The notes under the pieces: generated by a model
What the model saw: only the letters and a program-made list of their open reading frames with translations
What the model was told of the DNA's origin: nothing
Database searches by the model: none
Made by a program: the position numbers and the translations under genes
Source of the DNA: Candidatus Omnitrophota bacterium
Lineage (GTDB): Bacteria > Omnitrophota > Gorgyraeia > Zapsychrales > Fredricksoniimonadaceae
NCBI GenBank assembly: GCA_903860135.1
Contig: CAIOPG010000009.1
Location: 175,805-239,804, forward strand
Direction: 5' to 3'
Length of the DNA stretch: 64,000 bases
Shown here: positions 1 to 64,000 of the stretch, in pieces
How the letters are laid out: each line of letters starts with the position of its first letter
How positions within the stretch are numbered: the stretch's first letter is position 1

Positions 1-901
1 TGACCTTGACGCCCGCCGCGGCGCCCAATGCCGCCAGTCGCTCTCTTAATGATGTATTAGCGGCAACACCCCCACCCACAAGAAGCGTATTCCTCTTCCT
101 GGACCGGCAAGCCGCCATGCTCTTCTGTGCCAACACAGAAATAACACTTTCCTGAAAGGCCGCCGCCACTTTGGGGACCGAATATCCCGCTGTACCGACA
201 TGTTTACGTATATGATAAAGGACTGCCGTTTTGACACCGCTGAAACTGAAATCATCACTGCCCGCAAGCTCTGCCCGGGGAAATGTAAGGTCATTGGCCG
301 TAACCGTGCGCGCCAGCGAATCGATCACTGGCCCGCCAGGATAACCCAATTCAAGGATGCGTGCCACCTTGTCATAAGCCTCACCTGCCGCATCATCGCG
401 TGTTTTCCCGATCACACGAAAATGCCTGAAATCCTTGATCGAAAAAAGGCTCGAATGGCCGCCGGAAACAACAAGGCCTATGGCCGGCAGAGAAAGCTCC
501 TGGTAGATCTCTGCCAACCGTGACGAACCGCGCTCCACCAGATAATTGGCATAGATATGCGCATGAATATGATTGACATGGATCAGCGGCTTCTTCAAGG
601 CATACGCCAACGCGCCGGCAAACGTGATCCCCACCAAAAGCGACCCGATCAATCCCGGCGTCTGTGTGACGGCAATAGCATCAACATCCTGCATGCGAAG
701 GCCGGCATCTTCTACGGCTTTGGCGGTCACAATATTAATGTATTCCAGCTGACGGCGCGATGCAATTTCGGGGATAATACCGCCGAACTTCTTGTGTTCC
801 CCCAGGCTTGTGGCCACAACATTGGAAAGGACTTCGCGTCCATCACGGACAATGGCCGCCGATGTTTCATCACACGATGTTTCAATGCCAAGGATGTTCA
901 T
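1..901 (-). CDS. tsaD: tRNA N6-adenosine threonylcarbamoyltransferase TsaD/Kae1 (3' part runs off the window start)
   Basis: Manual minus-strand translation from ATG at 899-901 gives MNILGIETSCDETSAAIV...HVNHIHAHIYA...GLVVSGGHS..., the classic TsaD/Gcp signature. The ORF is absent from the track because it is open at the window edge. The plus-strand ORFs 200-523 and 557-907 are its shadows. Confidence 0.9.
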   Translation of the reverse strand, partial: MNILGIETSCDETSAAIVRDGREVLSNVVATSLGEHKKFGGIIPEIASRRQLEYINIVTAKAVEDAGLRMQDVDAIAVTQTPGLIGSLLVGITFAGALAYALKKPLIHVNHIHAHIYANYLVERGSSRLAEIYQELSLPAIGLVVSGGHSSLFSIKDFRHFRVIGKTRDDAAGEAYDKVARILELGYPGGPVIDSLARTVTANDLTFPRAELAGSDDFSFSGVKTAVLYHIRKHVGTAGYSVPKVAAAFQESVISVLAQKSMAACRSRKRNTLLVGGGVAANTSLRERLAALGAAAGVKV

Positions 902-1782
902 GGATGATTGGCCTGAATAAAATCCCTGACACGCATGAACACATAACCCTGGGCCTTTAATTTACGGATCTGCTCCGTAAGGATCTGCATGGTCAACTCC
1001 CGGTCATGCCCGATGATCACCACCGAGCCATTGTCTTTGGCGATCTTCGCCGCAAGGGCAAATTGATGTTCGATGGATGCGCGCTCGTTACGATTATCCA
1101 GGAACACATTCCGCCGCGCGAAAAGAACACCGACCCGCGACGCGACCGGCGCACACACACTCTTGCTGCTGGTCAAGCTGTCCACAAAGAAAAGCCCGCG
1201 TCGCTTCAACTCGGTCAGGACGGTTGTCATCAGGGCAACACTTTCCGTCCCCCGGGAGCCTTCATGGTTATTAACGCCGACGATCCCCTGGAATTCATTT
1301 AAAACCTTCGTGAGCAACCGATGGACTTCTTTTTGCGACATTTCTGTTGTTAACATATACCCGCGGGGATACTTCTCGCGTACAACAGAAGGCTCGACGG
1401 GAAGATGCAGCATGGCATCCTGCCCGGCATCACGGGCACACTGAAGAACATCGCGGGAATACGGAAGATCCGGCATGATCGCCGGCGTGACCGGTGCGTC
1501 AAAATCAGACAGATATTGGCAATGACTACGGTTGTACCCCCAGTCATCGAGAATAACAGTGATCCTTCCCGTTACACCCTCACGGACAACAGGCATCACA
1601 ACAGGTTTTAGCGGTTGAGGGGAAGGTTTAGCCTTGGGCGGACGTGTTTGAACCGGCCGCGAAGAAGGCACCTGGCGACGAAAAAACAAAAAATACCCCT
1701 GGATGCATAACAAAGCCCCCATCACCCATACAAGCACCACAAGCCATGATGCCGGATTCTTGCCCTTGCCTGGTGGTACCAT
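898..1782 (-). CDS. YibQ-like divergent polysaccharide deacetylase family protein with N-terminal TM anchor
   Basis: 294 aa with N-terminal TM helix and Pro-rich linker. Shows the HLPVEP motif typical of the YibQ/DUF610 family. Its stop overlaps the tsaD start (ATGA). Confidence 0.6.
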   Translation of the reverse strand: MVPPGKGKNPASWLVVLVWVMGALLCIQGYFLFFRRQVPSSRPVQTRPPKAKPSPQPLKPVVMPVVREGVTGRITVILDDWGYNRSHCQYLSDFDAPVTPAIMPDLPYSRDVLQCARDAGQDAMLHLPVEPSVVREKYPRGYMLTTEMSQKEVHRLLTKVLNEFQGIVGVNNHEGSRGTESVALMTTVLTELKRRGLFFVDSLTSSKSVCAPVASRVGVLFARRNVFLDNRNERASIEHQFALAAKIAKDNGSVVIIGHDRELTMQILTEQIRKLKAQGYVFMRVRDFIQANHP

Positions 1783-1788
1783 ACATCA

Positions 1789-3243
1789 TCAATTCTCGGT
1801 AGACGTCAATTTCTTGTAAACACGGATCCCCTTGATCACGCTGATCGCGCTCTGGATCTGGTTGTCATTCTTCATCTGCTGATTCATTTCTTTCTCACGC
1901 CTGCGCTTCTCGATGGCGTTGGGATCATTAGCATCATCAGGTGCCAAAGCATCAAATATCTTGTTAACAGAATCTTCTTTTTGCAGTGTTTTGAGTGCTT
2001 TTGACTTAACGCCATCGGCATCATCTGAATTTTCTTCCGGTTGAACGATCCGTTCAACAACAATATCCGGCGTGATGCCAATTTCATGGATACACACACC
2101 TGAAGGTGTAAAATACTTGCTGGTCGTCAACCGTAACCCTGATCCGTCAGGCAAAGGAATCACGGACTGAACAGAACCTTTCCCGAAAGATTTTGATCCG
2201 AGCGTTACCGCGCGCTTGTTATCTTTAAGGGCCCCTGCCAGTATCTCACTGCCCGAAGCACTGCCCTCGTTGATCATGATAACAATAGGCCAGTCGGAAA
2301 ATTCATGGCTGGTATTGTGCGAAACACTGACTGTATTTTGAGTTGCATCACGGCCTCGAACGGAAACGATCGTCTTGCCATCCGGAAGAAATATTTCACT
2401 AATACGGATAGCCACACTCAGGAGACCACCGGGATTATTACGGACATCGAGGACAAGCGCGGTAGCACCCTGCTCCTTCAATTTTCTAAGCTCCTTCAAC
2501 ATTTGCTCGGTAGATTCTTCACGGAACTCAACAAGGCGTAAATAAGCGATGTTATCGCTAATGATGTGAGGATCCCTGATATCTTGGATATGTATAATCT
2601 CGCGTGTAATATCGTATTCATGGATCTTGAACTCAGATTCACGCATGATGGTGATATGAACCTTGGTGCCCGGATTACCGCGCAACTTCTTGACCGCCTG
2701 GCTGATCGTAATGTCCCGGGTCGTATCCTTCTCTATCTTGACAATGCGGTCACCGGCCTTGATACCGGCTTTCCATGCCGGCGTGCCTTCAATGGGCGTA
2801 ATAACCGTCAACAGATTATCCCGGATCGCTATTTCAATACCCAACCCTCCGAATTTCCCTTCGGTGTCAGACTTCAATTCTTCGTATTCTTCGGGCGAAA
2901 GAAACTGGCTATGCGGGTCAAGCGCCCCCAGCATACCTGTCAAGGCCCCGTAAATCACTTCTTTGGGCTTCTTTTCATCCACATACTCACTCATGATCTT
3001 GGTGAGCGCATAACTGAAAAGTTCAACCTGTGAATAAAGATCCTCTGGTGATTTCGGCGCAAACTCTTTCTTAACCGGCGCGACAACCGCATTCACCGAT
3101 ACAGGAGAAAAACTGGAGTCTTCGTCCAGACTATTTACTGCCTGAGAATAAACCGGCACAGAAAAACCGGCGAAGCCCACAGCTACCATGATAATAAAGA
3201 AAATTTTTCTAACCATCCGCAAGCCTCCTGGCAATGATCTCAT
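1789..3243 (-). CDS. ctpA: Carboxyl-terminal processing protease (S41 peptidase) with PDZ domain
   Basis: 484 aa with signal peptide/TM, PDZ-like region and S41 core (NNPGGLLSVAIRIS ... GSASGSEILAGAL). The start may be the internal MVRK, near 3216. Confidence 0.85.
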   Translation of the reverse strand: MRSLPGGLRMVRKIFFIIMVAVGFAGFSVPVYSQAVNSLDEDSSFSPVSVNAVVAPVKKEFAPKSPEDLYSQVELFSYALTKIMSEYVDEKKPKEVIYGALTGMLGALDPHSQFLSPEEYEELKSDTEGKFGGLGIEIAIRDNLLTVITPIEGTPAWKAGIKAGDRIVKIEKDTTRDITISQAVKKLRGNPGTKVHITIMRESEFKIHEYDITREIIHIQDIRDPHIISDNIAYLRLVEFREESTEQMLKELRKLKEQGATALVLDVRNNPGGLLSVAIRISEIFLPDGKTIVSVRGRDATQNTVSVSHNTSHEFSDWPIVIMINEGSASGSEILAGALKDNKRAVTLGSKSFGKGSVQSVIPLPDGSGLRLTTSKYFTPSGVCIHEIGITPDIVVERIVQPEENSDDADGVKSKALKTLQKEDSVNKIFDALAPDDANDPNAIEKRRREKEMNQQMKNDNQIQSAISVIKGIRVYKKLTSTEN

Positions 3244-4645
3244 TGATCTTTTTGGGATTCGCTTTTCCCTGCATTTTCTTCATGGCTTGACCGACCAGAA
3301 AACCTGTAACCCCGGCCTTGCCTGCGCGAATTTCTTCAACGGCCTTGGGATTAGCCGCCAGTATCTCATCCACAGTATTGAAAAGAACGGCGTCATCAGA
3401 AACCTGCGCCAGTCCTTTAGCGTTGATGATGACGTCAGCGTCACCACCTCCCACAACCATTTCAGCCAATACTTCCTTGCCGGCAAGATTGCTGATCGTC
3501 CCGTCTTCAACACGGGCGATCAATTTAACGAGATTCTCCGCCGACAGGCTGATCCCCGAGAGCGAACAGTTACGGTCATTCAATTCCTTCATGACCGGTC
3601 CGTTGAGCCAGTTGGCCGCCTTCTTGGGGTCTGCGCCAGCACGGACACAGGCTTCGAAGAAATCAGCAAAGCCCTGATCCTGGATGAGGATGGCCGCATC
3701 ATAGTCGTTGACCGCATAATCGCGTTTGAAGCGCGCCTGCTTGGCCGCAGGAAGTTCCGGCAGATTGCGGCGGGCTTCATCAATCATGGCAGTTGAAAAA
3801 GTAAAAGGCACAAGGTCGGGATCGGGGAAATAACGGTAATCATGGGCATTCTCTTTGGAACGCATCGAGACGGTCCGTCCCTTGGCCTCATCCCATAAAA
3901 GAGTTTCCTGCGTGATCTTCCCGCCGCCAACAATGACTCCCTCATGCCGCGCCGCTTCAAACTCAACCGCACGCCTGAGCGCACTGAAAGAGTTCAGGTT
4001 CTTCAACTCTGTCTTAACGCCGAGCGTTGTTGCCCCCACGGGACGTATGGAAACATTCGCATCACAACGCAAACTGCCTTTTTCCATGTCGCAATCAGAA
4101 ACACCGAGATAGGAAAGGATCAGCTTGAGGGTCGTCAAATAATCATACGCTTCGAGCGCCGAACGCATATCCGGCTCGGAAACGATCTCGATCAACGGGG
4201 TCCCTGTGCGGTTATAATCTGCCAAGGAGTAATTGTTCGCATGGTCATGGATAAGCTTGCCGGCATCTTCCTCGATATGTGCCCGGGTGATACCCACACG
4301 CTTTTCTTTGCCACCGGAAATAAAAACGACCTCGCCTTTAGTCGCAATGGGAAGATCATACTGCGAGATCTGATACCCTTTGGGCAGATCAGGATAAAAA
4401 TAATTCTTACGGTCAAACTTGATGAACGTATTGATCTGGCAACCCAGCGCCAGGCCAACCTTCATGCCGTCCAGAAGGACCTGACGGTTCAAGACAGGCA
4501 GAGAGCCAGGCAAACCCAGGCAAACCGGGCAAACATGACTATTGGCTGTACCGCCAAAGACATTGGGGCAAGAACAAAATATTTTTGTTTTGGTCTTAAG
4601 CTGGAGATGGACCTCAAGCCCGATCACTGTTTCAAAAGTGCTCAT
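3209..4645 (-). CDS. gatB: Asp/Glu-tRNA(Asn/Gln) amidotransferase subunit B
   Basis: 478 aa. N-terminus [26 protein letters not shown] and GatB/YqeY C-terminal domain. Confidence 0.95.
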
Positions 4646-6069
4646 AGCACAGCCCTCGCCTCATGCCAGGGGGTCGCCTGCTCATAAGCGTAGGCGGCAC
4701 GCAGAAGTTTTTCTTCGGCGAAAGGTCCTGCCATCAACTGCAAGCCGATGGGCAGCTTCGCACGATCAAATCCGCAAGGGATCGAGATCGCCGGGATACC
4801 CGCCATATTGGCCGGTATGGTGAAAATATCAGAAAGGTACATGGAAACCGGATCATTCATTTTCTCGCCGATACCAAATGCCGTCGTCGGTGACGTCGGT
4901 GAAAGGATCACATCACACACACCAAAAGCCCGGTCAAAGTCCTGTTTGATCAATGTCCGGACCTTTTGCGCCCGTAAATAATAAGCGTCATAATATCCCG
5001 AAGAGAGCACATACGTCCCGAGCATGATACGCCGTTTCGCCTCGGGGCCAAAACCTTCCCCGCGCGTCTGCGCGTACATATCAATTAGACGCCCCTGCCG
5101 CGCAACCGCAGGGAATGAACGGCGCCCAAATTGAACCCCGTCGAACCGGGCCAGATTGGAGCTGGCTTCGGCTGTTGCCACAATGTAATACGTCGCCACG
5201 GCATATTCGGTGTGCGGCAAAGAAATATCGACGATTTCGGCTCCCTTGGCCTTAAAAACACGCACCGCCTCCTCAACAGCCGCCAAAACCTCCGGCTGTA
5301 TCCCCGGTATAAAATATTCACGCGGGATCCCGATCCTCAGCCCCTTCACCTCTGAGCCAAGGGCTTTCGTATAATCGGGCACAGAAACATTGATCGATGT
5401 GGAATCTTTAGGATCAAAGCCCGCAATAATATTCAACAGCATGGCGCAATCCCTGACATCCTTGGTCAAAGGGCCGATCTGATCGAGCGATGAACCAAAG
5501 GCGATCAGCCCATAACGTGACACACGCCCATAGGTCGGTTTCAAGCCAACCACACCGCAGAAAGATGCCGGTTGACGGATAGAGCCACCGGTGTCACTGC
5601 CCAAAGCCCATACGGCCTGCCCCGCCGCGACAGCCGCCGCCGAGCCACCCGATGACCCCCCAGGAACGCGCTGAAGATCCCAGGGATTTCTCGAAGGGCC
5701 ATAAGCTGATGTTTCACACGAAGAACCAAACGCAAATTCATCCATATTGGCACTGCCTACAATAACGCCGCCCGTGGCCTTTATTTTGGCCATGACCGTG
5801 GCATCGTAGGGCGGACGAAACCCCTCGAGTATCCTGGAGGCACATGTGACAAGATTCCCGTTAACGCAAATATTGTCTTTAACGGCCATCGGTAACGGGC
5901 ATATACCGCCGGTGGTCTGGATGGTATCGGCAAAACGGATATACGCTTGCGTCGACGGATTAACGGCCTTGGCGCGCGCCAAAACCACTGCGGTGATCCG
6001 GGCAGCTGAAAGACGCCCGTCGTTCAAACGATCCATCAACGCATGGGCTGTAAGCGAGAAAAGATTCAT
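4642..6069 (-). CDS. gatA: Glu-tRNA(Gln) amidotransferase subunit A
   Basis: 475 aa with amidase signature [14 protein letters not shown]. Four-nt overlaps with gatB and gatC. Confidence 0.95.
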
Positions 6070-6350
6070 TCCATGATCCTTGGGACTTTATAAGCATTAT
6101 CCTGATGTTCGATCGCAAAAGAGAAAGCTTCGGCGGCAGAAAGACCTGGCTCGGGCACATCCTCCCGCACCACATTCTCGACATTCAATACATGGCTCGT
6201 CGGCGTTACCGCCGAAACATCCAGCGAATCCAGCTTGGCCGCATAATGCAAGATAGCTTCCAGGTCCCCTGCCAGCTTGAGGGCTTCCACCTCATCGAGA
6301 TGAAGCCGCGCCAGGCCGCTGATATAATTGACTGTTTCAAGTGTGATCAT
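6066..6350 (-). CDS. gatC: Glu-tRNA(Gln) amidotransferase subunit C
   Basis: 94 aa GatC-like, forming a gatCAB operon. Confidence 0.85.
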
Positions 6351-6432
6351 GGCTTATCCCTTTAAAAAAGAAATGATTTTAACACCAGGCAAGATCAGGC
6401 ACAAGGAGAAACTCCAGGAAAGACGTATACGT

Positions 6433-8094
6433 TTAGTCCGCCGTAATCTGTATATCCTTGGGGATCGTAAAATGAAAAGCGGATCCCTTGCCCTCTTGCG
6501 CTACAACCCAGACTTTCCCGGCGTGATCCTCGACAACGCTCTTAACAATGCTCAAGCCGGCACCGGTCCCTTCAAACCTGCCAGAAGTATCCAGTCGTTT
6601 AAAAATATCAAAAACCTCTTCCAAGGAAGCATGCGGTATCCCGATCCCATTGTCTTTAACCACAAATTCATACACATCTTCGCGTTCGATGGCCTCGATA
6701 GCTATCTTCGGTGCAATGCCTTCCCGGCCTGAAGAAAACTTGATAGCATTGGTCATAAGATTCAGAAAAACTTCCTTGAGTTTGATGGGGTCGCACACCA
6801 TGACCGGCATCACTGCCGGCACCGCCAAGTCCACAGCGTTTTGTCTGATCTTGTAATCGAGCGTGGCCGTAACCTCATCGACCAATGACCGGACCGGTAT
6901 TTTTTGATATGGATTACGGATGCGGGAAATGCGCGTCAGTGCCAACAGGTCATTGATCAACACATTGGCCCGCTCAACGCCGCGACAAACACCATCGATG
7001 CTGTCCTGGCCTTTCTTGTCGATCTTATCGTAATGATGCGACTTAAGGAACTCCACATACCAGGCAATGCCCATGAGCGGCGAGCGGATATCGTGGCTGA
7101 CGGTGTGAACAAAGCGATCCAGCTCCAGATTCACTTTCTCAAGATCTCTCTTCTGCCGCGCGGTCAGATCAAGGTTTTCCTGTAAAACCTGGTGCTGTTC
7201 TTCAAGGCTTGTCCTGGCATCAGCAAGCTGAGCGGACATACGGTTAAATTCGCGGCTCAACTGGCCAAGCTCGTCTTGAGACAATTCATCAAGCTTTACG
7301 CATAAATTCCCTCCACCAATCTCATGTGTGGCCTTGAGGAGTTGCGCCAATGGACCCTGGATACCGCGGATAATAGAAATGCTGAGGGCCAGCCCCGCGA
7401 TGAGGCTCACAATGAACATAATCAACAGCACGCGCCCTGTGGTCTGTTCATAGCGGCTGGCTTTGGCCACCGATGCCTTAGTGAAATCCTGGACATCATC
7501 GAGCAGTTTCTTGAGTTCCCGCGCCAACTTGCTTTCATCCGTATGGATCTGATCGACCGCCTCGGCGGATATCTCGTAGGAACCTTCGTCAATGCTCCGA
7601 AAAATACCGACAGATACAGCATCATAATGAATATGCGCCTTTTCAATCTCCTTAAACAAATCACTCACATGGTCAAGGTTGTTGCGGGTGGTAACATCCT
7701 GCACCAGACGCAGGTCATCTTCCACCATGCGCTTGGCATTAACAATATCGATCGCACCTTCTTTGGCAAGACTTTCAAAATCATTCTTCGCCAATTTGAT
7801 ATGAAAAAGAAGATGTTCCTTGCGCGCCGGCGTGACTTGCTGGTAAGCCAATTCTTCAGCGATACGGCGCAATCGTTCAAAAATAACCGCTTTCTGGAGT
7901 TGACGCTTGGTGATGGCGGTCGAGGTCTGCAGGAGAACGACATCCTGATTAACAATAGCCCGCAGTTCACGGCTCACTCCTTTAAGAAAATGAAAACTGA
8001 TAACCCCGTTGACAGCAAAAAGCATCAGCAAGACGGCGATCAGCAGTATGATCTTGAATGATATTTTCATACAAGCTCCTCCGTTCCTTTCCAT
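6433..8094 (-). CDS. Sensor histidine kinase (TM, periplasmic sensor, HAMP, HisKA, HATPase_c) with no adjacent response regulator
   Basis: 553 aa. Two TM segments flank a sensor domain of about 200 aa. HAMP region present. H-box HTVSHDIRSPL, and N/G boxes (NLMTNAIKFS, DNGIGI, GTGAGLSIV). The likely start is MKISFKI, near 8070. Confidence 0.85.
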   Translation of the reverse strand: MERNGGACMKISFKIILLIAVLLMLFAVNGVISFHFLKGVSRELRAIVNQDVVLLQTSTAITKRQLQKAVIFERLRRIAEELAYQQVTPARKEHLLFHIKLAKNDFESLAKEGAIDIVNAKRMVEDDLRLVQDVTTRNNLDHVSDLFKEIEKAHIHYDAVSVGIFRSIDEGSYEISAEAVDQIHTDESKLARELKKLLDDVQDFTKASVAKASRYEQTTGRVLLIMFIVSLIAGLALSISIIRGIQGPLAQLLKATHEIGGGNLCVKLDELSQDELGQLSREFNRMSAQLADARTSLEEQHQVLQENLDLTARQKRDLEKVNLELDRFVHTVSHDIRSPLMGIAWYVEFLKSHHYDKIDKKGQDSIDGVCRGVERANVLINDLLALTRISRIRNPYQKIPVRSLVDEVTATLDYKIRQNAVDLAVPAVMPVMVCDPIKLKEVFLNLMTNAIKFSSGREGIAPKIAIEAIEREDVYEFVVKDNGIGIPHASLEEVFDIFKRLDTSGRFEGTGAGLSIVKSVVEDHAGKVWVVAQEGKGSAFHFTIPKDIQITAD

Positions 8095-8914
8095 TCTCCG
8101 GCAGAGAACACCTCCTGCAACCCATTAGCGATCCTCGCATACTGAGCTACCGTCAGATCCCCGGCCCTCGCCTGGGGATCAACCCCCGCCACTTCAAACA
8201 GCAAACCAAGACGGTCTTTGGACGCAAAAACACCCAGGGAATTAAGAAGATTCTTGCGGCGCTGTTGAAATGCCGTCCGCACCACACGGACAAAATAAGC
8301 TTCGCTCCAGACCTCTTCAGCCGGCTTACCGCGGCGCAAATCCATGCGCATGAAACATGACGTGACCTTCGGTGACGGACGAAACGCGCCAGGACTGATC
8401 CGGAACAACATCTGCGGCTTGGCGAACATCTGCACAAAACAGGACAGCGAGGAATAGTCCTTCGTCCCGGGCACAGCCACAAGCCGCAGACCAAACTCAT
8501 ACTGAACCGTTATAAAAAGCGTCGTAAACATTGTCCTGTTCATGATCGCCCGCACAATGATCGGCGTTGAAATATTATAGGGAATATTGCCGAAAACCTT
8601 GACCGGCTGCGGTAAAAGCGCAAGATCGAATTTAAGGATATCCGCGTGATGCACGGTAATATTCCTTCGCGCGAAATCCGCCTCCATTCTGGCGGCCAGT
8701 ACACGATCAGCCTCAACCGCGATCACCGCTTTTACCCGCGGAAGGATCTCGCGCGTCAAAGCCCCTTGCCCCGGGCCGATCTCAAGTACGGTTTCATCCG
8801 ATGCAAAGTCACAGGCATCGACCACACGTCCAATGATCCTCTGATCGACCAGAAAATTCTGGCCAAGGGATCTTTTGGGAACAAAGATGGCAGGTGGGCG
8901 GCTGATAGGACTCA
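8067..8914 (-). CDS. rsmA: 16S rRNA (adenine1518/1519-N6)-dimethyltransferase RsmA/KsgA
   Basis: KSLGQNFLVD, LEIGPGQGALT and NIPYNISTPI motifs. The ORF-track N-terminal extension overlaps pdxA. A GTG start overlapping the pdxA TGA stop (GTGA) at about 8912-8914 is inferred. Confidence 0.85.
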
Positions 8915-9865
8915 CACCAGTCCTGCGGCGAGCTTGATCGCCGCACGCATAGAGCCAGGATCCGCCAAGCCTTTGCCTGCAATACCAAAAGCCGTGCCAT
9001 GCGCCGGTGACGTGCGGATAAAAGGCAGACCTGCCGTCACATTGACCAGACGATCGAAATAACACGCTTTCAACGCCGGCAACGCCTGGTCGTGATACAT
9101 GGCAACGATCAGATCATACCCGGTGCTCAACCCCGGCTCAAAAAGGGTGTCCGCCGGCAACGGTCCAACCACATCCCACCCGGCTTTGCAGGCCTTCTTT
9201 ACCGCCGGCATGATCTGGGTGATCTCCTCACGCCCCATATGCCCGCCTTCTCCGGCATGCGGATTAAGACCACAAACCGCGATCCGAGGTCGCTGGATAT
9301 GGAAATGATCCCGGATAAAAGCTGACGCTGTCCCTACAACCGAAAGAACCTTTTCTGCCGTGATCAAATCAGGGATTTCTTTCAATGCCACATGCCGTGT
9401 CACAAGCACAACGCGCAACGCATCGGCGACAAAAAGCATCTCCACATCCTTGATGGCAAAAGCATCAGCCAGAAAAGTCGTATGTCCTTTAAACCCCGGA
9501 TAAAAAGGGATAACAGCTTCCTTCGACAAAGGGGCTGTCACAAGACCGTCAACCGCACCGGCCTTCAAAAGTTTCACCGCACATTCAAGATATAAAAGAG
9601 AATCACGACCCGATCCCGGCGTAGGACAACCCGGCTTGTGTGGCACCATACAACGGCTGTCCGCCAGATGAATGACGGACGGCAAAGGGATCTTGGAGGG
9701 CCAGTAGCGCGCCAGCAGCTCTTCATTGCCGATGACGATAAATTCCACCTTCCGGCAAGTGGCATCGCCCTTCAAACTGGCCAGCGCGGCGGCCGTTACT
9801 TCAGGGCCGATACCGCAAGGATCTCCGAGCGTTACCGCGATAACCTTATTTCTTGATTTCGACAT
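8912..9865 (-). CDS. pdxA: 4-hydroxythreonine-4-phosphate dehydrogenase
   Basis: 317 aa. VTLGDPCGIGPEV N-terminus and PdxA core. surA-pdxA-ksgA order matches E. coli. Confidence 0.9.
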   Translation of the reverse strand: MSKSRNKVIAVTLGDPCGIGPEVTAAALASLKGDATCRKVEFIVIGNEELLARYWPSKIPLPSVIHLADSRCMVPHKPGCPTPGSGRDSLLYLECAVKLLKAGAVDGLVTAPLSKEAVIPFYPGFKGHTTFLADAFAIKDVEMLFVADALRVVLVTRHVALKEIPDLITAEKVLSVVGTASAFIRDHFHIQRPRIAVCGLNPHAGEGGHMGREEITQIMPAVKKACKAGWDVVGPLPADTLFEPGLSTGYDLIVAMYHDQALPALKACYFDRLVNVTAGLPFIRTSPAHGTAFGIAGKGLADPGSMRAAIKLAAGLV

Positions 9866-10799
9866 ATGATTTCTTCCTCAAACTCTCCAGCCATAACGGA
9901 AACTTCTGCCTGAATTTTTCATCAAATAATAACTGGTATATCTCCTCCTTCACGATCTCAAACGCCGTTACGGTCCCCTCCGTCCTTCCTGCCAGCTTCA
10001 AGATATACAATCCTTCGGGGATCGCAACGATATCTGAAACATCTCCAGGCTTCATGGTATCAATGACAGACTTGAACTGGTCGTTGAGATTCCCCTCATC
10101 AACTTCACCGATGTCTGGTAATTCGGAATACACCTTGGCGACAGCTTGAAAATCCTCGCCAGACCGGACACGTTCAAGAGCCGCACGCATAACGGCATAT
10201 GGTTGTTCATCAGTCAATCCCCCCTTGACAGCGATAGCATTAAGGTAGACCCGCGCATGCTTACGGTAACGTTCAATATTATCATTATAATAATCAGTTA
10301 CTTCCCTGGGATTGACAGCGATCTTTTCGCGCACAGCGCGTGTCACGATATAACGCGCCTTAAACTGCTCCTCAATCTTTTTACGAATATCAGAAATGGT
10401 CACGCCTTCCTTGTTGATCGCGGACAAAAACTCCTGCGTCGACGTGTATTTTTTCTTGATCTCTGTCAGCCGGTCTTCGATCGCCTGCGGGCGTATCTGC
10501 ATGCCCTGCCTGTTGGCCTCGGCCAGGATAAGCCGGTCATCGACGAGTTGATCGACTCCCTTGGCTTCATACTGCTGCATGATCCCCTTTATTTCAGTAT
10601 CCGTACGCCCCTCAATGCGCAACTGGGCATATATACCACGCAAATAATCCTGTAAATCTTTGGCCGTGATAACATCGTCGTCAACGACCGCAATGATCGC
10701 ATCCTCAACCGCTAATGCAAAAGGCATTGGCCTCACCAGCAATGCCGCGCCCAAGAACAGTGTGATCAACAACAAACGCCAGCAACCATTCATCCGCAT
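9846..10799 (-). CDS. surA: SurA-like periplasmic chaperone / parvulin-type peptidyl-prolyl isomerase
   Basis: 317 aa with signal peptide, SurA N-terminal chaperone-like region and a PpiC parvulin domain. Confidence 0.75.
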   Translation of the reverse strand: MRMNGCWRLLLITLFLGAALLVRPMPFALAVEDAIIAVVDDDVITAKDLQDYLRGIYAQLRIEGRTDTEIKGIMQQYEAKGVDQLVDDRLILAEANRQGMQIRPQAIEDRLTEIKKKYTSTQEFLSAINKEGVTISDIRKKIEEQFKARYIVTRAVREKIAVNPREVTDYYNDNIERYRKHARVYLNAIAVKGGLTDEQPYAVMRAALERVRSGEDFQAVAKVYSELPDIGEVDEGNLNDQFKSVIDTMKPGDVSDIVAIPEGLYILKLAGRTEGTVTAFEIVKEEIYQLLFDEKFRQKFPLWLESLRKKSYVEIKK

Positions 10800-10801
10800 C
10801 C

Positions 10802-12721
10802 TCAGGCTCCTTTTTCTTTTAATTCCCGCCGTAAATGCTCAACCGACTCGCGTAAAAGACGGCAATAAAGGTCAAACCCTATTGACGCAATATAACCATG
10901 CTGCTGTTCGCCCAGCAAATTCCCGGCCCCGCGGATCTGCAGATCCTCAAATGCGATATTGAACCCTGCGCCGAGATCAGTGAACTTGGCCAGTGCATCC
11001 AGCCGTTGGCGCGCCACCCCGGAAATTTGTCCTTGCTCGGGTACAATGAAATAAGCATACGCCTTAACATCCATCCGCCCCACCCTGCCACGCAGTTGAT
11101 GCAGATCCGCAAGCCCGAATCGGTCCGCCCGATTGACAATAAGCGTATTGGCATTGGGTATATCAATCCCAGATTCTATTATAGTAGTGCAAACCAAACA
11201 ATCAACCTCGCGCTTGAGAAATTTAAGCATGACCTCTTCAAGCATACGGCCCGGCATCTGCCCGTGCCCCACCGCCAGCCGCACGCGCGGTACCAGGCGC
11301 TGGATCAACCTTGCGATCGGATCAATATCCTCGACATGATTATGCAGAAAGAAAACCTGCCCTCCGCGCCTGAGTTCCTGATCTATCGCGGCGCCAATAA
11401 CCTCCTCATCAAAATGGATCATGTGGGTGGAGACCGGTATCCGGTTCTGGGGCGGTGTCGCAATCACCGACATGTCGCGCGCTCCTGCCATGGCCATATA
11501 GAGCGTACGCGGAATAGGTGTCGCTGTCAAGGTCAGCACGTCTGCCAGCAATTTCATGTGCTTAAGGCGTTCTTTAGCCGTCACCCCGAAGCGCTGTTCC
11601 TCGTCAATGATAATAAGCCCGAGATCCTTGAAGGCGACATCTCCTGACAAAAGCCTGTGGGTACCGATGAGGATATCCACTTTCCCTTCTCGGGTTTGCG
11701 CAACAATGGCTGCCTGCTCAGCCTTGGTCCGAAAACGTGACAACATCCCCACGCGCACCGGAAAATCCTGCAGTCGCTTCACAAAATTAAAATAATGCTG
11801 TTCGGCAAGCACCGTCGTCGGCACAAGGACCGCCACCTGCTTGCCAGCCATAACGGCCTTGAAAGCGGCACGCATAGCCACCTCGGTCTTGCCATAGCCC
11901 ACGTCACCACACAAAAGGCGGTCCATCGGCTGAAGGGCTTCCATATCCGCCTTGACCTCAGCGGCGGCTTTGTCTTGATCGGGCGTGGCTGTAAAAGGAA
12001 ATTTCTTTTCAAACTCAACCTGCCATGAAGTGTCCGGTGGAAAAGGAAAACCCTTCAGGCTCTCCCGCACCGCCTGAACATGCAAAAGGCCGGCCGCCAG
12101 ATGCTGGAGGCGTTTTTCGATCTGACGCTTGACCTTCTCCCAGGTCCTGCTGCCCAGCGTGAAAAGACGCGGCGGTCTTTTGGTAAAACTGATATATTTC
12201 TGCACCAGATGCAAGTCATGCCGCGGCACATAAAGCTTATCGCCGCCCTCATATTCAATGACAAAATGCGCCAGCTTCCCGGTACCAGACTCAACATCTT
12301 TGATGCCCAGGAAACGGCCGATCCCGTGGACATTGTGAACAACATAATCCCCGCGCTCAATATCAATAAAATGATTGAGGGGCATATCAGCCGTGAACGG
12401 AATAACTTTCTTATGGTCCGCCGGACGCGTGGTACGCACCGGAAGAATAATCAGCGCCTTATGCTCCCATATATTCTTGCCGGTGAGCATATTGTAGGTA
12501 TAAATACGCCGCACACAATCATCGTCCATGTCCATACGGACAGGCGCATCAAAATTAACCGGGAAGATATCAATGATACTGCCGCGCACAGCGCATTGGC
12601 CGGGCTCTGCCACATGCTTGACACGGGCATAACCAAAACGAACGAGATCAACAACAATACTTTCCAGCGGGATGGTCTGGGAAATGAAATACTGCAGGGA
12701 TTTAAACATACTTAAAACCAA
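10802..12721 (-). CDS. mfd: Transcription-repair coupling factor Mfd, minimal 639-aa form (D2 + RNAP-interacting domain + RecG-like translocase; lacks D1a, D1b/D3 and D7)
   Basis: N-terminus aligns with E. coli Mfd D2 (GQCAVRGSIIDIFP vs GEYATRGALLDLFP). Roughly 20 aa later it runs into the RID (GDYVVHNVHGIGRF..KLYVP). The helicase has full motifs I-VI and a TRG motif (GDVGYGKT, DEEQRFGV, LTATPIPRT, QLRGRVGR) and ends about 25 aa after the TRG. The start is TTG at 12721 or ATG at 12709. An in-frame stop sits immediately upstream, adjacent to the secDF stop. Confidence 0.85.
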   Translation of the reverse strand: MVLSMFKSLQYFISQTIPLESIVVDLVRFGYARVKHVAEPGQCAVRGSIIDIFPVNFDAPVRMDMDDDCVRRIYTYNMLTGKNIWEHKALIILPVRTTRPADHKKVIPFTADMPLNHFIDIERGDYVVHNVHGIGRFLGIKDVESGTGKLAHFVIEYEGGDKLYVPRHDLHLVQKYISFTKRPPRLFTLGSRTWEKVKRQIEKRLQHLAAGLLHVQAVRESLKGFPFPPDTSWQVEFEKKFPFTATPDQDKAAAEVKADMEALQPMDRLLCGDVGYGKTEVAMRAAFKAVMAGKQVAVLVPTTVLAEQHYFNFVKRLQDFPVRVGMLSRFRTKAEQAAIVAQTREGKVDILIGTHRLLSGDVAFKDLGLIIIDEEQRFGVTAKERLKHMKLLADVLTLTATPIPRTLYMAMAGARDMSVIATPPQNRIPVSTHMIHFDEEVIGAAIDQELRRGGQVFFLHNHVEDIDPIARLIQRLVPRVRLAVGHGQMPGRMLEEVMLKFLKREVDCLVCTTIIESGIDIPNANTLIVNRADRFGLADLHQLRGRVGRMDVKAYAYFIVPEQGQISGVARQRLDALAKFTDLGAGFNIAFEDLQIRGAGNLLGEQQHGYIASIGFDLYCRLLRESVEHLRRELKEKGA

Positions 12722-12723
12722 TG

Positions 12724-12767
12724 AAAAACCCCGGTCCCGGCAAGCGTTGGCCTGTCGGAACCGGGGG
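12724..12767 (-). terminator. Intrinsic terminator/attenuator-like hairpin between secDF and mfd
   Basis: Minus strand reads CCCCGG-(26 nt loop)-CCGGGG followed by TTTTT. The mfd TTG start lies directly after the U-tract. Confidence 0.45.
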
Positions 12768-12783
12768 AAAGAATTGCCTCACA

Positions 12784-14985
12784 TCACTGCCACTTCTTGT
12801 GCGACAACAGCACCAGCGGCGTGACGATGAACATGGTGGAATAAACACCGCACACAAAGCCGATGATCAAAACCAGTGAAAACGTGTTGAGCACTTCACC
12901 GCCGAAAATAAAAAGAGCAATGACAACAAGGAGCGTGACAAACGTGCTCAGCACCGTACGCCCAAGTGTCTGGTTGATGCTCAGGTTGATGACCTCGGCG
13001 AGCGAAAGCTTGCGGTTCTTGGCCGCGTTCTCGCGCACACGGTCAAACACGACGATCGTATCATTGACGGAATACCCCGCGATGGTTAAGAGTGCCGTCA
13101 CGACCAGAAGGTCGATCTGACGCCCCATCATGACGGAAAGCCCCAACGCCATCAGGATGTCATGGATCAAGGCAGCAACGCCGGCCGCGGCAAATCCAAA
13201 GTTCTTGAAACGGATCCCCACGTAGATCAAGATAGATGCCAGCGCTAAAAGGATCGCCCACAGCGCACGTTCACGCAGGGCTTTCCCGACAACGGGACCG
13301 ACCTTTTCAATGCGCAATGTCTCAAAGCTGTTATCCTTGAATTCCTTCTTGAAGATCGCCACAACCTTCTCGTACGTATCCTCGCTCGAACGAACGATCA
13401 CATCTTCGGGATTCTTGTCGAATTGCTGGATCACCGCGTCCTTGATATCCGCATCCTTCAACGCCTTGCGCAGGCTGTCAGCGGAAACAGCTTGCTTGAA
13501 GCGGTATTCCTGGACCTGACCGCCGGCGAAATCTATACCGTAGGCCATATCTTTCTTGGAAATGATCGCAAAAAGACCGGCCGCTGTGATCACCGCCGAA
13601 ATGATCAGGAAGAAATACATCGGCTTCACAAAGTCGATATTGGTCTGTTTGAACAAACGCATCATCTTGAGCGTCGTGAGTTTGCGCTTTTCAAGCAGGA
13701 AATCAAACATGGCGCGTGTGATATAAACAGCCGTAAACAGACTGGCCGCCAGACCGATGCTGAGCGTGATCGCGAAACCTTTGATTGGGCCGGATCCAAA
13801 CTGAAAAAGCAGGAATGAAGCGATCAGCGACGTGACATGCGAGTCAATGATCGCGCTCAATGCCCGGTCATACCCGCTGGCGACCGCCGCCGCCAGTGTC
13901 CGCCCGTTCTCCAATTCTTCCCGGATACGTTCATTGATAAGAACATTCGCGTCAACCGCCATCCCGAGTGTCAGGACGATACCCGCAATACCCGGCAAGG
14001 TCAGCGTGACCTGCGACCCCGGCATCATGACATTGATGAACCCCATCGCGCCGACGATCATCACAAGGTTCAGGATCAAGGCCACCGAAGCGATCATCCC
14101 GCCGATCCAGTAATAAATGATCATAAAAGCAAGGACAAAGAGCGAGCCGAACACAGTGGCGCGAATACCGGCATCAATGGAATCCTTGCCGAGCAAAGGC
14201 CCGATGGTGCGTTCTTCTTCCACATACATCGGCACAGGCAAAGAACCGGAACGCAACGCCAGCGCCAGCACAAACGATTCGTCATACGTGAACTGCCCGG
14301 ATATCTCCGCCGTCCCCGTCATGATCGCTTCCCTGATATTGGGCGCGGAAAGCACCTCGCCATCCATGACAATGGCCAGTCGTTCCCCCACATGCTTGCT
14401 GGTAAGATCAGCAAAATCCTTGGTGCCTTTCCCGTTGAAAGCCAGGGATATTTTGGGCAACATGGACTGTGAATCAAAATCAACCTTGGCATCCGAAATA
14501 GCATCACCCTGCAAGATCGCCTGCGCCTGAACAAGGATGGCTTCCCTGTTATCACCCTTGGCGTACTTAAGCTCAAGCCCTTCGGGAACTTTCCCGGCCA
14601 GCGCATCTTTTAATTTGGCCGGATCATTGTCCACAAGCCTGAATTCCAGGTGCGCGACGCGCTTGACCATATCCACAGCCCTGTCACGGTCGGTAACCCC
14701 CGGAAGTTGAACAAGGATCTGGTCTTCACCCTGGCGCTGGATCGCCGTCTCACCGACTCCCATGCTGTCGATGCGATTGCGCAGGATTTCCATCGCGCGC
14801 AACACAGCATCCTCTTTCTTGGTCTTGTCAGCGAGCTTGGAAGTATCAACCTTCAGGATAAGATGCATCCCGCCCTTCAGGTCAAGGCCAAGGTTAATAC
14901 GCTTTTGGATCGGCCAGGCAAACGCCACGCAAGCAACAATGACACCAAGGATGATCAGGAACCGGGTGCGAAGATTCTTACTCAT
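12784..14985 (-). CDS. secDF: Protein translocase subunit SecDF (fused)
   Basis: 733 aa. N-terminal SecD periplasmic domain plus two 6-TM SecD/SecF modules. Confidence 0.9.
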   Translation of the reverse strand: MSKNLRTRFLIILGVIVACVAFAWPIQKRINLGLDLKGGMHLILKVDTSKLADKTKKEDAVLRAMEILRNRIDSMGVGETAIQRQGEDQILVQLPGVTDRDRAVDMVKRVAHLEFRLVDNDPAKLKDALAGKVPEGLELKYAKGDNREAILVQAQAILQGDAISDAKVDFDSQSMLPKISLAFNGKGTKDFADLTSKHVGERLAIVMDGEVLSAPNIREAIMTGTAEISGQFTYDESFVLALALRSGSLPVPMYVEEERTIGPLLGKDSIDAGIRATVFGSLFVLAFMIIYYWIGGMIASVALILNLVMIVGAMGFINVMMPGSQVTLTLPGIAGIVLTLGMAVDANVLINERIREELENGRTLAAAVASGYDRALSAIIDSHVTSLIASFLLFQFGSGPIKGFAITLSIGLAASLFTAVYITRAMFDFLLEKRKLTTLKMMRLFKQTNIDFVKPMYFFLIISAVITAAGLFAIISKKDMAYGIDFAGGQVQEYRFKQAVSADSLRKALKDADIKDAVIQQFDKNPEDVIVRSSEDTYEKVVAIFKKEFKDNSFETLRIEKVGPVVGKALRERALWAILLALASILIYVGIRFKNFGFAAAGVAALIHDILMALGLSVMMGRQIDLLVVTALLTIAGYSVNDTIVVFDRVRENAAKNRKLSLAEVINLSINQTLGRTVLSTFVTLLVVIALFIFGGEVLNTFSLVLIIGFVCGVYSTMFIVTPLVLLSHKKWQ

Positions 14986-15048
14986 GACTTCCCTCTTTTT
15001 AGAAAGTTACCCCATTCAAGGGCTTATACGGCATCCCTGCCGGACGCG

Positions 15049-15327
15049 TTACTCTGCTTTTTTCTTGAGGACCAGGATCGCTTCCCGATCAAACTCAACA
15101 CGGACATTTTCATCCAGACGAAGCACGATCGTGGTATCTTTAACATTGACAACCACCCCGTGAATACCGCCGGATGTAACCACTTCATCGTTCTTGGCCA
15201 GAGCTTTGATCATCGCCTGATGTTCTTTCTGTTTCTTTTTCTCAGGACGGATAACCAGAAAATAAAAGATCGCGAAAATAAGCAGCATCGGAACAATCTG
15301 CGTAATGATGGAAGACTGCGCTGGCAT
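15049..15327 (-). CDS. yajC: Preprotein translocase subunit YajC
   Basis: 92 aa. Single TM followed by a YajC-like core (VVTSGGIHGVVVNV). Confidence 0.85.
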   Translation of the reverse strand: MPAQSSIITQIVPMLLIFAIFYFLVIRPEKKKQKEHQAMIKALAKNDEVVTSGGIHGVVVNVKDTTIVLRLDENVRVEFDREAILVLKKKAE

Positions 15328-15344
15328 ACGACAACCTTTCGATG

Positions 15345-15596
15345 TTACTTTTGTTGCTTGGTTTTGTTATACAGCGAGCGGACAGTATCTGACATCTGTG
15401 CCCCTGTCTTGACCCACTTTTCAACCTTGGCCGTATCAAGTTTATAAACAGCCGGCTTCTTCGAAGGGTCGTAATGCCCCACGATCTCAAGCACCCTGCC
15501 GTCACGTGCGGACGACTTGCTGATAACAACGATGCGCCAATTGGTGTTCTTCTGGGCCGGATCGCCCGCTCTCTGCATCCTGATCTTGACTTCCAT
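15345..15596 (-). CDS. rpsP: 30S ribosomal protein S16
   Basis: 83 aa. Aligns along its length to E. coli S16 (IRxxRxG, ARDGR, EIVGxYxP, WVxxGAQMSD). Confidence 0.85.
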   Translation of the reverse strand: MEVKIRMQRAGDPAQKNTNWRIVVISKSSARDGRVLEIVGHYDPSKKPAVYKLDTAKVEKWVKTGAQMSDTVRSLYNKTKQQK

Positions 15597-15628
15597 TGCT
15601 CCTGTTTCCTTTCTTCGTTCGTTTTTGC

Positions 15629-17152
15629 TCAGCGCGCGTGGGCCAACTCGAGGGCCACGATCTGCGCTTTTGCCTTGTTGACTGTTTCCTTATATTCACT
15701 GGCCGGATCCGAATCCGCCACAATGCCGGCACCAGCCTGGACATACGCCTTGGAACCCCCAGGACCTTTCTTGATCACAATGGTGCGTATTGTAATACAA
15801 GTATCGATATCTTGCGAGAAACTTATGTAACCAACACATCCGCCATAGGGTCCGCGCCGCGCAGGCTCAAGCGCCTCAATGATCTCCATGGCCCGGATCT
15901 TAGGGGCTCCCGAGAGGGTTCCCGCCGGGAAAGTGGCCTCAAGGGCCGATAAAGCGTCATGCCCCGGCTGAAGGCGCCCCTGCACATTGGAAACAATATG
16001 CATGACATGCGAATACTTTTCAACGGACATAAAATCAGTAACCTTGACAGTTCCTTCCACGCACACCCGGCCAAGGTCATTGCGGCCAAGATCGACCAGC
16101 ATCACATGTTCCGCGACCTCCTTAGGATCCGCCAGCAGTTCCCTGGCCAAACATTCATCCTCCTCCGGAGACTTTCCCCGCGGGCGCGTACCGGCAATAG
16201 GCCGTGTCTCCACAAGCCCGGCCTCACAGCGCACCAGCAATTCCGGTGATGACCCTACAATGGACAGCCCTTCCATATCCAGAAGATACATGTACGGCGA
16301 AGGGTTGAGTGTGCGCAATGTCCTGTAAATATTGACCGGGCTCGCCGTAACAGCAACATCAAAACGCTGGGAAAGAACGACCTGGATGATCTCCCCGGCC
16401 TTGATCTCTTCCTTGGCGGCAACCACCATGCGCTCATAACCCCCAGCCGTGCAATTAGCGCGCACCTTCAACTTCCTCGCCGGTACGGCCTTGGCAGCAG
16501 GCAATCGCAAAGGCCGTGTGATGACCGCAATCAACGCGTCAATGCGTTGCATGGCCGCCCTATATTTTCCCTGCAAGACTTTTCGGCTTTCACCGGTCCC
16601 TATATCCACACAGGCCACAACCTTGATCGTATGATGCAGGTGATCAAAAATGACCAGGTCTTTGGCCATCATGAGAACAACATCCGGAAGCTCAAGATCA
16701 TCAGGCTTCTGTACGGGAACTTTCTCGAAGAAACGTACCGTATCGTAACTCAAATACCCGACAAACCCGCCGCTAAAACCCGGCAATCCGGGGATATTGA
16801 CAAATTTGTAATGCCCGATCAGCGCACGCACAAGTTCCAGCGGCGTTGTGTCAAAGGTACATGTTTCCCTGACAGGTTTGCCCCGGTTAAAACGGATGAT
16901 CGCCCCCGCATGATCTTTAGTCGTCAGCACAAGTTCCGGGTCGCGCGCCAGAAAAGAATATCGCGCCAGTTTCTCGCCGCCCTCGACGGATTCAAGGAGA
17001 AAAGAATATTGGGCTTTGGCCGAAAGCTTGATATAGGCCGCTACCGGTGTTTCCAGATCACCGTCAATTTCTTTATACACAGGGACAAGATTCCCCTGCC
17101 GGGCATAATCCAAAAATTCTTTTTCGGTCACATGCTTCATGCCCGCACACAT
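15629..17152 (-). CDS. trpE: Anthranilate synthase component I (chorismate-binding enzyme; a PabB-type role cannot be excluded)
   Basis: 507 aa. TrpE-type N-terminus ([22 protein letters not shown]), [16 protein letters not shown], and chorismate-binding C-terminus ([19 protein letters not shown]). No trpG/trpD in the window. Confidence 0.75.
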
Positions 17153-17892
17153 ACGCCTTTCGCGCGCAGATGATCTTTAACCTGTCTAACCGATATTTCA
17201 CCGTAATGAAAGATCGAAGCCGCCAATCCGGCATCGGCCCCGGTGTGCCTGAAGAGAGCTGAAAAATCATCGACACGACCCGCCCCGCCCGACGCGATCA
17301 CAGGAATATTCACCGCCGCCGCCACCGCCTGCGTCAAGGGCAGATCAAAGCCGTCTTTGGTGCCGTCGGCATCCATACTCGTCAGGAGTATCTCACCGGC
17401 ACCCAGGCGCTCGACCTCACGCGCCCAAGCAACCGCCTCTTTATCCGTTGGGCGCCGTCCGCCATGCGTGAAGACCATCCAGCGGCCGTCGATAAGGCGC
17501 GTATCAATGGCCACCACAATGCACTGGCTCCCGAAACGCTCGGCCGCCTCGCGCACAAGATCAGGGTTCGCTACCGCCGCCGTATTGATCGACGCCTTGT
17601 CAGCCCCCGCATTCAACAGCCGGCGGATATCCTCGACGGCATTGATCCCGCCGCCGACCGTCAACGGCATGAAGACCTGCTCCGCTGTCCGGTTCACCAC
17701 ATCAATGAATGTCTTGCGGCCTTCATGGCTGGCGGTAATATCAAGGAACACCAGCTCATCAGCTTGCGCGGTATCATAGATCTTCGCCACCTCAACAGGG
17801 TCTCCCGCGTCACGCAAGTTCAGGAAATTAACACCTTTGACCACGCGCCCGTCTTTCACATCAAGGCAAGGGATGATGCGCTTGGTCAACAT
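17137..17892 (-). CDS. hisF: Imidazole glycerol phosphate synthase cyclase subunit
   Basis: 251 aa. [18 protein letters not shown]-terminus. Confidence 0.95.
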
Positions 17893-18620
17893 GCTTTGCC
17901 TCCGGAAAGCGCCAGTGCCTCCCTGACATCCAGGGTGCCTTCATAAATAGCGCGGCCGGTAATGACCCCGTAAAGGTTTTTCTTCCCGAGGGCTTGCAAG
18001 GCCCGGATATCATCGAGGCTTTTGACCCCGCCCGAAGCAATGATGTTAACCCCGGCGAGCACCAGCATCTCGTTCAATCCATTGATATTCGGTCCTGCCA
18101 GGGTCCCGTCGCGGGCAATATCCGTATAAATAATATATTGCAATCCCATGTCCGCCAATTCCCGGGCAAGATCGATCCCTTTAATAGTCGAAGTCTCGAC
18201 CCAGCCGCGCCGGGCAACAAAACCATCCGCGCAATCAAGGCTGACAGCAATACGCCCGCCCCATGACGCAAGGACATCCTTAAGAAAAGAACGGTCATCC
18301 ACAACCTTGGTGCCAAGGATAACACGATCGATCCCGGCTTCAAGGTAATGGTCAACGACATCACGGCTGCGGATCCCCCCGCCGGTCTCAACCGGGATGT
18401 TGAGTTCCCTGGCTATCTGGCAAATCGTTGCCTGATTCCGCCGCTGGCCCGATTCGGCACCGTCGAGGTCAACCACATGCAGGTAAGGAGCTCCCAACGC
18501 TTCCCATTGCCTGGCCATGGCCACAGGATCAGAACCATATTCTGTTACCTGATCAAAACGCCCCTTGAACAGGCGTACGACCTTGCCGTCTTTGATATCG
18601 ATCGCGGGGATGATCAGCAT
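17886..18620 (-). CDS. hisA: ProFAR isomerase
   Basis: [17 protein letters not shown]. The ORF-track N-terminal extension overlaps hisH, so the internal Met at 18620 is inferred as the start. Confidence 0.9.
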
Positions 18621-19216
18621 GCGACAAAATTCTCCAGTATCTTCAGGCCGACGGTCTGGCTTTTTTCCGGATGGAACTGAACACCCCAAATATTCCCCGC
18701 ACACACCGCCGAGGCATAACTCAGCCCGTAATCCGTCATGGCTGAGCGGATCTTCATATCCACAGGCTTAACAAAATACGAATGACAAAAATAAACAAAA
18801 GCCCCATCGGCAATGCCCCTGAACATCGGGCAACCCTCGTGCACAATAGCGAGACTGTTCCAACCCATTTGCGGCACCTTAACAGAATTCGGAAAACGTT
18901 CAACGGTCCCGGGCAAAAGGCCTAACCCTTGGACTGATCCCCCTTCGGTGCTTGATTCAAAAAGAAGCTGAAACCCCAGGCATATCCCCAGAAACGGTTT
19001 GCCCGAGGCGGTGAATGCTTTTATCGCGTCGATCAACCCAAGCTCTCCAAGCCTCTCCATCGCCGGGCGTATCGCCCCCACCCCCGGCAGGACAAGCTTG
19101 TCCGCCAGCGCCACCTCGGCCGGCGATGTCACGATGCGCGTTTTGCCCCCGGACACCTCAATGGCCTTCTCAACACTGCGCAAGTTCCCCATGCCGTAAT
19201 CAACAATAGCGATCAT
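18614..19216 (-). CDS. hisH: Imidazole glycerol phosphate synthase glutaminase subunit
   Basis: 200 aa. MIAIVDYGMGNLRSV plus a class-I GATase triad region. Confidence 0.95.
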   Translation of the reverse strand: MIAIVDYGMGNLRSVEKAIEVSGGKTRIVTSPAEVALADKLVLPGVGAIRPAMERLGELGLIDAIKAFTASGKPFLGICLGFQLLFESSTEGGSVQGLGLLPGTVERFPNSVKVPQMGWNSLAIVHEGCPMFRGIADGAFVYFCHSYFVKPVDMKIRSAMTDYGLSYASAVCAGNIWGVQFHPEKSQTVGLKILENFVAC

Positions 19217-19827
19217 CAGTCAATGATCCCTTTGGTCGACGGCACGATCCCCTCGCGGCGCGGATCAACCTGTGTCGCCTGGTCAAGGGCCAAGCCCAAA
19301 GCCTTAAAGACAGCCTCGACATTGGTATGCACATCATCCGAAACATTCTGGACTGTCACGCTGATCGTTGCTCCCAACGCGTGCGCAAACGATTCCATGA
19401 AATGCTCAAGATAGGTGAATGAATATTCTTCCTTACCCTTCAACTGAACAACCTTGTCTTCCTCGATGTTCAGCTTGAAATACCCGCGGCCGCTGATATC
19501 CAGCAGTACACGTGCGGTCGTGGCCTCCATCGGCGCGCCTGCCCCGCCGAAACGGCGGATGCCGGCTTTATCGCCAAGGGCTTCACGGAACGCCTTGCCC
19601 AAGACAATGCCGATATCCTCATTCGTATGATGAATATCAATGGCCGTATCCGAACATACCACGTCCAGTTCCAGATCAAAAAGGCCATGGAAAGCAAAAA
19701 GCTCGATCATATGATCAAGGAAAGCGATGCCCGTCTTGATCCGGGCACGATCACCGCGCCCGTCGACATTCAGCTTTGCCTTGATATGCGTTTCCTTGCT
19801 TTTACGTTCGATCATGGATGTTCTCAT
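19216..19827 (-). CDS. hisB: Imidazoleglycerol-phosphate dehydratase (monofunctional)
   Basis: 203 aa. IGPD motifs (HIDHHHTNEDIGI-like DIHHTNEDIGIVLG). Confidence 0.9.
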   Translation of the reverse strand: MRTSMIERKSKETHIKAKLNVDGRGDRARIKTGIAFLDHMIELFAFHGLFDLELDVVCSDTAIDIHHTNEDIGIVLGKAFREALGDKAGIRRFGGAGAPMEATTARVLLDISGRGYFKLNIEEDKVVQLKGKEEYSFTYLEHFMESFAHALGATISVTVQNVSDDVHTNVEAVFKALGLALDQATQVDPRREGIVPSTKGIID

Positions 19828-19876
19828 AAGCCTGCCCTTTCTCCCGCGCGCGTCAAGGCCGCACCTGGATCAACCT

Positions 19877-21100
19877 TTATTTAAACCTGACATTAACCGA
19901 TTCCGCGTGTTTGACAAGACCCTCGATCATGGCAATGCGCTCGAGCGATTCGCGTACTTTCTCCAGCGCCTTCCTGGAATAAGAGACGATGTGGCTTGTC
20001 TTCATAAAACTGGAAAGGCTCAATCCCGACGCAAAACGCGCCGTCCCTAATGTGGGCAGGACATGGCTTGGCCCGGCCACATAATCGCCCAGCGGTGTCG
20101 GGCTGTACGGCCCCAGGAAAATAGCCCCGGCATGACGGATCATTTTGGCCACATTGGCAGGGTCGCTGGTCAGGATCTGCAAATGTTCGGGCGCGAGCCT
20201 GTTGGCGATCTCGCACGCGGCTTCCATGTTCTTGGCATAAATGACATAACCGCCCTGAACACGATTCCTGACCTGACGGATCAACTGCTTGGATGTCGAC
20301 ACAAGGATGGCAAGCCCGCCGGAATGCTCGATCTGCGATTCAAGGTCAGCCACCACATAATCAGGATTGCTCAGGCGATTGGCGATCACCACCAGTTCGG
20401 TAGGACCGGCGAGCATGTCAATATCCACATAACCAAAAAGCTGACGTTTGGCCTCGGTGACATAGGCATTGCCCGGCCCGACGATCTTGTCTACCCGGGG
20501 GATCGTGCGCGTCCCAAAAGCCAGCGCCGCGATCGCCTGTGCCCCGCCGACCTTATAAACTTCATTCACATTCAACAGATTCGCCACCGCCAGGATATGC
20601 GGATTCACATGCCCGTCCTTCCCGGGAGGTGTCAGGATCACGATCCGTTTCACACCCGCGATCTTCGCCGGGACAACGGTCATGTACACCGAAGACACCA
20701 ACGGTGCCGTTCCCGCCGGGATATAGACCCCCACCGTATCGATCGGACGGAATTCTTCTTTCAGAAGAATCCCGTCTTCACTCTTGATACAGCAGGGCTT
20801 CTTGATCTGACTGCGATAAAAAGCCGTCACATTATGGATAACCATCTTGAGCGTCGCGACAAATTCCGGCTTGATATTCTGAAAGGCACCGCTGATCTCG
20901 CTCTCGGCCACGCGCAGATCTCGGGGTGAAAGCTTGACATGATCGAACCGGGCGGTATATTTCAATACGGCTTCATCCCCGTGCAGGCGAATATCCTCGA
21001 CGATCCGCGCCACCTTGCTGACCACACTTTTGCGGCGATAATAAAGATTCCTGTCATAAAGCTGGTAAACAGCCTTGCTGTTTGACTTTAACAATTTCAT
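19877..21100 (-). CDS. hisD: Histidinol dehydrogenase
   Basis: 407 aa. HisD core (GVYIPAG...AGPTELVVIA...GDYVAGPSHVLPT). Confidence 0.9.
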   Translation of the reverse strand: MKLLKSNSKAVYQLYDRNLYYRRKSVVSKVARIVEDIRLHGDEAVLKYTARFDHVKLSPRDLRVAESEISGAFQNIKPEFVATLKMVIHNVTAFYRSQIKKPCCIKSEDGILLKEEFRPIDTVGVYIPAGTAPLVSSVYMTVVPAKIAGVKRIVILTPPGKDGHVNPHILAVANLLNVNEVYKVGGAQAIAALAFGTRTIPRVDKIVGPGNAYVTEAKRQLFGYVDIDMLAGPTELVVIANRLSNPDYVVADLESQIEHSGGLAILVSTSKQLIRQVRNRVQGGYVIYAKNMEAACEIANRLAPEHLQILTSDPANVAKMIRHAGAIFLGPYSPTPLGDYVAGPSHVLPTLGTARFASGLSLSSFMKTSHIVSYSRKALEKVRESLERIAMIEGLVKHAESVNVRFK

Positions 21101-23757
21101 AACGAAAGAACCCCTTTCACGATCTTCGCCGCCTCTGCCATCGCCTCAGGCAACCTCGACGGTTCCTTGCCGCCAGCCTGCGCCATATTCGGCTTGCCGC
21201 CACCCGACCCGCCGATAAGAGGCGCGACTGTACGGATAATATCACCGGCCTTGATGCCCCTGGCCACAAGGTCATCCGTCACCGCGATCAGAAAAGCCGC
21301 CTCTGACGGTCCGGCGTCAGCACCGAGCAAATGAACAGATGATGAACATTTCTGTTTGATCATGTCAGATACACGGCGCAAGGTATCCATATCGACATCC
21401 TTGAATATATGCGCCAGGATCAAACTGCCACCGACCTTTTCAGCACCGGCTAAAACAGCATCAAGCCCGCTCCGGATAATATCAAAATTAAGAGTACTCA
21501 CTTCTTTCTGAAGCCCATTCAGTCGCAGCGACTGCTGTTCAATGCGCGCCGGAAGATCATCTGCGGCAACCTTGAGCGCCTGCGCCGCCTTATCAAGGAT
21601 CAACTCACGCCCGCGCACATAAGCCATGGCACCAGCCCCCGTCACCGCTTCAATGCGGCGAATACCCTGCGCCACCGCCCCTTCGGTCACGATCCTGAAG
21701 AAACCGATCTGCCCGGTAGCCGACACATGTGTGCCACCGCAAAATTCTTTGGAATGATCGCCGACCGTCACCACACGCACGGTATCCCCGTATTTCTCGG
21801 CAAAAAAAGCCAGTGCCCCGCTGGTGGCCGCCTGTTCGCGCGTCATTTCCGTCATCGCCACAGGTTCACAGGAACGGACAAGCCTGTTGACCATATCCTC
21901 GATCTTCTCGATCTCCGCACGGCCGACAGCTTTCGGATGCGTGAAATCAAACCGCAAACGGTCAGCATCAACCAGCGATCCCTGCTGTTTCACATGTTCT
22001 CCAAGGATCATGCGCAATGCCGCCTGCAAAAGATGGGTCGCTGTATGATTGCGCGCCACAGCCATACGCCGTTCGCCGTCGATAGCTGATTTGACAGCCG
22101 CAAGGGCCTTGCATACGCCTTTTTCGACAATCGCCGCATGCACATAAACATCCGCCACCTTGCGCACATGCTGCACCCGCAGTACACAGCCCTGCCCTGA
22201 TATCACACCGATATCCGCGCACTGCCCTCCCTGCTCGGCATAAAATGGCGTCTTGTCGAGCACAACAGTAACTTGACTGCCTTCAAGCGCTTCATCCACG
22301 GCCTGCGCCCCTACAAAGACTTTAAGAACAATACTTTCACACGCCGGCTGATCGTAACCAACAAAAATGGTCTTGGGCAAGCCCTTCACATCCACGTCGC
22401 CCGACAAAAACACATCGCCCTGCATCTTGCTGGCCGCGCGTGAACGCTCCTTCTGCGCGTCCATCTTTTTCTCAACAACGCGCATAACCCCCGCATGGAT
22501 ATCCGCCGCGAAGTTTGCACGTATCCTGGCCTCAATCAGATTCAGCGGCAGGCCGTAAGTGTCGCGGTAACCAAACATTTTCTCGCCGATCTCGGCGACC
22601 AATCCCGCCCCAGACGACTGGCGGGCTTTGATCTCCGCCAGATACGCATCAAGTTCAGGCACTTTTTCACGATTAAGCTTGATCACAGACTCCTCGACAC
22701 GCCTTACCGTTTCAACAATATCTTTTTCCTTGCCCAAAAGTTCAGGATACGGTGCCTGCATCAGCTGGACAACCTCGTGAACAAAGGTATGGATCAAGGG
22801 TTTTGTCACCCCTGCCTGGATCAGGATATTGGCCATGTCCACAACGAGTTTGCGCATCACATAGCCGCGCCCTTCATTGGAAGGAATAACCCCGTCGCAA
22901 ATACCAAAAGTCACGGCCCGGATATGATCCGTGATCAAACGGGTTTCACGCAAAGGCAGGGGGGCTCCCTGTGCGGCAACGGCTTGCTTCACCGCCGCCA
23001 TCACCGGGGCAAAAAGGTCAGACTCAAAATTATTCCGTTTGCCCTGCAGTACCGCGGTCAAACGCTCCAGCCCCATACCGGTATCAATATTCTTCGCCGG
23101 TAACGGTTCTAGGACACCGCCGTCCCTACGGTTATACTGCGTGAAAACAAGATTCCAAACCTCGCAAAAACGACCACAACTGCAATCAGGATCGCACGAA
23201 GGATTGGAACAACCATTAACGCCCCAATCAAAAAATATTTCCGAACAAGGCCCACAGGGGCCGTTGGGACCGTTCAACCGCGCATTCGACGGCCAGAAGT
23301 TGGATTTATCGCCAAGCTTGACGATGCGGCTCGACGGGAGCTGGATCTCATTCAACCATATCCCGTAAGCCTCCGCATCATCCTTATGCACAGAAACCCA
23401 GAGTTTCTCACCGGGGATACCCATTTCCAGAGTCAGGAATTCCCACGCCCAGGTGATCGCCTCACGCTTGAAATAATCCCCAAAAGAGAAATTGCCGAGC
23501 ATCTCGAACATCGTATGATGGAAATCCGTAACACCAACCTCGGTCAAGTCATCGGTGCGCAGGCATTTTTGTGATGTGGCCGCTCGCGCAAAACCCGTCA
23601 AATGCCCCATGAACTGCGGTTTGAACTGCTGCATCCCCGCTGTGGTGAAGAGCACCGTCGGATCATCCTTGGGTACAAGCGAATCACTCGCAATGACCGC
23701 ATGCCCCTTGGACTTGAAAAACTCGAGAAACTTTGTACGAATAGCATGCCCGGTCAT
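21097..23757 (-). CDS. alaS: Alanine--tRNA ligase
   Basis: 886 aa. Class II catalytic core, editing domain (HTATHLL) and C-terminal DHHA1-like region. Confidence 0.95.
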   Translation of the reverse strand: MTGHAIRTKFLEFFKSKGHAVIASDSLVPKDDPTVLFTTAGMQQFKPQFMGHLTGFARAATSQKCLRTDDLTEVGVTDFHHTMFEMLGNFSFGDYFKREAITWAWEFLTLEMGIPGEKLWVSVHKDDAEAYGIWLNEIQLPSSRIVKLGDKSNFWPSNARLNGPNGPCGPCSEIFFDWGVNGCSNPSCDPDCSCGRFCEVWNLVFTQYNRRDGGVLEPLPAKNIDTGMGLERLTAVLQGKRNNFESDLFAPVMAAVKQAVAAQGAPLPLRETRLITDHIRAVTFGICDGVIPSNEGRGYVMRKLVVDMANILIQAGVTKPLIHTFVHEVVQLMQAPYPELLGKEKDIVETVRRVEESVIKLNREKVPELDAYLAEIKARQSSGAGLVAEIGEKMFGYRDTYGLPLNLIEARIRANFAADIHAGVMRVVEKKMDAQKERSRAASKMQGDVFLSGDVDVKGLPKTIFVGYDQPACESIVLKVFVGAQAVDEALEGSQVTVVLDKTPFYAEQGGQCADIGVISGQGCVLRVQHVRKVADVYVHAAIVEKGVCKALAAVKSAIDGERRMAVARNHTATHLLQAALRMILGEHVKQQGSLVDADRLRFDFTHPKAVGRAEIEKIEDMVNRLVRSCEPVAMTEMTREQAATSGALAFFAEKYGDTVRVVTVGDHSKEFCGGTHVSATGQIGFFRIVTEGAVAQGIRRIEAVTGAGAMAYVRGRELILDKAAQALKVAADDLPARIEQQSLRLNGLQKEVSTLNFDIIRSGLDAVLAGAEKVGGSLILAHIFKDVDMDTLRRVSDMIKQKCSSSVHLLGADAGPSEAAFLIAVTDDLVARGIKAGDIIRTVAPLIGGSGGGKPNMAQAGGKEPSRLPEAMAEAAKIVKGVLSL

Positions 23758-24248
23758 GATCCTGTCCTTCCTGCCGATAGAACTTTATGAATAACATCCG
23801 CCGAGAAGCCGCGGCGGAGCAGATAATCCGTCATACGCCTGTTTCTTTGGAATGGCTCGAGATCTTTATAATGCGCCATTTTCTTCTCGACCAGCGCTAC
23901 CACCATCTCGCCTTCATTATAATCCGCACGAAGCTGATCCCATTCCCTGCGGACCAGCTCCGGTGCTATGCCCTTATCTTTAAGTTCAAGCGTTACACGC
24001 TTGATACCCAGCGGCCTTTGCAAACGGCAACGCAACCATGCCCGCGTAAAAGCCGGGTCATCGAGAAGCCCCCTGCGCACCAAAGAGGCAATGGTATCCT
24101 CGACCATCACTGCCGGATATGCCTTGCCCACCATTTTACGCCGCACCTCTTCGATGGCGCGCGGCCTGAATTTCAAAAGGCGTAACGCATAAACCTGCGC
24201 TTTTTTGCGGATGATCTCATCCATTACAGGAACATCCACCACACCCAT
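23754..24248 (-). CDS. recX: Regulatory protein RecX
   Basis: 164 aa helical-repeat protein directly downstream of recA. recA-recX-alaS order matches E. coli. Confidence 0.75.
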   Translation of the reverse strand: MGVVDVPVMDEIIRKKAQVYALRLLKFRPRAIEEVRRKMVGKAYPAVMVEDTIASLVRRGLLDDPAFTRAWLRCRLQRPLGIKRVTLELKDKGIAPELVRREWDQLRADYNEGEMVVALVEKKMAHYKDLEPFQRNRRMTDYLLRRGFSADVIHKVLSAGRTGS

Positions 24249-24250
24249 CC

Positions 24251-25300
24251 CTACTCGGCATGTTTTGAAGGTAACGGCACCACCTTGGACTTCTCCAGGA
24301 TCACCTTCTCGATCTTCTGAGCCACCTTCGGATTCTCCTGAAGATAACGGCGCACATTATCGCGCCCCTGGCCGATGCGCTCACCTTCAAAAGCAAACCA
24401 GGCGCCAGACTTATCGATCACATTGTATTTGGTCCCCATATCCACCAGATCGCTGGCCAAGGAAATGCCCTCGTCAAAATGGATCTCAAATTCAGCCTCT
24501 TTGAACGGGGCCGCGACCTTGTTCTTGACGATCTTGGCACGCACCCGGTTGCCGATCACCTCATCGCCCCTTTTGAGCGTCTCGATACGGCGCAGGTCAA
24601 TGCGCACCGATGAATAGAACTTCAGGGCATTACCGCCGGTCGTTGTTTCGGGATTACCGAACATCACGCCGATCTTCATACGGATCTGATTGATAAAAAT
24701 GAGGCAAGTATTGGACTTGCTCGTAACCGCCGTTAATTTCCGAAGGGCCTGCGACATCAGCCGCGCATGCAACCCCATATGACTATCGCCCATATCACCC
24801 TCGATCTCGGCCTTGGGCGTCAACGCGGCCACAGAATCAATGACAACCAGGTCTACAGCACTCGACCGCACCAGCGTTTCCGCGATCTCCAGGGCCTGTT
24901 CACCGGTATCAGGCTGAGACACCAGCAGGTCTTCCAACTTAACACCCAACCTGGCCGCATACGCCGCGTCAAAAGCATGTTCAGCATCGATGAACGCCGC
25001 CACCCCGCCTTTTTTCTGGATCTGATGGATCAGGCTCAGCGTCAACGTGGTCTTACCCGAAGATTCCGGGCCGTAGATCTCAACCACGCGCCCGCGCGGG
25101 ATACCACCCACGCCAAGGGCAATGTCAAGGGCAATAGAACCGGTCGGGATCGAATCCACATCAACACGGGCCTGCCCGTCGAGTTTCATGATAGACCCCT
25201 TCCCGAACTGCTTTTCGATCTGCGTCAGCGCAAGATCCAGCGCTTTCTTGCGGTTTTCTGTTTCCGCAGGCGACATTTTTTTGACTTCCGACATGTTCAT
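24251..25300 (-). CDS. recA: Recombinase RecA
   Basis: [18 protein letters not shown] and Walker [10 protein letters not shown]. The start is inferred at the MNMSEV ATG at 25300, which has a GGAGGA SD 4 nt upstream. The ORF-track start at 25348 is an extension. Confidence 0.95.
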
Positions 25301-25339
25301 TTCCTCCAATAAGATAATATTAATAAGAAGGGGTGGATG

Positions 25340-25368
25340 ATTATACAAAAGGAGGCTGTGATTGTCAA
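25340..25368 (-). promoter_or_regulatory. Consensus sigma70-type promoter of recA (TTGACA-N17-TATAAT)
   Basis: Minus strand reads gTTGACAatcacagcctccttttgTATAATcatcc. The -35 box (25363-25368) overlaps the stop of the upstream TMTC-like gene. The -10 box is at 25340-25345. No LexA-box-like palindrome between the -10 and the start. Confidence 0.6.
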
Positions 25369-27080
25369 CGCAACTTCAGCCCCCTCTTGCTCAATTGTAT
25401 GATCTTATCCAATCTTGGTCCATCCCCCAGAATGCTACCAATGATCTTAAGCCCCCGTGTCACGCCACCAGTGCCTTCGGCGTGCTCGAGTGCCAACAAA
25501 AAATTGATCGCCAACTCATCCGTATAATGTGAAGGCAATATCCGTTCAAGATACGTCACCGACACAGGATATTGCTTGATCGCGTAATAATAATCTGCCA
25601 TCCCCAACTGCCCATAATAAGATAATGGCACCTTATTGAATATCCGTTCAAAAGCCGCCTTCCCGTCATCCAAACGACCCAACTGTAAATAACAAACGCC
25701 AAGATAGTAATTTGAAAGCGTTGCGTCACACCCTGGATCTTTCAGGGCAAGCAAAAAATTATCTACTGCCTCTTGATATTTCTTCAATCGAAAAAACTCC
25801 GTTCCTTTAAAGAAATAGCCCATGTGGTGCTCTGGATAAGCCTTGACCCAAGCCTCACCCAGAGAGAAATTGCTCCGCCATACCAAATTACTTGTGATGG
25901 CGGGAAGAAGTAACGAAACGATGGCCGCAGAACATAAAAAATACCGCATCCCCGCCGATAAGCGACCACCCCATACCCGCCCCCAATATACAAGGAGCGT
26001 GGCCATCAAGAACGCTATACCCACAAAAGGGATATACATATAACGCAAAGCAACTGGATTGGGATTAACCCAATAAACCAAAGCCGGCAAAAAGAAAACA
26101 CACACCCATAATGCCGCCCATGAAACCTTTGTACGCCTCATTATTAAAATAATCATTGAAGCCATCAGCGTAACAACCAGAAATGCCAGACCTATCATGT
26201 CAACAGAAAGCCATGGGCGCGGCAATGGCCAATATAGAGGCGGCATAACACCAGCAGAAAGAACAAAACAGATCTCTTTTAAATAAAGTGCCACGATCTG
26301 AACAAAAACCGACATATACTCCTGCCAGCCATACCCGACAGCAAAGTTACGTATAAAACCAGTATTCTGGAAAACAAAGAAATATACATACAAATAAAAG
26401 AATGAAATAAAAAAGAACGGCCAATAGGGCCGTTGTTTTATAACCTTTGCCTCCAGCCCAAGAATCGTTCTGTCAAAGAATACAATGACCAATGGAAAGA
26501 AGAGGGCTGTCTCTTTGGAAAACAGTGCCAGAAAATAAGCTGTATACGCAAGAATGGCCCACAGCGCAGTAATCTTCTTTCGAAAATAAAGCCAGGATTG
26601 AAACGCGATCAAGAGAAAAAAACAAGCCAGCAAGTCTGATCTGTAGCCTATCGCAGCAACAGGTTCCGTATTAGCAGGATGAATAGCAAAAATAATGGCG
26701 GCTGACAAAGCTACGAGCGGTGTCGAAAGAAGCGCAACGATCTGATAAAGCAAAAGGACATTGGCCAAATGCAATACAAGACTTGTCAGATGATACCCGA
26801 AAGGGCGATTATCCCAACCCAAACAATCAAAGAAGAAACTCATCGTCGTCATAGGCCGGTAAGCTACTGACCCCGTTCCCTTGTCAGGAGAATGGCCATA
26901 CAGCACTTCATCGGGAATAACATTATACCCGGAACGGAAAATTCTAACGATATTGGACGAGTTTTTATAAAAAGAATTGTTGCCAAAGAGAGCATGATCA
27001 TCACCGGCAAAACCATTCCATAAAACACATGAAAAACACAATAGAATCAAAACAACAAGGCTGATCTTATGCTTGAACAT
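25365..27080 (-). CDS. Polytopic membrane protein of the TMTC/PMT-like GT-C glycosyltransferase type (DUF1736-like HPxNTEPV motif) with C-terminal TPR repeats
   Basis: 571 aa. About 11 TM helices, the [10 protein letters not shown] motif, and roughly 4 TPRs in the C-terminal 180 aa. Confidence 0.5.
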
Positions 27081-27092
27081 TATAGCGTCACT

Positions 27093-27839
27093 TCAACTCA
27101 AGGAATTGTTTAGGATCGCAAAAGATACAACCGCTATCGCGGCTGTATCCACTTTTAAAACATTCTCACCGAGAGTCACAGGCACCGCACCAGCTAGCAC
27201 GGCTTCGACTGCTTCCTCAGGCGTGAAATCTCCTTCAGGTCCAATAAAAAAAACAAAATCCCCTGCATTTCGGCGCGCCGCCAGCGCCATACCCAAAGAA
27301 ATCCGTTCTCCTTCAAGCCATGGGAAAAAAAGAAATTTTCCGGGAACAGCTGTCATGGCCAGCGTTTGGAAGAAAGAAACCGGTAATGTGATCTCGGGAA
27401 ACCATGGACGCTTGCACTGTTTGGCCGCGTTGAGCGCCACCCTCTGGTAACGGGCAAGTTTATGATCAGCTTTCTCGCCGTGCACGTCGTTCTCGGTCCT
27501 TGCCGTAACCATAGGGATAATACGGTCCACCCCTAGCTCGGTGCACTTTTCAATGATCGTTTCAAATTTGGTTCTTTTGGGGATGGCGCAGGCCAGCGTG
27601 ATGTGCGGCCCATGATGCCTCGGAACAACGACAAGAGATCTGATATCAACCCAGGCCGCTGTGCGTGAAACCTCCCGAAGCACCCCTTGCGCCACGCCCC
27701 CTTGCCCGTTCACGATCTCGACGCTATCGCCTGCCTTCAAGCGCAGGACACGGGTCACATGGGCAAATTCATCAGGGTCATCGAGCAAAATACGCGTATC
27801 ATGGCCGGAAAATGGATGGAAAAATCTTCCCGCAGACAC
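27093..27839 (-). CDS. rsmE: 16S rRNA (uracil1498-N3)-methyltransferase
   Basis: 248 aa. PUA-like N-terminus and SPOUT C-terminus (GPEGDFTPEE). Confidence 0.8.
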   Translation of the reverse strand: MSAGRFFHPFSGHDTRILLDDPDEFAHVTRVLRLKAGDSVEIVNGQGGVAQGVLREVSRTAAWVDIRSLVVVPRHHGPHITLACAIPKRTKFETIIEKCTELGVDRIIPMVTARTENDVHGEKADHKLARYQRVALNAAKQCKRPWFPEITLPVSFFQTLAMTAVPGKFLFFPWLEGERISLGMALAARRNAGDFVFFIGPEGDFTPEEAVEAVLAGAVPVTLGENVLKVDTAAIAVVSFAILNNSLS

Positions 27840-27841
27840 GC

Positions 27842-28474
27842 CTAATAACCCCCGGCATTTTCTCGGAAAGTGATGCTGACTTGAGGATTGTCCGTTGTGC
27901 CAGCTGTAAGTGCCCCGGCACTCACAGCCGCGCCAGCAGACGGTGTTTTTCGTCCAACGACGGTCATCTGAAAATAATATTCTCCGGTAGCCCCATCAGC
28001 CACCAGCACAGGATCAGCAATATTGGCATGTGTAAACATATCTTTGACAACATACCCCTCAAAGGTATCTCCCGTAGTACAAGTACCCACTGCCGTCAAT
28101 TCACAACTATATACCGCTGTCTGATCAAGATCACCCGGCTTACTGAAGCAAGTCCAGTTGTCATCTGTGTAAATCTCGGGTGTGAATGCTCCCGATACCT
28201 GGACATCATGCCGAAAACAAAGTGACGAATTGGTGTTATTCAAGTAAATATTTACGCCTGTATCCGAAGGCGATCCATGAAGGCTCCGCACACTCATCCG
28301 TATCTTGTTCACTAAGTATTGAGCTTGGATGTTAATCAAGGCTTCCGAAGAAACATTACTGCCACTCTTGCGCAGTCCATAATCCACACTAAAAATGGCT
28401 GCCATCATGAAGGTGACAATAATGCTCGCCACAATAAGTTCAGCCATTGTAACGGCAGAAGAAGATACTTTCAT
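27842..28474 (-). CDS. Minor (pseudo)pilin-like protein with non-canonical class III leader
   Basis: Inferred start MKVSSSAVTMAELIVASIIV at 28474, giving a 4-nt overlap with the upstream gene. Glu at +5 and a hydrophobic helix, then a Thr/Gly-rich C-terminus. Confidence 0.5.
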   Translation of the reverse strand: MKVSSSAVTMAELIVASIIVTFMMAAIFSVDYGLRKSGSNVSSEALINIQAQYLVNKIRMSVRSLHGSPSDTGVNIYLNNTNSSLCFRHDVQVSGAFTPEIYTDDNWTCFSKPGDLDQTAVYSCELTAVGTCTTGDTFEGYVVKDMFTHANIADPVLVADGATGEYYFQMTVVGRKTPSAGAAVSAGALTAGTTDNPQVSITFRENAGGY

Positions 28475-28476
28475 AA

Positions 28477-28830
28477 TCACCAATTTACCGTCACAGTAAC
28501 CTGGCGCGTTGTCCCGAAGCCAGCTACAACCGTGTAACTGGCTGATGTCATCGAGGTGCAATTGGGATAGGATGCCACAGTAACAGCATGCGCACCGAGC
28601 GTAAGCACGCCCGTACTCCATGTAGAACCCGCCACCGACTTATTCAAGCTATCCAGTATCTCTTTACCGCATAACCCCGCAACCATCCTCGCTTCCGATC
28701 CACGCCCCGAGACCCGCGTTTGGACAATGGTAGCCAAAACCCCCGCAGATGCCACCACAAAAATAACAGACGCGACAATAACCTCGGTCATAGAAAAACC
28801 TGCCTGATCCGTATAAAATTTCATGGACAA
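28477..28830 (-). CDS. Minor pilin / pseudopilin (prepilin-type N-terminal cleavage/methylation domain)
   Basis: Leader ...DQAG|FSMTEVIVASVIFV with Glu+5. Confidence 0.6.
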   Translation of the reverse strand: MSMKFYTDQAGFSMTEVIVASVIFVVASAGVLATIVQTRVSGRGSEARMVAGLCGKEILDSLNKSVAGSTWSTGVLTLGAHAVTVASYPNCTSMTSASYTVVAGFGTTRQVTVTVNW

Positions 28831-29210
28831 TTAGCCCCCGCGCATGAAGGATTAGTTCCGGCCACAACTGGACTTGCTAATGTGACCGTGACCGTCAGAC
28901 CAGATCCAATACTGCCCACACATGTCCCGCTACCACAGGAATACGACACCCCGTCAGCAATAATATGTGTAGCCAACGCCGTATTGATAGCATTGATATC
29001 AGCAGCTACCAGATTAGTGCCGTTGTTATACAAACGATACTGGGCATTGGCGGCATGAATGATACTCAAATTATCCACAACAGAACGCCCGCGCGTGCGA
29101 TCAATCGTCTTAATAAACTGCGGGATAGCCATACCAACCAATATTCCGGAAATGACAAAAATAACCATTAACTCAATCATGGTAAAAGCTTCATTATAAA
29201 GTTTAGTCAT
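28821..29210 (-). CDS. Type IV pilin, family A paralog 1 (C-terminal Cys loop)
   Basis: Inferred start MTKLYNEA|FTMIELMVIFV. The ATG overlaps the stop of paralog A2 (ATGA). Motifs IIHAANA, AINTAL and a C-terminal C..G.NCP. Confidence 0.7.
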   Translation of the reverse strand: MTKLYNEAFTMIELMVIFVISGILVGMAIPQFIKTIDRTRGRSVVDNLSIIHAANAQYRLYNNGTNLVAADINAINTALATHIIADGVSYSCGSGTCVGSIGSGLTVTVTLASPVVAGTNPSCAGANCP

Positions 29211-29581
29211 GGACAACTTGTTCCTGTACATGTCGCAACGCCCGAACTTGTGTTCGGAGTTGTTACAACAAATCCCGTACCCGTAGCCGTGCATTCCGTA
29301 CCTGAAGAACAAGAATATGTGGCACCATCAGCCTTAATATTTAACCCGAGAGCCGTATTTATGGCAGCCACATCTCCAGCCGTAGTATTAGCTCCAGAAC
29401 GTGAAAGAAAGAGGGCATTAGCCGCATGAATAATCGAAATGTTCGTCATGGCCGAACGCGCCTTTGACCGTAAAATAGTTTTTGAAAACTGCGGAACAGC
29501 AAATGCGGCAATGATTGAAATGATGCTCAAAACAACAATAAGTTCAATCAGCGTAAACCCGCTACGCATAAAATACCTCAT
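29207..29581 (-). CDS. Type IV pilin, family A paralog 2
   Basis: MRYFMRSG|FTLIELIVVL leader. Same IIHAANA/AINTAL motifs and a C-terminal CTGTSCP. Confidence 0.7.
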   Translation of the reverse strand: MRYFMRSGFTLIELIVVLSIISIIAAFAVPQFSKTILRSKARSAMTNISIIHAANALFLSRSGANTTAGDVAAINTALGLNIKADGATYSCSSGTECTATGTGFVVTTPNTSSGVATCTGTSCP

Positions 29582-29979
29582 GGGCAACTTGAACCAGAAC
29601 AAGATGGATTTGAGTCACTTAACGCAGTAGCCAACGTGAGCGTCTCTGTAAACCCTGAACCTGTCGCAAGGCATGTCCCTGAATCAGTACAGGAATAAGT
29701 CACTCCATTCGACGTGATCTTTAACTCCAGAGCCGTATTAATGGCCACTAAATTTCCGGCTGTAGATGCATTAACATTTGAATTATTATTACGTAAACGA
29801 TAATACCCATTAGCCGCGTGGATCAGATTAAGATTGGCGATCCCTGCACGTGCATAGGCACGCTTGGTACTTTTTGAAAGAAGCGTGGTCGCAAAAATTG
29901 CTAAAATACCAACAAGCGCCAACACAATTATCATTTCAATGAGCGTAAAAGCCTGACGCATAGTTGGTCTCATGCGCAC
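29578..29979 (-). CDS. Type IV pilin, family A paralog 3
   Basis: MRMRPTMRQA|FTLIEMIIVL. LIHAANG, AINTAL and a C-terminal CSGSSCP. Confidence 0.7.
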   Translation of the reverse strand: MRMRPTMRQAFTLIEMIIVLALVGILAIFATTLLSKSTKRAYARAGIANLNLIHAANGYYRLRNNNSNVNASTAGNLVAINTALELKITSNGVTYSCTDSGTCLATGSGFTETLTLATALSDSNPSCSGSSCP

Positions 29980-30389
29980 GGCGTATTAGGACAAATTTTC
30001 TTAAGTGTGTCCGGACATGAACCACACGAAAAAGCACCCGCTGCAGACACACTAACAGTATATGAACCTGTCGCTGGCTGAACAGCGGATTTTATCGTCA
30101 ATGAAACAGCACCCGTTGATGTATTGCACACAGGTGCCGCAAAATTCGTCGGCGTAACCGTTACATCCAGATTGGCACAAGCGGCACTGGTATCATAGGT
30201 GCTTTTTTCAAGATTATACCTTATCTGAGCCGCGTTGAGCGTGTTAAGGACATTAATCCCTTCAGTAAAGATCGTTTGATCCTTCGCTCCTACCATACGC
30301 GGTACAGCCAACGACGCCAATACACCAATGATAACAATCACGACGATAATTTCAATTAATGTAAAAGCAGACGATCGTATTATATTCAT
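29970..30389 (-). CDS. Type IV pilin (distinct, 5 Cys)
   Basis: MNIIRSSA|FTLIEIIVVIVIIGVLA. C-terminal CGSCP...CPNTPCA. Confidence 0.7.
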   Translation of the reverse strand: MNIIRSSAFTLIEIIVVIVIIGVLASLAVPRMVGAKDQTIFTEGINVLNTLNAAQIRYNLEKSTYDTSAACANLDVTVTPTNFAAPVCNTSTGAVSLTIKSAVQPATGSYTVSVSAAGAFSCGSCPDTLKKICPNTPCA

Positions 30390-30401
30390 ACCATTCCAAA
30401 A

Positions 30402-30818
30402 CTAATTCTTCAATGTTGAAAAAATCCCACCCTTTATCTTTGTAACAGTTCCCGCAGGGGCATTCAGCCTAAGCGTGATCGTATCAGCAACTCCTGCACC
30501 ACCTTTTAAAGTAGCTGTCGCACCGCAAGCAGATGCATTCGCACATTCAGTAGCGGTAAATGAATACGTAAAATTAGTTGATGCCGTTGGAAATGAATAG
30601 CCCGATATTGCTGTTATATTATTACATGCCGTATAATCTTCACTGTTCTGAATATAACATTCCTGGACTTTGCGCATCAAAACGCCAAGCTGCATATAAG
30701 CCTCTGCCGCTTTGGCAATATTCACCTGAGCGCTAAGACGCGGCAAAGCTACTGCGGCCAAAACACCAATGATGATAACAACAATGATGATCTCGATTAG
30801 TGTAAAGCCTTTTTTCAT
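30402..30818 (-). CDS. Type IV major pilin, family B paralog 1
   Basis: MKKG|FTLIEIIIVVIIIGVLAAVALP. Near-identical to the next two genes. Ends KGGIFSTLKN. Confidence 0.8.
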   Translation of the reverse strand: MKKGFTLIEIIIVVIIIGVLAAVALPRLSAQVNIAKAAEAYMQLGVLMRKVQECYIQNSEDYTACNNITAISGYSFPTASTNFTYSFTATECANASACGATATLKGGAGVADTITLRLNAPAGTVTKIKGGIFSTLKN

Positions 30819-30836
30819 TACTTACCCCATTTCCAA

Positions 30837-31256
30837 TTAATTCTTTAATGTAGAGAAAATACCGCCCTTGGTTTTTGTAACAGTTCCCGCAGGGGCATTC
30901 AGGGTAAGCGTGATCGTATCAGCAACTCCTGCACCACCTTTTAAAGTAGCTGTCGCACCGCAAGCAGATGCATTCGCACATTCAGTAGCGGTAAATGAAT
31001 AGGTAAAATTACTTGATGCCGTTGGAAATGAATAGCCCGATATTGCTGTTACATTATTACATGCCGTATAATCTTCACTGTTCTGAATATAACATTCCTG
31101 GACTTTGCGCATCAAAACACCAAGCTGCATATAAGCCTCTGCCGCTTTGGCAATATTCACCTGAGCGCTAAGACGCGGCAGTGCTACTGCGGCCAAAACA
31201 CCAATGATGATAACAACAATGATGATCTCGATTAGTGTAAAACCCTTTTTTTTCAT
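30837..31256 (-). CDS. Type IV major pilin, family B paralog 2
   Basis: MKKKG|FTLIE... Differs from paralog 1 at only a few residues. Confidence 0.8.
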   Translation of the reverse strand: MKKKGFTLIEIIIVVIIIGVLAAVALPRLSAQVNIAKAAEAYMQLGVLMRKVQECYIQNSEDYTACNNVTAISGYSFPTASSNFTYSFTATECANASACGATATLKGGAGVADTITLTLNAPAGTVTKTKGGIFSTLKN

Positions 31257-31313
31257 ACATTTCCTTTTTTAGTGTTTTATTAGTATGTTCCTGCATTAAT
31301 AATATTTTTGGAA

Positions 31314-31730
31314 TTAATTCTTCAAAGTTGAAAAAATACCACCCTTTGTTTTTGTAACGGTTCCCGCAGGGGCATTCAGCGTAAGCGTGATAACATCCGC
31401 CGCCGCACCACCTTTTAAAGTAGCTGTCGCACCGCAAGCAGATGCATTCGCACATTCAGTAGCGGTAAATGCATATGTAAAATTACTCGATCCAGTTGGA
31501 AAGGAATAACCAGATATCGCTGTTACATTATTGCATGCCGCATAATCTTCACTATTCTGAACATAACATTCTTGGACTTTGCGCATCAAAACACCAAGCT
31601 GCATATAAGCCTCTGCCGCTTTGGCAATATTCACCTGAGCGCTAAGACGCGGCAACGCTACTGCGGCCAAAACACCGATAATGATAACAACAATGATGAT
31701 CTCGATTAGTGTAAAACCTTTTTTTTTCAT
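31314..31730 (-). CDS. Type IV major pilin, family B paralog 3
   Basis: MKKKG|FTLIE... Near-identical again. Preceded by a conserved 57-nt upstream region. Confidence 0.8.
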   Translation of the reverse strand: MKKKGFTLIEIIIVVIIIGVLAAVALPRLSAQVNIAKAAEAYMQLGVLMRKVQECYVQNSEDYAACNNVTAISGYSFPTGSSNFTYAFTATECANASACGATATLKGGAAADVITLTLNAPAGTVTKTKGGIFSTLKN

Positions 31731-31787
31731 ACATTTCCTTTTTTAGTGTTTTATTAATATCTTCCTGAATTAAAAATATTTTTAAAA

Positions 31788-32207
31788 TTAATTCTTCAAA
31801 GTTGAGAAAATACCCCCCTTTGTTTTTGTAATCGAACCAGCTGAAATATCCAGCTTAAGAGTGATAACATCCGCAGCGTTCGCATTGGTTCCACTGAATG
31901 AAGCTTGACCTACACAATTATTAGCATCTGGACACAGAGAAGAATTAAAATTATATGTAAAATTAGGAGTTACTGGAAATGTATAACCTGATAGAGCTGT
32001 CACCTCGTTGCATCCCGCCATGATGTCACCATTTTGAATATAACATTCCTGGACTTTGCGCATCAGAACACCCAGTTGCCTATAGGCCTCAACGGCTTTT
32101 GTAGTATTAACCTGATTCGTAACACGAGGCATAGCTATCGCTGCTAAGACTCCAATAATTATAACAACAATTATTACTTCAATCAATGTAAACCCATTTT
32201 TATACAC
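31788..32207 (-). CDS. Type IV major pilin, family B paralog 4 (diverged; GTG start)
   Basis: The ORF-track M is a GTG. The more likely start is the second GTG, giving leader (M)YKNG|FTLIEVIIVVIIIGVLAA. Same C-terminus KTKGGIFSTLKN. Confidence 0.65.
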   Translation of the reverse strand: MYKNGFTLIEVIIVVIIIGVLAAIAMPRVTNQVNTTKAVEAYRQLGVLMRKVQECYIQNGDIMAGCNEVTALSGYTFPVTPNFTYNFNSSLCPDANNCVGQASFSGTNANAADVITLKLDISAGSITKTKGGIFSTLKN

Positions 32208-32281
32208 GTATATCCTACCCACATGTTATCTGTATACAAATATGACATATTTAAATAAATAAAGCGAATATAAATAATTAA

Positions 32282-33508
32282 TTATCCTCCGGTAGATAAA
32301 GAAAGTATAGGTAGAAACATCGCGATAACAATTAGACCTATTACACCACCCATGATAACAAGCATAACGGGTTCAATAAGAATGCTGAATCGCTTCAAAA
32401 ATTCTTCAACATTAGCTTTATAATATATGGCGACATTATTCAACATCTTGCCAAGCTCACCGGTTTCCTCGCCAACACGGATCATCTGCACCGTCATCGA
32501 AGGGAAAAATCCACTTCTTTCCATTGGATCTGCCAAAAGCTGCCCCTCACGTACGGCTTCACGCACATTTCTTATAACTTCCGCACAAACCACATTATCC
32601 ACCAGTCTCTCCGATATCTCCAAAGAATAAAGAATGGGGACACCGCTTTCCATAAGGGTGGACATTTGAGATGTAAACTTCTCAATTACAATTAATTTTA
32701 TCATACCACCGAAAATAGGAACTTTAAAAAGAAAAGTCTCAAATTGCTTTCTTCCAAGAGGTGTTTTAATGTAATTCATGAAAAGAAAAATGCTTCCGGC
32801 CCCTCCAGCAATAAGTATAAAAAATCTCTCTTTCAATAATTTGAAAATTGACATCATTATGACCGTGATAGTCGGGAGCTTGATATCCATATCAGAAAAA
32901 ATACGTTCAAATGTAGGCCCGACAAAAAGAGCGAAAAACAAAACAGCTCCGATACAAATAAAACAAAGAACCATCGGATAAACAAGGGCTCCTATAATAG
33001 TAGACTTGAACTTGGCTGTATCCTCCATATATTGTGTCAACTTGTTGAGAACTTTCGGTAATGTACCAGATGCTTCACCAACCTCAATAAGACTGACCCA
33101 AAAAGCAGTAAACACCTTGGGATATTTTGAAATAGCGCTACTGAAAGTACGACCCTGTTCAACATCTGTGACTACCGCCTCAATGATGACGGTTAACCCA
33201 CGACTTTCCAGCTGAGAGCTGATGATCTTGAGCGATCGCATTAACAAAACACCTGCTCCCATCATCGCAGAAAGTTGACGCGCAAAAGAAACAACATCAT
33301 TTAATGAAATATTATTGTGCGAAAACACCCGCTTCTTTGCAACTGACGTCACAGGCTGTTGATTCTCAACAAACTGTTTTACAGCGGTTACAAAAAGCCC
33401 TTTTTGCTGTGCAAACTTAACAGCCTGCTGATCATTAATGGACTCTACAACCTCATTAAATACATGCCCTGAATTATCTTTAGCAGTAACAAGAAATTTG
33501 GCCATCAA
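32282..33508 (-). CDS. pilC: Type IV pilus / T2SS platform protein (PilC/GspF family, two T2SSF domains)
   Basis: 408 aa. Duplicated GspF-like halves, each followed by TM helices. Confidence 0.85.
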   Translation of the reverse strand: MMAKFLVTAKDNSGHVFNEVVESINDQQAVKFAQQKGLFVTAVKQFVENQQPVTSVAKKRVFSHNNISLNDVVSFARQLSAMMGAGVLLMRSLKIISSQLESRGLTVIIEAVVTDVEQGRTFSSAISKYPKVFTAFWVSLIEVGEASGTLPKVLNKLTQYMEDTAKFKSTIIGALVYPMVLCFICIGAVLFFALFVGPTFERIFSDMDIKLPTITVIMMSIFKLLKERFFILIAGGAGSIFLFMNYIKTPLGRKQFETFLFKVPIFGGMIKLIVIEKFTSQMSTLMESGVPILYSLEISERLVDNVVCAEVIRNVREAVREGQLLADPMERSGFFPSMTVQMIRVGEETGELGKMLNNVAIYYKANVEEFLKRFSILIEPVMLVIMGGVIGLIVIAMFLPILSLSTGG

Positions 33509-33523
33509 TTTCCCCAGATCAAT

Positions 33524-35233
33524 TTATATAACAATAGATAAAATTTCCTCAAGGCTCGTGACACCTTCTTCAACCTTCTTCATCCCAACTTCAAAAAGTG
33601 TCGCCATTCCAGCTTTAGATGCTGCGTCCTTCAATTCGTCATAGGAAACATTGTTACCGATCATACGCCGTATAACATCATTAATGGCAAGAACCTCTGA
33701 TACGACCATGCGTCCCCTGTATCCGGTGTGCCCGCATTTATCGCACCCTTTAGCGCGATAAATCAAATCGGTAGACAACTTGATAGACCCCAGATCTTCC
33801 GGCCTCGGTTCATAGGGCTCTTTGCAATCGGCGCATAACTTACGCGCTAAGCGCTGGCTCACAATCATCGTTAATGACGGTGTTAATAAATATGAGGGGA
33901 CACCTATATCCATCAAGCGGCTTATCGCTGACGGTGCGTCATTGGTATGCAGTGTTGAAAGGACAAAGTGACCTGTTAATGCCGCACGCACACATATCTC
34001 TGCTGTCTCAAGATCACGTATTTCACCAACCATAATGATATCCGGATCCTGTCGAAGAAACGATCGTAACGCCTGTGCAAATCCAAAGCCAATATCAGGA
34101 CGCACATGAACCTGGTTAATTCCATCAATGCGGAACTCAACAGGATCTTCTGCTGTCATAATATTCTTGGTGCGATCAAAAACTTCAGAAAGAGAAGAAT
34201 AAAGGGTCGTCGACTTACCACTACCCGTAGGTCCTGTTATAAGAAAAAGACCATACGGAACTTTAAGTGCTTTACGGATGAGTTCTAACTGGGACGCATT
34301 AAATCCAAGCGTAGCCAAATCAAGTTTTACTGCATTCTTATCCAGGATACGCATAACCACTTTCTCTCCCCAAACGGTAGGAACGGTGGACACACGCAGA
34401 TCAACAACACGGTTTTGATCAAACTTTACAGAAATACGCCCATCCTGCGGCAATCGCCTCTCGGCAATGTCAAGCCTAGAAATGATCTTAATGCGCGATA
34501 CGATCGAAGCATGAAGATGTTTTGCCGGCGGAGGGATTTGATAAAGATCACCGTCGATACGATAACGAAGTTCGATCTTGTCCTTAAAAGGTTCGATATG
34601 AATATCACTTGCCCGGTCATCAATAGCCTGCCTGATAATAAGATCCACAAGCTTGATGATCGGCGCTTCTTCGGCTGTTGCGATCAACCTGTCAAGACTT
34701 AACTCCGACTCAGATTTATCATCACCGGATGTTGAGAAATTACTCGAGTCATTCTGCGCTCTTTCAACCGCCTTTCCCCAAGCACCACCCTCATCGGCCA
34801 GATAAAACCGCTCCAATGATTTTAGAATATCGGTACGTGTCGCAATGACAAAGTTTATTTCACAACCAGTCATCTTTTTCAAATTATCGATCATAATAAG
34901 ATCAAATGGATTAAAGATCGCGCATGTCAGTGAATTACCATTCCGATTAAGTAACAATACAAGATTATCTACAGCATACTGATACGAAATAAGCTTTTCA
35001 AGGCCCTGCCCTTTTTGAGGATTCAATAGGCCTGAAGCTTCGGAGGCATATGGAATAAGAAGCTGTGTCCCAAGAGCCACAGCCAAGTCGCTTTCATTAA
35101 TAAATCCCATTTTGACCAAAATTTCTCCGACATGACTCTTGTCGGTCTTTTGGGCATCTATAGCAGACTGGAACTGGGCTTCGGTAATTAAGCCCTTTTT
35201 AATAAGTATTTCACCAAGCTTTAACCGTGCCAT
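33524..35233 (-). CDS. pilB: Type IV pilus assembly / T2SS ATPase (PilB/MshE/GspE family) with N-terminal MshEN c-di-GMP-binding domain
   Basis: 569 aa. N-terminal tandem 24-aa MshEN motifs (KLGEILIKKGLITEAQFQSAIDAQ, a 5-aa spacer, HVGEILVKMGFINESDLAVALGTQ). Walker A GPTGSGKST. C-terminal tetracysteine CADC...CDKC. Confidence 0.9.
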   Translation of the reverse strand: MARLKLGEILIKKGLITEAQFQSAIDAQKTDKSHVGEILVKMGFINESDLAVALGTQLLIPYASEASGLLNPQKGQGLEKLISYQYAVDNLVLLLNRNGNSLTCAIFNPFDLIMIDNLKKMTGCEINFVIATRTDILKSLERFYLADEGGAWGKAVERAQNDSSNFSTSGDDKSESELSLDRLIATAEEAPIIKLVDLIIRQAIDDRASDIHIEPFKDKIELRYRIDGDLYQIPPPAKHLHASIVSRIKIISRLDIAERRLPQDGRISVKFDQNRVVDLRVSTVPTVWGEKVVMRILDKNAVKLDLATLGFNASQLELIRKALKVPYGLFLITGPTGSGKSTTLYSSLSEVFDRTKNIMTAEDPVEFRIDGINQVHVRPDIGFGFAQALRSFLRQDPDIIMVGEIRDLETAEICVRAALTGHFVLSTLHTNDAPSAISRLMDIGVPSYLLTPSLTMIVSQRLARKLCADCKEPYEPRPEDLGSIKLSTDLIYRAKGCDKCGHTGYRGRMVVSEVLAINDVIRRMIGNNVSYDELKDAASKAGMATLFEVGMKKVEEGVTSLEEILSIVI

Positions 35234-35242
35234 AATTTAATC

Positions 35243-36745
35243 CTATTTCTTTTGTACACTCATAGAGTCCATGGCAGAACGAATAATGCTCTGTCTTATC
35301 ACACCGCTACTTTCGCGAATTCCAAGATCAGCAGGAACAGTGTCAACAACGAAATCACTGCCAGGATCCATGACACGGGGGGTAATAAAAATAAGGAGCT
35401 CCCTGTCTTTGGTAGTCGTAGTATCGTGACGGAACACACGCCCGAGAAAAGGAATGTCTCCTAAGACCGGAAGTTTTGTCTGAACTTTTTGTTTCTCAGA
35501 ACGTAACAATCCTCCGAGAACAACAGTTTCACCCGAATGTATCCTCATTTTAACCTTAGCACTACGGATCTCTGTGTCCTTAAAAGTCACCCCGCTATAA
35601 GTTCCACCCAAACGCGCAACAACCACGCGTGGTGAAACAGCCAGTAAAATATCACCTGTCATCAAATTTAACTGAGGCGTGACCGTCAACGTAATCCCCG
35701 TCTCAACTCGTTCAGGTTCAACAGTGGATCCTTGCGTTATTGTCGCCGCTGCCGTCACTTTAACACCAATAGCTTCCGACGCAGTAATCTTAATCTGTGC
35801 CGTTTCATTATTCATGGTCCAAATTCTTGGGCGCGCTAAATTCCTAGCATCTGTTGACGTCTTTAAAAACTGTAACATAGCCGAAAAAGCATTTCCGCCC
35901 ATCGCGCCCTGTGAATACGTAACCTCTGTGCCCCCCTTACTAAGTGCATTCTTTTGGTCAAGAGGGAAATAAAAACTCCTCCCTCCCAGTCCTTTGAAAT
36001 CATATAAGGTGTTGCCAAACTTAACACCTATCTCATCAGCTACTTCCTTAGAAACATCTATCATCTGGACTTCAATCAATATCTGGGCAACCGGCACATC
36101 CAGTTTAGCCAATGTTCGTTCGATCAAAGGAAAATTTGTATCTTCATCAGAAATGATCAGGCTGTTGGTCCGTGAATCTTCAGCGATCTTGGCCGAAGCT
36201 GTTAATACTGTTTTCAAAATATCCACGAGAGCAACGCTCGTCGTTACTGTATTGCTCCCAGCACTCGACGATCCATTACCCCCCCCTTCTTCTGCGGTAA
36301 TTCCGAATGTTGATTGCAACTTTGAAGATGCAACAGTAGCATATTTTAAAGGATAAACACGCGTTATGATATTCTTTTCAGCCTTGATATTATCGATCAT
36401 CAAAATATTGTCATTATTATCATATGAATAAGAAAGTCCATTTGCCGTCAAAATTTTTTTCAAAGCATCCTCAACAGGAACAGCATCAAGAAAAAGTGTT
36501 ATAGGGTCGGTTTTAACAGCGTCTGAAACAATAAAATTGGCACCTATCTGACGAGAGAAGGCCTTCAAAACATCCCTGATATCTGCATTCTTGAAATCAA
36601 GGGAAACAAGTTGAGAATATTGTGGAAGTATAAAACTGTTCTGACTACCAGCTGAAGTAGTGGCAGAAAAAACTTGAGTAAATAAAGAAATTTGAATAAT
36701 ATTGGTAAGTAAAAATATAAATAAATATTTATTTTTTAAACCCAT
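35243..36745 (-). CDS. pilQ: Secretin (PilQ/GspD family)
   Basis: 500 aa. Signal peptide and N-domains. C-terminal secretin core VVLGGLLRSEKQKVQTKLPVLGDIPFLGRVF. Confidence 0.85.
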   Translation of the reverse strand: MGLKNKYLFIFLLTNIIQISLFTQVFSATTSAGSQNSFILPQYSQLVSLDFKNADIRDVLKAFSRQIGANFIVSDAVKTDPITLFLDAVPVEDALKKILTANGLSYSYDNNDNILMIDNIKAEKNIITRVYPLKYATVASSKLQSTFGITAEEGGGNGSSSAGSNTVTTSVALVDILKTVLTASAKIAEDSRTNSLIISDEDTNFPLIERTLAKLDVPVAQILIEVQMIDVSKEVADEIGVKFGNTLYDFKGLGGRSFYFPLDQKNALSKGGTEVTYSQGAMGGNAFSAMLQFLKTSTDARNLARPRIWTMNNETAQIKITASEAIGVKVTAAATITQGSTVEPERVETGITLTVTPQLNLMTGDILLAVSPRVVVARLGGTYSGVTFKDTEIRSAKVKMRIHSGETVVLGGLLRSEKQKVQTKLPVLGDIPFLGRVFRHDTTTTKDRELLIFITPRVMDPGSDFVVDTVPADLGIRESSGVIRQSIIRSAMDSMSVQKK

Positions 36746-36749
36746 ACTA

Positions 36750-37220
36750 TCAATCTTTCAATAATAACTTGTAAAGAAATTCGTTGTAATCTATTTCCAC
36801 ACGGCCTTTGCGGATAGCCAAAATCCTTACCCCCTCTGATCTATCCCCCAAACCCAATATATTTCCATTTAAAATAACCATTGGATTCCTTGTTTTATAA
36901 AATATTCCTGTCACTTTCAGCACAGGCAACGAGGCTATTGATAATTTCCTTACAGGTTGCGCTGAGGGTATCGCAACAAAGTGCTTTATTTCAGGAATAA
37001 CAGCAACTATCGGTCTATCTACTACTGGCTTAACTAAATTATCAGCTTCCTTGCGAAAATCTTTACTAACAAGATCTGGTCTGGCTTTAAACGGATGGAA
37101 AGGCTCCCCAAGAGACTCTATCATCATTTCAAACGGAAGCTTATTAGTCTCATTGGCGTAAGAAAGAGTTGAATTAAAATGAAATAATTGAAAACTATAG
37201 ATAAAAAGAATATTATACAT
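36750..37220 (-). CDS. PilP/GspC-like inner-membrane lipoprotein-like component (weak)
   Basis: Short TM/signal region then a beta-rich C-terminus (LKVTGIFYKTRNPMVILNG..LGDRSEGVRILAI). Sits between PilO-like and the secretin. The start is inferred after the pilO stop. Confidence 0.35.
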   Translation of the reverse strand: MYNILFIYSFQLFHFNSTLSYANETNKLPFEMMIESLGEPFHPFKARPDLVSKDFRKEADNLVKPVVDRPIVAVIPEIKHFVAIPSAQPVRKLSIASLPVLKVTGIFYKTRNPMVILNGNILGLGDRSEGVRILAIRKGRVEIDYNEFLYKLLLKD

Positions 37221-37236
37221 TAAAAAAAGATGATGC

Positions 37237-37866
37237 CTACTTCTTTTTAAAATTTTTATGTTCATTATCTTCCACCAGTTGAAGCAACGAAATGGTAACA
37301 TCCAGCGTCATCGCATCCGTCTGGACTCCTGAATTAACCGGATTGTACTTAATCAACAGGCTATCCAATTTGATCATGTACCCGGAAGATTCCATATCAT
37401 GAACAAATAATAGCATATCCTTGACATTAAGGGAAGAAGCACTAAAACTCATACAAATAGAACGAAAAAAACCATCATTGCTAGTCTGCAATGGATTAAA
37501 AGCATCAATTGTAATTCGTCGCCGCGTGGCACGCCCTGTAACATAAGATATAAAATCAGCCTTGACCAATCCCAAAGGCATCTTGCACATATAATCAGTC
37601 AGATATTTGTTGCTTTGCTCAAGATCCTGGATAGGCTGTCTTTTTGATTGCAAAATCTTTTTTCTCGACGCAAGAGACTGATATTGATTAAAATTTTTAG
37701 TTGTAAGAAAAACTATTACACAAAATCCCAATAAAACAATCAAAGAATTAGTCGCTAAAACTAAATTCTGATTTACATAATGGTTACAATCCTTAATAAA
37801 TTTTGAAGGATTATTTAGATATATTTCGAAATTCTTTAAATCATCAAGATTCATTTCGCCTCGCAC
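37237..37866 (-). CDS. PilO-like inner-membrane pilus alignment protein (weak)
   Basis: 209 aa with a single TM near residue 45 and a coiled-coil-like region. Position is between pilMN and the pilP-like gene. Confidence 0.4.
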   Translation of the reverse strand: MRGEMNLDDLKNFEIYLNNPSKFIKDCNHYVNQNLVLATNSLIVLLGFCVIVFLTTKNFNQYQSLASRKKILQSKRQPIQDLEQSNKYLTDYMCKMPLGLVKADFISYVTGRATRRRITIDAFNPLQTSNDGFFRSICMSFSASSLNVKDMLLFVHDMESSGYMIKLDSLLIKYNPVNSGVQTDAMTLDVTISLLQLVEDNEHKNFKKK

Positions 37867-39455
37867 GTAATCGAAAACGCTGTGACTTTTCTATTATCAT
37901 ATTCTCGAACCTGTAAAGAAACAATCTTAATTTGTGTGAAATTAGTGGCGAACAAATTATCGCTATTTAAAGCATTAAAGAAATGATTAACCCTTTCAAA
38001 TTCTATATTGTTGTCCTTCAAAGACACATACCCCGAAAAGGTCATTGCCGTCTTGGTCTGAAGTGAATAATAATCAACCTCTTTGTTCCCGGGCTCAGGG
38101 ACCTTGCGCGCCGAAACAGGCTCATCTTTAAAAGACAAACTAACAGACTCAAGCCAAAATCCGGATGGCAGTCGTTTGACCAGCCGCACCAACATCTTTG
38201 TCGCCCGTGCATCGAAAGGCAATGATTTCAATGAAAATAACTTCTTGACATTCTTCATTTTCTTCTGAACGGCGTCTGACTCATCTATATCAACGTATTC
38301 CCCGATCTCCTGCTCAAGATTAACAACTTCCTGTCTAAACTTAGACAGAAGCTGATCAGCAAAGAATGCAACAGAAAAGATCAGTGTAAAAACACCGGCC
38401 CCCACCGCCAAGGGCAAAACCAATGCTTGCCTCCTCTGGTCAATTTCAACTTGCTTGAGAGAAACCTGCTGTTTGGAACCTTCAAACAAATTAAAGTCAA
38501 TAACAGTAACCACTTTACTCATCATGGCCACGCCGTAGGCATACACAGCCGCCATTGTATTGCAATCATTGTGATCTACAAGTCTAAAAATATCAACAAT
38601 CTCAACATTGACCCCGAGTTCCTCTCCCATCTTGTCCCACAAAGCATTATTTCCGCCAATGGATATGGCCACCATTCTCTGGACTTCCTCCCCGCCATAC
38701 TGACGCAAGAAGAATTCGGAAGAAATACGGATCTCATTGAAAACTTTGGAACGTAGCTCATCATCGATCTGAAGAGTGCCAACACCCTGATGCACACCTC
38801 CCTGAAGATTAAACTCACGGATAAACTTGACATACCCTTTTTCACAAATAAGGAGTTCTCCGATATAACCATCGACATAAACAATCGCCGTTAATTCATC
38901 GGGATCAACGATCTTTCTAAAAACCAATGCACGGTAAAGACTAGCCGACGCCGGTTCACTGTAAACAACATTTATACCTGCTTGCATTAAAGCATCCGCA
39001 TGTTTTTCAAAAACATCTTTACGGATAGCAACAAATATAATGCCAATCTGCCGCGGATTACTTCCTAGAATATTCGAAGGAAAATATGTGTACGACAACT
39101 CATCAATTGGGAAAGGAATATACTTCTTGGCTTCGAAGATAACAACATCCTGTATCTCGCTTGACTTCATCCACGGAATACTGAACCAGCGAATAATAAT
39201 ATCTTTTGAAGGGATAGAAAGAAATGTTTCCTGCGTTGAAAAACCTTTATTTCGAACAGATTTTTGCAGTGCATCTAGAATCTGCATATCATGCGGTAAA
39301 GACTTCTTGTCAGCAGTGGAAGCCACGTCTTCCGGCGATACAAAAGGAACAAATGTCCCTATGGCGGGTGCGTTGCTCTCCAGTTGAACCAGCGTGAATC
39401 CGCTTGATCCCGAGTAAACCCCTAATCGCTTCTCACTGGCCATACCCAACCTCAT
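37851..39455 (-). CDS. pilM: PilM-PilN fusion (actin-like ATPase domain + C-terminal TM/PilN-like periplasmic region)
   Basis: 534 aa. A PilM-like actin fold in the first ~350 aa, then the TM helix ALVLPLAVGAGVFTLIFSVAFF and a ~150-aa C-terminal region. The likely start is the SD-preceded ATG at 39443. Confidence 0.65.
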   Translation of the reverse strand: MRLGMASEKRLGVYSGSSGFTLVQLESNAPAIGTFVPFVSPEDVASTADKKSLPHDMQILDALQKSVRNKGFSTQETFLSIPSKDIIIRWFSIPWMKSSEIQDVVIFEAKKYIPFPIDELSYTYFPSNILGSNPRQIGIIFVAIRKDVFEKHADALMQAGINVVYSEPASASLYRALVFRKIVDPDELTAIVYVDGYIGELLICEKGYVKFIREFNLQGGVHQGVGTLQIDDELRSKVFNEIRISSEFFLRQYGGEEVQRMVAISIGGNNALWDKMGEELGVNVEIVDIFRLVDHNDCNTMAAVYAYGVAMMSKVVTVIDFNLFEGSKQQVSLKQVEIDQRRQALVLPLAVGAGVFTLIFSVAFFADQLLSKFRQEVVNLEQEIGEYVDIDESDAVQKKMKNVKKLFSLKSLPFDARATKMLVRLVKRLPSGFWLESVSLSFKDEPVSARKVPEPGNKEVDYYSLQTKTAMTFSGYVSLKDNNIEFERVNHFFNALNSDNLFATNFTQIKIVSLQVREYDNRKVTAFSITCEAK

Positions 39456-39511
39456 TGCTTTTATAAAAATGAATACTTTTAGCTAATAATCAATCGCAAG
39501 AAACGTATGCA

Positions 39512-39841
39512 TCAGTAACTAACATCCATCGTGAATGCCCTTGTTGCCCCTGGTCCTCCGCCGGCTACTTGGGTATAATGAACCGAATATGTTGTTCCGT
39601 CAACATATTCAGAGAAATCCGTAAGTGTTGTCGAACCACCGGCGTAAATCTCGCGTGCCCACCATAAAGCTTTTTTGGCAATAAGTTCCGCCTGAAGATG
39701 CTTTCTTTCACGTTCGGAAATAAGTGCCTGTGAATAATTTCGCGATAACACACCTAAAACCAAGATTGACATAAGCATAACAGCCGCAATAACTGTCAGT
39801 AAAATTACCCCCCGCTCACTACCGTATTCTCTTCTAATCAT
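39512..39841 (-). CDS. PilX/GspK-like minor pilin
   Basis: Inferred start MIRREYGSERG|VILLTVIAAVMLM. The ORF-track start is a 37-aa upstream extension overlapping the next gene. Confidence 0.45.
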   Translation of the reverse strand: MIRREYGSERGVILLTVIAAVMLMSILVLGVLSRNYSQALISERERKHLQAELIAKKALWWAREIYAGGSTTLTDFSEYVDGTTYSVHYTQVAGGGPGATRAFTMDVSY

Positions 39842-40073
39842 GAATTCCCTCCTCAAGATAACTCTGACAAAGTGGACAACGCACAACCTCAGTCTTTCCG
39901 TTACTGATAATGATATGGCTGCAATAGGGGCATTGCCTAACAATACCCGCACTTGATGCCTCCCTGTTTACGCCATCATCCACAACGGCATATTTAAACC
40001 ACATAAACCCAAAAAAAATAATCATGACAGAAAGACAAAGACTTACGCCCAAGGCAATATCTATCGTGATCAT
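39834..40073 (-). CDS. Small membrane protein with C-terminal CPxC...CPLC zinc-ribbon
   Basis: 79 aa. N-terminal TM (LGVSLCLSVMIIFFGFMWF), then CPYCSHII-(12 aa)-CPLCQSY. Overlaps both neighbours by 4-8 nt. Confidence 0.5.
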   Translation of the reverse strand: MITIDIALGVSLCLSVMIIFFGFMWFKYAVVDDGVNREASSAGIVRQCPYCSHIIISNGKTEVVRCPLCQSYLEEGIHD

Positions 40074-40498
40074 GGCAACCTCAAACGAAGATCTAATGGT
40101 GCTACAGGAACATCCTCAACAACTGCCACAGAAGGTTCATCGCGATCCTCAGGAACAACCCTTACACCGGAAAAATGAAATATATCCTTATCCTCCGGTG
40201 GCATACTTCTATAAAAAGATTCAGGTTTCTCTGCCTGCAAGGAGCGCAACCACCCTCCTGATAAGTATAATGGTACGGTACTATCATTAATCTTTTCTTC
40301 AACTTGCAGGACTGAAACTTCATGACGCGAAGGAATAACTTCCTGCGGGCTTAAAATATTGCCCAAGAAGACAACATCGAGTTTGTACGTGTTGTTAACA
40401 GCTCCTTTAAATGAAAAGATCACAAAAGTTAAAGCGATGGCGTGCATGATGCCCGCCGTTAATACCCCTATCATCGGAGAATGCCACTTCACTAGCAT
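40070..40498 (-). CDS. TonB/TolA-like N-terminal anchor protein lacking a recognisable C-terminal domain
   Basis: 142 aa. TM (IGVLTAGIMHAIALTFVIF) with a conserved His. Acidic/Pro-rich C-terminus (PEDRDEPSVAVVEDVPVAPLDL). Start coincides with the exbD stop. Confidence 0.35.
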   Translation of the reverse strand: MLVKWHSPMIGVLTAGIMHAIALTFVIFSFKGAVNNTYKLDVVFLGNILSPQEVIPSRHEVSVLQVEEKINDSTVPLYLSGGWLRSLQAEKPESFYRSMPPEDKDIFHFSGVRVVPEDRDEPSVAVVEDVPVAPLDLRLRLP

Positions 40499-40896
40499 TA
40501 CTTCTCACGATCCGTAGCAATATTAATATGCTCGATCCCCATGCTGCGGGCAAGATTCAGGATGTCCACAACACGACCAACCGATGCCCGGTGATCCGCC
40601 TTGATCAAGATGGCTCTGGCATTGCCGCCAGGAAATGCTAAAAACTCTTTAAGTTCACCCAGCGTGATCAAATGATTATTCACATACACAACATTCTCGC
40701 CCGTCACAATGATCGTCAAACTTGACGGAGAGGCTATGTCGCTTGTCACTCCTTTGGGCAAGGCGATCTTTAAGAACGATGATTTTGAAATAAATAAAAT
40801 AAACGCTATAAAACCCAATAGAATAAATAATACATTCAAAAAAGGAAAGAAATTAAATTTTGGCACACATAATTTCAAATGCCTACGGAAATCCAT
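40498..40896 (-). CDS. exbD: ExbD/TolR-family biopolymer transport protein
   Basis: 132 aa. N-terminal TM and periplasmic ExbD fold (LTIIVTGENVVYVNNHLITLGEL, ILIKADHRASVGRVVDIL). Confidence 0.75.
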   Translation of the reverse strand: MDFRRHLKLCVPKFNFFPFLNVLFILLGFIAFILFISKSSFLKIALPKGVTSDIASPSSLTIIVTGENVVYVNNHLITLGELKEFLAFPGGNARAILIKADHRASVGRVVDILNLARSMGIEHINIATDREK

Positions 40897-40899
40897 GCC

Positions 40900-41568
40900 C
40901 TAAGCCCCTCCGGCTAAAGGAACATTAATAATCTGCGTCATTTCACGCACAAGCGTCGAAGCAACCTGCTCCATCTGCAGAACAGTACCCTCGATCACCT
41001 TAAGAAAATACCGGTGCGCGATCATGGCAAAGATCCCGACAAGGGAAGCCGCCGCTGTTGTAATAAGCGCTTGCCCAAGACCAGCCGTAACATCCATCAA
41101 ACTGGCAGGATTTACAGCTACCGCACGAAGCTGTATTGTATGCAATAACCCACACAAACCAACCACCGTCCCCAGAAGGCCGATCAAAGGCACTAATTGA
41201 GCCATAAATACTAAAAGATCCAACCCTTTTTCCATCGCGCGTACCTCATACCTGGCCGCATCTTCCATCGCCACTTGTATCTCTGGTGCCGATTGACCAA
41301 AACTCAACAATCCTGCTTTTAAAATTCGTGCCATCGAAGAATCTGCGGCATCACACGCTGAAAGGGCACCCATGGTATTATTGTTTTGAATAAAACCGAT
41401 CACTTGAATAGAAAGGACAGCAATACCTTCGCGCACTTCTCCTAGAAACAAGAATCTTTCAATGACCAAAGCCGTAACACTGACGGAACATATCAAAACA
41501 GGAACCATGACAGGACCACCTGTCAATAATAATCGCCATGCGCCAATCCCGGTTACAGCATCGATCAT
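40900..41568 (-). CDS. exbB: MotA/TolQ/ExbB-family proton channel
   Basis: 222 aa with 3 TM. Conserved C-terminal LVGIFAMIAHRYF. Confidence 0.8.
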   Translation of the reverse strand: MIDAVTGIGAWRLLLTGGPVMVPVLICSVSVTALVIERFLFLGEVREGIAVLSIQVIGFIQNNNTMGALSACDAADSSMARILKAGLLSFGQSAPEIQVAMEDAARYEVRAMEKGLDLLVFMAQLVPLIGLLGTVVGLCGLLHTIQLRAVAVNPASLMDVTAGLGQALITTAAASLVGIFAMIAHRYFLKVIEGTVLQMEQVASTLVREMTQIINVPLAGGA

Positions 41569-41586
41569 TTAGGCATCCTTCGGCTA

Positions 41587-44070
41587 TTATTTCTTCCCGC
41601 TGCGTTCTTGGATCAACTCAATCCGTTCATTGGCAAACTTACTCTCGTCAACCTTCAAGTCAACAACCTTCCTGTACGCAGTAATCGCCTTTTCTAATTC
41701 ATTATTGTTTTCAAAAATTCTAGCGATACGCAAATATGCTTTTATAACCCATGGGATTTCTTTCGAATAAATATACGGTATCTTGAAATAAGCCTCTAGT
41801 GCCTTGTCAGATTCATTCAACACCTCGTAAACATCTCCCACAGAAAATTGAATCCCGGCACTGGTTACCTGGCTTTCACCTTTATCCGCTTCGATAGCCT
41901 CCGCGTATACAAACAACTCTTCGTTAAATTTCTTCTCCCGACGGTATATCTGCGCTATCTTCATTAAAGCATCACGTTTATACTGCGGACTTGTCGCTAT
42001 AATACCATGGTATGTTTCAACCGCCTTGTCAGTATCCAGTTCCTTAACAAATATACCAGCAATAGCAATCTTTGCCTTGGGGTAAAGTAATGGATCAATT
42101 TGGGGATCAACCTGCCTAAAATACGCGAGAGCTTTTTCAAAGTTCTCCAAAGACAAATACGCACGACCCAATTCAAAACAAAGAAGACCTTGCTTGACCG
42201 TCTCGGGCAAATCAAACAAGCCCTTCGTATAGAGTTCTACGGCCACCTGATAGAGACCTTCTGTCATATTGTACTGCCCCAGCCACAGAACACACTCGAT
42301 CTCCGCTTCGGTGTGAGGGTAACGATGCACGATATCTTTAAAACGTGCAAGTGCTTCCTTCGTGTCACCCATAGCATCATATGTCTTGGCAAGCCCTACA
42401 TACGCATTCTGGAGTATCTGCTGTTCATCAGGATAAAGCCTAAGCACATCATTAAAGATAACTATCGCCCTGTCAAACTGCTTCAAATTAAAATGCGTCA
42501 TCGCCAACACATAACGGGCTTCCGCCACAAACTGAACCGGAACAACAGGGTCAGAAATAAAAGAGGTCAGTATTTCAACAGCCGTCGCCCATTCCTTTCT
42601 ACGGAAATACGCCAAACCAAGATAATAACGGGATTCAGAAATATACTTACTGCCGGGATAATTAGCTTTTAATGCCTGAAGTGCCAAAACAGCAGCATCA
42701 ATCTTGCCGGATTTAAGAAGCGCAATCCCTAAATAATATTGGACATGATCTTCATAAGGCGTGTCCGGCATTTCATGAAGGATCTTGTCATAGACATCGA
42801 TCGCCTTGTCCATAACGCCAGCCTCCTGATAGGCATCCGCAATCTGGCTATACGCACTCACTTTTATTATCTTGTTATCCGACTTGTCAGCTACCAGCTG
42901 AAACATAGCGACAGCCTTGTCAATATCACCGCTCTTGGAATAAGTCCAAGCTAAACCGAACCTAGCTTTCTCGATCATTTTATCCCGTCCTGCCGCACCG
43001 CTAGAAATAGCAATGATCATCTCATAATCTTTGATAGCGGCCACATAATCATTAACAAGATACCAGGCATTGGCACGCCCCAAATAAGTATCGGCTATTT
43101 TAAGACTCGCCGGAAACCGCGCGATAACTTCCGAATAAATTGAGGCCGCTTCAACATATTTCTCCTGGGCTATAAAAAGACTCGCCTTGGCCAAAAGAAC
43201 ATCTTCTTCGGATACCTTTGCCGCTTTAACCGCAAATTGCGCTTCATCGAACGTCTTTAACGCCTCCACATATTTCTTAAGTTTGATCTGACACCAGCCC
43301 GTCCCGATCAGCGATGCGGCCATCGAAGATGGCGCCGTTGTCAATGATCTGGCTTTCTGATAAGCATCCGAGGCCTTGTCATATTGTTCCAGATTATACA
43401 AAGCCTCGGCCACATTGAATTGGGCTTCATAAAGACGGGTCGAACCGGGATGCCCTGAGATATAATTATTGAAAGCCACAATAGCCGCTTCATACTGAAC
43501 AGCATTGTAGTCACACTCTCCCAGCTTGAACGCGGCATCATCGGACAAGTTGTTAGCAGGAAACTTATCGATCAAGGCCTGGAATATCTTTTTGGCCGAC
43601 ACATAATCTTCCTTCTGAAAATAAGACCAGGCGAGCGAATAATATGCCTGGGGCGCATACAGGGATGCCGGAAAAGCATCAATAACTTGACGGTATTTCT
43701 CTTGGGCTTTGGGAATATCGCCACCCTTGAAATATGTTTCTCCCAACCAGAAAAGAGAGGCATCCTTGTATTCAGGCAACGCTACCAGATCCTTAAAAAC
43801 ATTAAAGGCCTGCACATACTGTTGCTTAAAGAAATAACTTTGCCCTTCGAGCAATCTCGCTTCAACAACTTTTGTGGTTTGCGGGAATTCAGTTAGAAGT
43901 TGATTGACGTAACGCAGAGAAACATCATAAAAACCATCTTCAAATGCGCGCTGGGCTACAATGAAAAGATCTTTCTCATTAGAATCAACAGCAAAAGATG
44001 GTGTCGCAACGATGAGCAACGAAATGCCCATGATGTACAGGATACATTGTAGATTTTTTCTTATTTTCAT
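41587..44070 (-). CDS. Large secreted/periplasmic TPR-repeat protein (about 18 TPRs)
   Basis: 827 aa. Signal peptide MKIRKNLQCILYIMGISLLIVATPSFA. TPR consensus (W..LG..Y...G.Y..A) repeats throughout. Confidence 0.8.
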   Translation of the reverse strand: MKIRKNLQCILYIMGISLLIVATPSFAVDSNEKDLFIVAQRAFEDGFYDVSLRYVNQLLTEFPQTTKVVEARLLEGQSYFFKQQYVQAFNVFKDLVALPEYKDASLFWLGETYFKGGDIPKAQEKYRQVIDAFPASLYAPQAYYSLAWSYFQKEDYVSAKKIFQALIDKFPANNLSDDAAFKLGECDYNAVQYEAAIVAFNNYISGHPGSTRLYEAQFNVAEALYNLEQYDKASDAYQKARSLTTAPSSMAASLIGTGWCQIKLKKYVEALKTFDEAQFAVKAAKVSEEDVLLAKASLFIAQEKYVEAASIYSEVIARFPASLKIADTYLGRANAWYLVNDYVAAIKDYEMIIAISSGAAGRDKMIEKARFGLAWTYSKSGDIDKAVAMFQLVADKSDNKIIKVSAYSQIADAYQEAGVMDKAIDVYDKILHEMPDTPYEDHVQYYLGIALLKSGKIDAAVLALQALKANYPGSKYISESRYYLGLAYFRRKEWATAVEILTSFISDPVVPVQFVAEARYVLAMTHFNLKQFDRAIVIFNDVLRLYPDEQQILQNAYVGLAKTYDAMGDTKEALARFKDIVHRYPHTEAEIECVLWLGQYNMTEGLYQVAVELYTKGLFDLPETVKQGLLCFELGRAYLSLENFEKALAYFRQVDPQIDPLLYPKAKIAIAGIFVKELDTDKAVETYHGIIATSPQYKRDALMKIAQIYRREKKFNEELFVYAEAIEADKGESQVTSAGIQFSVGDVYEVLNESDKALEAYFKIPYIYSKEIPWVIKAYLRIARIFENNNELEKAITAYRKVVDLKVDESKFANERIELIQERSGKK

Positions 44071-44127
44071 AATTATTAATTATATCAAGAAATTATCAGG
44101 AAACGAAAGATAAAATCGGAAGAAATT

Positions 44128-46920
44128 TTAAAGCTGGCGTTGCAGGAATGGACGCAAATACTGACCGGTGTATGATTCCGGGTGTGCCATCAGCCCTTCG
44201 GGAGTACCCGAGAATACCACACGGCCGCCGCGATCCCCACCATCTGGTCCAAGGTCTATGACATGGTCCGCTGATTTGATCACCTCGAGGTTATGCTCAA
44301 TGACAAGGACCGTGTTCCCCTTATCTACCAGCTGCTGAAGGACGCCGAGCAGTTTCTCGACATCAGCAAAATGCAGGCCTGTTGTTGGTTCATCCAGGAT
44401 ATACAGCGTCCTTCCTGTTGAAGGTTTGCAAAGCTCTGCCGCAAGTTTCACGCGCTGAGCTTCCCCGCCCGACAGCGTCGTGGCCGCCTGGCCGATCTTC
44501 ACATAACCAAGGCCAACCTCATTGATCACGCGCAATACCCGGGCAATACGGGGAATGTTGCCGAAGACCTCCAGTGCTTCGCTGATCGACATATCGAGCG
44601 TCTGACTGATATTCCTGCCTTTATATTCAACCTGCAAGGTCTGCTCGTTGAATCGCTGCCCATGACAAACAGCGCATTCCACATGAACATCCGGCAAGAA
44701 ATGCATTTCAATTTCTTTAACCCCGTCCCCCTGGCACGCTTCACAACGTCCGCCTTTAACATTAAAACTGAAACGCCCTGGACCATATCCCCTCAACCTG
44801 GATTCAGGAAGTCCGGAAAAAATAGAACGGATATCCGTAAAGACACCTGTATATGTTGCCGGATTTGACCGGGGTGTACGTCCTATCGGCGACTGATCAA
44901 CGACGATGACCTTGTCAATGGCGTCAAGTCCCTCAAGTTTCCTGTAAGCACCGGATTTCTCGCGGGATCCATAAAGATGACGCGCAAGCGCTTTATAAAG
45001 AACATCATAAACAAGCGTTGATTTCCCTGAACCGGAAACACCCGTTACGCATACAAAAACCCCCAGCGGGATATCAACATCAATATTCTTTAGATTATGT
45101 TCACTGACACCCTTTAAACGGATACAAGCTCCGCGCACAGCGGGCCGCCGTTGTGCCGGGATAGGAATACGGATAGATCCCTTAAGGTATTGCCCCGTCA
45201 ACGAATCTGAAATGGAAAGAATACCGTCAACAGGCCCCGCGTACATGATCTCCCCGCCGAACCGCCCCGCGCCCGGACCGAGATCCACCAGCCAGTCCGC
45301 ACTGCGGATCGTATCCTCATCATGTTCCACGACCACAAGGGTATTCCCCAGATCTCTGAGATCCCGTAAACTTGACAACAACCTTTCATTATCTTTTTGA
45401 TGGAGCCCGATAGACGGCTCATCCATCACATACACCACGCCGACGAGTCCGGAACCCACCTGCGTTGCCAGGCGGATGCGTTCAGCTTCCCCGCCGGATA
45501 GCGTTGAACTTTTACGGTCAAGCGTCAAATAATCCAGCCCCACATTGATACAAAAATCAAGCCGGCGAATGATCTCTTTAAGAACAGGTGCCGCAATGGT
45601 GCGTTCACCCCCCTCCAGTTGAAGCCCCAGAAAAAACTCCCGCGACTCCTGAATGGACATGCGCACGATCTCGGCAATGTTCTTGCCCTCAACAAGCACC
45701 ATCAGGGCTTCTTTCCTCAAACGCCGCCCTTCACACGCAGGGCATGGCGCTTCGGACATGAATTTTGAGATCTCCTCCTTGAGCCAGTCGCTCGGCGTCT
45801 CCCTGAACAAACGCTGGAGATAACCCGCGACCCCTTCAAACTTCTTGCCCCAGATAATGTCTTCGCCGCCAAAAAGAACCCTTTGTTTAAAATCCCGGGG
45901 AAGTTTATTGAACGGCATGGCCGGATCCATATCATAAAGCTTGGCTATTTCACGCAACACCGCCCGATAATACATCATGTATCCCCGCTGGCCCTTGCGC
46001 CAGGGAACAATGGCCGATACCCATGCTTTCTCCGGTGACGTGACCAATGTTTCAACATCGATCTCCATCCTTGTCCCGATACCATTGCAATCAGGGCATG
46101 CCCCATACGGAGAGTTGAAAGAAAATGTCCGCGGCTCAAGCTCCGGAAGATCGATCCCCTCATCGGGAACAGCAAAACTCTCGCTCATGACAAGATCTTC
46201 TGTCCCGTCTGTAAAACCGACAACAATAAAACCCTTGCCGACCCTGAGTGCCGTCTCGACCGAATCTGTCAAACGGGTTTTCACGTCTGGTCTGACTGAT
46301 AGGCGATCTACCACTATTTCGACAGAATGGATCTTATAACGATCAAATTTGATCTTGTCTTGAACATCATAAATATGCCCATCGACCCGTAGCCGCGCAA
46401 AACCCGCCTTGGCCACATCCCTACCGATGTGTGGATAGGTGCCCTTCTTCCCGCGGATATACGGCGCAAGGATATTGATCTTACTGCCCGCAGACAGTCG
46501 TAATATCCGTTCGACCATTTCCTGGGCAGACTGCTTCTCGAGCTTTTGCCCCATATAATAAGGAACACCGATCCTCGCGAACAACAGCCTCAAATAATCA
46601 TAAATTTCCGTCTGCGTGGCCACCGTTGACCTGGGATTACGGCTGATCGTTTTCTGTTCAATGGAGATCGTCGGGCTCAAGCCTTCGATCGACTCGACAT
46701 CCGGTTTCTGCACCTGATCGAGAAATTGGCGGGCATACGCTGAAAGGCTTTCCACATAACGCCGCTGCCCTTCAGCATAGATCGTATCAAAAGCCAGCGA
46801 AGACTTCCCAGAACCACTCAACCCCGTCACAACAATCAACTTGTTGCGGGGAAGCTCAAGGGAAATGTTCTTGAGATTATGTTCCCTGGCATTCTTGATA
46901 ACGATATTATTAAGTTGCAT
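44128..46920 (-). CDS. uvrA: Excinuclease ABC subunit A
   Basis: 930 aa. Two ABC ATPase modules ([18 protein letters not shown]), Zn-finger Cys clusters and ABC signature LSGGEAQR. Confidence 0.95.
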
Positions 46921-46964
46921 ATAATTATTATAATCCTTAAAGACCGAAGAAGCACGTAATAGAT

Positions 46965-46998
46965 ATAACCCCTGCCATCATCACTGACGACAGGGGTT
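46965..46998 (-). terminator. Possible hairpin terminator downstream of the Lys-rich gene / upstream of uvrA (weak)
   Basis: ACCCCTG-(16 nt)-CAGGGGT inverted repeat. The trailing region on the minus strand is only moderately U-rich. Confidence 0.3.
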
Positions 46999-47063
46999 AT
47001 ACGTTGATGACTAGCACATGTCGAATTCAAGCAAATTCAAGCCACAGATTTGATCTGTAAACC

Positions 47064-47348
47064 TTACTTCTTGCCCTTCTTCGCCACGACCTTCTTCACA
47101 GCCTTTTTCACAGCCTTCTTCTTCTTTCCGCCCTTCACCATGGCAGCAGAAGAAATATCGCCCTGCTTATCGATAAAATAGAGGAAACCAGATTCCTTCT
47201 TAATACCGACCTTGGCAACCTTCTTGGGCTTGCCGCCCTTCTTGTCGCCGCGCGCCATCGCCGCAGAAGAAACATCGCCATCCTTATCAATAAAATAAAG
47301 GAAACCCTTTTCTTTCTTGACGCCAACTTTAGCAACTTTCTTAGCCAT
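47064..47348 (-). CDS. Small lysine-rich basic protein with internal tandem ~40-aa repeat (putative nucleic-acid-binding)
   Basis: 94 aa. Repeat 1 KKVAKVGVKKEKGFLYFIDKDGDVSSAAMARGDKKGGKP and repeat 2 KKVAKVGIKKESGFLYFIDKQGDISSAAMVKGGKKKK, then a KAVKKAVKKVVAKKGKK tail. Strong SD AAGGGGGTGA upstream. Confidence 0.7.
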   Translation of the reverse strand: MAKKVAKVGVKKEKGFLYFIDKDGDVSSAAMARGDKKGGKPKKVAKVGIKKESGFLYFIDKQGDISSAAMVKGGKKKKAVKKAVKKVVAKKGKK

Positions 47349-47435
47349 TATTATTCACCCCCTTTCATCGTGTAACTTTTTTCCATTTGAATCGGCGATA
47401 TCCCATTAACTCCGCCGATGATATTCATCTTGAAA

Positions 47436-48293
47436 CTATGTACCTACCCGGATATTCCCTGCGAATCCTTTCAATGTCTGAATACCAGACAGCACGGCCA
47501 AATAACTTGTTTTAGGATTATCAGGGCAAACGGTATTGTCCGTACGTGTTGTGATCGACCCAAACGGCCCCTCGGCAAATATCTCATGACTATTGCATCG
47601 GGCTGATGGTGATACCATAATACGCACACGCAAAACAGCATAAGGGCCAGCGGCCAAGGCGACTGCCGCCGCAACATTAATATTTTGTGGAAAATAACGC
47701 ACCGCATCCTCAACGCTACCTTCAAAAAGGATCGTATCCTTCTTCAAAGCATCAAGATCGATCCCCTTCTCTATAATGTAGGCATTACCAGAGAATCCGG
47801 CAGGCGGTTTGCTTGATGTCAACGTTAACTTGGTGATCCCGGCTGAAGAAGCCGCCTTGAGCGCATCAAGGCCTGCCACAGCACCCGACGGTAAAAGAAG
47901 TTTTCCCGAAGATTTGCGCGCCAAAGGGAAAAGGGTGGCGTGTTCCAGAAGCCTGCCGACACTCATGGCCAGGACGGTTTTCCCAGCGAGCAATGATTTC
48001 TTAACGATGGTGCCAGCAGCGGTAGAATTGACTGCTTCAACAATAACATCAGCATGGTCTATCAAATCATCAATAGAAGAAACAACACTGGCGGGATGCC
48101 TGATCGTTGCAGCCAGCCCCTTGGCCCTGACCAGATCAATGTCATAAAGAGCTGACAGGGTAAAGATACCCTTGAGTTCCTTGCTGACACTGCGTGCGAT
48201 CCTTGACCCGATCGCGCCACAACCAATAACACCCAGCCTGAGCCGGAGGTTACGCGCTAGTGCTTTGGGATTTTTCAGATGCTTTTTCATCAA
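47436..48293 (-). CDS. nadX: L-aspartate dehydrogenase
   Basis: 285 aa. Matches Thermotoga NadX along its length (LGVIGCGAIG, LPSGAVAGLDAL, KPPAGF, ILFEGSVEDAVRYFPQNINVAAA, DNPKTSYLAV). Confidence 0.8.
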   Translation of the reverse strand: MMKKHLKNPKALARNLRLRLGVIGCGAIGSRIARSVSKELKGIFTLSALYDIDLVRAKGLAATIRHPASVVSSIDDLIDHADVIVEAVNSTAAGTIVKKSLLAGKTVLAMSVGRLLEHATLFPLARKSSGKLLLPSGAVAGLDALKAASSAGITKLTLTSSKPPAGFSGNAYIIEKGIDLDALKKDTILFEGSVEDAVRYFPQNINVAAAVALAAGPYAVLRVRIMVSPSARCNSHEIFAEGPFGSITTRTDNTVCPDNPKTSYLAVLSGIQTLKGFAGNIRVGT

Positions 48294-49135
48294 ACCCTGA
48301 CAACAATGTTATCTATCAGCCGCGTAGTGCCGATCCGGACCGCAACCGCGATCAGGATATCACCCTCTATCCGACGGGCTATTTGAAATCCGTCGAGCCT
48401 GATGCACTCGATATATTCAATGCTAGCACCCGTCCCGTCGCAAATCAACTTTTTTATTGAAGAATTTATTTTGCCCACAGCGCGCTCCCCGTCGGCGATC
48501 ATGACCGAGGCATGACGCAGTGCCGCAAATATCGCAGCAGCACTGTCTTTCTCCGTCGAAGAAAGATAACTGTTCCTCGAGCTCATGGCCAGACCGCTCT
48601 TTTCGCGCCGCGTAGGGCATACGTTGACGCGCACAGGAAAGTCGAGATCTGCCACCATCCTTTTAAGTATCTCGGCCTGTTGGGCATCTTTCTGGCCAAG
48701 ATACATTACGTCGGGACAAACGATATTCAACAGTTTCGCCACCACCGTCGCCACCCCTCGAAAATGCCCCGGACGTGATGCTCCGCAAAGGATATCCCCC
48801 GCGCCTTCAATATCAACCCATGCCTTCGTCGGTTGAGGATACATCTCGGCAACCGAAGGGACAAAAAGAATGTCCACTCCCGCCGCCAATGCCATGGCCT
48901 TGTCCCGGGTAAAGTCACGCGGATAACGCGACAAGTCTTCATTCAGACCAAACTGGGCTGGGTTCACAAAAAGACTAACAACCGTAATATCATTCCCTTT
49001 GACGCTGGCCTTCATCAGAGAAACATGCCCGTCGTGAAAATACCCCATGGTCGGCACAAACCCAACCGAAAAACCTTCCTGCCGGTGCAAACGAAGCGCC
49101 TTGCGCATCGCCCTGATCGTTGTGATAACCTTCAT
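48290..49135 (-). CDS. panC: Pantoate--beta-alanine ligase
   Basis: 281 aa. FVPTMGYFHDGH HIGH-type motif. Confidence 0.95.
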   Translation of the reverse strand: MKVITTIRAMRKALRLHRQEGFSVGFVPTMGYFHDGHVSLMKASVKGNDITVVSLFVNPAQFGLNEDLSRYPRDFTRDKAMALAAGVDILFVPSVAEMYPQPTKAWVDIEGAGDILCGASRPGHFRGVATVVAKLLNIVCPDVMYLGQKDAQQAEILKRMVADLDFPVRVNVCPTRREKSGLAMSSRNSYLSSTEKDSAAAIFAALRHASVMIADGERAVGKINSSIKKLICDGTGASIEYIECIRLDGFQIARRIEGDILIAVAVRIGTTRLIDNIVVRV

Positions 49136-49157
49136 CTGCTCCTCCCCGATAACCTGC

Positions 49158-49556
49158 TCATCCCCTTACCTCATTCAAAGGCCGCATGACAAAATCCCTT
49201 GTGTGCATCCTCGGATGCGGGATGATCAACGCTGGCGTGTTCATCTGGGCATTATCATACAACAGGATATCAATATCAATGGTGCGCGGCCCATTCTTTA
49301 TCAAACGCACACGGCCCAGTGCCGCCTCGACACGTTGCCCCGCCATCAGGACATCCAAAGGAAGCAGGTTCGTTTCAGCCCTGAGGACAGCATTAAAAAA
49401 AAGACCCTGCGGGGGGCCTCCCACAGGGGTTGTTTCCATGAGCGTAGATAATTTTACAGTTTTAATGCCTGCCGCATCGAGGAACTTGACCGCGTCATGG
49501 ATATTCCTGGCGCGATCCCCCACATTAGATCCAAGGCCCAGATAGACAGTTGCCAA
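49158..49556 (-). CDS. folK: 6-hydroxymethyl-7,8-dihydropterin pyrophosphokinase (HPPK)
   Basis: 132 aa. YLGLGSNVGDR, GPRTIDIDILLY, HPRMHTRDFV. Confidence 0.85.
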   Translation of the reverse strand: MATVYLGLGSNVGDRARNIHDAVKFLDAAGIKTVKLSTLMETTPVGGPPQGLFFNAVLRAETNLLPLDVLMAGQRVEAALGRVRLIKNGPRTIDIDILLYDNAQMNTPALIIPHPRMHTRDFVMRPLNEVRG

Positions 49557-49583
49557 CCCAAGACTCCTTACACATATAAGCCC

Positions 49584-50747
49584 TTACGCGAGGACTTTGG
49601 CCATCCGCCTTACCGCCTCGTGGATCCGCTCGACGGGCAACGTGAGCGACATGCGCACATAGCCCTCGCCGTGCTTGCCGAAACCGACACCCGGGGTGAG
49701 CACAATATCAGCCTGTTCAAGGAACGCCTTGCTGCACGCCATGGAATCCGGGAACTTTGATGGCACTTTGGCCCAGACATAAAAAGCCGCCTTGGGCGGA
49801 TCGATCTTCCAGCCAATGGCGCGGCAACCATTGATCAGCGCATCGCGCCGTTCCTGATACACCAGACGCATGTCCTCGATCTCCGCCGGATCCATCTTGA
49901 GCGCGGCGATCCCCGCATACTGGATGGCATTGAAAACACCTGAATCCACGTTGGACTTGACCCTCGCCAGCGCAGCGACGAGCTGGGCATTGCCACAAGC
50001 CCAGCCAAGACGCCAACCGGTCATGAAATACGTCTTTGAGAAAGAATGAAATTCAATGGCGATATCCCTGGCTCCCGGGATTTCAAGGATGCTCGGCGGC
50101 TTAAGGCCGTCATAATAAACTTCCGAATACGCCAGGTCCGACACGATAATAATATTCTTCGCCGTACACACACGCACAAGCTCGGTGTAAAACTCTTTAT
50201 TGGCCACGGCCGACGTCGGATTATTCGGATAACAAACAATGATGGCTTTCACATTCTTGGCTTCTTCAATATCAGCGATCTTCGGCAGAAAATCGTTGGA
50301 GGCTTTCAGTGGCAGGTACTGGATCTTCCCGCCGGCAAAAGCAACCGCCGCCTGGTACGCCGGATACGCCGGATCCGTCAAAAGAACTTTATCGCCGGGA
50401 TTTATGACCGCCAATGGAAAATGCGCTAACCCTTCTTTGGAACCGATGAGCGGATAGATCTCGCTGGCAGGATCAAGATCGACTCCAAAACGCCCCTTGA
50501 ACCACCGCGCAATATCGATCCTTAATTGCGGGACACCGGCGTCAAAAGGGTAATGATGGTTCTTCCCGTCGGCGATCGCCTTCTGCATGGCGTCAATGAT
50601 AGGTTGATGGGTCGTCTGATCCGGATCACCCACCCCCAGATTGATCACGTCACGCCCCTGGGCCAATGCTTCACGCTTGGCTTTGTCTATTTCAAGAAAA
50701 AGATACGGCGGCAACTGTTTTAAACGTTCAGCTATTTCAATATTCAT
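49584..50747 (-). CDS. dapL: LL-diaminopimelate aminotransferase (DapL-type class I/II aminotransferase)
   Basis: 387 aa. LPPYLFLEIDKAK N-terminus, PLP lysine SFSKTY, and dap gene context. Confidence 0.75.
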   Translation of the reverse strand: MNIEIAERLKQLPPYLFLEIDKAKREALAQGRDVINLGVGDPDQTTHQPIIDAMQKAIADGKNHHYPFDAGVPQLRIDIARWFKGRFGVDLDPASEIYPLIGSKEGLAHFPLAVINPGDKVLLTDPAYPAYQAAVAFAGGKIQYLPLKASNDFLPKIADIEEAKNVKAIIVCYPNNPTSAVANKEFYTELVRVCTAKNIIIVSDLAYSEVYYDGLKPPSILEIPGARDIAIEFHSFSKTYFMTGWRLGWACGNAQLVAALARVKSNVDSGVFNAIQYAGIAALKMDPAEIEDMRLVYQERRDALINGCRAIGWKIDPPKAAFYVWAKVPSKFPDSMACSKAFLEQADIVLTPGVGFGKHGEGYVRMSLTLPVERIHEAVRRMAKVLA

Positions 50748-51463
50748 TGACCCATCCCCAAAACTTCGCCCATATTAAAGAAACCTTTATCCTTCTTGGC
50801 AATGAACTTTGCGGCGAGCAAAGCCCCTTCGGCGAACATGCCGCGCGTCTTGGCATTGTGGCTGATCTCAATGGTATCGACCCCGCTGTCGAACGTGACC
50901 TTGTGATAGCCGACAACTTCCCCCTCGCGAACAGACGCGATATCCGCCACTTTCTTGTGTGCCGCATTCTCAATGACCTCAGCCATGGTCTTGGCCGTTC
51001 CCGAAGGCGCATCCTTCTTGTGAATGTGGTGCGTCTCGGTGATAGAAATATTATACGCCTTTAATGCTTCTCCCATTTTCTTCAAGAGACCAAAAACAAG
51101 ATTCACCCCCACCGACATATTCGTGGACTGAACGATCGCTACCTTCTCTGACGCCACGGCGATCTCGGCACGCTGGGCATCGGAAAGCCCCGTCGTCCCG
51201 ATCACGATGCCCACATCATATTTCAAACACGCCGCCAAATTATTCATCGTCGGTTCCGGCAAGGTGAAATCAATCAAAACATCCGCCCCCTTGATGGCAC
51301 TGATATCCCGTGCAATGGTGATGCCGTGCATCGATAAGGGGACATCCGTCCTGCTCGGACTTTCGATGAGTGCAACGATCTGAAAATCTTTATCCTTAAG
51401 GGCAAGTTCCGTAATAAATTGCCCCATCCTGCCCCAGCACCCTGTAATAGCCAGTTTGATCAT
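50744..51463 (-). CDS. dapB: 4-hydroxy-tetrahydrodipicolinate reductase
   Basis: MIKLAITGCWGRMG N-terminus. The internal Met is inferred as the start because the ORF-track extension overlaps dapA spacing. Confidence 0.9.
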   Translation of the reverse strand: MIKLAITGCWGRMGQFITELALKDKDFQIVALIESPSRTDVPLSMHGITIARDISAIKGADVLIDFTLPEPTMNNLAACLKYDVGIVIGTTGLSDAQRAEIAVASEKVAIVQSTNMSVGVNLVFGLLKKMGEALKAYNISITETHHIHKKDAPSGTAKTMAEVIENAAHKKVADIASVREGEVVGYHKVTFDSGVDTIEISHNAKTRGMFAEGALLAAKFIAKKDKGFFNMGEVLGMGQ

Positions 51464-51498
51464 ACATTCCTTTTCACGCACAACAAAAGTCTGCGCGG

Positions 51499-52374
51499 TT
51501 AAATTAATTGATACTCTTTGAGCGACTTCTTGAGCTTGGCAAGATTCTCAGGTAACATCTCGCACAGAGGGAGACGCAATTTCGGAGAACACACCCCCAT
51601 CAACCCACAAGCTGTCTTGACCGGGATCGGATTGGTCTCGATGAACATCGCCTTGATGATCGCCTGAAGCTTTGCCTGCTTGGCCTCTGCCTCTTTGACT
51701 TTACCTTTAAGCATCAATTCAACAACCTCTGAAACTTCCTTTGGCATAATATTGGCCAGCACAGAAATAACGCCGGCCCCCCCGAGCTTCATCATCGGGA
51801 TCGTGAGGGCATCATCACCCGAAAGCAGGTCAAACTTCTTGCCGCAGGCCTCTTTGACCGCACGCGCCTGATCCAGATTGCCCGAAGCTTCCTTCACACC
51901 AACGATATTCTTACAGTCTTTCGCCAAGCGGCAAACTGTCTCTGTTTCGATATTGCGCGCGCAACGGCCTTCAATATTGTACAGGATGATCGGGATCTTG
52001 ACGCTGTCGGCTACCGCTTTGAAATGCAAGTAAAGCCCCTGCTGGGTCGGCTTATTGTAATAAGGCGTCACCACCAGCGCGGCGTCGGCACCGGATTCCT
52101 CGGCATGACGGGTCAGACGCACCGCTTCTGCCGTCGAGTTCGACCCTGTCCCAGCGATGACCGGGATCCGGCGGCGCACCACATCGACCGTGATCTCGAT
52201 CACCTTGTCATGTTCTTCATGCGATAAAGTTGGCGACTCTCCCGTCGTTCCGCAAGGAACAATCCCCTTTGTGCCATTAACGATCTGCCGCTCAATCAAC
52301 TCCGCGAGTTTCCACTCGTCAACGCCATGATCTGTAAACGGTGTGACGAGCGCCACAATAGACCCCTTGAACAT
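51499..52374 (-). CDS. dapA: 4-hydroxy-tetrahydrodipicolinate synthase
   Basis: 291 aa. DapA fold (GTTGESPTLS, active-site Lys region). Confidence 0.95.
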   Translation of the reverse strand: MFKGSIVALVTPFTDHGVDEWKLAELIERQIVNGTKGIVPCGTTGESPTLSHEEHDKVIEITVDVVRRRIPVIAGTGSNSTAEAVRLTRHAEESGADAALVVTPYYNKPTQQGLYLHFKAVADSVKIPIILYNIEGRCARNIETETVCRLAKDCKNIVGVKEASGNLDQARAVKEACGKKFDLLSGDDALTIPMMKLGGAGVISVLANIMPKEVSEVVELMLKGKVKEAEAKQAKLQAIIKAMFIETNPIPVKTACGLMGVCSPKLRLPLCEMLPENLAKLKKSLKEYQLI

Positions 52375-52401
52375 AACCCCTCCTCAGAATAAAGCCCTAC
52401 G

Positions 52402-53262
52402 TTATTTCGCCAAACTGCCTGGATAATAATATTCACCCTTACAAATAAAGCGCGCATTGCCCTTTAACCAGACATTACTGACTAAGGGCTTGGCATCAAC
52501 CATATCAAGATCAAAACTCACATCAAGCATTTCACCGCTCTTGGTCAACACCCGAACCAACGCGCCCTGACAGGCGAGCAGTTTCGTCGTGCCTTGAAGA
52601 TACCCGATCAACGCCGCCGCCACGCTCCCGGTGCCGCAGGCCAGTGTTTCCGCTTCAACACCACGTTCATAAGTACGCACCGCGAGGTACCCCTCCTTGA
52701 CGCGCTCAACGAAATTGACATTCGTCCCTTTGGGCGCAAAAGCCTGATGATGACGGATAAGGCGTCCCAGGGCTTCGATCTCCATTTCCTGGATCCCCTG
52801 AACAAAGATAACTGTATGGGGAACGCCGGTATTAATGAAATGGACGCTCATTTTCTTGTCGGCCACCTTGATCTCGATATCCGCACGATAATCCTTGGGC
52901 GCACTCAACTGAACCGAGGCCATCTCGCCACTGGCACTGGCATGGATCTTGCCCGCCAGCGTCTCCATCGTAAAGACCTCGGGCACCAGCGCAAACTTGT
53001 GCGCAATGTAAACCGCCATGCAACGCGCGCCATTACCACACATCTCGGCTTCAGAGCCGTCGGCATTGATGATGCGCATCTTGTGATCAGCGGATTCCGA
53101 GCGGGAAAGGACCATGACACCATCAGCACCGATCCCCAGATGCCGGTCACAAACCTTCACGGCCAAAGACGCATAATCCATAGAAGGATCATGGTCAATG
53201 ATAACGAAATCATTGCCAGCCCCCTGCATCTTGACAAAAGGCACCCTCACAGCATTGATCAT
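52402..53262 (-). CDS. dapF: Diaminopimelate epimerase
   Basis: 286 aa. FVKMQGAGNDF and both catalytic Cys (GNGARC, CGTGS). Confidence 0.9.
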   Translation of the reverse strand: MINAVRVPFVKMQGAGNDFVIIDHDPSMDYASLAVKVCDRHLGIGADGVMVLSRSESADHKMRIINADGSEAEMCGNGARCMAVYIAHKFALVPEVFTMETLAGKIHASASGEMASVQLSAPKDYRADIEIKVADKKMSVHFINTGVPHTVIFVQGIQEMEIEALGRLIRHHQAFAPKGTNVNFVERVKEGYLAVRTYERGVEAETLACGTGSVAAALIGYLQGTTKLLACQGALVRVLTKSGEMLDVSFDLDMVDAKPLVSNVWLKGNARFICKGEYYYPGSLAK

Positions 53263-54536
53263 TTCAAATACTCCGGGATAATGGATCCACGCACCAGATC
53301 CTTGAATGTTTCACGTTCCTTGACGACATCCCAAGCCCCGCCGCTCACCATCACTTCCACGGGGCGCGGCCGCGCATTGTAATTACTCGCCATCGCATAA
53401 CCATAAGCCCCGGCAGAAAGAAGCGCTAAATATTGGCCATCCCTGATATCAGGCACCTTGCGGTCATGGGCAAAGACATCCGCACTCTCACAAACAGGGC
53501 CGACCACATCGCAAACGATCGAACGTGCCCCTGACTTCTCCAGAGGAATGATCTCGTGATGGGCGTCGTACATCGACGGGCGCACCAGGTCGTTCATCCC
53601 GGCATCGACGATCATGAATTTCTTAAGACCATTATCCTTGGTGTAAAGCTTGCGGGTCACAAAAATACCCGCATTCCCAACAATGAAACGCCCCGGCTCC
53701 ATGATCAGGCGTAAGCGACGATCCTTCAAGAGAGGCACAACTTTACGGGCATAATCGAGGGCATTCTGCGGCTCTTCATCTTTATAAATAATACCCAAGC
53801 CGCCGCCAATATCAAAATATTCAATGACAACACCCTGAGCTGCCAGATCATCAATGAACGCCAGCGCCTTCTTGATCGCCGTGATGAACGGAGCACCTTC
53901 CGTGATCTGTGACCCGATATGAATATGCACCCCGTTCATGCGTACCGACGGGTATTTCTCACGGTCAAGGAACAGCTGCCTTGCCGTTGACAGGTCAATG
54001 CCGAATTTCTTTTTCAAGCTTCCGGTATTGATCTTGTCATGGGTAGGGGCATCGATATCAGGATTGATGCGCAACGCCAGCATAACCTTCTTGCGCAAAC
54101 CGGCAGCAATGCGATTGATATTTTCGAGCTCCGGCAGAGACTCAACATTGAACAAAAGTATACCAGCGCTGATCGCCAACCGGATATCGTCATCCGTCTT
54201 GCCGACAGAAGCGAACACCACTTTCCGCATGTCCGCACCGATCAATTTGGCCTTGCGGAGCTCCCCTCCTGAAACAATATCAAAACCAGACCCTTCACGG
54301 GCAAGTGCCTTGAGCACCGCAAGGTTGGCATTGGCTTTCATCGCAAAGCATATCACCGGATCGAGCGGCTCGAAGGCCTTGGCGAGCTTGCGGTAATGCT
54401 CGACGAGCGTGGTGTAACTGTAAATATACGCCGGCGTACCCGTCTTCTCAACAATAGCACTCACCCTCACGCCTTCGCAATGCAGCGCGCCGTCTATATA
54501 TTTGAAATCATGGATGGGATGTGAAAAACTTTTCAT
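53259..54536 (-). CDS. lysA: Diaminopimelate decarboxylase
   Basis: 425 aa. PLP-binding AMKANANLAVL and GG..IVSGGEL. Confidence 0.95.
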   Translation of the reverse strand: MKSFSHPIHDFKYIDGALHCEGVRVSAIVEKTGTPAYIYSYTTLVEHYRKLAKAFEPLDPVICFAMKANANLAVLKALAREGSGFDIVSGGELRKAKLIGADMRKVVFASVGKTDDDIRLAISAGILLFNVESLPELENINRIAAGLRKKVMLALRINPDIDAPTHDKINTGSLKKKFGIDLSTARQLFLDREKYPSVRMNGVHIHIGSQITEGAPFITAIKKALAFIDDLAAQGVVIEYFDIGGGLGIIYKDEEPQNALDYARKVVPLLKDRRLRLIMEPGRFIVGNAGIFVTRKLYTKDNGLKKFMIVDAGMNDLVRPSMYDAHHEIIPLEKSGARSIVCDVVGPVCESADVFAHDRKVPDIRDGQYLALLSAGAYGYAMASNYNARPRPVEVMVSGGAWDVVKERETFKDLVRGSIIPEYLK

Positions 54537-55909
54537 TTAAGTCGCTTTTTCCAAAGACTGATCTGTGCCCGTACCATGTCCGGGTTCGTCGAACCCAGCG
54601 ATTTCTTGATCTTCACAGAAACATCCGGCCGGAGAAGGTTGGTCATGTCATCTTCAAACTGCATCGAATATTTCTTGAGCTGGCCCACATTCATGTCCGA
54701 GATCTTGCGCCCGTGATCGAGGCATTCCTTGACCATAGCCCCAACGGTGTCATGTGCGTCGCGGTAAGATACCCCCTTCTTGACAAGATAATCCAGGATG
54801 TCGACGGAAAAGAAATACTCGCTGGTGATGCGATCCTTAAGGACATCTTTCTTCACCTGGATACCGCCAAAAACATGCGCCATGATCTCGAGCATATCCT
54901 CAATGGTCTCGACCGTCTCAAATAAGCCAGGCTTATCCATCTGCATATCGCGGTTATACGTCAAGGGCAACGCTTTCATCAAGACCAGTGCCTCGACCAG
55001 CCGCCCAGGGAATTTCGATGCCGTACCGCGGACCAATTCAAGGACATCCGGATTCTTCTTGTGCGGCATGATCGATGAGCCCGTGCAAAACTCGTCGCTA
55101 ATGGAAATAAAATTAAACTCACTGGTCACCCAGAGGATGAGATCCTCACAGATGCGCGTGAGGTGCATCCCGGTGATGGCCGCTGCGGACATGATCTCGA
55201 TGATAAAGTCACGGTCAGACACAGAGTCAATGCTGTTGGCGGATGTCTTGGCAAACCCCAGTTTTTGCGTGACAAAATCACGGTCCGTCGGCAACGATGT
55301 GCCCGCCAGCGCGCAGGCCCCCAAGCTATTGATACTCGTGCGCTTGAGGGCATCCTCAAAACGCGCTTTATCACGCTCGATCATCTCGACATACGCCAGC
55401 ATATGATGCGCCAACAGAACAACCTGGGCCGACTGAAGATGTGTGTACGCCGGGATAATAACATCCTTGTTCTTGTCGGCAAAAGTAACAACAGCGACCT
55501 GCATTTTCCTGATCAGGGTCATGATATGCGCGATATGCTCCATGCAGTAAAGACGGACATCCGTCACCACCTGATCATTGCGCGAACGTGCCGTATGCAA
55601 CTTGTCCGCCGGCTGACCAATGAGTTTCCGCAACTGGATCTGGATATCGGTGTGAATATCTTCAGAGGAAGGGTCGCAGATATATTCCCCGTCCTTGATC
55701 GTTTTTAGAAGCGTTTTAAGGCCTCCGGTGATGGCACTGGCGTCCTTCTTGGGAATAATGCCCTGTTCGCCGAGCATCTGGGCATGGGCAATGCTTGCCT
55801 CGCAGTCGTACTTGGCCAATTTGGCATCATACGCTGTGCTGTAAGTGAACTTTTCGGAAAGCTTGCTCAGACTTCCGGTGAAACGCGAACCCCATAGACG
55901 TGCTGCCAT
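54533..55909 (-). CDS. argH: Argininosuccinate lyase
   Basis: 458 aa. Fumarate-lyase signature GSSIMPHKKN. 4-nt overlap with lysA. Confidence 0.95.
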   Translation of the reverse strand: MAARLWGSRFTGSLSKLSEKFTYSTAYDAKLAKYDCEASIAHAQMLGEQGIIPKKDASAITGGLKTLLKTIKDGEYICDPSSEDIHTDIQIQLRKLIGQPADKLHTARSRNDQVVTDVRLYCMEHIAHIMTLIRKMQVAVVTFADKNKDVIIPAYTHLQSAQVVLLAHHMLAYVEMIERDKARFEDALKRTSINSLGACALAGTSLPTDRDFVTQKLGFAKTSANSIDSVSDRDFIIEIMSAAAITGMHLTRICEDLILWVTSEFNFISISDEFCTGSSIMPHKKNPDVLELVRGTASKFPGRLVEALVLMKALPLTYNRDMQMDKPGLFETVETIEDMLEIMAHVFGGIQVKKDVLKDRITSEYFFSVDILDYLVKKGVSYRDAHDTVGAMVKECLDHGRKISDMNVGQLKKYSMQFEDDMTNLLRPDVSVKIKKSLGSTNPDMVRAQISLWKKRLK

Positions 55910-55941
55910 AAGAATCTCCCTGCCACAGCAAAACTAAAAAC

Positions 55942-57117
55942 TTACTGGTGACGCTGAAACGGAACAGTCCAAAGTTTAATGAAACCTTCCGCGAGTGATT
56001 GATCAAACGTGTCGCCCTTGCCGTAGGTGGCCATCTTTTCGCTGTAACGCGAATGCGGCGATCGGCGACCGACCACCATGGCATGCCCCTTGTAAAGCTT
56101 GATGCGCACCGTGCCTGTGGTGTTAACATGATAGGCATTGAAAAACGCATCCATTTGAGCTTTAAGCGGTGTCCACCACAAACCATTATACGTCAACTCG
56201 GCGTATTTTTGGGAAAGGATCTCCTTGAAGCGCAGGCTGTCGCGGTCAAGCACAAGGCTTTCGATCTCGCGAATACCCAAATGCAACACAGCACCGGCGG
56301 GATTCTCATAAAGCTCGCGGGACTTGATCCCCACGAGGCGGTTCTCGATCATATCCACACGGCCAACGCCATGACGCCCGGCGATGGCATTCAGCTCAAG
56401 GACAAGCTCCAAAGGTTTCAACTGACGGCCATCGACCGACACAGGAACGCCTTTAACAAAACCGATCTCGACATAACCCGGTTTAGCCGGTGCTTTCTCC
56501 GGATTTACCGTCATGGAAAATACATCCTCGGGCGGCTCTACCATCGGGTCTTCGAGGAGGCCGCTTTCAATGGCCTTACCGTAAACATTGGTGTCAATGC
56601 TGTACGGGCTCTTCTTGGTGGCAGACACCGGCACCCCCTTGGACTTGGCGTAATCGATCTCTTCGTCGCGCGACTTGAATTCCCATACACGCACCGGCGC
56701 GATCACTTCCATCGACGGCTCCATGAGGCGGTAGGTCACTTCAAACCTGACCTGGTCATTGCCTTTCCCGGTACAGCCATGCACCAATCCGGCCGCCTTT
56801 TCCTTGCGGGCGATCTGGACCTGATGATGCGCAATGAGCGGACGGGAAAGCGCGCACGCTAAATTGTATTTGCCCTCATAAAGCGCTCCGGCCTTAAGGG
56901 CGGGGATCGCATAATCTTCGATCAATTCCTGACGAAGATCCAGGCAATACGCCTTCGAAGCCCCGGACTTTATCGCCTTCTCCTTGACCTTGGTAAAATC
57001 ATCACCCTGCCCCACATTACCGATCACCGCGATAATTTCATAACCCCGATCCTTAAGCCACGGAATAATGCAGGAAGTATCAAGCCCACCCGAATACGCC
57101 AAAACAACTTTCTTCAT
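55942..57117 (-). CDS. argG: Argininosuccinate synthase
   Basis: MKKVVLAYSGGLDTS inferred start. The ORF-track 59-aa N-terminal extension runs over the argF end. Confidence 0.95.
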   Translation of the reverse strand: MKKVVLAYSGGLDTSCIIPWLKDRGYEIIAVIGNVGQGDDFTKVKEKAIKSGASKAYCLDLRQELIEDYAIPALKAGALYEGKYNLACALSRPLIAHHQVQIARKEKAAGLVHGCTGKGNDQVRFEVTYRLMEPSMEVIAPVRVWEFKSRDEEIDYAKSKGVPVSATKKSPYSIDTNVYGKAIESGLLEDPMVEPPEDVFSMTVNPEKAPAKPGYVEIGFVKGVPVSVDGRQLKPLELVLELNAIAGRHGVGRVDMIENRLVGIKSRELYENPAGAVLHLGIREIESLVLDRDSLRFKEILSQKYAELTYNGLWWTPLKAQMDAFFNAYHVNTTGTVRIKLYKGHAMVVGRRSPHSRYSEKMATYGKGDTFDQSLAEGFIKLWTVPFQRHQ

Positions 57118-57136
57118 CGCACAACCCCTTTCCTGA

Positions 57137-58054
57137 TCAAGTATATAAGAAAACCATGACCGCCTTCTGCACATGCAGGCGGTTTTCTGCCTCGTCGAAA
57201 ATAACCGAATGAGGACCGTCAATAACATCCTCGGAAACTTCCTGCCCGCGATGCGCCGGCAAGCAATGCATAAAGATATAATCCTTGTCGGCAACAGCCG
57301 TCAAGGTCTGGTCAATGCAATACCCCTTAAAATCCTTCAAACGCTTCAGGGTCTCGCTTTCCTGCCCCATACTCACCCACGTGTCGGTATAAAGAATATG
57401 AGCATCTGCCGCCGCTGCAGCGGGGTCGCGCATCAACTCGATCCTGGCTCCTGTTGCCGCTGCCAAAGCACGCGCCCGGGTCACAAATACGGCATCTGGC
57501 GCATAACCCGCCGGTGTCGCCACACTCATGTGCATCCCGGTCATGGCACAAGCCAACATCAGGGAATTGGTCATATTATTCCCGTCGCCGATATACGCCA
57601 GTTTAAGCCCCGCCAGATTGCCGAACTTTTCCCTGATCGTCAGGATATCTGCCAAAGCCTGGCAGGGGTGTGAATGATCCGACAACGCATTGATCACCGG
57701 CACATCCGCATAGCGTGCCAGATCAACGAGATCCCGATGAAAGAAAACACGCGCAATGATCCCGCCGACATACCGCGACAGCGTCCTGGCGATATCTGCC
57801 GTTGGTTCACGTTTTCCGAGGCTGATATCATCGGGCGCAAGATAGATCGCATTGCCGCCAAGTTGAAAAATACCCGTCTCAAAAGAAACGCGGGTGCGAT
57901 TCGACGGCTTTTGAAAGATCATGGCCATGGATTTCCCCGCCAGAAGTCCGGCATGCAGCCCCGGATTTTTCTTTAACTGCGCGGCAAGGTCCAGGATGGC
58001 CAACAGATCCGCTGGTGAACTATCCCCGATCGAAATGAAATCTCTTTTTTTCAT
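57137..58054 (-). CDS. argF: Ornithine carbamoyltransferase
   Basis: 305 aa. STRTR and HCLP motifs. Confidence 0.95.
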   Translation of the reverse strand: MKKRDFISIGDSSPADLLAILDLAAQLKKNPGLHAGLLAGKSMAMIFQKPSNRTRVSFETGIFQLGGNAIYLAPDDISLGKREPTADIARTLSRYVGGIIARVFFHRDLVDLARYADVPVINALSDHSHPCQALADILTIREKFGNLAGLKLAYIGDGNNMTNSLMLACAMTGMHMSVATPAGYAPDAVFVTRARALAAATGARIELMRDPAAAAADAHILYTDTWVSMGQESETLKRLKDFKGYCIDQTLTAVADKDYIFMHCLPAHRGQEVSEDVIDGPHSVIFDEAENRLHVQKAVMVFLYT

Positions 58055-59253
58055 ATTGTCCTCTGCTGGGCCGTCACCGTAAAAACTTTTTCAAGGATAT
58101 CCAACGCCTTGACTGCCTGCTTGAGCGTCACATTCAGCGCCGGCATGATGCGCAACACACGGCCCTGGGTGCAATTGATGATCAGGCCCCTGGCAAGGCA
58201 TTCATCAAAAACAGGTTTCCCCTCAACAGACAACTCAACCCCGATCATGAGGCCAAGCCCGCGCACATCGACCATAAAAGGAAACCGTGCCTGCATCGCC
58301 TTCAACCGTTCCGTCATATAAAGTCCGATCCGCCTGGCATTGGCGATCATCTTGTCCCTGCGGATCGCTTCAAAAACACCCAATGCCGCCTTGGTCACCA
58401 GCGGGCTTCCCCCGAAAGTCGTTCCGTGCATGCCAGGCTGAAGAAGGTGCGCCACTGACCGGCGCGCCAGCATGGCACCGATCGGCAACCCGCCGCCCAG
58501 CCCTTTGGCCAAGGTCATCACATCCGGCTCAATGCCATAATGCTCGAAAGCGAACATTTTCCCGGTGCGCCCCAACCCTGTCTGAACTTCATCGGCAATA
58601 AAAAGCAAATTCCTGTCATCGCACAACCGGCGGATGGCGCTGACATACTCCGGTGTGGCCACATTGATCCCGCCCTCCCCCTGGACAAGCTCGATCATCA
58701 CCGCGACCGTCCTTGGTGTCACCGCGGCAAGGAGTGCCTTGATATCATTGAAAGGAACCGCGACAAACCCCTGCGGTAACGGCGCGAACCCTTCCTGATA
58801 CTTCTTCTGCGGCGTTGCGGCAAGGGCACCTAAGGTACGCCCATGAAAAGCATTCAATGTCGTGATGATCTCAAAACGCTCACCACCGCCAAAAAGACGC
58901 GCGAACTTGATCGCCGCCTCATTGGCTTCAGCCCCGCTGTTGCAAAAGAACAGTTTCCCGTCAAAGGACTGGCGTACGATCTCGCGGGCCAGTTTGGCCT
59001 GATTGATCCCGAAGAAATTATTCGGTAAATGAATGAGTTTTGAAACCTGGTCGCGCACAGCCGCCATGACTTTGGGATGGCAATGCCCCACATTGGACAC
59101 ACCCCAACCCGGGAAAAAATCGAGGTATTTCTTGCCGTCAATGTCTGTCAGCACACTCCCTTTGCCCTTCACAAAAACAACAGGCAACCGGGTGTACGTC
59201 GGAAAAACGTACTGGTCATACGCTTCAAAAACATCTTGCTTGGTCATAAGCAT
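58051..59253 (-). CDS. argD: Acetylornithine aminotransferase
   Basis: 400 aa. Class III aminotransferase with PLP lysine region DVMTLAKGLGGG. Confidence 0.9.
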   Translation of the reverse strand: MLMTKQDVFEAYDQYVFPTYTRLPVVFVKGKGSVLTDIDGKKYLDFFPGWGVSNVGHCHPKVMAAVRDQVSKLIHLPNNFFGINQAKLAREIVRQSFDGKLFFCNSGAEANEAAIKFARLFGGGERFEIITTLNAFHGRTLGALAATPQKKYQEGFAPLPQGFVAVPFNDIKALLAAVTPRTVAVMIELVQGEGGINVATPEYVSAIRRLCDDRNLLFIADEVQTGLGRTGKMFAFEHYGIEPDVMTLAKGLGGGLPIGAMLARRSVAHLLQPGMHGTTFGGSPLVTKAALGVFEAIRRDKMIANARRIGLYMTERLKAMQARFPFMVDVRGLGLMIGVELSVEGKPVFDECLARGLIINCTQGRVLRIMPALNVTLKQAVKALDILEKVFTVTAQQRTI

Positions 59254-59293
59254 AACACCAAAATTTAGGAGGTAAAAGACCGCAGACGATCAC

Positions 59294-60148
59294 TCACCCC
59301 TGAATGATCTGCGTCCCGACACCCGTGTCGGTAAATATTTCCAGCAGAAGGGCGCGGTCAAGGCGCGCGTCGATGATATGCGCTTTAGGAATACCGCCCA
59401 GAAGCGCCTCAACACACGAATCAACCTTGGGGATCATCCCGCCGGAAATAACCCCCTCTTTCTTCAAGCGGTCCACATCAGACCTGGTCAGCGTTGAACA
59501 CAAGGTGGCTGGATCCTTTGGGTCGAGCATGACCCCCGGCACATTCGTCAAAAGGACAAATTTCTCGGCACACAGGGATGCCGCGATCGCGCTGGCAACT
59601 TCGTCAGCATTCACATTATGTGTCTGCTGTGCCGCACCGACCCCCAGCGGCGAGATCACCGTGATATACCCCTGATGCAGATGTGTCTCGATGATCCGGC
59701 GTTCGATATTGGTGATCGTCCCGACAAAACCCAGGTCACGTTCAGCGTTCTTCTTTTCAACATAAACAATATTCTCCTGCCCGCGCAGCCCGGTCACATC
59801 CCCTTTGAGCGAACGGATCTCGTCGACGATCTGACGGTTGATGTCATCCAGCTCTTCAATGACGATCTGGAGCGTCTGTTCATCTGTCACACGGATACCC
59901 TTGTGGAACTGCGGCTCAACGCCAATGGCTTTCAGGCGGCTTGAAATGTGCGGCCCGCCGCCATGGATCAAAATAATGCGGATACCGACATAGCTCAAAA
60001 AAACAATATCTTCGAGCACCCGCCGGCGGATCACATCATCATGCAGGATACTGCCGCCGTATTTGATGACAAAAACTTTCTTACGGAACTGCTGGATATA
60101 CGGGATGGCCTCGACGAGAACGCCGGCTTTTTTAATTATAGTTTCCAT
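59294..60148 (-). CDS. argB: Acetylglutamate kinase
   Basis: 284 aa. AAK family (KYGGS, HGGGP). Confidence 0.95.
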   Translation of the reverse strand: METIIKKAGVLVEAIPYIQQFRKKVFVIKYGGSILHDDVIRRRVLEDIVFLSYVGIRIILIHGGGPHISSRLKAIGVEPQFHKGIRVTDEQTLQIVIEELDDINRQIVDEIRSLKGDVTGLRGQENIVYVEKKNAERDLGFVGTITNIERRIIETHLHQGYITVISPLGVGAAQQTHNVNADEVASAIAASLCAEKFVLLTNVPGVMLDPKDPATLCSTLTRSDVDRLKKEGVISGGMIPKVDSCVEALLGGIPKAHIIDARLDRALLLEIFTDTGVGTQIIQG

Positions 60149-61274
60149 TGATATCTATGTATTGATGCGTGAGGTCACATGTATAGACCGTGGCCGAAGC
60201 TTCACCGATCCCCAGGTCTGCGTGGATATAGATCGTATTCTTCTTCACTGAAAATTCTATTTTGAGTGTTTGCTCGGTCACACGATTGAAGCCGCAAGCC
60301 CCGATAGCTGCCGCCACACGGCCCCAGTTGGGATTGTCCGTATAGTCGGCGGTCTTGACCAGGCTGGAATTGGCAACCTTCATCGCCGCCGCACGCGCCT
60401 GCTTGACGCTCACTGCCCCGGTCACCCTGACCTCAAAGAATTTCGAAGCCCCTTCGCCGTCGATAATAATATCACGCGCCAGCTTGACGCAAACAGCCTT
60501 CAACGCTTCGACAAAAAGATCATAATCCGCCCCCCGGGCAGATATCATTTTATTATCCGCCATGCCGTTGGCCATCAGAGAAACCATATCATTGGTGCTC
60601 ATACAACCGTCGACGGTGATGGCATTGAAAGAAACATCGGTGGCCTCTCGCAAGGCCGTCGTCAGCAAACCGGGCGTGATCGCGGCATCCGTCGTCACAC
60701 ACGCCAGCATGGTGGCCATATTCGGCTCGATCATCCCCGACCCTTTGGCGCAAGCCCCGATCGTTACCGTCTTGCCCCCGACTTCCAATGACACGGCGAT
60801 CTGTTTGTCCATCGTATCGGTGGTCATGATCGCTTTGGCAAAGCTCGCGCCCCTTTTGGCACTCAACCCCTTAAACAGCGACGGCAGTGCTTCCCTGATC
60901 TTCTCGTAAGGGAAGGGACGACCAATGATCCCCGTCGACATCACCAGCACATTGGCAGGCACAATGGCAAAATGCCCCGCCACCAGCTCGGTCAACTTCT
61001 TGGCGTACATCATGCCGTACTCACCGGTAAAACAATTGGCATTGCCGCTGTTGGCCACCAGCGCCTGAACCTTGCCGCCCTTGATATGCTTCTGGCACAA
61101 CACGATCGGTGCAGCTTTCACGGAATTGCGCGTGAATACCGCCGCCGCCGTGCACATGACATCAGAATAAATAATACCCAGATCCGGCTTCCCGGATTTT
61201 TTGATCCCGGCCCAAAAACCATTGGCCTTAAAGCCGTGCGGAGAAGTAACGCCCCCCCCTTTAAGCTGTTTCAT
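60132..61274 (-). CDS. argJ: Bifunctional glutamate N-acetyltransferase / ornithine acetyltransferase
   Basis: 380 aa. ArgJ self-cleavage site context ATMLACVTTDA. Confidence 0.9.
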   Translation of the reverse strand: MKQLKGGGVTSPHGFKANGFWAGIKKSGKPDLGIIYSDVMCTAAAVFTRNSVKAAPIVLCQKHIKGGKVQALVANSGNANCFTGEYGMMYAKKLTELVAGHFAIVPANVLVMSTGIIGRPFPYEKIREALPSLFKGLSAKRGASFAKAIMTTDTMDKQIAVSLEVGGKTVTIGACAKGSGMIEPNMATMLACVTTDAAITPGLLTTALREATDVSFNAITVDGCMSTNDMVSLMANGMADNKMISARGADYDLFVEALKAVCVKLARDIIIDGEGASKFFEVRVTGAVSVKQARAAAMKVANSSLVKTADYTDNPNWGRVAAAIGACGFNRVTEQTLKIEFSVKKNTIYIHADLGIGEASATVYTCDLTHQYIDINGNYN

Positions 61275-62290
61275 AATAATCCTTCCGTCTCGTTAAACCC
61301 GCACATGATATTCATGTTTTGTACCGCCTGGCCACTGGCCCCCTTGACAAGATTATCAATGACCGATGTAATAACCAGTGATTTGCCGTCCGGACTAACA
61401 ACAAGGGCTATGTCACAAAAGTTCGTCCGCACCACATGCCGCAATTCAGGCTGAGCCCCTGGCTGTAAAAACCGGACGAATGTTTCCGTGCTGTAAAAAC
61501 GCCGGTAACACTCCGTCAGCGCCTTTGACGCTATCTTGGCATTCAAATGCACGTAGATCGTTTCGAGTATCCCCGAATCAACGGGCAAAAGATGCGGGAC
61601 AAACATGATGTCAACCGGCTTCTCTGCCATGCGCGATAAATACTGCGCAATTTCAGGCGCATGCTGATGCTCCAGCACCCGGTAGGCCTTGAAATTCTCG
61701 TTGACAAACGTGTACATCAACGCCTCAGAAGCCTTGCGCCCGGCCCCGGAAACGCCTGACTTCGCATCAATGGCAATCGACGCTATCTTGTCGGGATACA
61801 TCGACACCAGCGGTGCCAACCCCAGCAACGCGGCCGTCGGGTAACATCCCGGATTGGCAATGAATTTAGCCTTTTTGATCTGCGTCCGATAAATTTCTGA
61901 AAGCCCGTAAACAGCTTTGGCCAGATTACGCGGATCTTTATGCTCGGCGTGATACCATTTTTTATAAACAGCACGGTTCTTGAGACGGTAATCAGCACTG
62001 AGATCGATCACGCGTTTACCGGCGGCGAGTAATTCGCCGGCCACATTCATCGATTCTGTATGCGGCAACGCTAGGAAAACAAGATCACACGCCGCGATCG
62101 CCGCTTCAGCGCTGTATTTTTCACAAACAAGATCCGTACGGTTGGTGAACACAGGCCAGATAGCATCGACCCTGCCCGTCGTCGAATACGCTGCGGCATA
62201 GGTCACACGGACATCCTTGTGCCTTAAAAGGATATCGAGCAAGACCCTGCCAGAAAAACCACTGATACCGACAATACCCACCCTGACCAT
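61271..62290 (-). CDS. argC: N-acetyl-gamma-glutamyl-phosphate reductase
   Basis: 339 aa. VGIVGISGFSG N-terminus and catalytic Cys region NPGCYPT. Confidence 0.95.
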   Translation of the reverse strand: MVRVGIVGISGFSGRVLLDILLRHKDVRVTYAAAYSTTGRVDAIWPVFTNRTDLVCEKYSAEAAIAACDLVFLALPHTESMNVAGELLAAGKRVIDLSADYRLKNRAVYKKWYHAEHKDPRNLAKAVYGLSEIYRTQIKKAKFIANPGCYPTAALLGLAPLVSMYPDKIASIAIDAKSGVSGAGRKASEALMYTFVNENFKAYRVLEHQHAPEIAQYLSRMAEKPVDIMFVPHLLPVDSGILETIYVHLNAKIASKALTECYRRFYSTETFVRFLQPGAQPELRHVVRTNFCDIALVVSPDGKSLVITSVIDNLVKGASGQAVQNMNIMCGFNETEGLL

Positions 62291-62342
62291 AAGACCTTTC
62301 TTGTGGAATTTCCCGTCAGAAAAATAGAAATCAATAATAAAT

Positions 62343-62388
62343 TAAAAAGCCTGTCCCGTCAATAAAACTTTTTGAAGGAACAGGCTTT
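62343..62388 (-). terminator. Rho-independent terminator downstream of rpsI
   Basis: Minus strand reads AAAGCCTGTTCC-(loop)-GGACAGGCTTTTTAATTTATT, giving a stem of about 9 bp with one bulge followed by a U-tract. Confidence 0.6.
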
Positions 62389-62430
62389 GTAAATTCTTGA
62401 GAATTTAGTTTTGAACGGTACGCACCAGCG

Positions 62431-62826
62431 TTAACGCTTGACCCACTGGAACTTCCGGCGAGCACCCTTCTGTCCAGGCTTCTTGCGTTCCTTCATGCGT
62501 GAATCACGGCGAAGGCAAAGATTCTTCTTGAGGATCGCGCGCGAGGTCTGATCAAACAAAGTCAAGGCACGGGAAATAGCCATCCGCAGTGCGCCAGCCT
62601 GACCAGTCAAACCGCCGCCACACACATTGACATCAATATCAAAGCGATTGAGGAAGTTGGCCAACTTGAGCGGAGAAAGAATAAGGATGCGATCCGTCTC
62701 ACGCGGGAAATACACTTCAAACGCACGGCGATTGACTGTTAATCTGCCAGCGCCTGGAGTGATGATAACACGGGCTACTGCTGTTTTACGACGACCGGTT
62801 GCTGCATACTTGACGACTTCAACCAT
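62431..62826 (-). CDS. rpsI: 30S ribosomal protein S9
   Basis: 131 aa. C-terminal ...KKPGQKGARRKFQWVKR. Confidence 0.95.
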   Translation of the reverse strand: MVEVVKYAATGRRKTAVARVIITPGAGRLTVNRRAFEVYFPRETDRILILSPLKLANFLNRFDIDVNVCGGGLTGQAGALRMAISRALTLFDQTSRAILKKNLCLRRDSRMKERKKPGQKGARRKFQWVKR

Positions 62827-62852
62827 TGATACGACTCCTCTGATCTTAAATA

Positions 62853-63290
62853 TTAAATATCAAGTGGAACGGGTTTTTGCGCCTTGTGCGGATGATCCGC
62901 GCCGGCGTACACATAAAGATGCGTCTTCACACGGCTTCCGAGCTTGCCTTTGGGGATCATGCGGTGAATGGCCAGCTCCAGGATCTTGTGCGGGTTCTTT
63001 TCGAGCATATCCGAAAACCGGATGCTCTTTAAACCGGAATGAAAACCGGAATAACGATCATAGAATTTATCGCTGGTCTTCTTGCCGGTAACACGGATCT
63101 TCTCGGCATTGATGATGATCACATGATCGCCCGTATCCATAAAAGGCGTAAAAGCCGGCTTGTTCTTGCCGCGCAAGATCGAAGCGACCTTGGTGGCCAG
63201 ACGACCGAGAATCTTGCCTTCAGCGTCGACAATATGGAATTTCTTTGCGATTTGTTCAGGTGTTGGAAGTGATGTTTTTTGGAGTACCAT
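62853..63290 (-). CDS. rplM: 50S ribosomal protein L13
   Basis: 145 aa. L13 family (HIVDAEGKILGRLAT, GDHVIIINAEKI). Confidence 0.95.
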   Translation of the reverse strand: MVLQKTSLPTPEQIAKKFHIVDAEGKILGRLATKVASILRGKNKPAFTPFMDTGDHVIIINAEKIRVTGKKTSDKFYDRYSGFHSGLKSIRFSDMLEKNPHKILELAIHRMIPKGKLGSRVKTHLYVYAGADHPHKAQKPVPLDI

Positions 63291-63371
63291 GTTCTTCTCT
63301 TTTAGATTTTTCCCGAAGCCCTAGAAATAGTAAGCCTACATTCCAGCCATTCGATTAAATAATGAGCCTCA

Positions 63372-63399
63372 ACTATAACACACAAATGATGGATGTCAA
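63372..63399 (-). promoter_or_regulatory. Near-consensus sigma70-type promoter for rplM-rpsI, followed by a ~75-nt 5' UTR
   Basis: Minus strand reads cTGTTGACAtccatcatttgtgtgtTATAGTtgagg. TTGACA at 63394-63399 with a 16-17-nt spacer, then TATAGT/ATAGTT. Confidence 0.55.
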
Positions 63400-63449
63400 C
63401 AGAAAATCAATTTTGAGTTATCGTTTTTCTCGTTTTCTCTTAGCGATTG

Positions 63450-63833
63450 CTAAAACGGTCTTTCGACAATAATCCCCGGCATTGGGTAGTGTTTGCTATT
63501 CAGACAATAAAGTTTGCCGCCTGTTTGCATCACCGTAGCCGCCAGGAGCGCGTCATTGATGTCCAACCCGTGAGAAGGATGCCACTGACGATACAAGATG
63601 CCACCCAGATCAACGATCTTCTGGTCGATCACCGCCGTTTTAAATTGCGACAGGAACAACAGCGTATCCTTTTCCTCTTCTTTACGCATAAAGAAAACAA
63701 CTTCCGCACGCTGAATAGCACCGACCCACAATTCAAACTCCATCTTGCCATGTAATTCATTGAAGAAAGCAAGCGCCCTGGTGTCTCCACGCAAATGCCA
63801 AATCAAGATATCTGAATCAATATAAACCCTCAT
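63450..63833 (-). CDS. vapC: PIN-domain toxin (VapC-like) of a type II toxin-antitoxin pair
   Basis: 127 aa. MRVYIDSDILIWHLRG N-terminal acidic residue. DINDALLAATV and C-terminal LNSKHY. Confidence 0.75.
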   Translation of the reverse strand: MRVYIDSDILIWHLRGDTRALAFFNELHGKMEFELWVGAIQRAEVVFFMRKEEEKDTLLFLSQFKTAVIDQKIVDLGGILYRQWHPSHGLDINDALLAATVMQTGGKLYCLNSKHYPMPGIIVERPF

Positions 63834-64000
63834 GCGTGATGCCGCTCCATGGACATTCTAAAAGAATTCTTGGCGTGATGCACCGTTTCTTCCACTGTTT
63901 CAGATCGCTTCCACGCACCACTGGTTTGCGTGAAAACATTCATGTCTGCCGTCGACTCCATTTCACGCGCATACATCCGCACCGCGCCTTCAATGATCTT
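63830..64000 (-). CDS. Putative antitoxin (VapB-like), 5' end outside the window
   Basis: An open frame on the minus strand to the window edge translates ...KIIEGAVRMYAREMESTADMNVFTQTSGAWKRSETVEETVHHAKNSFRMSMERHHA*. Its TGA overlaps the vapC ATG (ATGA). Confidence 0.45.
   Translation of the reverse strand, partial: KIIEGAVRMYAREMESTADMNVFTQTSGAWKRSETVEETVHHAKNSFRMSMERHHA

Follow-up and report, generated by a model that had tools for sequence, protein, structure and literature searches.

The window analysed here, a 64-kb stretch of DNA from an uncultured Candidatus Omnitrophota bacterium, harbored a type IV filament locus on the minus strand, between uvrA and rsmE. Its genes ran from a PilM/N fusion through two ORFs, the secretin, the ATPase and the platform protein to at least eight pilin-like genes:

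39512..44070, minus strand: upstream neighbours, a TPR protein (827 aa), ExbB, ExbD and small ORFs (Pfam)
37851..39455, minus strand: PilM-like protein of actin fold with a fused PilN-like C-terminus, 534 aa (Pfam PilM_2, weak PilN)
36750..37866, minus strand: two ORFs without annotation (209 and 183 aa) in the interval from PilM/N to the secretin (by position)
35243..36745, minus strand: secretin, 500 aa (Pfam Secretin, Secretin_N, STN)
33524..35233, minus strand: type IV filament extension ATPase of the PilB/GspE/MshE family, 569 aa (ORF and translation)
32282..33508, minus strand: platform protein PilC/GspF, 408 aa (Pfam T2SSF, two stretches)
28821..32222, minus strand: eight prepilin-type genes (motif G/FTLIE; Pfam N_methyl in all eight)
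30402-32222, minus strand: four tandem major-pilin paralogs (sequences, pairwise identities)
27842..28830, minus strand: two candidates for pilin-like proteins or minor pilins (117 and 259 aa), end of the locus (N-termini GFSMTEV and AVTMAELIV)

The PilM/N fusion scored 67.3 bits on PilM (TIGR01175) and 62.8 bits on the Amuc_1101 family, and the secretin gene ended 9 nt upstream of where the ATPase gene starts. The 209- and 183-aa ORFs, whose position was kept in relatives and which gave no family match in Pfam/NCBIfam scans except a sub-threshold T2SSB, may by their position stand for PilO/PilP or MshJ/MshK. Three of the major-pilin copies were 92 to 97% identical, and the paralogs carried two Cys pairs each. 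The 117- and 259-aa minor-pilin candidates displayed hydrophobic N-termini and were conserved in L076, with no Pfam family match. The TPR-ExbB-ExbD order beside pilus genes was repeated in L005, L006, L076, P0003 and P0018; that these neighbours are part of the pilus machine is uncertain.

Related Omnitrophota shared the placement of the locus and its arrangement (uvrA, then TPR-ExbB-ExbD ... secretin-ATPase-PilC-pilins, then rsmE). The locus had a low GC content (0.35-0.45 vs 0.50-0.55), and a recent horizontal acquisition was considered and rejected since the same arrangement occurred in relatives at 53 to 78% ATPase identity. The TPR-ExbB-ExbD module was invariably adjacent to the uvrA-to-rsmE filament locus.

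On the preferred reading, 33524-35233 encodes a hexameric ATPase that powers extension (assembly) in a type IV filament machine. The ORF was present on the minus strand with a translation identical to the one quoted in an earlier sequence-only reading, and was organized as follows:

35063..35221, minus strand: MshEN_N module, residues 5-57 (53 residues), predicted c-di-GMP-binding four-helix bundle (NF053729, AF2, Foldseek)
35150..35221, minus strand: half-motif I, KLGEILIKKGLITEAQFQSAIDAQ, residues 5-28 (regex; maps to VcMshE residues 9-32)
35135..35149, minus strand: spacer KTDKS, residues 29-33, 5 residues as in MshE (sequence)
35063..35134, minus strand: half-motif II, HVGEILVKMGFINESDLAVALGTQ, residues 34-57 (regex)
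34790..35050, minus strand: MshEN_C alpha/beta subdomain, about residues 62-148 (Pfam MshEN 80-148, AF2)
33539..34675, minus strand: ATPase core, residues 187-565 (Pfam T2SSE)
34208-34234, minus strand: Walker A GPTGSGKST, residues 334-342 (motif positions)
34136-34150, minus strand: Asp box EDPVE, residues 362-366 (motif positions)
34013-34048, minus strand: Walker B DPDIIMVGEIRD, residues 396-407 (motif positions)
33947-33973, minus strand: His box GHFVLSTLH, residues 421-429 (motif positions)
33734-33835, minus strand: tetracysteine CADC (467-470)...CDKC (497-500) (motif positions)

Pfam T2SSE (PF00437) aligned with residues 187-565 (455 bits, model 3-369/370), and the catalytic motifs (Walker A, Asp box, Walker B, His box and C-terminal tetracysteine) were all intact. 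The best match in the GTDB representative set was 60% identical. As the earlier reading had stated, this was the sole ATPase of its kind in the window: tblastn with the ATPase core found no second homologue, and Pfam detected no T2SSE in the other window ORFs of at least 150 aa nor in flanks of about 10 kb (about 83 kb in all).

The ATPase N-terminus is supported as a genuine MshEN-type module, with a Gly/Gln skeleton and spacing as in verified binders. The tandem 24-residue motifs and their 5-residue spacer KTDKS, first noticed at residues 4-56 in the earlier reading, were confirmed by sequence and NF053729, the numbering being off by one (residues 5-57 counting Met1). The proposed MshEN profile search was run: NF053729 'c-di-GMP_motif', a curated NCBIfam model with a cut-off of 38 bits, aligned residues 5-57 with its positions 1-53/53 at 56.9 bits on the full protein (E=1.3e-15) and 62.1 bits on the isolated N-terminus, while Pfam MshEN matched residues 80-148. 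A half-motif regex allowing conservative substitutions retrieved these two sites only in the six frames of the 64-kb window and none in 100 shuffles, so the module match is well beyond chance. No second MshEN-like segment was found elsewhere in the window by tblastn or regex. With phmmer, residues 3-144 matched the MshEN crystal chain 5htl (E=2.4e-13), and PilB and PilF N-domains were also matched. Such modules on PilB/GspE-type ATPases are known from more than 10,000 proteins, for which a curated annotation model already exists.

As in the MshEN domain of Wang et al. (2016), each half had Gly at its positions 3 and 10 and Gln at its position 24 (G7, G14, G36, G43, Q28 and Q57). These four Gly and two Gln were invariant in close homologues, the 5-residue spacing was retained in 97 of 120 of them, and the motif was strongly conserved across the clade. 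In the AF2 model (pLDDT 84.4), the N-terminus formed helices 6-12, 18-30, 35-41 and 47-58, followed by an alpha/beta subdomain in which three helices surround three strands (strands 92-98, 101-106 and 125-130; helices 84-90, 112-122 and 133-145; pLDDT about 91). Foldseek superposed the model on 5htl with TM 0.77/0.84 and an rmsd of 2.5 A, and matches to 5htl, the 8pdk family and 7lkm all had a probability of 1.00.

Vibrio cholerae MshE (VC0405, 5HTL) shares with the Omnitrophota ATPase the succession of MshEN_N, MshEN_C and T2SSE core, platform and pilin genes downstream, and the equivalents of Gly11/18/40/47 and Gln32/61, although only 20 of 53 motif residues were identical. Full-length relatives were nearest among PDB entries in PilB of Myxococcus xanthus (3JC8, 498 bits) and Geobacter metallireducens (5TSG, 489 bits), both alike in length and in the order of domains, and their N-termini carry the tandem motif too (61.6 and 67.6 bits on NF053729). 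The GSPII-B domain of Thermus thermophilus PilF (8PDK, 8PKZ), which binds c-di-GMP at 6 nM, scored 62.9 bits on the same model with a fold TM of about 0.71-0.77. It likewise has Lys at motif-I position 1 and a non-Arg residue at motif-II position 1; it differs by Leu instead of His at the latter, a second motif shorter by one residue, and retention of Leu at L25/L29. Three GSPII domains stand in tandem in PilF, against one in the Omnitrophota ATPase.

The module had been called textbook, an overstatement: 5 of 14 key positions were conservatively substituted relative to VcMshE (K5=R9, F21=L25, I25=L29, H34=R38, V35=L39), and neither half matched the literal consensus RLGxx[LVI][LVI]xxG[LVI][LVI]xxxxLxxxLxxQ or its extended (R/K/L)LG... 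version by regex. The Gua2 triad (L6, L50, L54) was retained, whereas the Gua1 triad L25/L29/L39 was wholly replaced by F21/I25/V35. I and V/I are the clade norm at the Gua1 positions, and F21 is rare even in close homologues (4 of 97). K5 and H34 took position 1 of the two halves, where a cationic or hydrophobic cap is expected. Literature searches returned no experimental precedent for the replacement of Gua1 triad L25/L29/L39 by F/I/V or of R38 by H. K at motif-I position 1 is found in the highest-affinity binders (GSPII-B, 6 nM; DgPilB2, 13.5 nM; CtPilB, 53 nM), and L or P at motif-II position 1 is compatible with c-di-GMP binding.

[quoted passage not shown] The X. citri PilB N-domain in complex with PilZ (7LKM, 7LKO) was indeed the best Foldseek match of the AF2 model by E-value (TM 0.81); it is also an N-terminal regulatory domain, and senses c-di-GMP indirectly via FimX and PilZ. 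Its sequence similarity to the Omnitrophota domain was nevertheless weak (25 bits, against 53.7 bits for MshE and 63 bits for M. xanthus PilB), and no PilZ gene lay within the locus. The canonical PilB and GspE proteins from V. cholerae and from P. aeruginosa are reported to have failed to bind c-di-GMP, and the non-binding PilF GSPII-A reached 55.2 bits on NF053729, over cut-off and near the 62.1 bits of the Omnitrophota domain. The NF053729 score was consequently rejected as a predictor of binding, and as the model also passes a non-binder, sequence alone cannot prove c-di-GMP binding. Documented non-binders, however, have lost Gly or Gln residues of the skeleton (G11V, G40L and Q61V in XpsE; H33, A41 and R62 at skeleton positions in GSPII-A), whereas the Omnitrophota ATPase retained all six skeleton residues. 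Its substitutions were all conservative, hydrophobic or cationic, in a motif strongly kept clade-wide. Restoring the consensus in GSPII-A did not regain binding, which indicates that context outside the motif matters; with only 4 residues before the motif, the Omnitrophota protein has no N-terminal helix extension like the site-blocking one of GSPII-A. Taken on both sides, a degenerate, non-binding fold appears unlikely, and c-di-GMP binding by the N-domain is probable.

Substitution of one entire base pocket (F21/I25/V35, with K5) might alternatively have adapted the domain to a different cyclic dinucleotide, for example 3'3'-cGAMP, which MshEN is reported to bind weakly. MshEN owes its base specificity to the backbone amides of Gly-x dipeptides, which read O6 and N7, and not to hydrophobic side chains, and both G-E dipeptides (G7-E8, G36-E37) were intact. 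The I and V/I residues are usual for the clade, nothing else hints at a different ligand, and a change of nucleotide seems most improbable.

The best-supported reading, to which we would give a probability of roughly 70%, is that of an extension ATPase whose MshEN_N bundle likely binds one c-di-GMP and so controls filament extension. The first 57 residues would fold into a four-helix bundle accommodating a single c-di-GMP molecule, the backbone amides of G7-E8 and G36-E37 reading the two guanines and Q28 and Q57 holding the ribose-phosphates. Hydrophobic triads would sandwich the bases (F21/I25/V35 on Gua1, L6/L50/L54 on Gua2), with K5 and H34 as caps. By analogy with MshE and PilF, occupancy would shift the motor to productive pilin polymerisation via the PilC platform and the secretin, and high c-di-GMP would favour a piliated, adhesive state. 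As c-di-GMP changes the ATPase rate of MshE by only about 10%, the shift would probably work through engagement with the machine. Both nucleotide binding by the N-domain and the direction of regulation are what we infer from these analogues. Gating of filament assembly by c-di-GMP, proposed in the earlier reading, is thus kept as the likeliest function by homology with MshE, PilF and other PilB, the binding itself being predicted.

Assignment of the locus to T4aP, T2SS or MSHA by curated HMMs failed, no component reaching any MshL, GspD/E/F/G or PilB/Q/M equivalog cut-off in NCBIfam scans. The ATPase scored 621.7 bits on PilB (TIGR02538, cut-off 675.65) over its full length and 586.8 bits on GspE (TIGR02533, cut-off 630.25), and its shared core was a practical tie (PilB 596.5 vs GspE 586.8 bits). 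The secretin scored 195.7 bits on GspD (cut-off 351.35), 195.1 on PilQ and 124.7 on MshL (cut-off 250.2), all under their cut-offs, as were the platform scores (316.9 bits on GspF, cut-off 424; 291 on PilC) and those of the pilin-like proteins on GspG (42.6-46.6 bits, cut-off 88.85). The MSHA/T2SS label of the sequence-only reading is therefore not established. No MshM-type ATPase gene was found in the locus, and a 930-aa upstream P-loop protein considered for that role was rejected, being UvrA. The locus order (PilM/N, two ORFs, secretin, ATPase, platform, pilins) resembles the msh arrangement, mshIJKL..EG..pilins.

An alternative is a T2SS-like machine, in which a short periplasmic pseudopilus would drive proteins out via the secretin and secretion would be gated by c-di-GMP, should it be bound, in line with a proposal made for P. 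aeruginosa PA14_29490 (HxrA). The latter, a c-di-GMP-binding T2SS ATPase likened here by description, falls on the GspE branch in the tree of N-domains and lies in a T2SS operon. The platform was best on GspF, GspG was the top score of the pilin-like proteins, one upstream small ORF had a GspK-like N-terminus, and secretin-E-F-pseudopilin order is like gspDEFGHIJK; the locus is also without PilT, and conserved T2SS-like loci have been described across Omnitrophota. All Gsp scores were, however, far under equivalog cut-offs, full-length PDB scores favoured PilB over GspE, and the PilM/N fusion with two genes before the secretin matches the order of msh/pilMNOPQ but not that of gsp operons. An exposed and possibly variable fibre is suggested by the four tandem major-pilin paralogs, each with two Cys pairs, and pilT, a retraction motor without known T2SS role, was carried by the orthologous L006 and the related L089. 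A secretion machine is accordingly considered rather unlikely, and the product is presumably a surface pilus, not a pseudopilus.

The absence of PilT from the locus was confirmed: tblastn and Pfam detected none in the window, nor was one seen in the roughly 10 kb past each end. The non-retractile fibre that had been deduced from it gained no support, because pilT is often unlinked from its pilus locus: the pilT of V. cholerae (VC0462) is not linked to mshE (VC0405) and nevertheless powers MSHA retraction. PilT proteins were common in Omnitrophota MAGs in a homologue search, none of them on contigs carrying window sequence, and two PilT matches on long contigs were from other samples. One MAG contig found via a PilT homologue, which may not be Omnitrophota, had pilT inside an ilv/aro biosynthetic cluster. 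In L006, a syntenic orthologue locus of Omnitrophota, PilT came directly after the pilins (470.9 bits, cut-off 319.1). A PilT-like ORF directly followed pilB in 44 of 80 loci labelled Myxococcota, Desulfobacterota or Nitrospirota (tblastn), and none directly followed the ATPase gene in the studied locus and the syntenic Omnitrophota loci. It is conceivable, and very doubtful, that the uvrA-to-rsmE locus encodes a distinct PilT-independent type IV filament subtype, with a single bifunctional MshEN-ATPase switched between extension and retraction by c-di-GMP, and that it might act with TPR-ExbB-ExbD in attaching these host-dependent nanobacteria to a partner.

Neither GGDEF, EAL, HD-GYP nor PilZ domains were detected by Pfam in window ORFs of at least 150 aa or in the flanks of about 10 kb (about 83 kb), and no Rfam match to a c-di-GMP riboswitch was obtained in window or flanks. 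GGDEF and PilZ components of c-di-GMP signalling are reported in Omnitrophota. In L089, which may not be Omnitrophota and whose ATPase was 47% identical, PilZ and HD-GYP-type genes adjoined a secretin-ATPase-PilC-pilin-PilT locus; the pilT of L006 was HMM-confirmed, unlike that of L089.

The MshEN domain is a widespread and well-described c-di-GMP sensor, and its occurrence here leaves current understanding otherwise unchanged. Its natural K/F/I/H/V motif variant would add a data point on the tolerance of the MshEN pocket for substitutions. The finding also makes regulation testable in a phylum from which no free-living member has been cultured. Should the domain bind c-di-GMP, attachment by the Omnitrophota pilus, the presumed basis of a host-dependent or predatory lifestyle in this phylum, would be controlled by a second messenger, as it is in Vibrio and Thermus.

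The ORF and protein of the sequence-only reading were borne out: 33524..35233 (minus strand) encodes a PilB/GspE/MshE-family ATPase of 569 aa, with the translation as quoted. Its start lies 9 nt past the stop codon of the secretin gene, with an AGGA Shine-Dalgarno-like element in front, and the N-terminus was correctly called, since close homologues display the same MARL(K/R)LGEIL start. The N-terminal MshEN module claimed at residues 4-56 was found, with numbering that was off by one and becomes 5-57 when the initiator Met is counted:

MshEN motif I, minus strand, first half-motif of module 5-57: KLGEILIKKGLITEAQFQSAIDAQ
MshEN spacer, minus strand, between motifs I and II: KTDKS
MshEN motif II, minus strand, second half-motif of module 5-57: HVGEILVKMGFINESDLAVALGTQ

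The profile search suggested in that reading was positive, as NF053729, a domain model of NCBIfam with the title 'cyclic di-GMP-binding domain, MshE-related', matched residues 5-57 over all of its 53 positions and scored 56.9 bits (cut-off 38). Pfam placed MshEN at 80-148 and T2SSE at 187-565 (455 bits), and the core motifs of the ATPase (Walker A, Asp box, Walker B, His box and tetracysteine site) were all found. A half-motif regular expression allowing conservative substitutions matched only the two halves of the module in the six frames of the window, and had no match in 100 shuffles. The tandem MshEN module in the ATPase is real and far above chance.

NF053729 was calibrated on PDB-derived sequences of characterised domains, with the following scores:

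V. cholerae MshE: 86.1 bits, c-di-GMP binder
PilF GSPII-C: 84.0 bits, c-di-GMP binder
Geobacter PilB: 67.6 bits, classed neither as binder nor as non-binder
PilF GSPII-B: 62.9 bits, c-di-GMP binder
Window ATPase domain, isolated N-terminus: 62.1 bits, putative binder
M. xanthus PilB: 61.6 bits, classed neither as binder nor as non-binder
PilF GSPII-A: 55.2 bits, non-binder, yet above the cut-off

Since the non-binder GSPII-A passes the cut-off, a profile match indicates homology and not binding, and annotation based on NF053729 over-predicts c-di-GMP binders. Three syntenic orthologues scored 62-63 bits.

An AlphaFold2 model of residues 1-152 (alignment of 23 homologues, mean pLDDT 84.4) displayed helices at 6-12, 18-30, 35-41 and 47-58, followed by a subdomain of three strands and three helices. 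Foldseek against the PDB matched the model to X. citri PilB-N/PilZ complexes (TM 0.81), to MshEN with c-di-GMP (5HTL; TM 0.77/0.84, rmsd 2.5 A) and to PilF GSPII structures, so that direct binders and indirect systems are not told apart by the predicted fold. An MshEN fold that is silent or binds protein instead appears unlikely; by sequence, MshE (53.7 bits) and M. xanthus PilB (63 bits) are the nearer relatives of the domain, while X. citri PilB-N scores 25 bits.

The motif was mapped onto V. cholerae MshE residues 7-70 from a PDB alignment, with contact roles taken from Wang et al. 2016 (PMC5013675). The window ATPase kept the glycines G7, G14, G36 and G43, the phosphate/ribose-binding glutamines Q28 and Q57, and the hydrophobic triad of the second guanine (Gua2; L6, L50, L54), while five positions were changed (MshE R9 to K5, L25 to F21, L29 to I25, R38 to H34 and L39 to V35). 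The Gua1 triad of MshE consists of L25, L29 and L39, so the entire Gua1 pocket is rebuilt from F, I and V. In the 97 close homologues that share the skeleton, K occurs at motif I position 1 in 20 (R in 77), I is the norm at the L29 position (62), H is common at the R38 position (29), V is found at the L39 position in 10 (I in 69), and F is rare at the L25 position (4, versus 92 with L). All five substitutions are conservative. A domain changed to another ligand seems highly improbable. The motif had been called textbook, which holds for the Gly/Gln skeleton and the Gua2 triad and fails at the five substitutions, neither half literally matching the published consensus in its original or extended (R/K/L) form.

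Loss of Gly or Gln residues marks the documented non-binders, whereas the window ATPase keeps all four glycines and both glutamines. XpsE carries G11V, G40L and Q61V among other changes, and PilF GSPII-A displays H33, S39, A41 and R62. When the consensus was restored in GSPII-A, binding did not return, since its site is also obstructed by contacts between the subdomains and by an extended, N-capped helix (PMC12002112); with four residues only ahead of the motif, such an N-capped-helix block cannot exist in the window ATPase. K at motif I position 1 is shared with the tightest known binders, whose affinities are 6 nM (PilF GSPII-B), 13.5 nM (D. geothermalis PilB2) and 53 nM (C. thermophilum PilB), and binding persists with L or P at motif II position 1 (PMC11731258). 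By analogy with MshE, we give a probability of roughly 70% to the reading that the N-terminal four-helix bundle of the ATPase would take up one c-di-GMP, its occupancy tilting the hexameric motor in favour of polymerising pilin. As c-di-GMP changes the ATPase rate of MshE by only ~10%, the signal would probably pass via engagement with the machine.

Gating of the filament by c-di-GMP is thus the plausible part of the sequence-only reading, while its inferences on machine type and retraction were not established. The locus is arranged as follows, in 5' to 3' order of the minus strand:

Minus strand, upstream end of the locus: UvrA
39512-44070, minus strand, directly upstream of the pilus genes: TPR protein of 827 aa, ExbB, ExbD and small ORFs
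37851-39455, minus strand: PilM-like protein with PilN-like C-terminus, 534 aa
Minus strand, before the secretin: two unannotated ORFs
35243-36745, minus strand, directly before the ATPase: secretin
33524..35233, minus strand, between secretin and platform: ATPase
Minus strand, after the ATPase: PilC/GspF platform
Minus strand, after the platform: eight prepilin-type genes, including four tandem major-pilin paralogs
Minus strand, after these: two further pilin-like ORFs
Minus strand, downstream: RsmE, TPR protein, RecA, RecX and AlaS

The machine is best described as a type IV filament system of divergent type. An MSHA/T2SS-like label was not established, all locus components falling under the curated equivalog cut-offs for T4aP, T2SS and MSHA. 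A T2SS-like pseudopilus, with gating of secretion and not of a fibre, would be compatible with c-di-GMP binding and is an unlikely alternative. Over the same core region the ATPase scored 596.5 with PilB and 586.8 with GspE. The PilM/N fusion and secretin weakly matched the pilus-complex families Amuc_1101 and Amuc_1098 of Akkermansia, and some pilins weakly matched a Verrucomicrobia/Chthoniobacter cassette protein, which hints at a filament-machine lineage common to Verrucomicrobia and the window locus. The four major-pilin paralogs (30402-32222, minus strand; 144, 138, 139 and 138 aa) have two Cys pairs each, and three are 92-97% identical. A second assembly of the window organism is identical apart from ~541 bp missing inside the pilin array (L001:13633-13734 compared with L002:13633-14275), so that either the number of pilin copies varies or the repeat collapsed during assembly. 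No prepilin peptidase was found in the window.

As the sequence-only reading held, no second T2SSE-family ATPase was found in the window. GGDEF, EAL, HD-GYP and PilZ were absent from its other ORFs from 150 aa upward, as were all of these and a second T2SSE ATPase within one 10-kb step past each window end, and no c-di-GMP riboswitch was found in window or flanks. GGDEF domains and PilZ genes have been reported from Omnitrophota genomes (preprint 10.1101/2023.11.21.568195). That the fibre is non-retractile does not follow from the lack of PilT in the locus, on five counts. In V. cholerae, c-di-GMP-bound MshE promotes extension, and MSHA retraction needs pilT (VC0462), a gene unlinked to mshE (VC0405) (PMC7096442, PMC4624772). 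The syntenic Omnitrophota locus L006 encodes PilT right after the pilins (470.9 bits with the PilT model TIGR01420, cut-off 319.1), and a homologue search with it returned numerous Omnitrophota MAG proteins that bear the name PilT. Two MAG contigs were reached through PilT homologues from that search. L088 carries pilT (6001-7065) and an A24 prepilin peptidase (10672-11457) far from any pilB, in an ilvD-ilvB-ilvN-pilT-ilvC-leuA-aroE-pilD-aroC biosynthetic cluster. L089 encodes, in this order, secretin, MshEN-ATPase (47% identity), PilC, two pilins and PilT, with PilZ and CHASE2-HD-GYP-type genes at most 6 kb away (L089:594-7080, L089:9252-13080); a machine of this kind may have a c-di-GMP circuit close by. 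A PilT-like ORF directly followed pilB in 44 of 80 more distant pilB loci (tblastn, HMM-checked for L006 only), while PilT is usually absent within 10 kb in syntenic Omnitrophota loci; the missing local PilT is a clade trait, not evidence about retraction.

The identical ATPase protein was found on metagenomic contigs of 257-273 kb (ENA ERZ18667937 and ERZ27313599), and the nearest named homologues are from Candidatus Omnitrophota MAGs. Although G+C is lower in the filament locus (26000-44000; 0.35-0.45) than in flanking housekeeping genes (0.50-0.55), the locus is vertically inherited, since relatives whose ATPases are 53-78% identical (L005, L006, L076, P0003, P0018) have the entire uvrA-to-rsmE arrangement too. 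A recent island was ruled out by the uvrA/rsmE position conserved there. The TPR-ExbB-ExbD module with its small ORFs has the same place in each of these relatives; this proton-motive-force module may be functionally linked to the pilus locus. All confidently annotated genes of the window (1-64000) lie on the minus strand, GC skew being negative throughout; they make up one long run of genes in a single direction, chiefly for biosynthesis and housekeeping (arg, dap/lys, his, gatCAB, secDF, recA, alaS).

Type IVa pilus genes have been described as near-universal in Omnitrophota (PMC10066038). By eye, the tandem motif was present in most of ~75 extracted N-termini of phylogenetically diverse PilB relatives, and more than 10,000 MshEN proteins, including ATPases of gsp and pil operons, have been reported (Wang et al., PMC5013675). 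The module of the window ATPase belongs to this well-known and very widespread kind.

Follow-up and report, generated by a model that had tools for sequence, protein, structure and literature searches.

A head-less TonB-like protein and a zinc-ribbon membrane protein between exbBD and type IV pilus genes in an Omnitrophota bacterium

Introduction

The defining feature of TonB and TolA proteins is a head domain which grips a partner in the outer membrane. In Pseudomonas aeruginosa, tonB3 lies apart from pocAB, and TonB3 possesses a TonB_C domain. GltJ, of the Myxococcus gliding motor, is a TonB-like protein with a cytoplasmic zinc ribbon which works with the TolQR-like AglRQS motor. The Omnitrophota are placed near or within the PVC group.

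Residues S16 and H20 of TonB touch S34 and W38 of ExbB, while the ExbD dimer binds the D-box (PMC12215075, PMC12905483). The paralogues PocA, PocB and TonB3 are required for assembly and polar placement of the type IVa pilus, with a contact proposed between TonB3 and the N0 domain of the secretin; the N0 domain of PilQ resembles the signalling domain of TonB-dependent receptors (PMC5285504). The vWA-headed transducers of the PVC group demonstrate that the head domain of a transducer is exchangeable (Williams-Jones et al., 2025; PMC12204202).

The locus described here lies in a 64,000-nucleotide stretch of DNA from a Candidatus Omnitrophota bacterium, the whole of which is referred to as the window. 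Downstream of exbD it encodes three small proteins, designated X, Y and Z, followed by type IV pilus genes. The host organisms are uncultured Omnitrophota-like bacteria, and tests are confined to structural or heterologous approaches.

Organisation and conservation of the locus

The genes of the locus, together with the sequence features of X and Y, are listed in Table 1.

Table 1. Genes and protein features of the locus, with positions in the window.
Feature	Position	Strand	Basis or remark
TPR protein, 827 aa, periplasmic	41587..44070	-	Pfam TPR_6 5.9e-65; NCBIfam tol_pal_ybgF 1.4e-64
ExbB/TolQ-type pentamer subunit	40900..41568	-	Pfam MotA_ExbB 3.4e-22, 79 bits; alignments to E. coli ExbB/TolQ
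ExbD/TolR-type subunit	40498..40896	-	Pfam ExbD 1.8e-15, 57.6 bits (gathering 25.4); alignments
X, 142 aa, probable TonB/TolA-derived anchor without C-terminal domain	40070..40498	-	profiles, hhalign, AF2
X transmembrane helix, residues 6-31, A15-x3-H19	40406..40483	-	AF2 pLDDT 72-92
X D-box/R-box-like strand YKLDVVFLG, residues 38-46	40361..40387	-	7-15 residues past helix
X C-terminal motif APLDLRLRLP, residues 133-142	40073..40102	-	homologous to first-strand region of long-form TonB_C-like domain
Y, 79 aa, single-pass membrane protein with predicted cytoplasmic C4 zinc-ribbon/rubredoxin-like module	39834..40073	-	
Y transmembrane helix, residues 5-27	39993..40061	-	Kyte-Doolittle maximum 2.49
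Y metal-binding ribbon (putative), CPYC-x14-CPLC, residues 48-69	39867..39932	-	C48, C51, C66, P67, C69 invariant
Z, 109 aa, GspK/ComGG-like minor pseudopilin	39512..39841	-	NCBIfam T2SS_GspK 3.6e-7; ComGG 9.5e-5
PilM-PilN fusion, 534 aa	37851..39455	-	Pfam PilM_2 2.3e-12, PilN 0.0038
PilO-like	37237..37866	-	position and weak matches only
PilP/T2SSB-like	36750..37301	-	position and weak matches only
Secretin with N0/STN and N1 domains	35243..36745	-	Pfam Secretin 1.2e-37, Secretin_N 2.8e-12, STN 4.2e-8
GspE/PilB-type ATPase	33524..35233	-	T2SSE, MshEN
PilC	32282..33508	-	T2SSF
Eight tandem prepilin genes	28821..32222	-	N_methyl in 8/8

The module is opened in most loci by the TPR gene, which lies upstream of ExbB in 57 loci. 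Its product scores 216 bits on NCBIfam tol_pal_ybgF (cut-off 90.1, 10 stretches) and consists of about 10 TPR units of the YbgF/CpoB type behind a Sec signal peptide without a lipobox. Stop and start codons overlap between ExbD and X (TAATG), X and Y (ATGA) and Y and Z (ATGATTAG), with 8 nt shared by the end of Y and the start of Z; the commonest X/Y overlap across loci is 4 or 8 nt. A scan for promoters and terminators showed neither an enrichment of terminators nor an interruption between Y, Z and PilMN. The order TPR-ExbB-ExbD-X-Y-Z-PilMN-PilO-PilP-secretin-ATPase-PilC is kept in 27 of the 30 long loci, a long locus being a unique one followed by 3 kb or more of sequence; the 27 run on into Z and PilMN. 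A previous sequence-only reading had set X and Y between ExbD and the pilus genes; this position holds, while the third small gene, Z, between Y and PilMN, had been overlooked.

X and Y are real, conserved genes. Both ORFs are present on the minus strand where they had first been called, and orthologues of the same size and in the same order occur in relatives whose ExbD is 36-63% identical, settling the point of conservation on which that reading had made itself depend. Chance is an inadequate explanation because of the overlapping codons, the same-order orthologues, the invariant Cys residues of Y and the low dN/dS (0.12-0.38 for X, 0.10-0.35 for Y). Families were detected by full HMMER searches combined with synteny, a word-indexed homology search having returned only the query proteins. 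By these means a member of the X family was found to follow ExbD immediately in 63 of 65 related loci, counting those with at least 600 nt downstream. One HMMER match, the 862-residue P0010 (9 stretches), was discarded as spurious, being a low-complexity repeat protein.

On the pilus side, the PilM-PilN fusion matches pilM (1.2e-18) and Amuc_1101_fam (2.7e-17) in NCBIfam. Minor pseudopilins of the GspK/ComGG type are marked by a class III signal-like N-terminus, in which Gly precedes a hydrophobic helix lacking Glu5, along with the globular domain of the family. The T2SS_GspK match to Z covers the N-terminal 57 model positions only, is seen in 6 of 9 members and falls far short of the 130 bits set as cut-off for the whole protein. 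The globular part of Z had no match among PDB sequences, and the Z profile gave only a transmembrane-helix match to FliL. PilO is about 200-218 aa long in loci with a short X, compared with 173-188 aa in those with a long X; as a correlate of the form of X this length was rejected, as locus L081 shows that it follows phylogeny.

X, a TonB-like protein lacking the head

The 142-residue protein harbors the His-containing transmembrane helix first ascribed to it, with Ala15 and His19 at the S-x3-H (SHLS) position of TonB/TolA. Of 10 family sequences aligned, 9 keep the His (10 of 11 in A3); one sequence is N-terminally truncated and one has Tyr. The Ser of the motif is Ala15 in the window clade and Ser across the wider family, and in the long-form relatives described below S22 and H26 are invariant. 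The N-terminal region of X could be aligned to SAVLH of TolA (S18/H22), a weak match with an E-value of 0.016. Past the helix, YKLDVVFLG is the best-conserved stretch of the family and aligns with IDAVMV of TolA. A motor box was defined as a D-box/R-box strand 10-15 residues past the helix, and X was counted among the proteins which have one; the position of its strand fits the D-box rule (PMC12905483). The helix had been thought to contact ExbD/TolR, a proposal which does not agree with cryo-EM, where the helix lies on TM1 of ExbB/TolQ and contact with ExbD/TolR is made by the D-box/R-box strand (PMC12215075, PMC12905483).

The remainder of X is, as previously described, a short, acidic and Pro-rich tail, with 18 D/E, 11 K/R and 11 Pro in 111 residues. 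Sensitive profile searches and AF2 modelling all failed to find the TonB_C or TolA_C domain that the sequence-only reading had declared missing: X has no match at E<=1 in Pfam and NCBIfam, the profile of the window-clade family retrieved nothing relevant from all PDB sequences, and AF2 predicted no globular domain, the tail having a pLDDT below 50. Transmembrane helices are the sole confident parts of the AF2 models of X and Y.

Relatives of X in sister lineages explain this architecture. These long forms, of 205-256 aa, have the same His-bearing helix and D-box-like strand, plus a C-terminal domain, which in L093 is recognised as Pfam TonB_C (1.7e-7, 32 bits against a gathering cut-off of 24.6); the TonB_C score of L085 is only 0.006. 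The HMM of the short forms matches all 25 unique long forms (E 8e-16 to 4e-6), and hhalign relates all short forms to the long forms with 97.9% probability (E 3e-13), or the window clade alone with 90% (E 1.4e-6). Matched directly to E. coli TonB/TolA, the profiles score weakly (E 0.002-0.016); the best PDB match of the long-form profile is E. coli TolA (9k49_H, E 0.016), which it matches over the SHLS helix and around the R-box, and hhalign of this profile against single E. coli sequences found the expected regions at low probability (TonB 3.5%, TolA 14%). While HPYLPLHFLLYF opens the C-terminal domain in the long forms, the short forms terminate in P(Y)xPL[RK][FL], so that they, the X of the window included, stop just past the first strand of the TonB_C-like domain. 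Head-less forms comprise at least 37 distinct sequences, mostly adjoining canonical motors.

It is thus well supported by sequence comparison that X is a TonB-derived anchor without a head domain, because the long forms share its helix and strand and carry TonB_C, and the short forms end just past the first strand of that domain. The description of X as a TonB-like stub proved apt, given the hhalign tie between short and long forms, the TonB_C domain of L093 and the alignment of the N-terminus with TolA. Without the head, X would therefore be unable to engage a TonB box, TolB or Pal in the manner known for such proteins. These relationships also bear on the idea that X and Y have no kinship with TonB and act in pilus assembly, as GspC/PilP-like or GspL/M-like components, for example, which came to follow ExbD by chance. 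Their place at the 5' end of the pilus cluster and their lack of a Pfam family would suit this; however, X is homologous to orthologues bearing TonB_C, its N-terminus aligns with the TolA helix and R-box, and X and Y go with ExbBD, not with the pilus genes, where the two separate. The idea is largely refuted, and its probability is very small.

Y, a single-pass zinc-ribbon protein

Y contains one transmembrane helix, with a conserved MIxID N-tail before it and basic residues after it; in the AF2 model the helix spans residues 2-42. One membrane helix and two CxxC pairs had been noted at the outset, and both the helix and the four Cys residues are present, while the spacing given between the pairs (x12) is in fact x14. 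W25 and the ribbon residues of Table 1 are invariant among 25 diverged sequences, the Y sequences having been chosen by their Cys pattern, as an iterated Y HMM also drew in Z through Y-Z fusions. This conserved arrangement, two CxxC knuckles around a short hairpin, fits the zinc-ribbon/rubredoxin-like C4 pattern and predicts a metal site. Pfam gave generic sub-threshold zinc-ribbon and rubredoxin-like matches (best 19.6 bits, cut-off 25), and the Y profile found nothing beyond generic zinc ribbons among PDB sequences.

The topology of Y follows from two diverged contigs, L074 and L092, in which Y and Z are fused in a single ORF. The fusions require the ribbon to be cytoplasmic, which by sequence gives Y an N-out/C-in orientation. 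Y remains with ExbB-ExbD-X even in loci without pilus genes.

Motor residues of ExbB and ExbD

The essential transmembrane Asp of ExbD (E. coli D25/D23) is replaced by Asn21 at 40834-40836, Asn being found at this position in the window and 17 related loci and Asp in 57 others. In ExbB, the equivalent of Glu176 is Gln166 (41071-41073) and is Q or S throughout the clade of the window. The equivalents of the pore pair Thr148/Thr181 and of Ser34 are retained and invariant across loci, while that of Trp38 is not conserved in the window clade; the best NCBIfam match of this ExbB is tolQ. No compensating acidic or His residue occurs in TM2 of ExbB in the Asn/Gln clade, the His of 'FHTIQ' also being present in Asp/Glu loci. 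Asn21 and Gln166, as read from the sequence, speak against this genome having a canonical proton-driven motor. As the stator of the window clade lacks the proton-binding Asp, it may be a static platform or may work by a non-canonical mechanism.

Such losses raise the question of decay, in which the motor has lost its Asp/Glu, the TonB protein its head, and X and Y their function. The changes ExbD D25->N, ExbB E176->Q/S and SHLS Ser->Ala do all fall within one clade, but it is exactly in this clade that purifying selection is strong, including on the Asn-type ExbD and Gln-type ExbB (L006 versus L013, dN/dS 0.035 for ExbD, 0.13 for ExbB, 0.30 for X and 0.19 for Y, with dS saturated). Moreover, the ORFs remain intact and overlapping in at least five diverged species-level lineages, and head-less X also accompanies canonical Asp/Glu motors. 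A decaying relic is therefore highly improbable.

Relation of the module to the pilus

The role considered most likely for the four-part module ExbB-ExbD-X-Y, on sequence and by analogy, is to serve the co-transcribed type IV pilus/T2SS-like machine, not TonB-dependent receptors. This proposal is tentative, and we place it slightly short of an even chance. In its favor are several forms of genetic linkage, namely the order kept in 27 of 30 loci, the frames which overlap through Z and the Y-Z fusions, along with the requirement for PocAB-TonB3 in type IVa piliation. Yet the functionally unrelated UvrA shows synteny just as tight as that of the pilus genes, so gene order in this lineage is conserved regardless of function, and the pilus link is plausible but not proven. 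Furthermore, at least five lineages (L077, L087, L089, L085, L093) keep ExbB-ExbD-X-Y with no pilus genes beside it, and L057 has lost X and Y by deletion while keeping Z and the pilus genes. The proposal that X and Y are adaptors to PilN/PilO gained no specific support, as nothing singles out PilN/PilO as the partner.

The same observations would suit a self-standing Tol/Ton-like envelope system, made up of ExbB-ExbD-X-Y and the CpoB-like TPR protein and engaged, for example, in outer-membrane/peptidoglycan maintenance or cell division, with the pilus genes adjacent through frozen gene order. We consider this possible but on balance unlikely. The tol_pal_ybgF and tolQ matches of the TPR protein and ExbB agree with it, as do the synteny of UvrA, the survival of the module apart from pilus genes, the reverse case of L057 and the TPR-tolQ-tolR-transducer clusters known from the PVC group (PMC12204202). 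Against it, tolB and Pal/OmpA-like genes are absent from the window ORFs scanned (the cluster at about 28.8-44.1 kb and both flanks) and from the syntenic loci, though the order of tol-pal operons is highly conserved (PMC12204202), and a head-less X would have no known means of binding TolB, Pal or a TonB box. Y is moreover fused to the pseudopilin Z in two lineages and overlaps it translationally, while pilus genes follow immediately in nearly all long loci.

For a pilus-serving module, we infer all physical contacts of X and Y, as well as the pilus-related role itself, in the following arrangement. X and Y would be the third and fourth subunits of an inner-membrane module, with the N-in helix of X and its conserved His sitting on TM1 of ExbB and the D-box-like strand clamped by the periplasmic ExbD dimer. 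From there a disordered, acidic and Pro-containing linker of about 95 residues would lead to the conserved terminal amphipathic strand APLDLRLRLP, seen as a remnant of the first strand of the head; its most likely function is docking, through strand addition, on a partner in the periplasm. The acidic N-tail of Y probably drives membrane insertion, its C4 metal ribbon would face the cytoplasmic side of the complex, and Y would pair with Z. In the fullest version, which we regard as doubtful, a 5:2 stator of Ton/Tol type would be a built-in, co-translated part of the Omnitrophota type IV filament machine, tied by Y, in the inner membrane, to the assembly platform as well as to the GspK-like pseudopilin, and reaching the secretin/alignment complex through the single docking strand of X. 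If true, the energy of the motor (in the Asn/Gln clade, a static derivative) would serve to gate the pilus machine, to position it or to pull on it, and the whole would be an undescribed hybrid with a natural ExbD working without its 'essential' Asp.

X, as a natural 'minimal TonB' composed of the motor-binding half and one terminal strand, could reveal what the helix and D-box do alone, while the ever-present zinc-ribbon protein Y may be a new subunit of motors of the ExbBD type. Why type IV pili should depend on Ton paralogues (PocAB-TonB3) is unexplained, and the shared operon and the fusion of Y to the pseudopilin supply concrete protein pairs with which to approach it. In addition, a clade of Asn-type ExbD under purifying selection challenges the assumption that the Asp is indispensable in every family member.

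Comparison with known systems

With TonB and TolA of E. coli, X shares a gene position directly after exbB-exbD, an N-in helix with the SHLS His, a short conserved strand past the helix, a disordered Pro-containing linker and, in sister lineages, orthologues with TonB_C. It differs in having no C-terminal globular domain, Ala in place of the SHLS Ser and a linker of only about 95 residues. The vWA-headed PVC transducers (PMC12204202) likewise combine TPR, tolQ-like and tolR-like genes with a bitopic transducer containing an SHLS helix and motor box. Here, however, the head is TonB_C or absent, there is a single tolR/exbD gene instead of a heterologous pair, and a zinc-ribbon protein and a downstream pilus cluster are added.

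In Tol-Pal systems with CpoB (YbgF), TolQ-/TolR-like motor genes similarly adjoin a YbgF-type TPR protein, whereas the TPR protein here, of 827 aa and about 10 units, is encoded upstream, and the transducer lacks TolA domain III. A membrane-attached cytoplasmic zinc ribbon beside a TolQR/ExbBD-type motor and a TonB-like transducer is a feature in common with GltJ. In GltJ the ribbon is N-terminal and part of one polypeptide with the TonB-like portion, while Y is a separate protein of 79 aa with its ribbon C-terminal to the helix, and no sequence similarity was found.

By analogy, the nearest precedent is PocA-PocB-TonB3 of P. aeruginosa, in which a set of ExbB/ExbD/TonB type is likewise tied to a type IV pilus and not to nutrient import, a tie which here is one of linkage only. 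The present locus differs from it in uniting the set with the pilus genes in one operon, in an obligatory zinc-ribbon fourth subunit and in a head which is often absent.

Gene arrangement

The minus strand of the window carries an unbroken gene run from UvrA through a TPR protein, ExbB, ExbD, X (a 142-aa protein), Y (a 79-aa zinc-ribbon membrane protein) and Z (a GspK-like pseudopilin) to the pilus genes. Neighbouring frames overlap by 1 nt at ExbD/X (TAATG), 4 nt at X/Y (ATGA) and 8 nt at Y/Z (ATGATTAG), a consensus scan showed no terminator enrichment, and the arrangement from the TPR gene to the pilus looks like one operon. The sequence-only reading, a zinc-ribbon protein and a TonB-like stub lying between ExbD and the pilus genes, is confirmed as an observation. 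Its placement gains the pseudopilin gene between Y and PilMN, and its description of both proteins holds except for the cysteine spacing of Y, which is CPYC-x14-CPLC and not x12.

Features of the gene run and its downstream neighbours in the window
Feature	Position	Strand	Remark
UvrA	44128..46920	-	
TPR protein	41587..44070	-	827 aa
ExbB	40900..41568	-	
ExbD	40498..40896	-	
X	40070..40498	-	142 aa
Y	39834..40073	-	79 aa
Z	39512..39841	-	109 aa; GspK/ComGG-like pseudopilin; between Y and PilMN
PilM-PilN fusion	37851..39455	-	534 aa
PilO-like		-	
PilP-like		-	
Secretin	35243..36745	-	N0/STN domain
GspE/PilB-type ATPase		-	
PilC		-	
Eight tandem prepilin genes	28821..32222	-	131-163 aa
ORF	27842..28621	-	259 aa; no Pfam match
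RNA methyltransferase	27093..27839	-	
TPR protein	25365..27080	-	571 aa

All substantial genes identified across window 1-64000 lie on the minus strand, those for Lys, Arg and His biosynthesis, RecA, RecX, AlaRS, UvrA and the pilus cluster included. The PilM-PilN fusion is further matched by Amuc_1101, a PilM-like NCBIfam family that takes its name from Akkermansia (2.7e-17, far under the family cut-off), and all eight prepilins carry the N_methyl motif. Downstream of these, the 259-aa ORF and the 571-aa TPR protein may be members of the pilus cluster.

Conservation of X and Y

A word-indexed homology search with X and Y returned nothing beyond the proteins themselves, and relatives were therefore sought through ExbD, whose nearest relatives (39-63% identity) without exception share its neighbour genes, at matching sizes. 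With X, full HMMER over 1.84 billion representatives gave nine true relatives (108-147 aa); a tenth match, a repeat protein, was rejected as spurious. Scanning the GTDB species representatives by pattern turned up three loci, each in a Candidatus Omnitrophota/Omnitrophica MAG, so that the window most likely stems from this phylum. A metagenome scan with an ExbD-clade alignment gave 170 relatives, and 80 loci were retrieved from these. ORFs were called in all loci and iterated HMMs built gene by gene, the gene-order counts being based on 80 distinct ExbD sequences. Where 600 nt or more are available downstream (65 loci), X directly follows ExbD in 63; where 3 kb or more are (30 loci), X and Y are each present in 29, Z and PilMN each in 27. 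In pairwise comparisons X has a dN/dS of 0.12-0.38 and Y one of 0.10-0.35, unsaturated pairs included (for instance L024/L026, with 0.19 and 0.10, respectively). Both small ORFs, whose absence or non-conservation in relatives would have spoken against the sequence-only reading, are thus conserved, and public records call them “hypothetical protein” where they name them at all.

X as a very probable head-less TonB derivative

Neither Pfam nor NCBIfam has a model that X matches at E<=1, its family profile finds nothing relevant in the PDB, and its AF2 model (10-sequence alignment) is confident only for the TM helix, residues 6-31, the remainder having pLDDT <50; the earlier statement that X lacks a TonB/TolA C-terminal domain therefore stands. 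Its descent is visible through the family, which comprises short forms (135-177 aa, 37 distinct sequences, the window's X among them) and long forms (205-256 aa, 25 distinct) with an additional C-terminal domain. An HMM from the short forms alone matches every long form (E 8e-16 to 4e-6), and hhalign relates the two sets at 97.9% probability (E 3e-13) across the helix and the “V.FLG.IL” strand, or at 90% (E 1.4e-6) with the window clade only. In locus L093 the additional domain is Pfam TonB_C (1.7e-7, 32 bits, cut-off 24.6), in L085 the match is 0.006, and the remaining long forms align to these two via invariant SSG...D...R and W..VKI columns. The best PDB match of the long-form profile is E. 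coli TolA (E 0.016), the S-x3-H helix falling on SAVLH and the next strand on IDAVMV. The short forms close with P(Y)xPL[RK][FL], as in “IQPYLPLRFYIK” of L024 and “APLDLRLRLP” of the window, which is the opening motif of the long-form domain (“HPYLPLHFLLYFRDRQ” in L064), and they are therefore truncated just past the first strand of that domain.

In TonB and TolA, the helix contacts TM1 of ExbB/TolQ via Ser and His, while the D-box (R-box in TolA), 10-15 residues past the helix, is the strand that binds the ExbD/TolR dimer (PMC12215075, PMC12905483, PMC12204202). In X, His19 lies within the helix, and residues 38-46 (YKLDVVFLG) form the motif that is best conserved; the equivalent of ExbB Ser34 is the same in all loci. 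X is thus very probably a TonB derivative that has kept the motor-binding half and lacks the head, the globular C-terminal TonB_C domain; the homology to TonB_C-bearing long forms supports the “TonB stub” reading. It is not classed as a bona fide TonB, because this defining domain is absent.

Y and its fusion to the pseudopilin

Comparison of 25 diverged Y sequences (18-50% identity to that of the window) reveals a common MIxI(D/E)F N-terminus, a single TM helix, an invariant Trp with a basic stretch after it, and invariant C48, C51, C66, P67 and C69, then S-Y. Domain models give generic zinc-ribbon or rubredoxin-like matches only, all under cut-offs, and AF2 predicts a helix (residues 2-42) followed by small hairpins. 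Y and Z are joined in one ORF in two contigs that are clearly diverged (L074:3080-3649, 189 aa; L092:10829-11392, 187 aa), in the order Y helix, ribbon, basic segment, pseudopilin helix. Pilin-type helices run N-in to C-out, which places the ribbon in the cytoplasm and makes Y N-out/C-in, a topology that also satisfies the positive-inside rule. The N-tail of Y has four residues, among them a conserved acidic one that would most simply be a topogenic signal. The fusions have Ala instead of Gly before the pilin helix, so processing by prepilin peptidase is doubtful.

The core unit and its motor residues

Loci L077, L087 and L089 carry UvrA-TPR-ExbB-ExbD-X-Y followed by neither Z nor pilus genes; housekeeping-type genes follow instead (by eye, NAD synthetase, an Lrp-family regulator, an aminotransferase and glutamine synthetase). 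The more distant L093 and L085, where X has a recognisable TonB_C, show ExbB-ExbD-X-Y and then a conserved 88-aa ORF, with no pilus genes at either locus; a CutA-type-looking ORF (by eye) comes next in L085. L093 has no TPR gene upstream, and the L085 contig begins too near ExbD to cover that region. The 88-aa ORF (L085:1767-2033, L093:4123-4389) reads “PIEPPL...GFGWW.A.VL.ESWGR.Q.C.YLWQ.K”. Conversely, X and Y are naturally deleted in L057:1105-1909, where ExbB, ExbD, Z and the pilus genes are intact and a remnant of 33 aa, resembling the N-terminal extension of long-form X, lies beside an unrelated 68-aa ORF. The core unit is therefore ExbB-ExbD-X-Y, of which Y is likely the fourth subunit; Z goes with the pilus genes, and the two modules adjoin at the Y/Z junction.

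In alignments with the E. coli proteins, the window ExbD has Asn21 (40834-40836) at the essential Asp25/Asp23 position of ExbD/TolR, and its ExbB has Gln166 (41071-41073) at the Glu176 position of ExbB/TolQ. Tallied over 95 loci, redundant copies included, the pair is Asp/Glu in 57, Asn with Gln or Ser in 17 (the window clade and L047), Asp/Gln in 3 and Asn/Glu in 3, with Thr in 2 others and Gly in 1; the remainder are incomplete, except for one Asp/Val. The ExbB pore Thr pair does not vary, the Asn-type proteins are under strong constraint (L006 vs L013, dN/dS 0.035 for ExbD and 0.13 for ExbB), and a search for a compensating residue found none. In the genome of the window the complex may thus serve as a static platform, or it may operate in a non-canonical way. 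Since head-less X is found with canonical motors too, head loss and motor-residue change are separable.

Relation to the pilus and to known systems

A functional link to the pilus is favoured by a gene order that holds in relatives with as little as 36% ExbD identity, by overlapping reading frames at the module/pilus junction, and by the Y-Z fusion in two lineages; a pilus-related role of the module is a tangible, if tentative, possibility. An independent Tol-like role is somewhat less likely. The occurrence of the module without adjacent pilus genes speaks for it and against the pilus link. So does UvrA, which is as syntenic with the cluster as the pilus genes, lying directly upstream of TPR-ExbB-ExbD in nearly all related loci across the whole family; in this lineage, then, even genes of unrelated function keep their order. 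That X and Y may act as adaptors to PilN/PilO is a reasonable hypothesis.

A short conserved peptide at the mature N-terminus of the secretin, just ahead of the N0/STN domain, reads “SFILPQYS” or “LYPEYS” in short-X loci, the window's included, and “LPFPNPD” or “LMFPNPE” in long-X loci; the short type is also seen in L081, whose X is short although the ExbBD tree places this locus among the long-X ones. It is possibly a docking peptide, in a pattern confounded by phylogeny.

No published description of the TPR-ExbB-ExbD-X-Y-Z-pilus cluster was found in the literature. A precedent for a Ton-type module serving a pilus is PocAB-TonB3 of P. aeruginosa, ExbB/ExbD/TonB paralogues required for T4aP, in which TonB3 is proposed to contact the TonB-receptor-like N0 domain of PilQ (PMC5285504). 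The 827-aa TPR protein scores 216 bits on the tol_pal_ybgF model, via ~10 repeated units, and has a Sec-type signal peptide without a lipobox Cys, unlike most non-proteobacterial CpoB proteins, which are reported as lipoproteins (PMC12204202). Among published architectures, the nearest is an operon of the PVC group, TPR-tolQ-tolR-vWA-transducer (PMC12204202).

What the first reader, a model, noticed from the sequence alone, without database searches (positions are those of the whole stretch)
47064..47348. Lysine-rich 94-aa protein built from a tandem ~40-aa repeat (KKVAKVG[IV]KKExGFLYFIDKxGD[IV]SSAAM) plus KAVKK tail
It combines a histone-H1/HU-like basic composition with a conserved hydrophobic beta-hairpin-like core (GFLYFIDKDGDV) duplicated in tandem. 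It has a strong SD and sits between nadX and uvrA. I cannot assign it to a characterised family from sequence alone. It is a candidate nucleoid-associated or RNA-binding protein.
Basis: seen in the sequence. Interest (0 to 1): 0.55.

Follow-up and report, generated by a model that had tools for sequence, protein, structure and literature searches.

The report
Uncharacterised two-repeat basic beta protein
This is a real, highly conserved and probably highly expressed 94-residue lysine-rich protein; it belongs to a very large, unnamed family found in several uncultured bacterial phyla and in DPANN archaea, has no match in Pfam or among solved structures, and most likely binds DNA or RNA.

Summary
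Window 47064-47348 (minus strand) encodes a 94-aa protein with pI about 10.3. It has two 39-aa-period repeats (26/32 residues identical) and a Lys/Ala/Val tail. It carries the strongest Shine-Dalgarno match in the window.

The gene is under strong purifying selection (dN/dS about 0.09). It is more conserved than UvrA in the same genomes.

It belongs to a very large family: at least 7,987 clusters at 90% identity and at least 591 species genomes. Members occur in Omnitrophota, Elusimicrobiota, Marinimicrobia, Nitrospirota, Ignavibacteria, Myxococcota, Woesearchaeota and Thermoplasmatota. All are annotated "hypothetical".

Pfam, NCBIfam, PADLOC and PDB sequences give no significant hit; PHROGs gives only a sub-threshold match.

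Function is inferred, not shown. The evidence is:
- conserved basic and aromatic positions;
- rare fusions to an HNH nuclease, a NucS-like nuclease and zinc ribbons;
- phage copies inside primase/helicase modules;
- one archaeal copy overlapping an NYN RNase gene.

These point to nucleic-acid binding, more likely DNA. A role as a nucleoid protein is plausible but unproven.

The parts
47064..47348 (-). CDS of the 94-aa basic two-repeat protein (stop codon 47064-47066)
   Evidence: ORF list and sequence. dN/dS about 0.09 over 268 pairs of Omnitrophota orthologues, with dS saturated. 2,515 relatives at E<=0.01.
47247..47342 (-). Repeat 1 (aa 3-34, KKVAKVGVKKEKGFLYFIDKDGDVSSAAMARG); predicted strands at aa 3-6, 16-20 and 26-30
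   Evidence: Self-comparison; AlphaFold2 secondary structure.
47226..47246 (-). Gly/Lys-rich linker (aa 35-41, DKKGGKP)
   Evidence: Alignments A1 and A3. These positions are variable in the family.
47130..47225 (-). Repeat 2 (aa 42-73, KKVAKVGIKKESGFLYFIDKQGDISSAAMVKG); predicted strands at aa 42-45, 55-59 and 65-69
47067..47129 (-). Lys/Ala/Val-rich C-terminal tail (aa 74-94, GKKKKAVKKAVKKVVAKKGKK). Lineage-specific; its length varies between orthologues.
   Evidence: Orthologue lengths are 73-105 aa around a constant core. pLDDT was low for the final residues (aa 75-78) of the 78-aa modelled core, i.e. the start of the tail.
47355..47365 (-). Shine-Dalgarno sequence AAAGGGGGTGA, 6 nt upstream of the ATG
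   Evidence: Duplex energy with the anti-SD is -12.3 kcal/mol, the strongest in the window.
46963..47002 (-). 18-bp stem-loop 61 nt after the stop codon. Terminator-like, but without a clean U-tract; it separates the gene from uvrA.
   Evidence: RNA fold of 46930-47070 on the minus strand: -50.3 kcal/mol, z = -5.2 against shuffles. The simple terminator scan did not call it.

Best explanation
The gene encodes a small, cytoplasmic, probably abundant nucleic-acid-binding protein of an undescribed family.

The two 39-aa repeats each contribute three beta strands and together form one compact, pseudo-symmetric six-stranded beta domain. That pair of repeats is the unit of the family.

Each repeat has conserved Lys/Arg positions (4, 7, 12, 22, 28 and 33) and an aromatic triplet (16, 18, 19) on the central hairpin. 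I propose these form the binding surface for the phosphate backbone and the bases.

In this Omnitrophota lineage a disordered Lys/Ala-rich tail adds non-specific electrostatic affinity, as such tails do in H1/Hc1-type proteins.

I consider DNA the more likely ligand. The protein could act as an architectural/nucleoid protein or as an accessory single- or double-strand binder in replication and repair. RNA is the second choice.

Shown here: the gene is real, highly constrained, widespread, unassigned to any known family, and predicted to be all-beta.

Inferred: cytoplasmic location, high expression, ligand and role.
For: (1) Composition and conservation. The window protein has pI 10.3. Family-wide, the two-repeat core has a mean net charge of +8.6. 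Position 12 is basic in 98% of sequences, positions 4, 22, 28 and 33 in 72-79% and position 7 in 70%. Positions 16, 18 and 19 are aromatic in at least 94%.

(2) Expression proxies. The SD is the strongest in the window. Codon use is biased: AAG for 25 of 29 Lys against 58% in the window, and no GGG, GTA or GCA codons. The gene stands alone and is followed by an 18-bp hairpin.

(3) Constraint. dN/dS is about 0.09. Mean identity across 14 Omnitrophota genomes is 68%, against 63% for UvrA, 45% for NadX and 49% for PanC (PanC in 13 of these genomes).

(4) Domain fusions with DNA enzymes. P0202 is two repeats plus an HNH endonuclease (Pfam E = 1.3e-13). P0171 is two repeats plus a NucS-like PD-(D/E)xK region, a weak match at E = 0.012. 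An N-terminal CPxC...CxxC zinc ribbon recurs in P0150, P0234, P0291, P0296, P0301 and P0312.

(5) Viral context. Ten IMG/VR contigs carry homologues. In L100 the gene overlaps the stop of a DNA primase gene (phrog_35358, E = 8e-36) and lies two genes before a DNA helicase gene (phrog_16, E = 2e-73). In L102 a VRR-NUC/Holliday-junction-resolvase-like gene is nearby.

(6) uvrA is adjacent in Omnitrophota (28 loci) and, in the opposite order, in a second lineage (L044, L046).

(7) The N-terminus MAKKVAKVG... is not hydrophobic, so there is no signal peptide by inspection of the sequence.
Against: No binding assay exists, and no homology to any known nucleic-acid-binding fold was found. Pfam, NCBIfam and PDB searches by sequence and by fold were all negative.

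The informative fusions are single or rare clusters.

Other fusions point elsewhere: to transmembrane segments, an OmpA domain, and GAF plus RING domains.

The gene neighbourhood is not conserved across phyla. Neighbours include ClpB, AspRS, KamA, acetate kinase and a large membrane protein.

Some family members have a core that is not basic (minimum net charge -3).

All five residues of the central strand are hydrophobic. This could mean an oligomerisation interface rather than base stacking.

High expression is inferred only from the SD and codon use.
Confidence: 0.45

Rival explanations
1. It is an RNA-binding protein: a ribosome-associated protein, an RNA chaperone or an RNase partner. The basic beta domain would bind structured RNA rather than DNA.
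For: Conservation is extreme for a small basic protein, as for ribosomal proteins, and the SD is strong. In an archaeal genome the zinc-ribbon form P0312 overlaps by 11 nt the start of an NYN-domain (PIN-like RNase) gene, with L37ae a few genes upstream. The strand motif K-G-[FY]-L-Y-F-I followed by a D-x-G turn resembles, by eye only, the RNP1 motif KGFGFI of cold-shock domains.
Confidence: 0.2
2. It is a protein-protein, polyanion or membrane-proximal adaptor, or a self-assembling beta module, not a nucleic-acid binder. Each repeat would resemble a beta-propeller blade or a choline-binding hairpin, and copies would associate into a larger symmetric assembly or dock onto a partner.
Against: None of these matches reaches significance. 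The G-aromatic-L-Y-F-x-D-x-x-G hairpin also hits unrelated proteins such as acyl-CoA ligases (BaiB, 28 of 108 members). It is therefore probably a convergent hairpin motif. Choline-binding repeats are 20-aa units in secreted proteins, whereas this protein has no signal peptide and only two 39-aa units. The monomer model is already confident (pTM 0.75). A strong positive charge is unusual for lectin-like propellers.
Confidence: 0.15
3. It is a spurious or decaying ORF whose repeat is a by-product of DNA repetition.
For: None beyond its small size and low-complexity tail.
Against: dN/dS is about 0.09 with saturated dS. The repeats differ mainly at third codon positions. There are thousands of orthologues with conserved synteny. 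AlphaFold2 gives a confident fold.
Confidence: 0.01

Closest known systems
Sso7d/Sac7d and Cren7 (small basic beta-sheet chromatin proteins of Crenarchaeota)
   Same: They are 7-10 kDa, lysine-rich and all- or mostly-beta. Their genes stand alone and are presumed highly expressed. They are the precedent for a small beta domain that binds DNA through basic and hydrophobic side chains. This comparison rests on my own knowledge of those proteins.
Histone H1 / chlamydial Hc1-HctB / AlgP-type Lys-Ala-rich tails
   Same: The C-terminal KKKKAVKKAVKKVVAKKGKK segment has the same low-complexity Lys/Ala composition.
   Different: This applies only to the tail. The tail is absent or very short in most of the family (73-77 aa proteins). 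The conserved part is a folded beta domain with no Hc1 or H1 homology.
Cold-shock domain (CspA) RNP1 motif
   Same: The local motif K-G-aromatic-x-aromatic-I followed by an Asp/Gly turn resembles KGFGFI...DDG. In CspA, aromatic and basic residues on a beta surface bind single-stranded nucleic acid. This resemblance is by eye and from my own knowledge.
YWTD (LDL-receptor class B) propeller blades and choline-binding repeats
   Same: They share a hairpin motif (aromatic-Y-[FW]-x-D...G), a blade-like period of about 40 aa, and marginal profile hits.
   Different: All hits are below significance. Those families are extracellular and have many repeats, whereas this protein has two repeats, is strongly basic and has no signal peptide.

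Membership tests
Hc1/HctB or H1-like histone-like proteins | Sequence homology to the Hc1/H1 families | tested here: not met
   No Pfam or NCBIfam hit at E<=10 for the window protein. No such family appears among the recurrent weak hits of 108 members. Only the variable tail resembles them, and only in composition.
HU/IHF (Bac_DNA_binding) | Homology to the HU family, and a helical dimerisation body with beta arms | tested here: not met
   No Pfam hit. The predicted structure is all-beta with no helix in the core.
Sso7d/Cren7-type chromatin proteins | SH3-like five-stranded beta barrel | tested here: not met
Sso7d/Cren7-type chromatin proteins | Abundant, non-specific dsDNA binding with kinking | not testable with these tools
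   Needs EMSA, structure determination and proteomics.
Cold-shock / OB-fold nucleic-acid binders (including SSB) | HMM match to CSD, S1 or SSB families, or an OB-fold topology | tested here: not met
Ribosomal proteins | Match to a ribosomal protein family, or residence in ribosomal-protein operons | tested here: not met
   No family hit for the window protein; across the 108 members only 2 give sub-threshold hits to Ribosomal_S27 (E 0.013). The neighbours are metabolic or repair genes in every locus examined.
YWTD / LDL-receptor class B beta-propeller repeat | Significant match to the repeat profile, and six blades forming a propeller | tested here: not met
Choline-binding / cell-wall-binding repeats | Tandem arrays of about 20-aa hairpin repeats in secreted proteins, scoring above the Pfam threshold | tested here: not met
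   14 of 108 members give weak hits, with a best E of 0.009-0.12. The period here is 39 aa, there are two copies, and there is no signal peptide.

The most novel reading that the evidence does not exclude
This would be the founding member of an unrecognised class of chromatin or genome-maintenance protein with a new six-stranded, internally duplicated beta fold. It would be a major DNA-coating or single-strand-binding protein in Omnitrophota, Elusimicrobiota, Marinimicrobia and DPANN archaea. It would have moved repeatedly between Bacteria and Archaea: a Woesearchaeota protein and an Elusimicrobia protein are 85% identical, which is more than Woesearchaeota proteins are to one another. It would also have been borrowed by phages for their replication modules.
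Probability: 0.25. Interest if true: 0.8.

Novelty: new variant of a known kind. Interest (0 to 1): 0.6.

Why it matters
Small, abundant DNA- or RNA-binding proteins organise genomes, yet almost nothing is known about them in the large uncultured phyla.

This family is very large, with at least 7,987 clusters at 90% identity. It appears as a conserved single-copy gene at a fixed position across the Omnitrophota genomes examined. It is shared at up to 85% identity between Bacteria and DPANN archaea. It is absent from Pfam, NCBIfam and the PDB.

If it binds nucleic acid, it adds a new fold to the set of nucleoid or replication accessory proteins. It also gives a traceable marker of gene exchange between co-occurring uncultured lineages.

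The protein is only 75-94 residues long and has a confident model. It is easy to synthesise and test.

Tried and rejected
- AlphaFold2 with 26 close orthologues gave an unusable model (pLDDT 51.5). Only the diverse 108-sequence alignment gave a confident one.
- Foldseek against AFDB50 was not available. A match among predicted structures therefore remains untested. BFVD gave nothing.
- The genome scan with the most diverse alignment failed because it had no conserved stretch. It was rerun with A4.
- A single-repeat profile was too short for the protein search. A 42-column version returned only more 73-77 aa two-repeat proteins and no new architectures.
- Mean-field DCA on 289 sequences (effective number 124) was too noisy to give a strand topology. 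Its top pairs only link equivalent positions of the two repeats.
- The recurrent archaeal C-terminal domain of about 90 aa (P0136 type) has no Pfam, NCBIfam or PDB match.
- Rfam found nothing around the gene.
- There is no paralogue in the window.
- tblastn against GenBank phages found nothing.
- PADLOC found nothing for the small proteins.
- PHROGs gave only a weak match to phrog_9154, of unknown function (E = 1e-4).
- Three literature searches found no description of such a protein.
- The neighbourhood comparison across 80 genomes found no partner gene conserved across phyla.
- Source names such as '20S proteasome subunit', 'YcgL' and 'DNA-binding phage protein' are automatic labels that rest on sub-threshold hits. 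I disregarded them.

Full report
**Observation.** The window carries an ATG-initiated ORF at 47064-47348 on the minus strand, encoding 94 aa exactly as described. Residues 3-34 and 42-73 are 26/32 identical, with a period of 39 aa. The corresponding DNA is 74/96 identical, and most differences fall at third codon positions, where only 18/32 match. The duplication is therefore old and is maintained at the protein level. The protein has 29 Lys, one Arg and 8 acidic residues, giving a pI of 10.3.

The sequence AAAGGGGGTGA lies 6 nt upstream of the ATG. It pairs with the anti-SD at -12.3 kcal/mol. That is stronger than for any of the 57 ORFs of at least 100 aa in the window, whose mean is -4.6. 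Codon use is skewed: AAG supplies 25 of 29 Lys against 58% in the window, and GGG, GTA and GCA are absent. An 18-bp stem-loop follows 61 nt after the stop codon (z = -5.2), ahead of uvrA. The flanking genes are a NadX-type aspartate dehydrogenase and UvrA.

**Reality and constraint.** A word-indexed search found 2,515 relatives. The best 120 are 73-105 aa proteins from Omnitrophota metagenome-assembled genomes, 74-93% identical in the local BLASTP alignment, and every full-length sequence among them shows two repeats (two are truncated after repeat 1). The gene order dapB...aminotransferase-folK-panC-nadX-[gene]-uvrA-TPR-MotA/ExbB is conserved in other Omnitrophota. Across 268 orthologue pairs, dN/dS is about 0.09 with saturated dS. 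In 14 genomes that share the synteny, this protein is 68% identical to the window copy. The figures for UvrA, NadX and PanC are 63%, 45% and 49% (PanC in 13 of these genomes). It is a real gene under unusually strong constraint.

**Family.** A profile of the two-repeat core was searched against 1.84 billion representatives clustered at 50% identity. It found 1,003 clusters at E<=1e-3. Labelled sources include the following:
- Omnitrophota, and MAGs labelled 'Planctomycetia' that share the Omnitrophota synteny;
- Elusimicrobiota and Endomicrobia;
- Marinimicrobia and Fidelibacterota;
- Nitrospirota, Ignavibacteria, Myxococcota and Cryomorphaceae;
- the archaea Woesearchaeota and Thermoplasmatota.

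The archaeal loci have archaeal neighbours such as RadA, Hef, primase and L37ae. Every source name is 'hypothetical protein', apart from a few automatic mislabels.

The typical member is 73-77 aa, with consensus MAEKVAKVGIKREKGYLYFIDKQGDVSRAKMARGGKKGGKPEKVAKVGVKKEKGYLYFIDKDGDISRAKMARGRK. The window protein differs in two ways. It has Ser (Cys in most of the closest Omnitrophota relatives) where the wider family has Arg28/Arg67. It also has a 20-residue Lys/Ala/Val tail.

Of 149 representatives, 134 have exactly two repeats. The few larger proteins have four, four, five or seven. The pair of repeats is therefore the module.

A Woesearchaeota protein is 85% identical to an Elusimicrobia protein. 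Woesearchaeota proteins are only 53-73% identical to one another. This argues for transfer between the domains, in addition to strong constraint.

**Known families.** The window protein has no significant hit in Pfam or NCBIfam (the only NCBIfam hit is far below its cut-off), none in PADLOC, and none among PDB sequences by phmmer. PHROGs gives only a weak match to a family of unknown function. Scanning all 108 members of a diverse alignment gives only recurrent sub-threshold hits:
- DotY, DUF5050 and choline-binding repeats in Pfam;
- BaiB-type acyl-CoA ligases and PspA/PspC in NCBIfam;
- YWTD propellers (E = 0.017) and choline- or glucan-binding repeats (E = 0.2) among PDB sequences.

What these share is a hairpin motif of the form Gly-aromatic-Leu-Tyr-Phe-x-Asp-x-x-Gly. 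Unrelated enzymes match it as well. I therefore read these hits as convergent hairpin similarity, not as membership of any of these families.

**Clues to function.** Positions 4, 7, 12, 22, 28 and 33 of each repeat are conserved basic residues, and position 12 is basic in 98% of sequences. Positions 16, 18 and 19 are aromatic in at least 94%. Gly9, Gly15 and Gly24 and acidic residues at 13, 21 and 25 look structural. The mean net charge of the core is +8.6, with a range of -3 to +21.

Several larger architectures were seen:
- an HNH endonuclease in P0202 (E = 1.3e-13);
- a region weakly matching the NucS catalytic domain in P0171 (E = 0.012);
- a recurrent N-terminal four-Cys zinc ribbon in six or more clusters;
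- an uncharacterised archaeal C-terminal domain of about 90 aa in six clusters;
- cytoplasmic modules attached to transmembrane or OmpA proteins, and to GAF plus RING domains.

Most of these fusions are single clusters.

Ten IMG/VR viral contigs carry homologues. In one, the gene overlaps the end of a DNA primase gene and lies two genes before a DNA helicase gene. In two others a VRR-NUC/resolvase-like gene is close by. One archaeal zinc-ribbon form overlaps an NYN-domain RNase gene.

Across bacterial phyla the neighbours differ: ClpB, AspRS, KamA, acetate kinase and a large membrane protein. uvrA is adjacent in two lineages, in opposite orders. In E. coli, ssb and uvrA are neighbours; this is from my own knowledge, and I treat the parallel only as a lead.

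**Interpretation.** The best-supported reading is a small cytoplasmic nucleic-acid-binding protein with a two-repeat beta domain as the binding unit. In this lineage the lysine tail would add non-specific affinity. DNA is favoured by the nuclease fusions and the phage replication context. RNA is a serious rival. A role as an adaptor or self-assembling module cannot be excluded. The H1/HU analogy is compositional only.

**Novelty.** The family is large, deeply conserved, shared between domains of life and absent from the curated libraries and the literature I searched. As a kind of thing, a small basic nucleic-acid binder, it is familiar. As a family and a predicted fold, it is new. I rate it a new variant of a known kind, with interest 0.6.

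Noticed in passing
window 29207-32222 (-), with 32282-33508 (-): A tandem array of seven type IV pilin-like genes of 131-144 aa. The six at 29578-32222 are head-to-tail; the ORF as listed at 29207-29602 overlaps the next by 25 nt, and its pilin leader begins at an internal Met, so its true start is probably downstream. All have the GFTLIE N-terminal methylation motif (N_methyl, E = 8e-7). Three copies (30402-30818, 30837-31256, 31314-31730) are nearly identical. The array sits next to a PilC/T2SSF gene (E = 2e-55).
   Followed up: partly
proteins P0348 (Woesearchaeota) and P0347 (Elusimicrobia); loci L092-L095: Archaeal and bacterial members of the family are up to 85% identical, more than Woesearchaeota members are to one another (53-73%). 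The archaeal contigs carry RadA and other archaeal genes, so this is unlikely to be contamination. It suggests repeated transfer between the domains.
   Followed up: partly
proteins P0136, P0167, P0187, P0205, P0206, P0245; locus L008 839-1363: A recurrent architecture in which the two repeats are followed by a conserved domain of about 90 aa (...KP.VKYLVYE...G.YG..L.Y...KF..L..P....R.VN.VPKKY). This domain has no Pfam, NCBIfam or PDB match. The long contig that carries P0136 has archaeal-type neighbours (Hef helicase/nuclease and primase).
   Followed up: partly
loci L089/L090 5001-5354 and 5344-5844: In an archaeal genome (GCA_900089805.1, 1.07-Mb contig) the zinc-ribbon plus two-repeat gene P0312 overlaps by 11 nt the start of an NYN-domain (PIN-like RNase) gene. 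A thioredoxin gene lies downstream.
   Followed up: no
locus L100 1347-6700; loci L102 and L105: Homologues on IMG/VR viral contigs sit inside DNA replication or recombination modules: primase, then this gene, then two small genes, then a helicase. In L102 and L105 a VRR-NUC-like nuclease gene is upstream.
   Followed up: partly
window 46963-47002 (-) and 47003-47063 (-): The 3' untranslated region holds an 18-bp stem-loop (G-U pairs included) without a clean U-tract. Two smaller hairpins lie between it and the stop codon. The simple terminator scan missed them.
   Followed up: partly
window 39512-44070 (-): Downstream of uvrA lie an 827-aa TPR protein and then MotA/ExbB- and ExbD-sized ORFs. 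This gene order is conserved in other Omnitrophota (loci L001, L003) and looks like a Tol/Ton-type cluster.
   Followed up: no
protein P0189 (1139 aa) from the representative search: A long protein with at least eight copies of a different repeat (...GAEVGVD.TTGQ.YYVDGSGNWQP...) matches the family profile through the same hairpin motif. It probably belongs to a distinct repeat family, perhaps of phage tail-fibre type.
   Followed up: no
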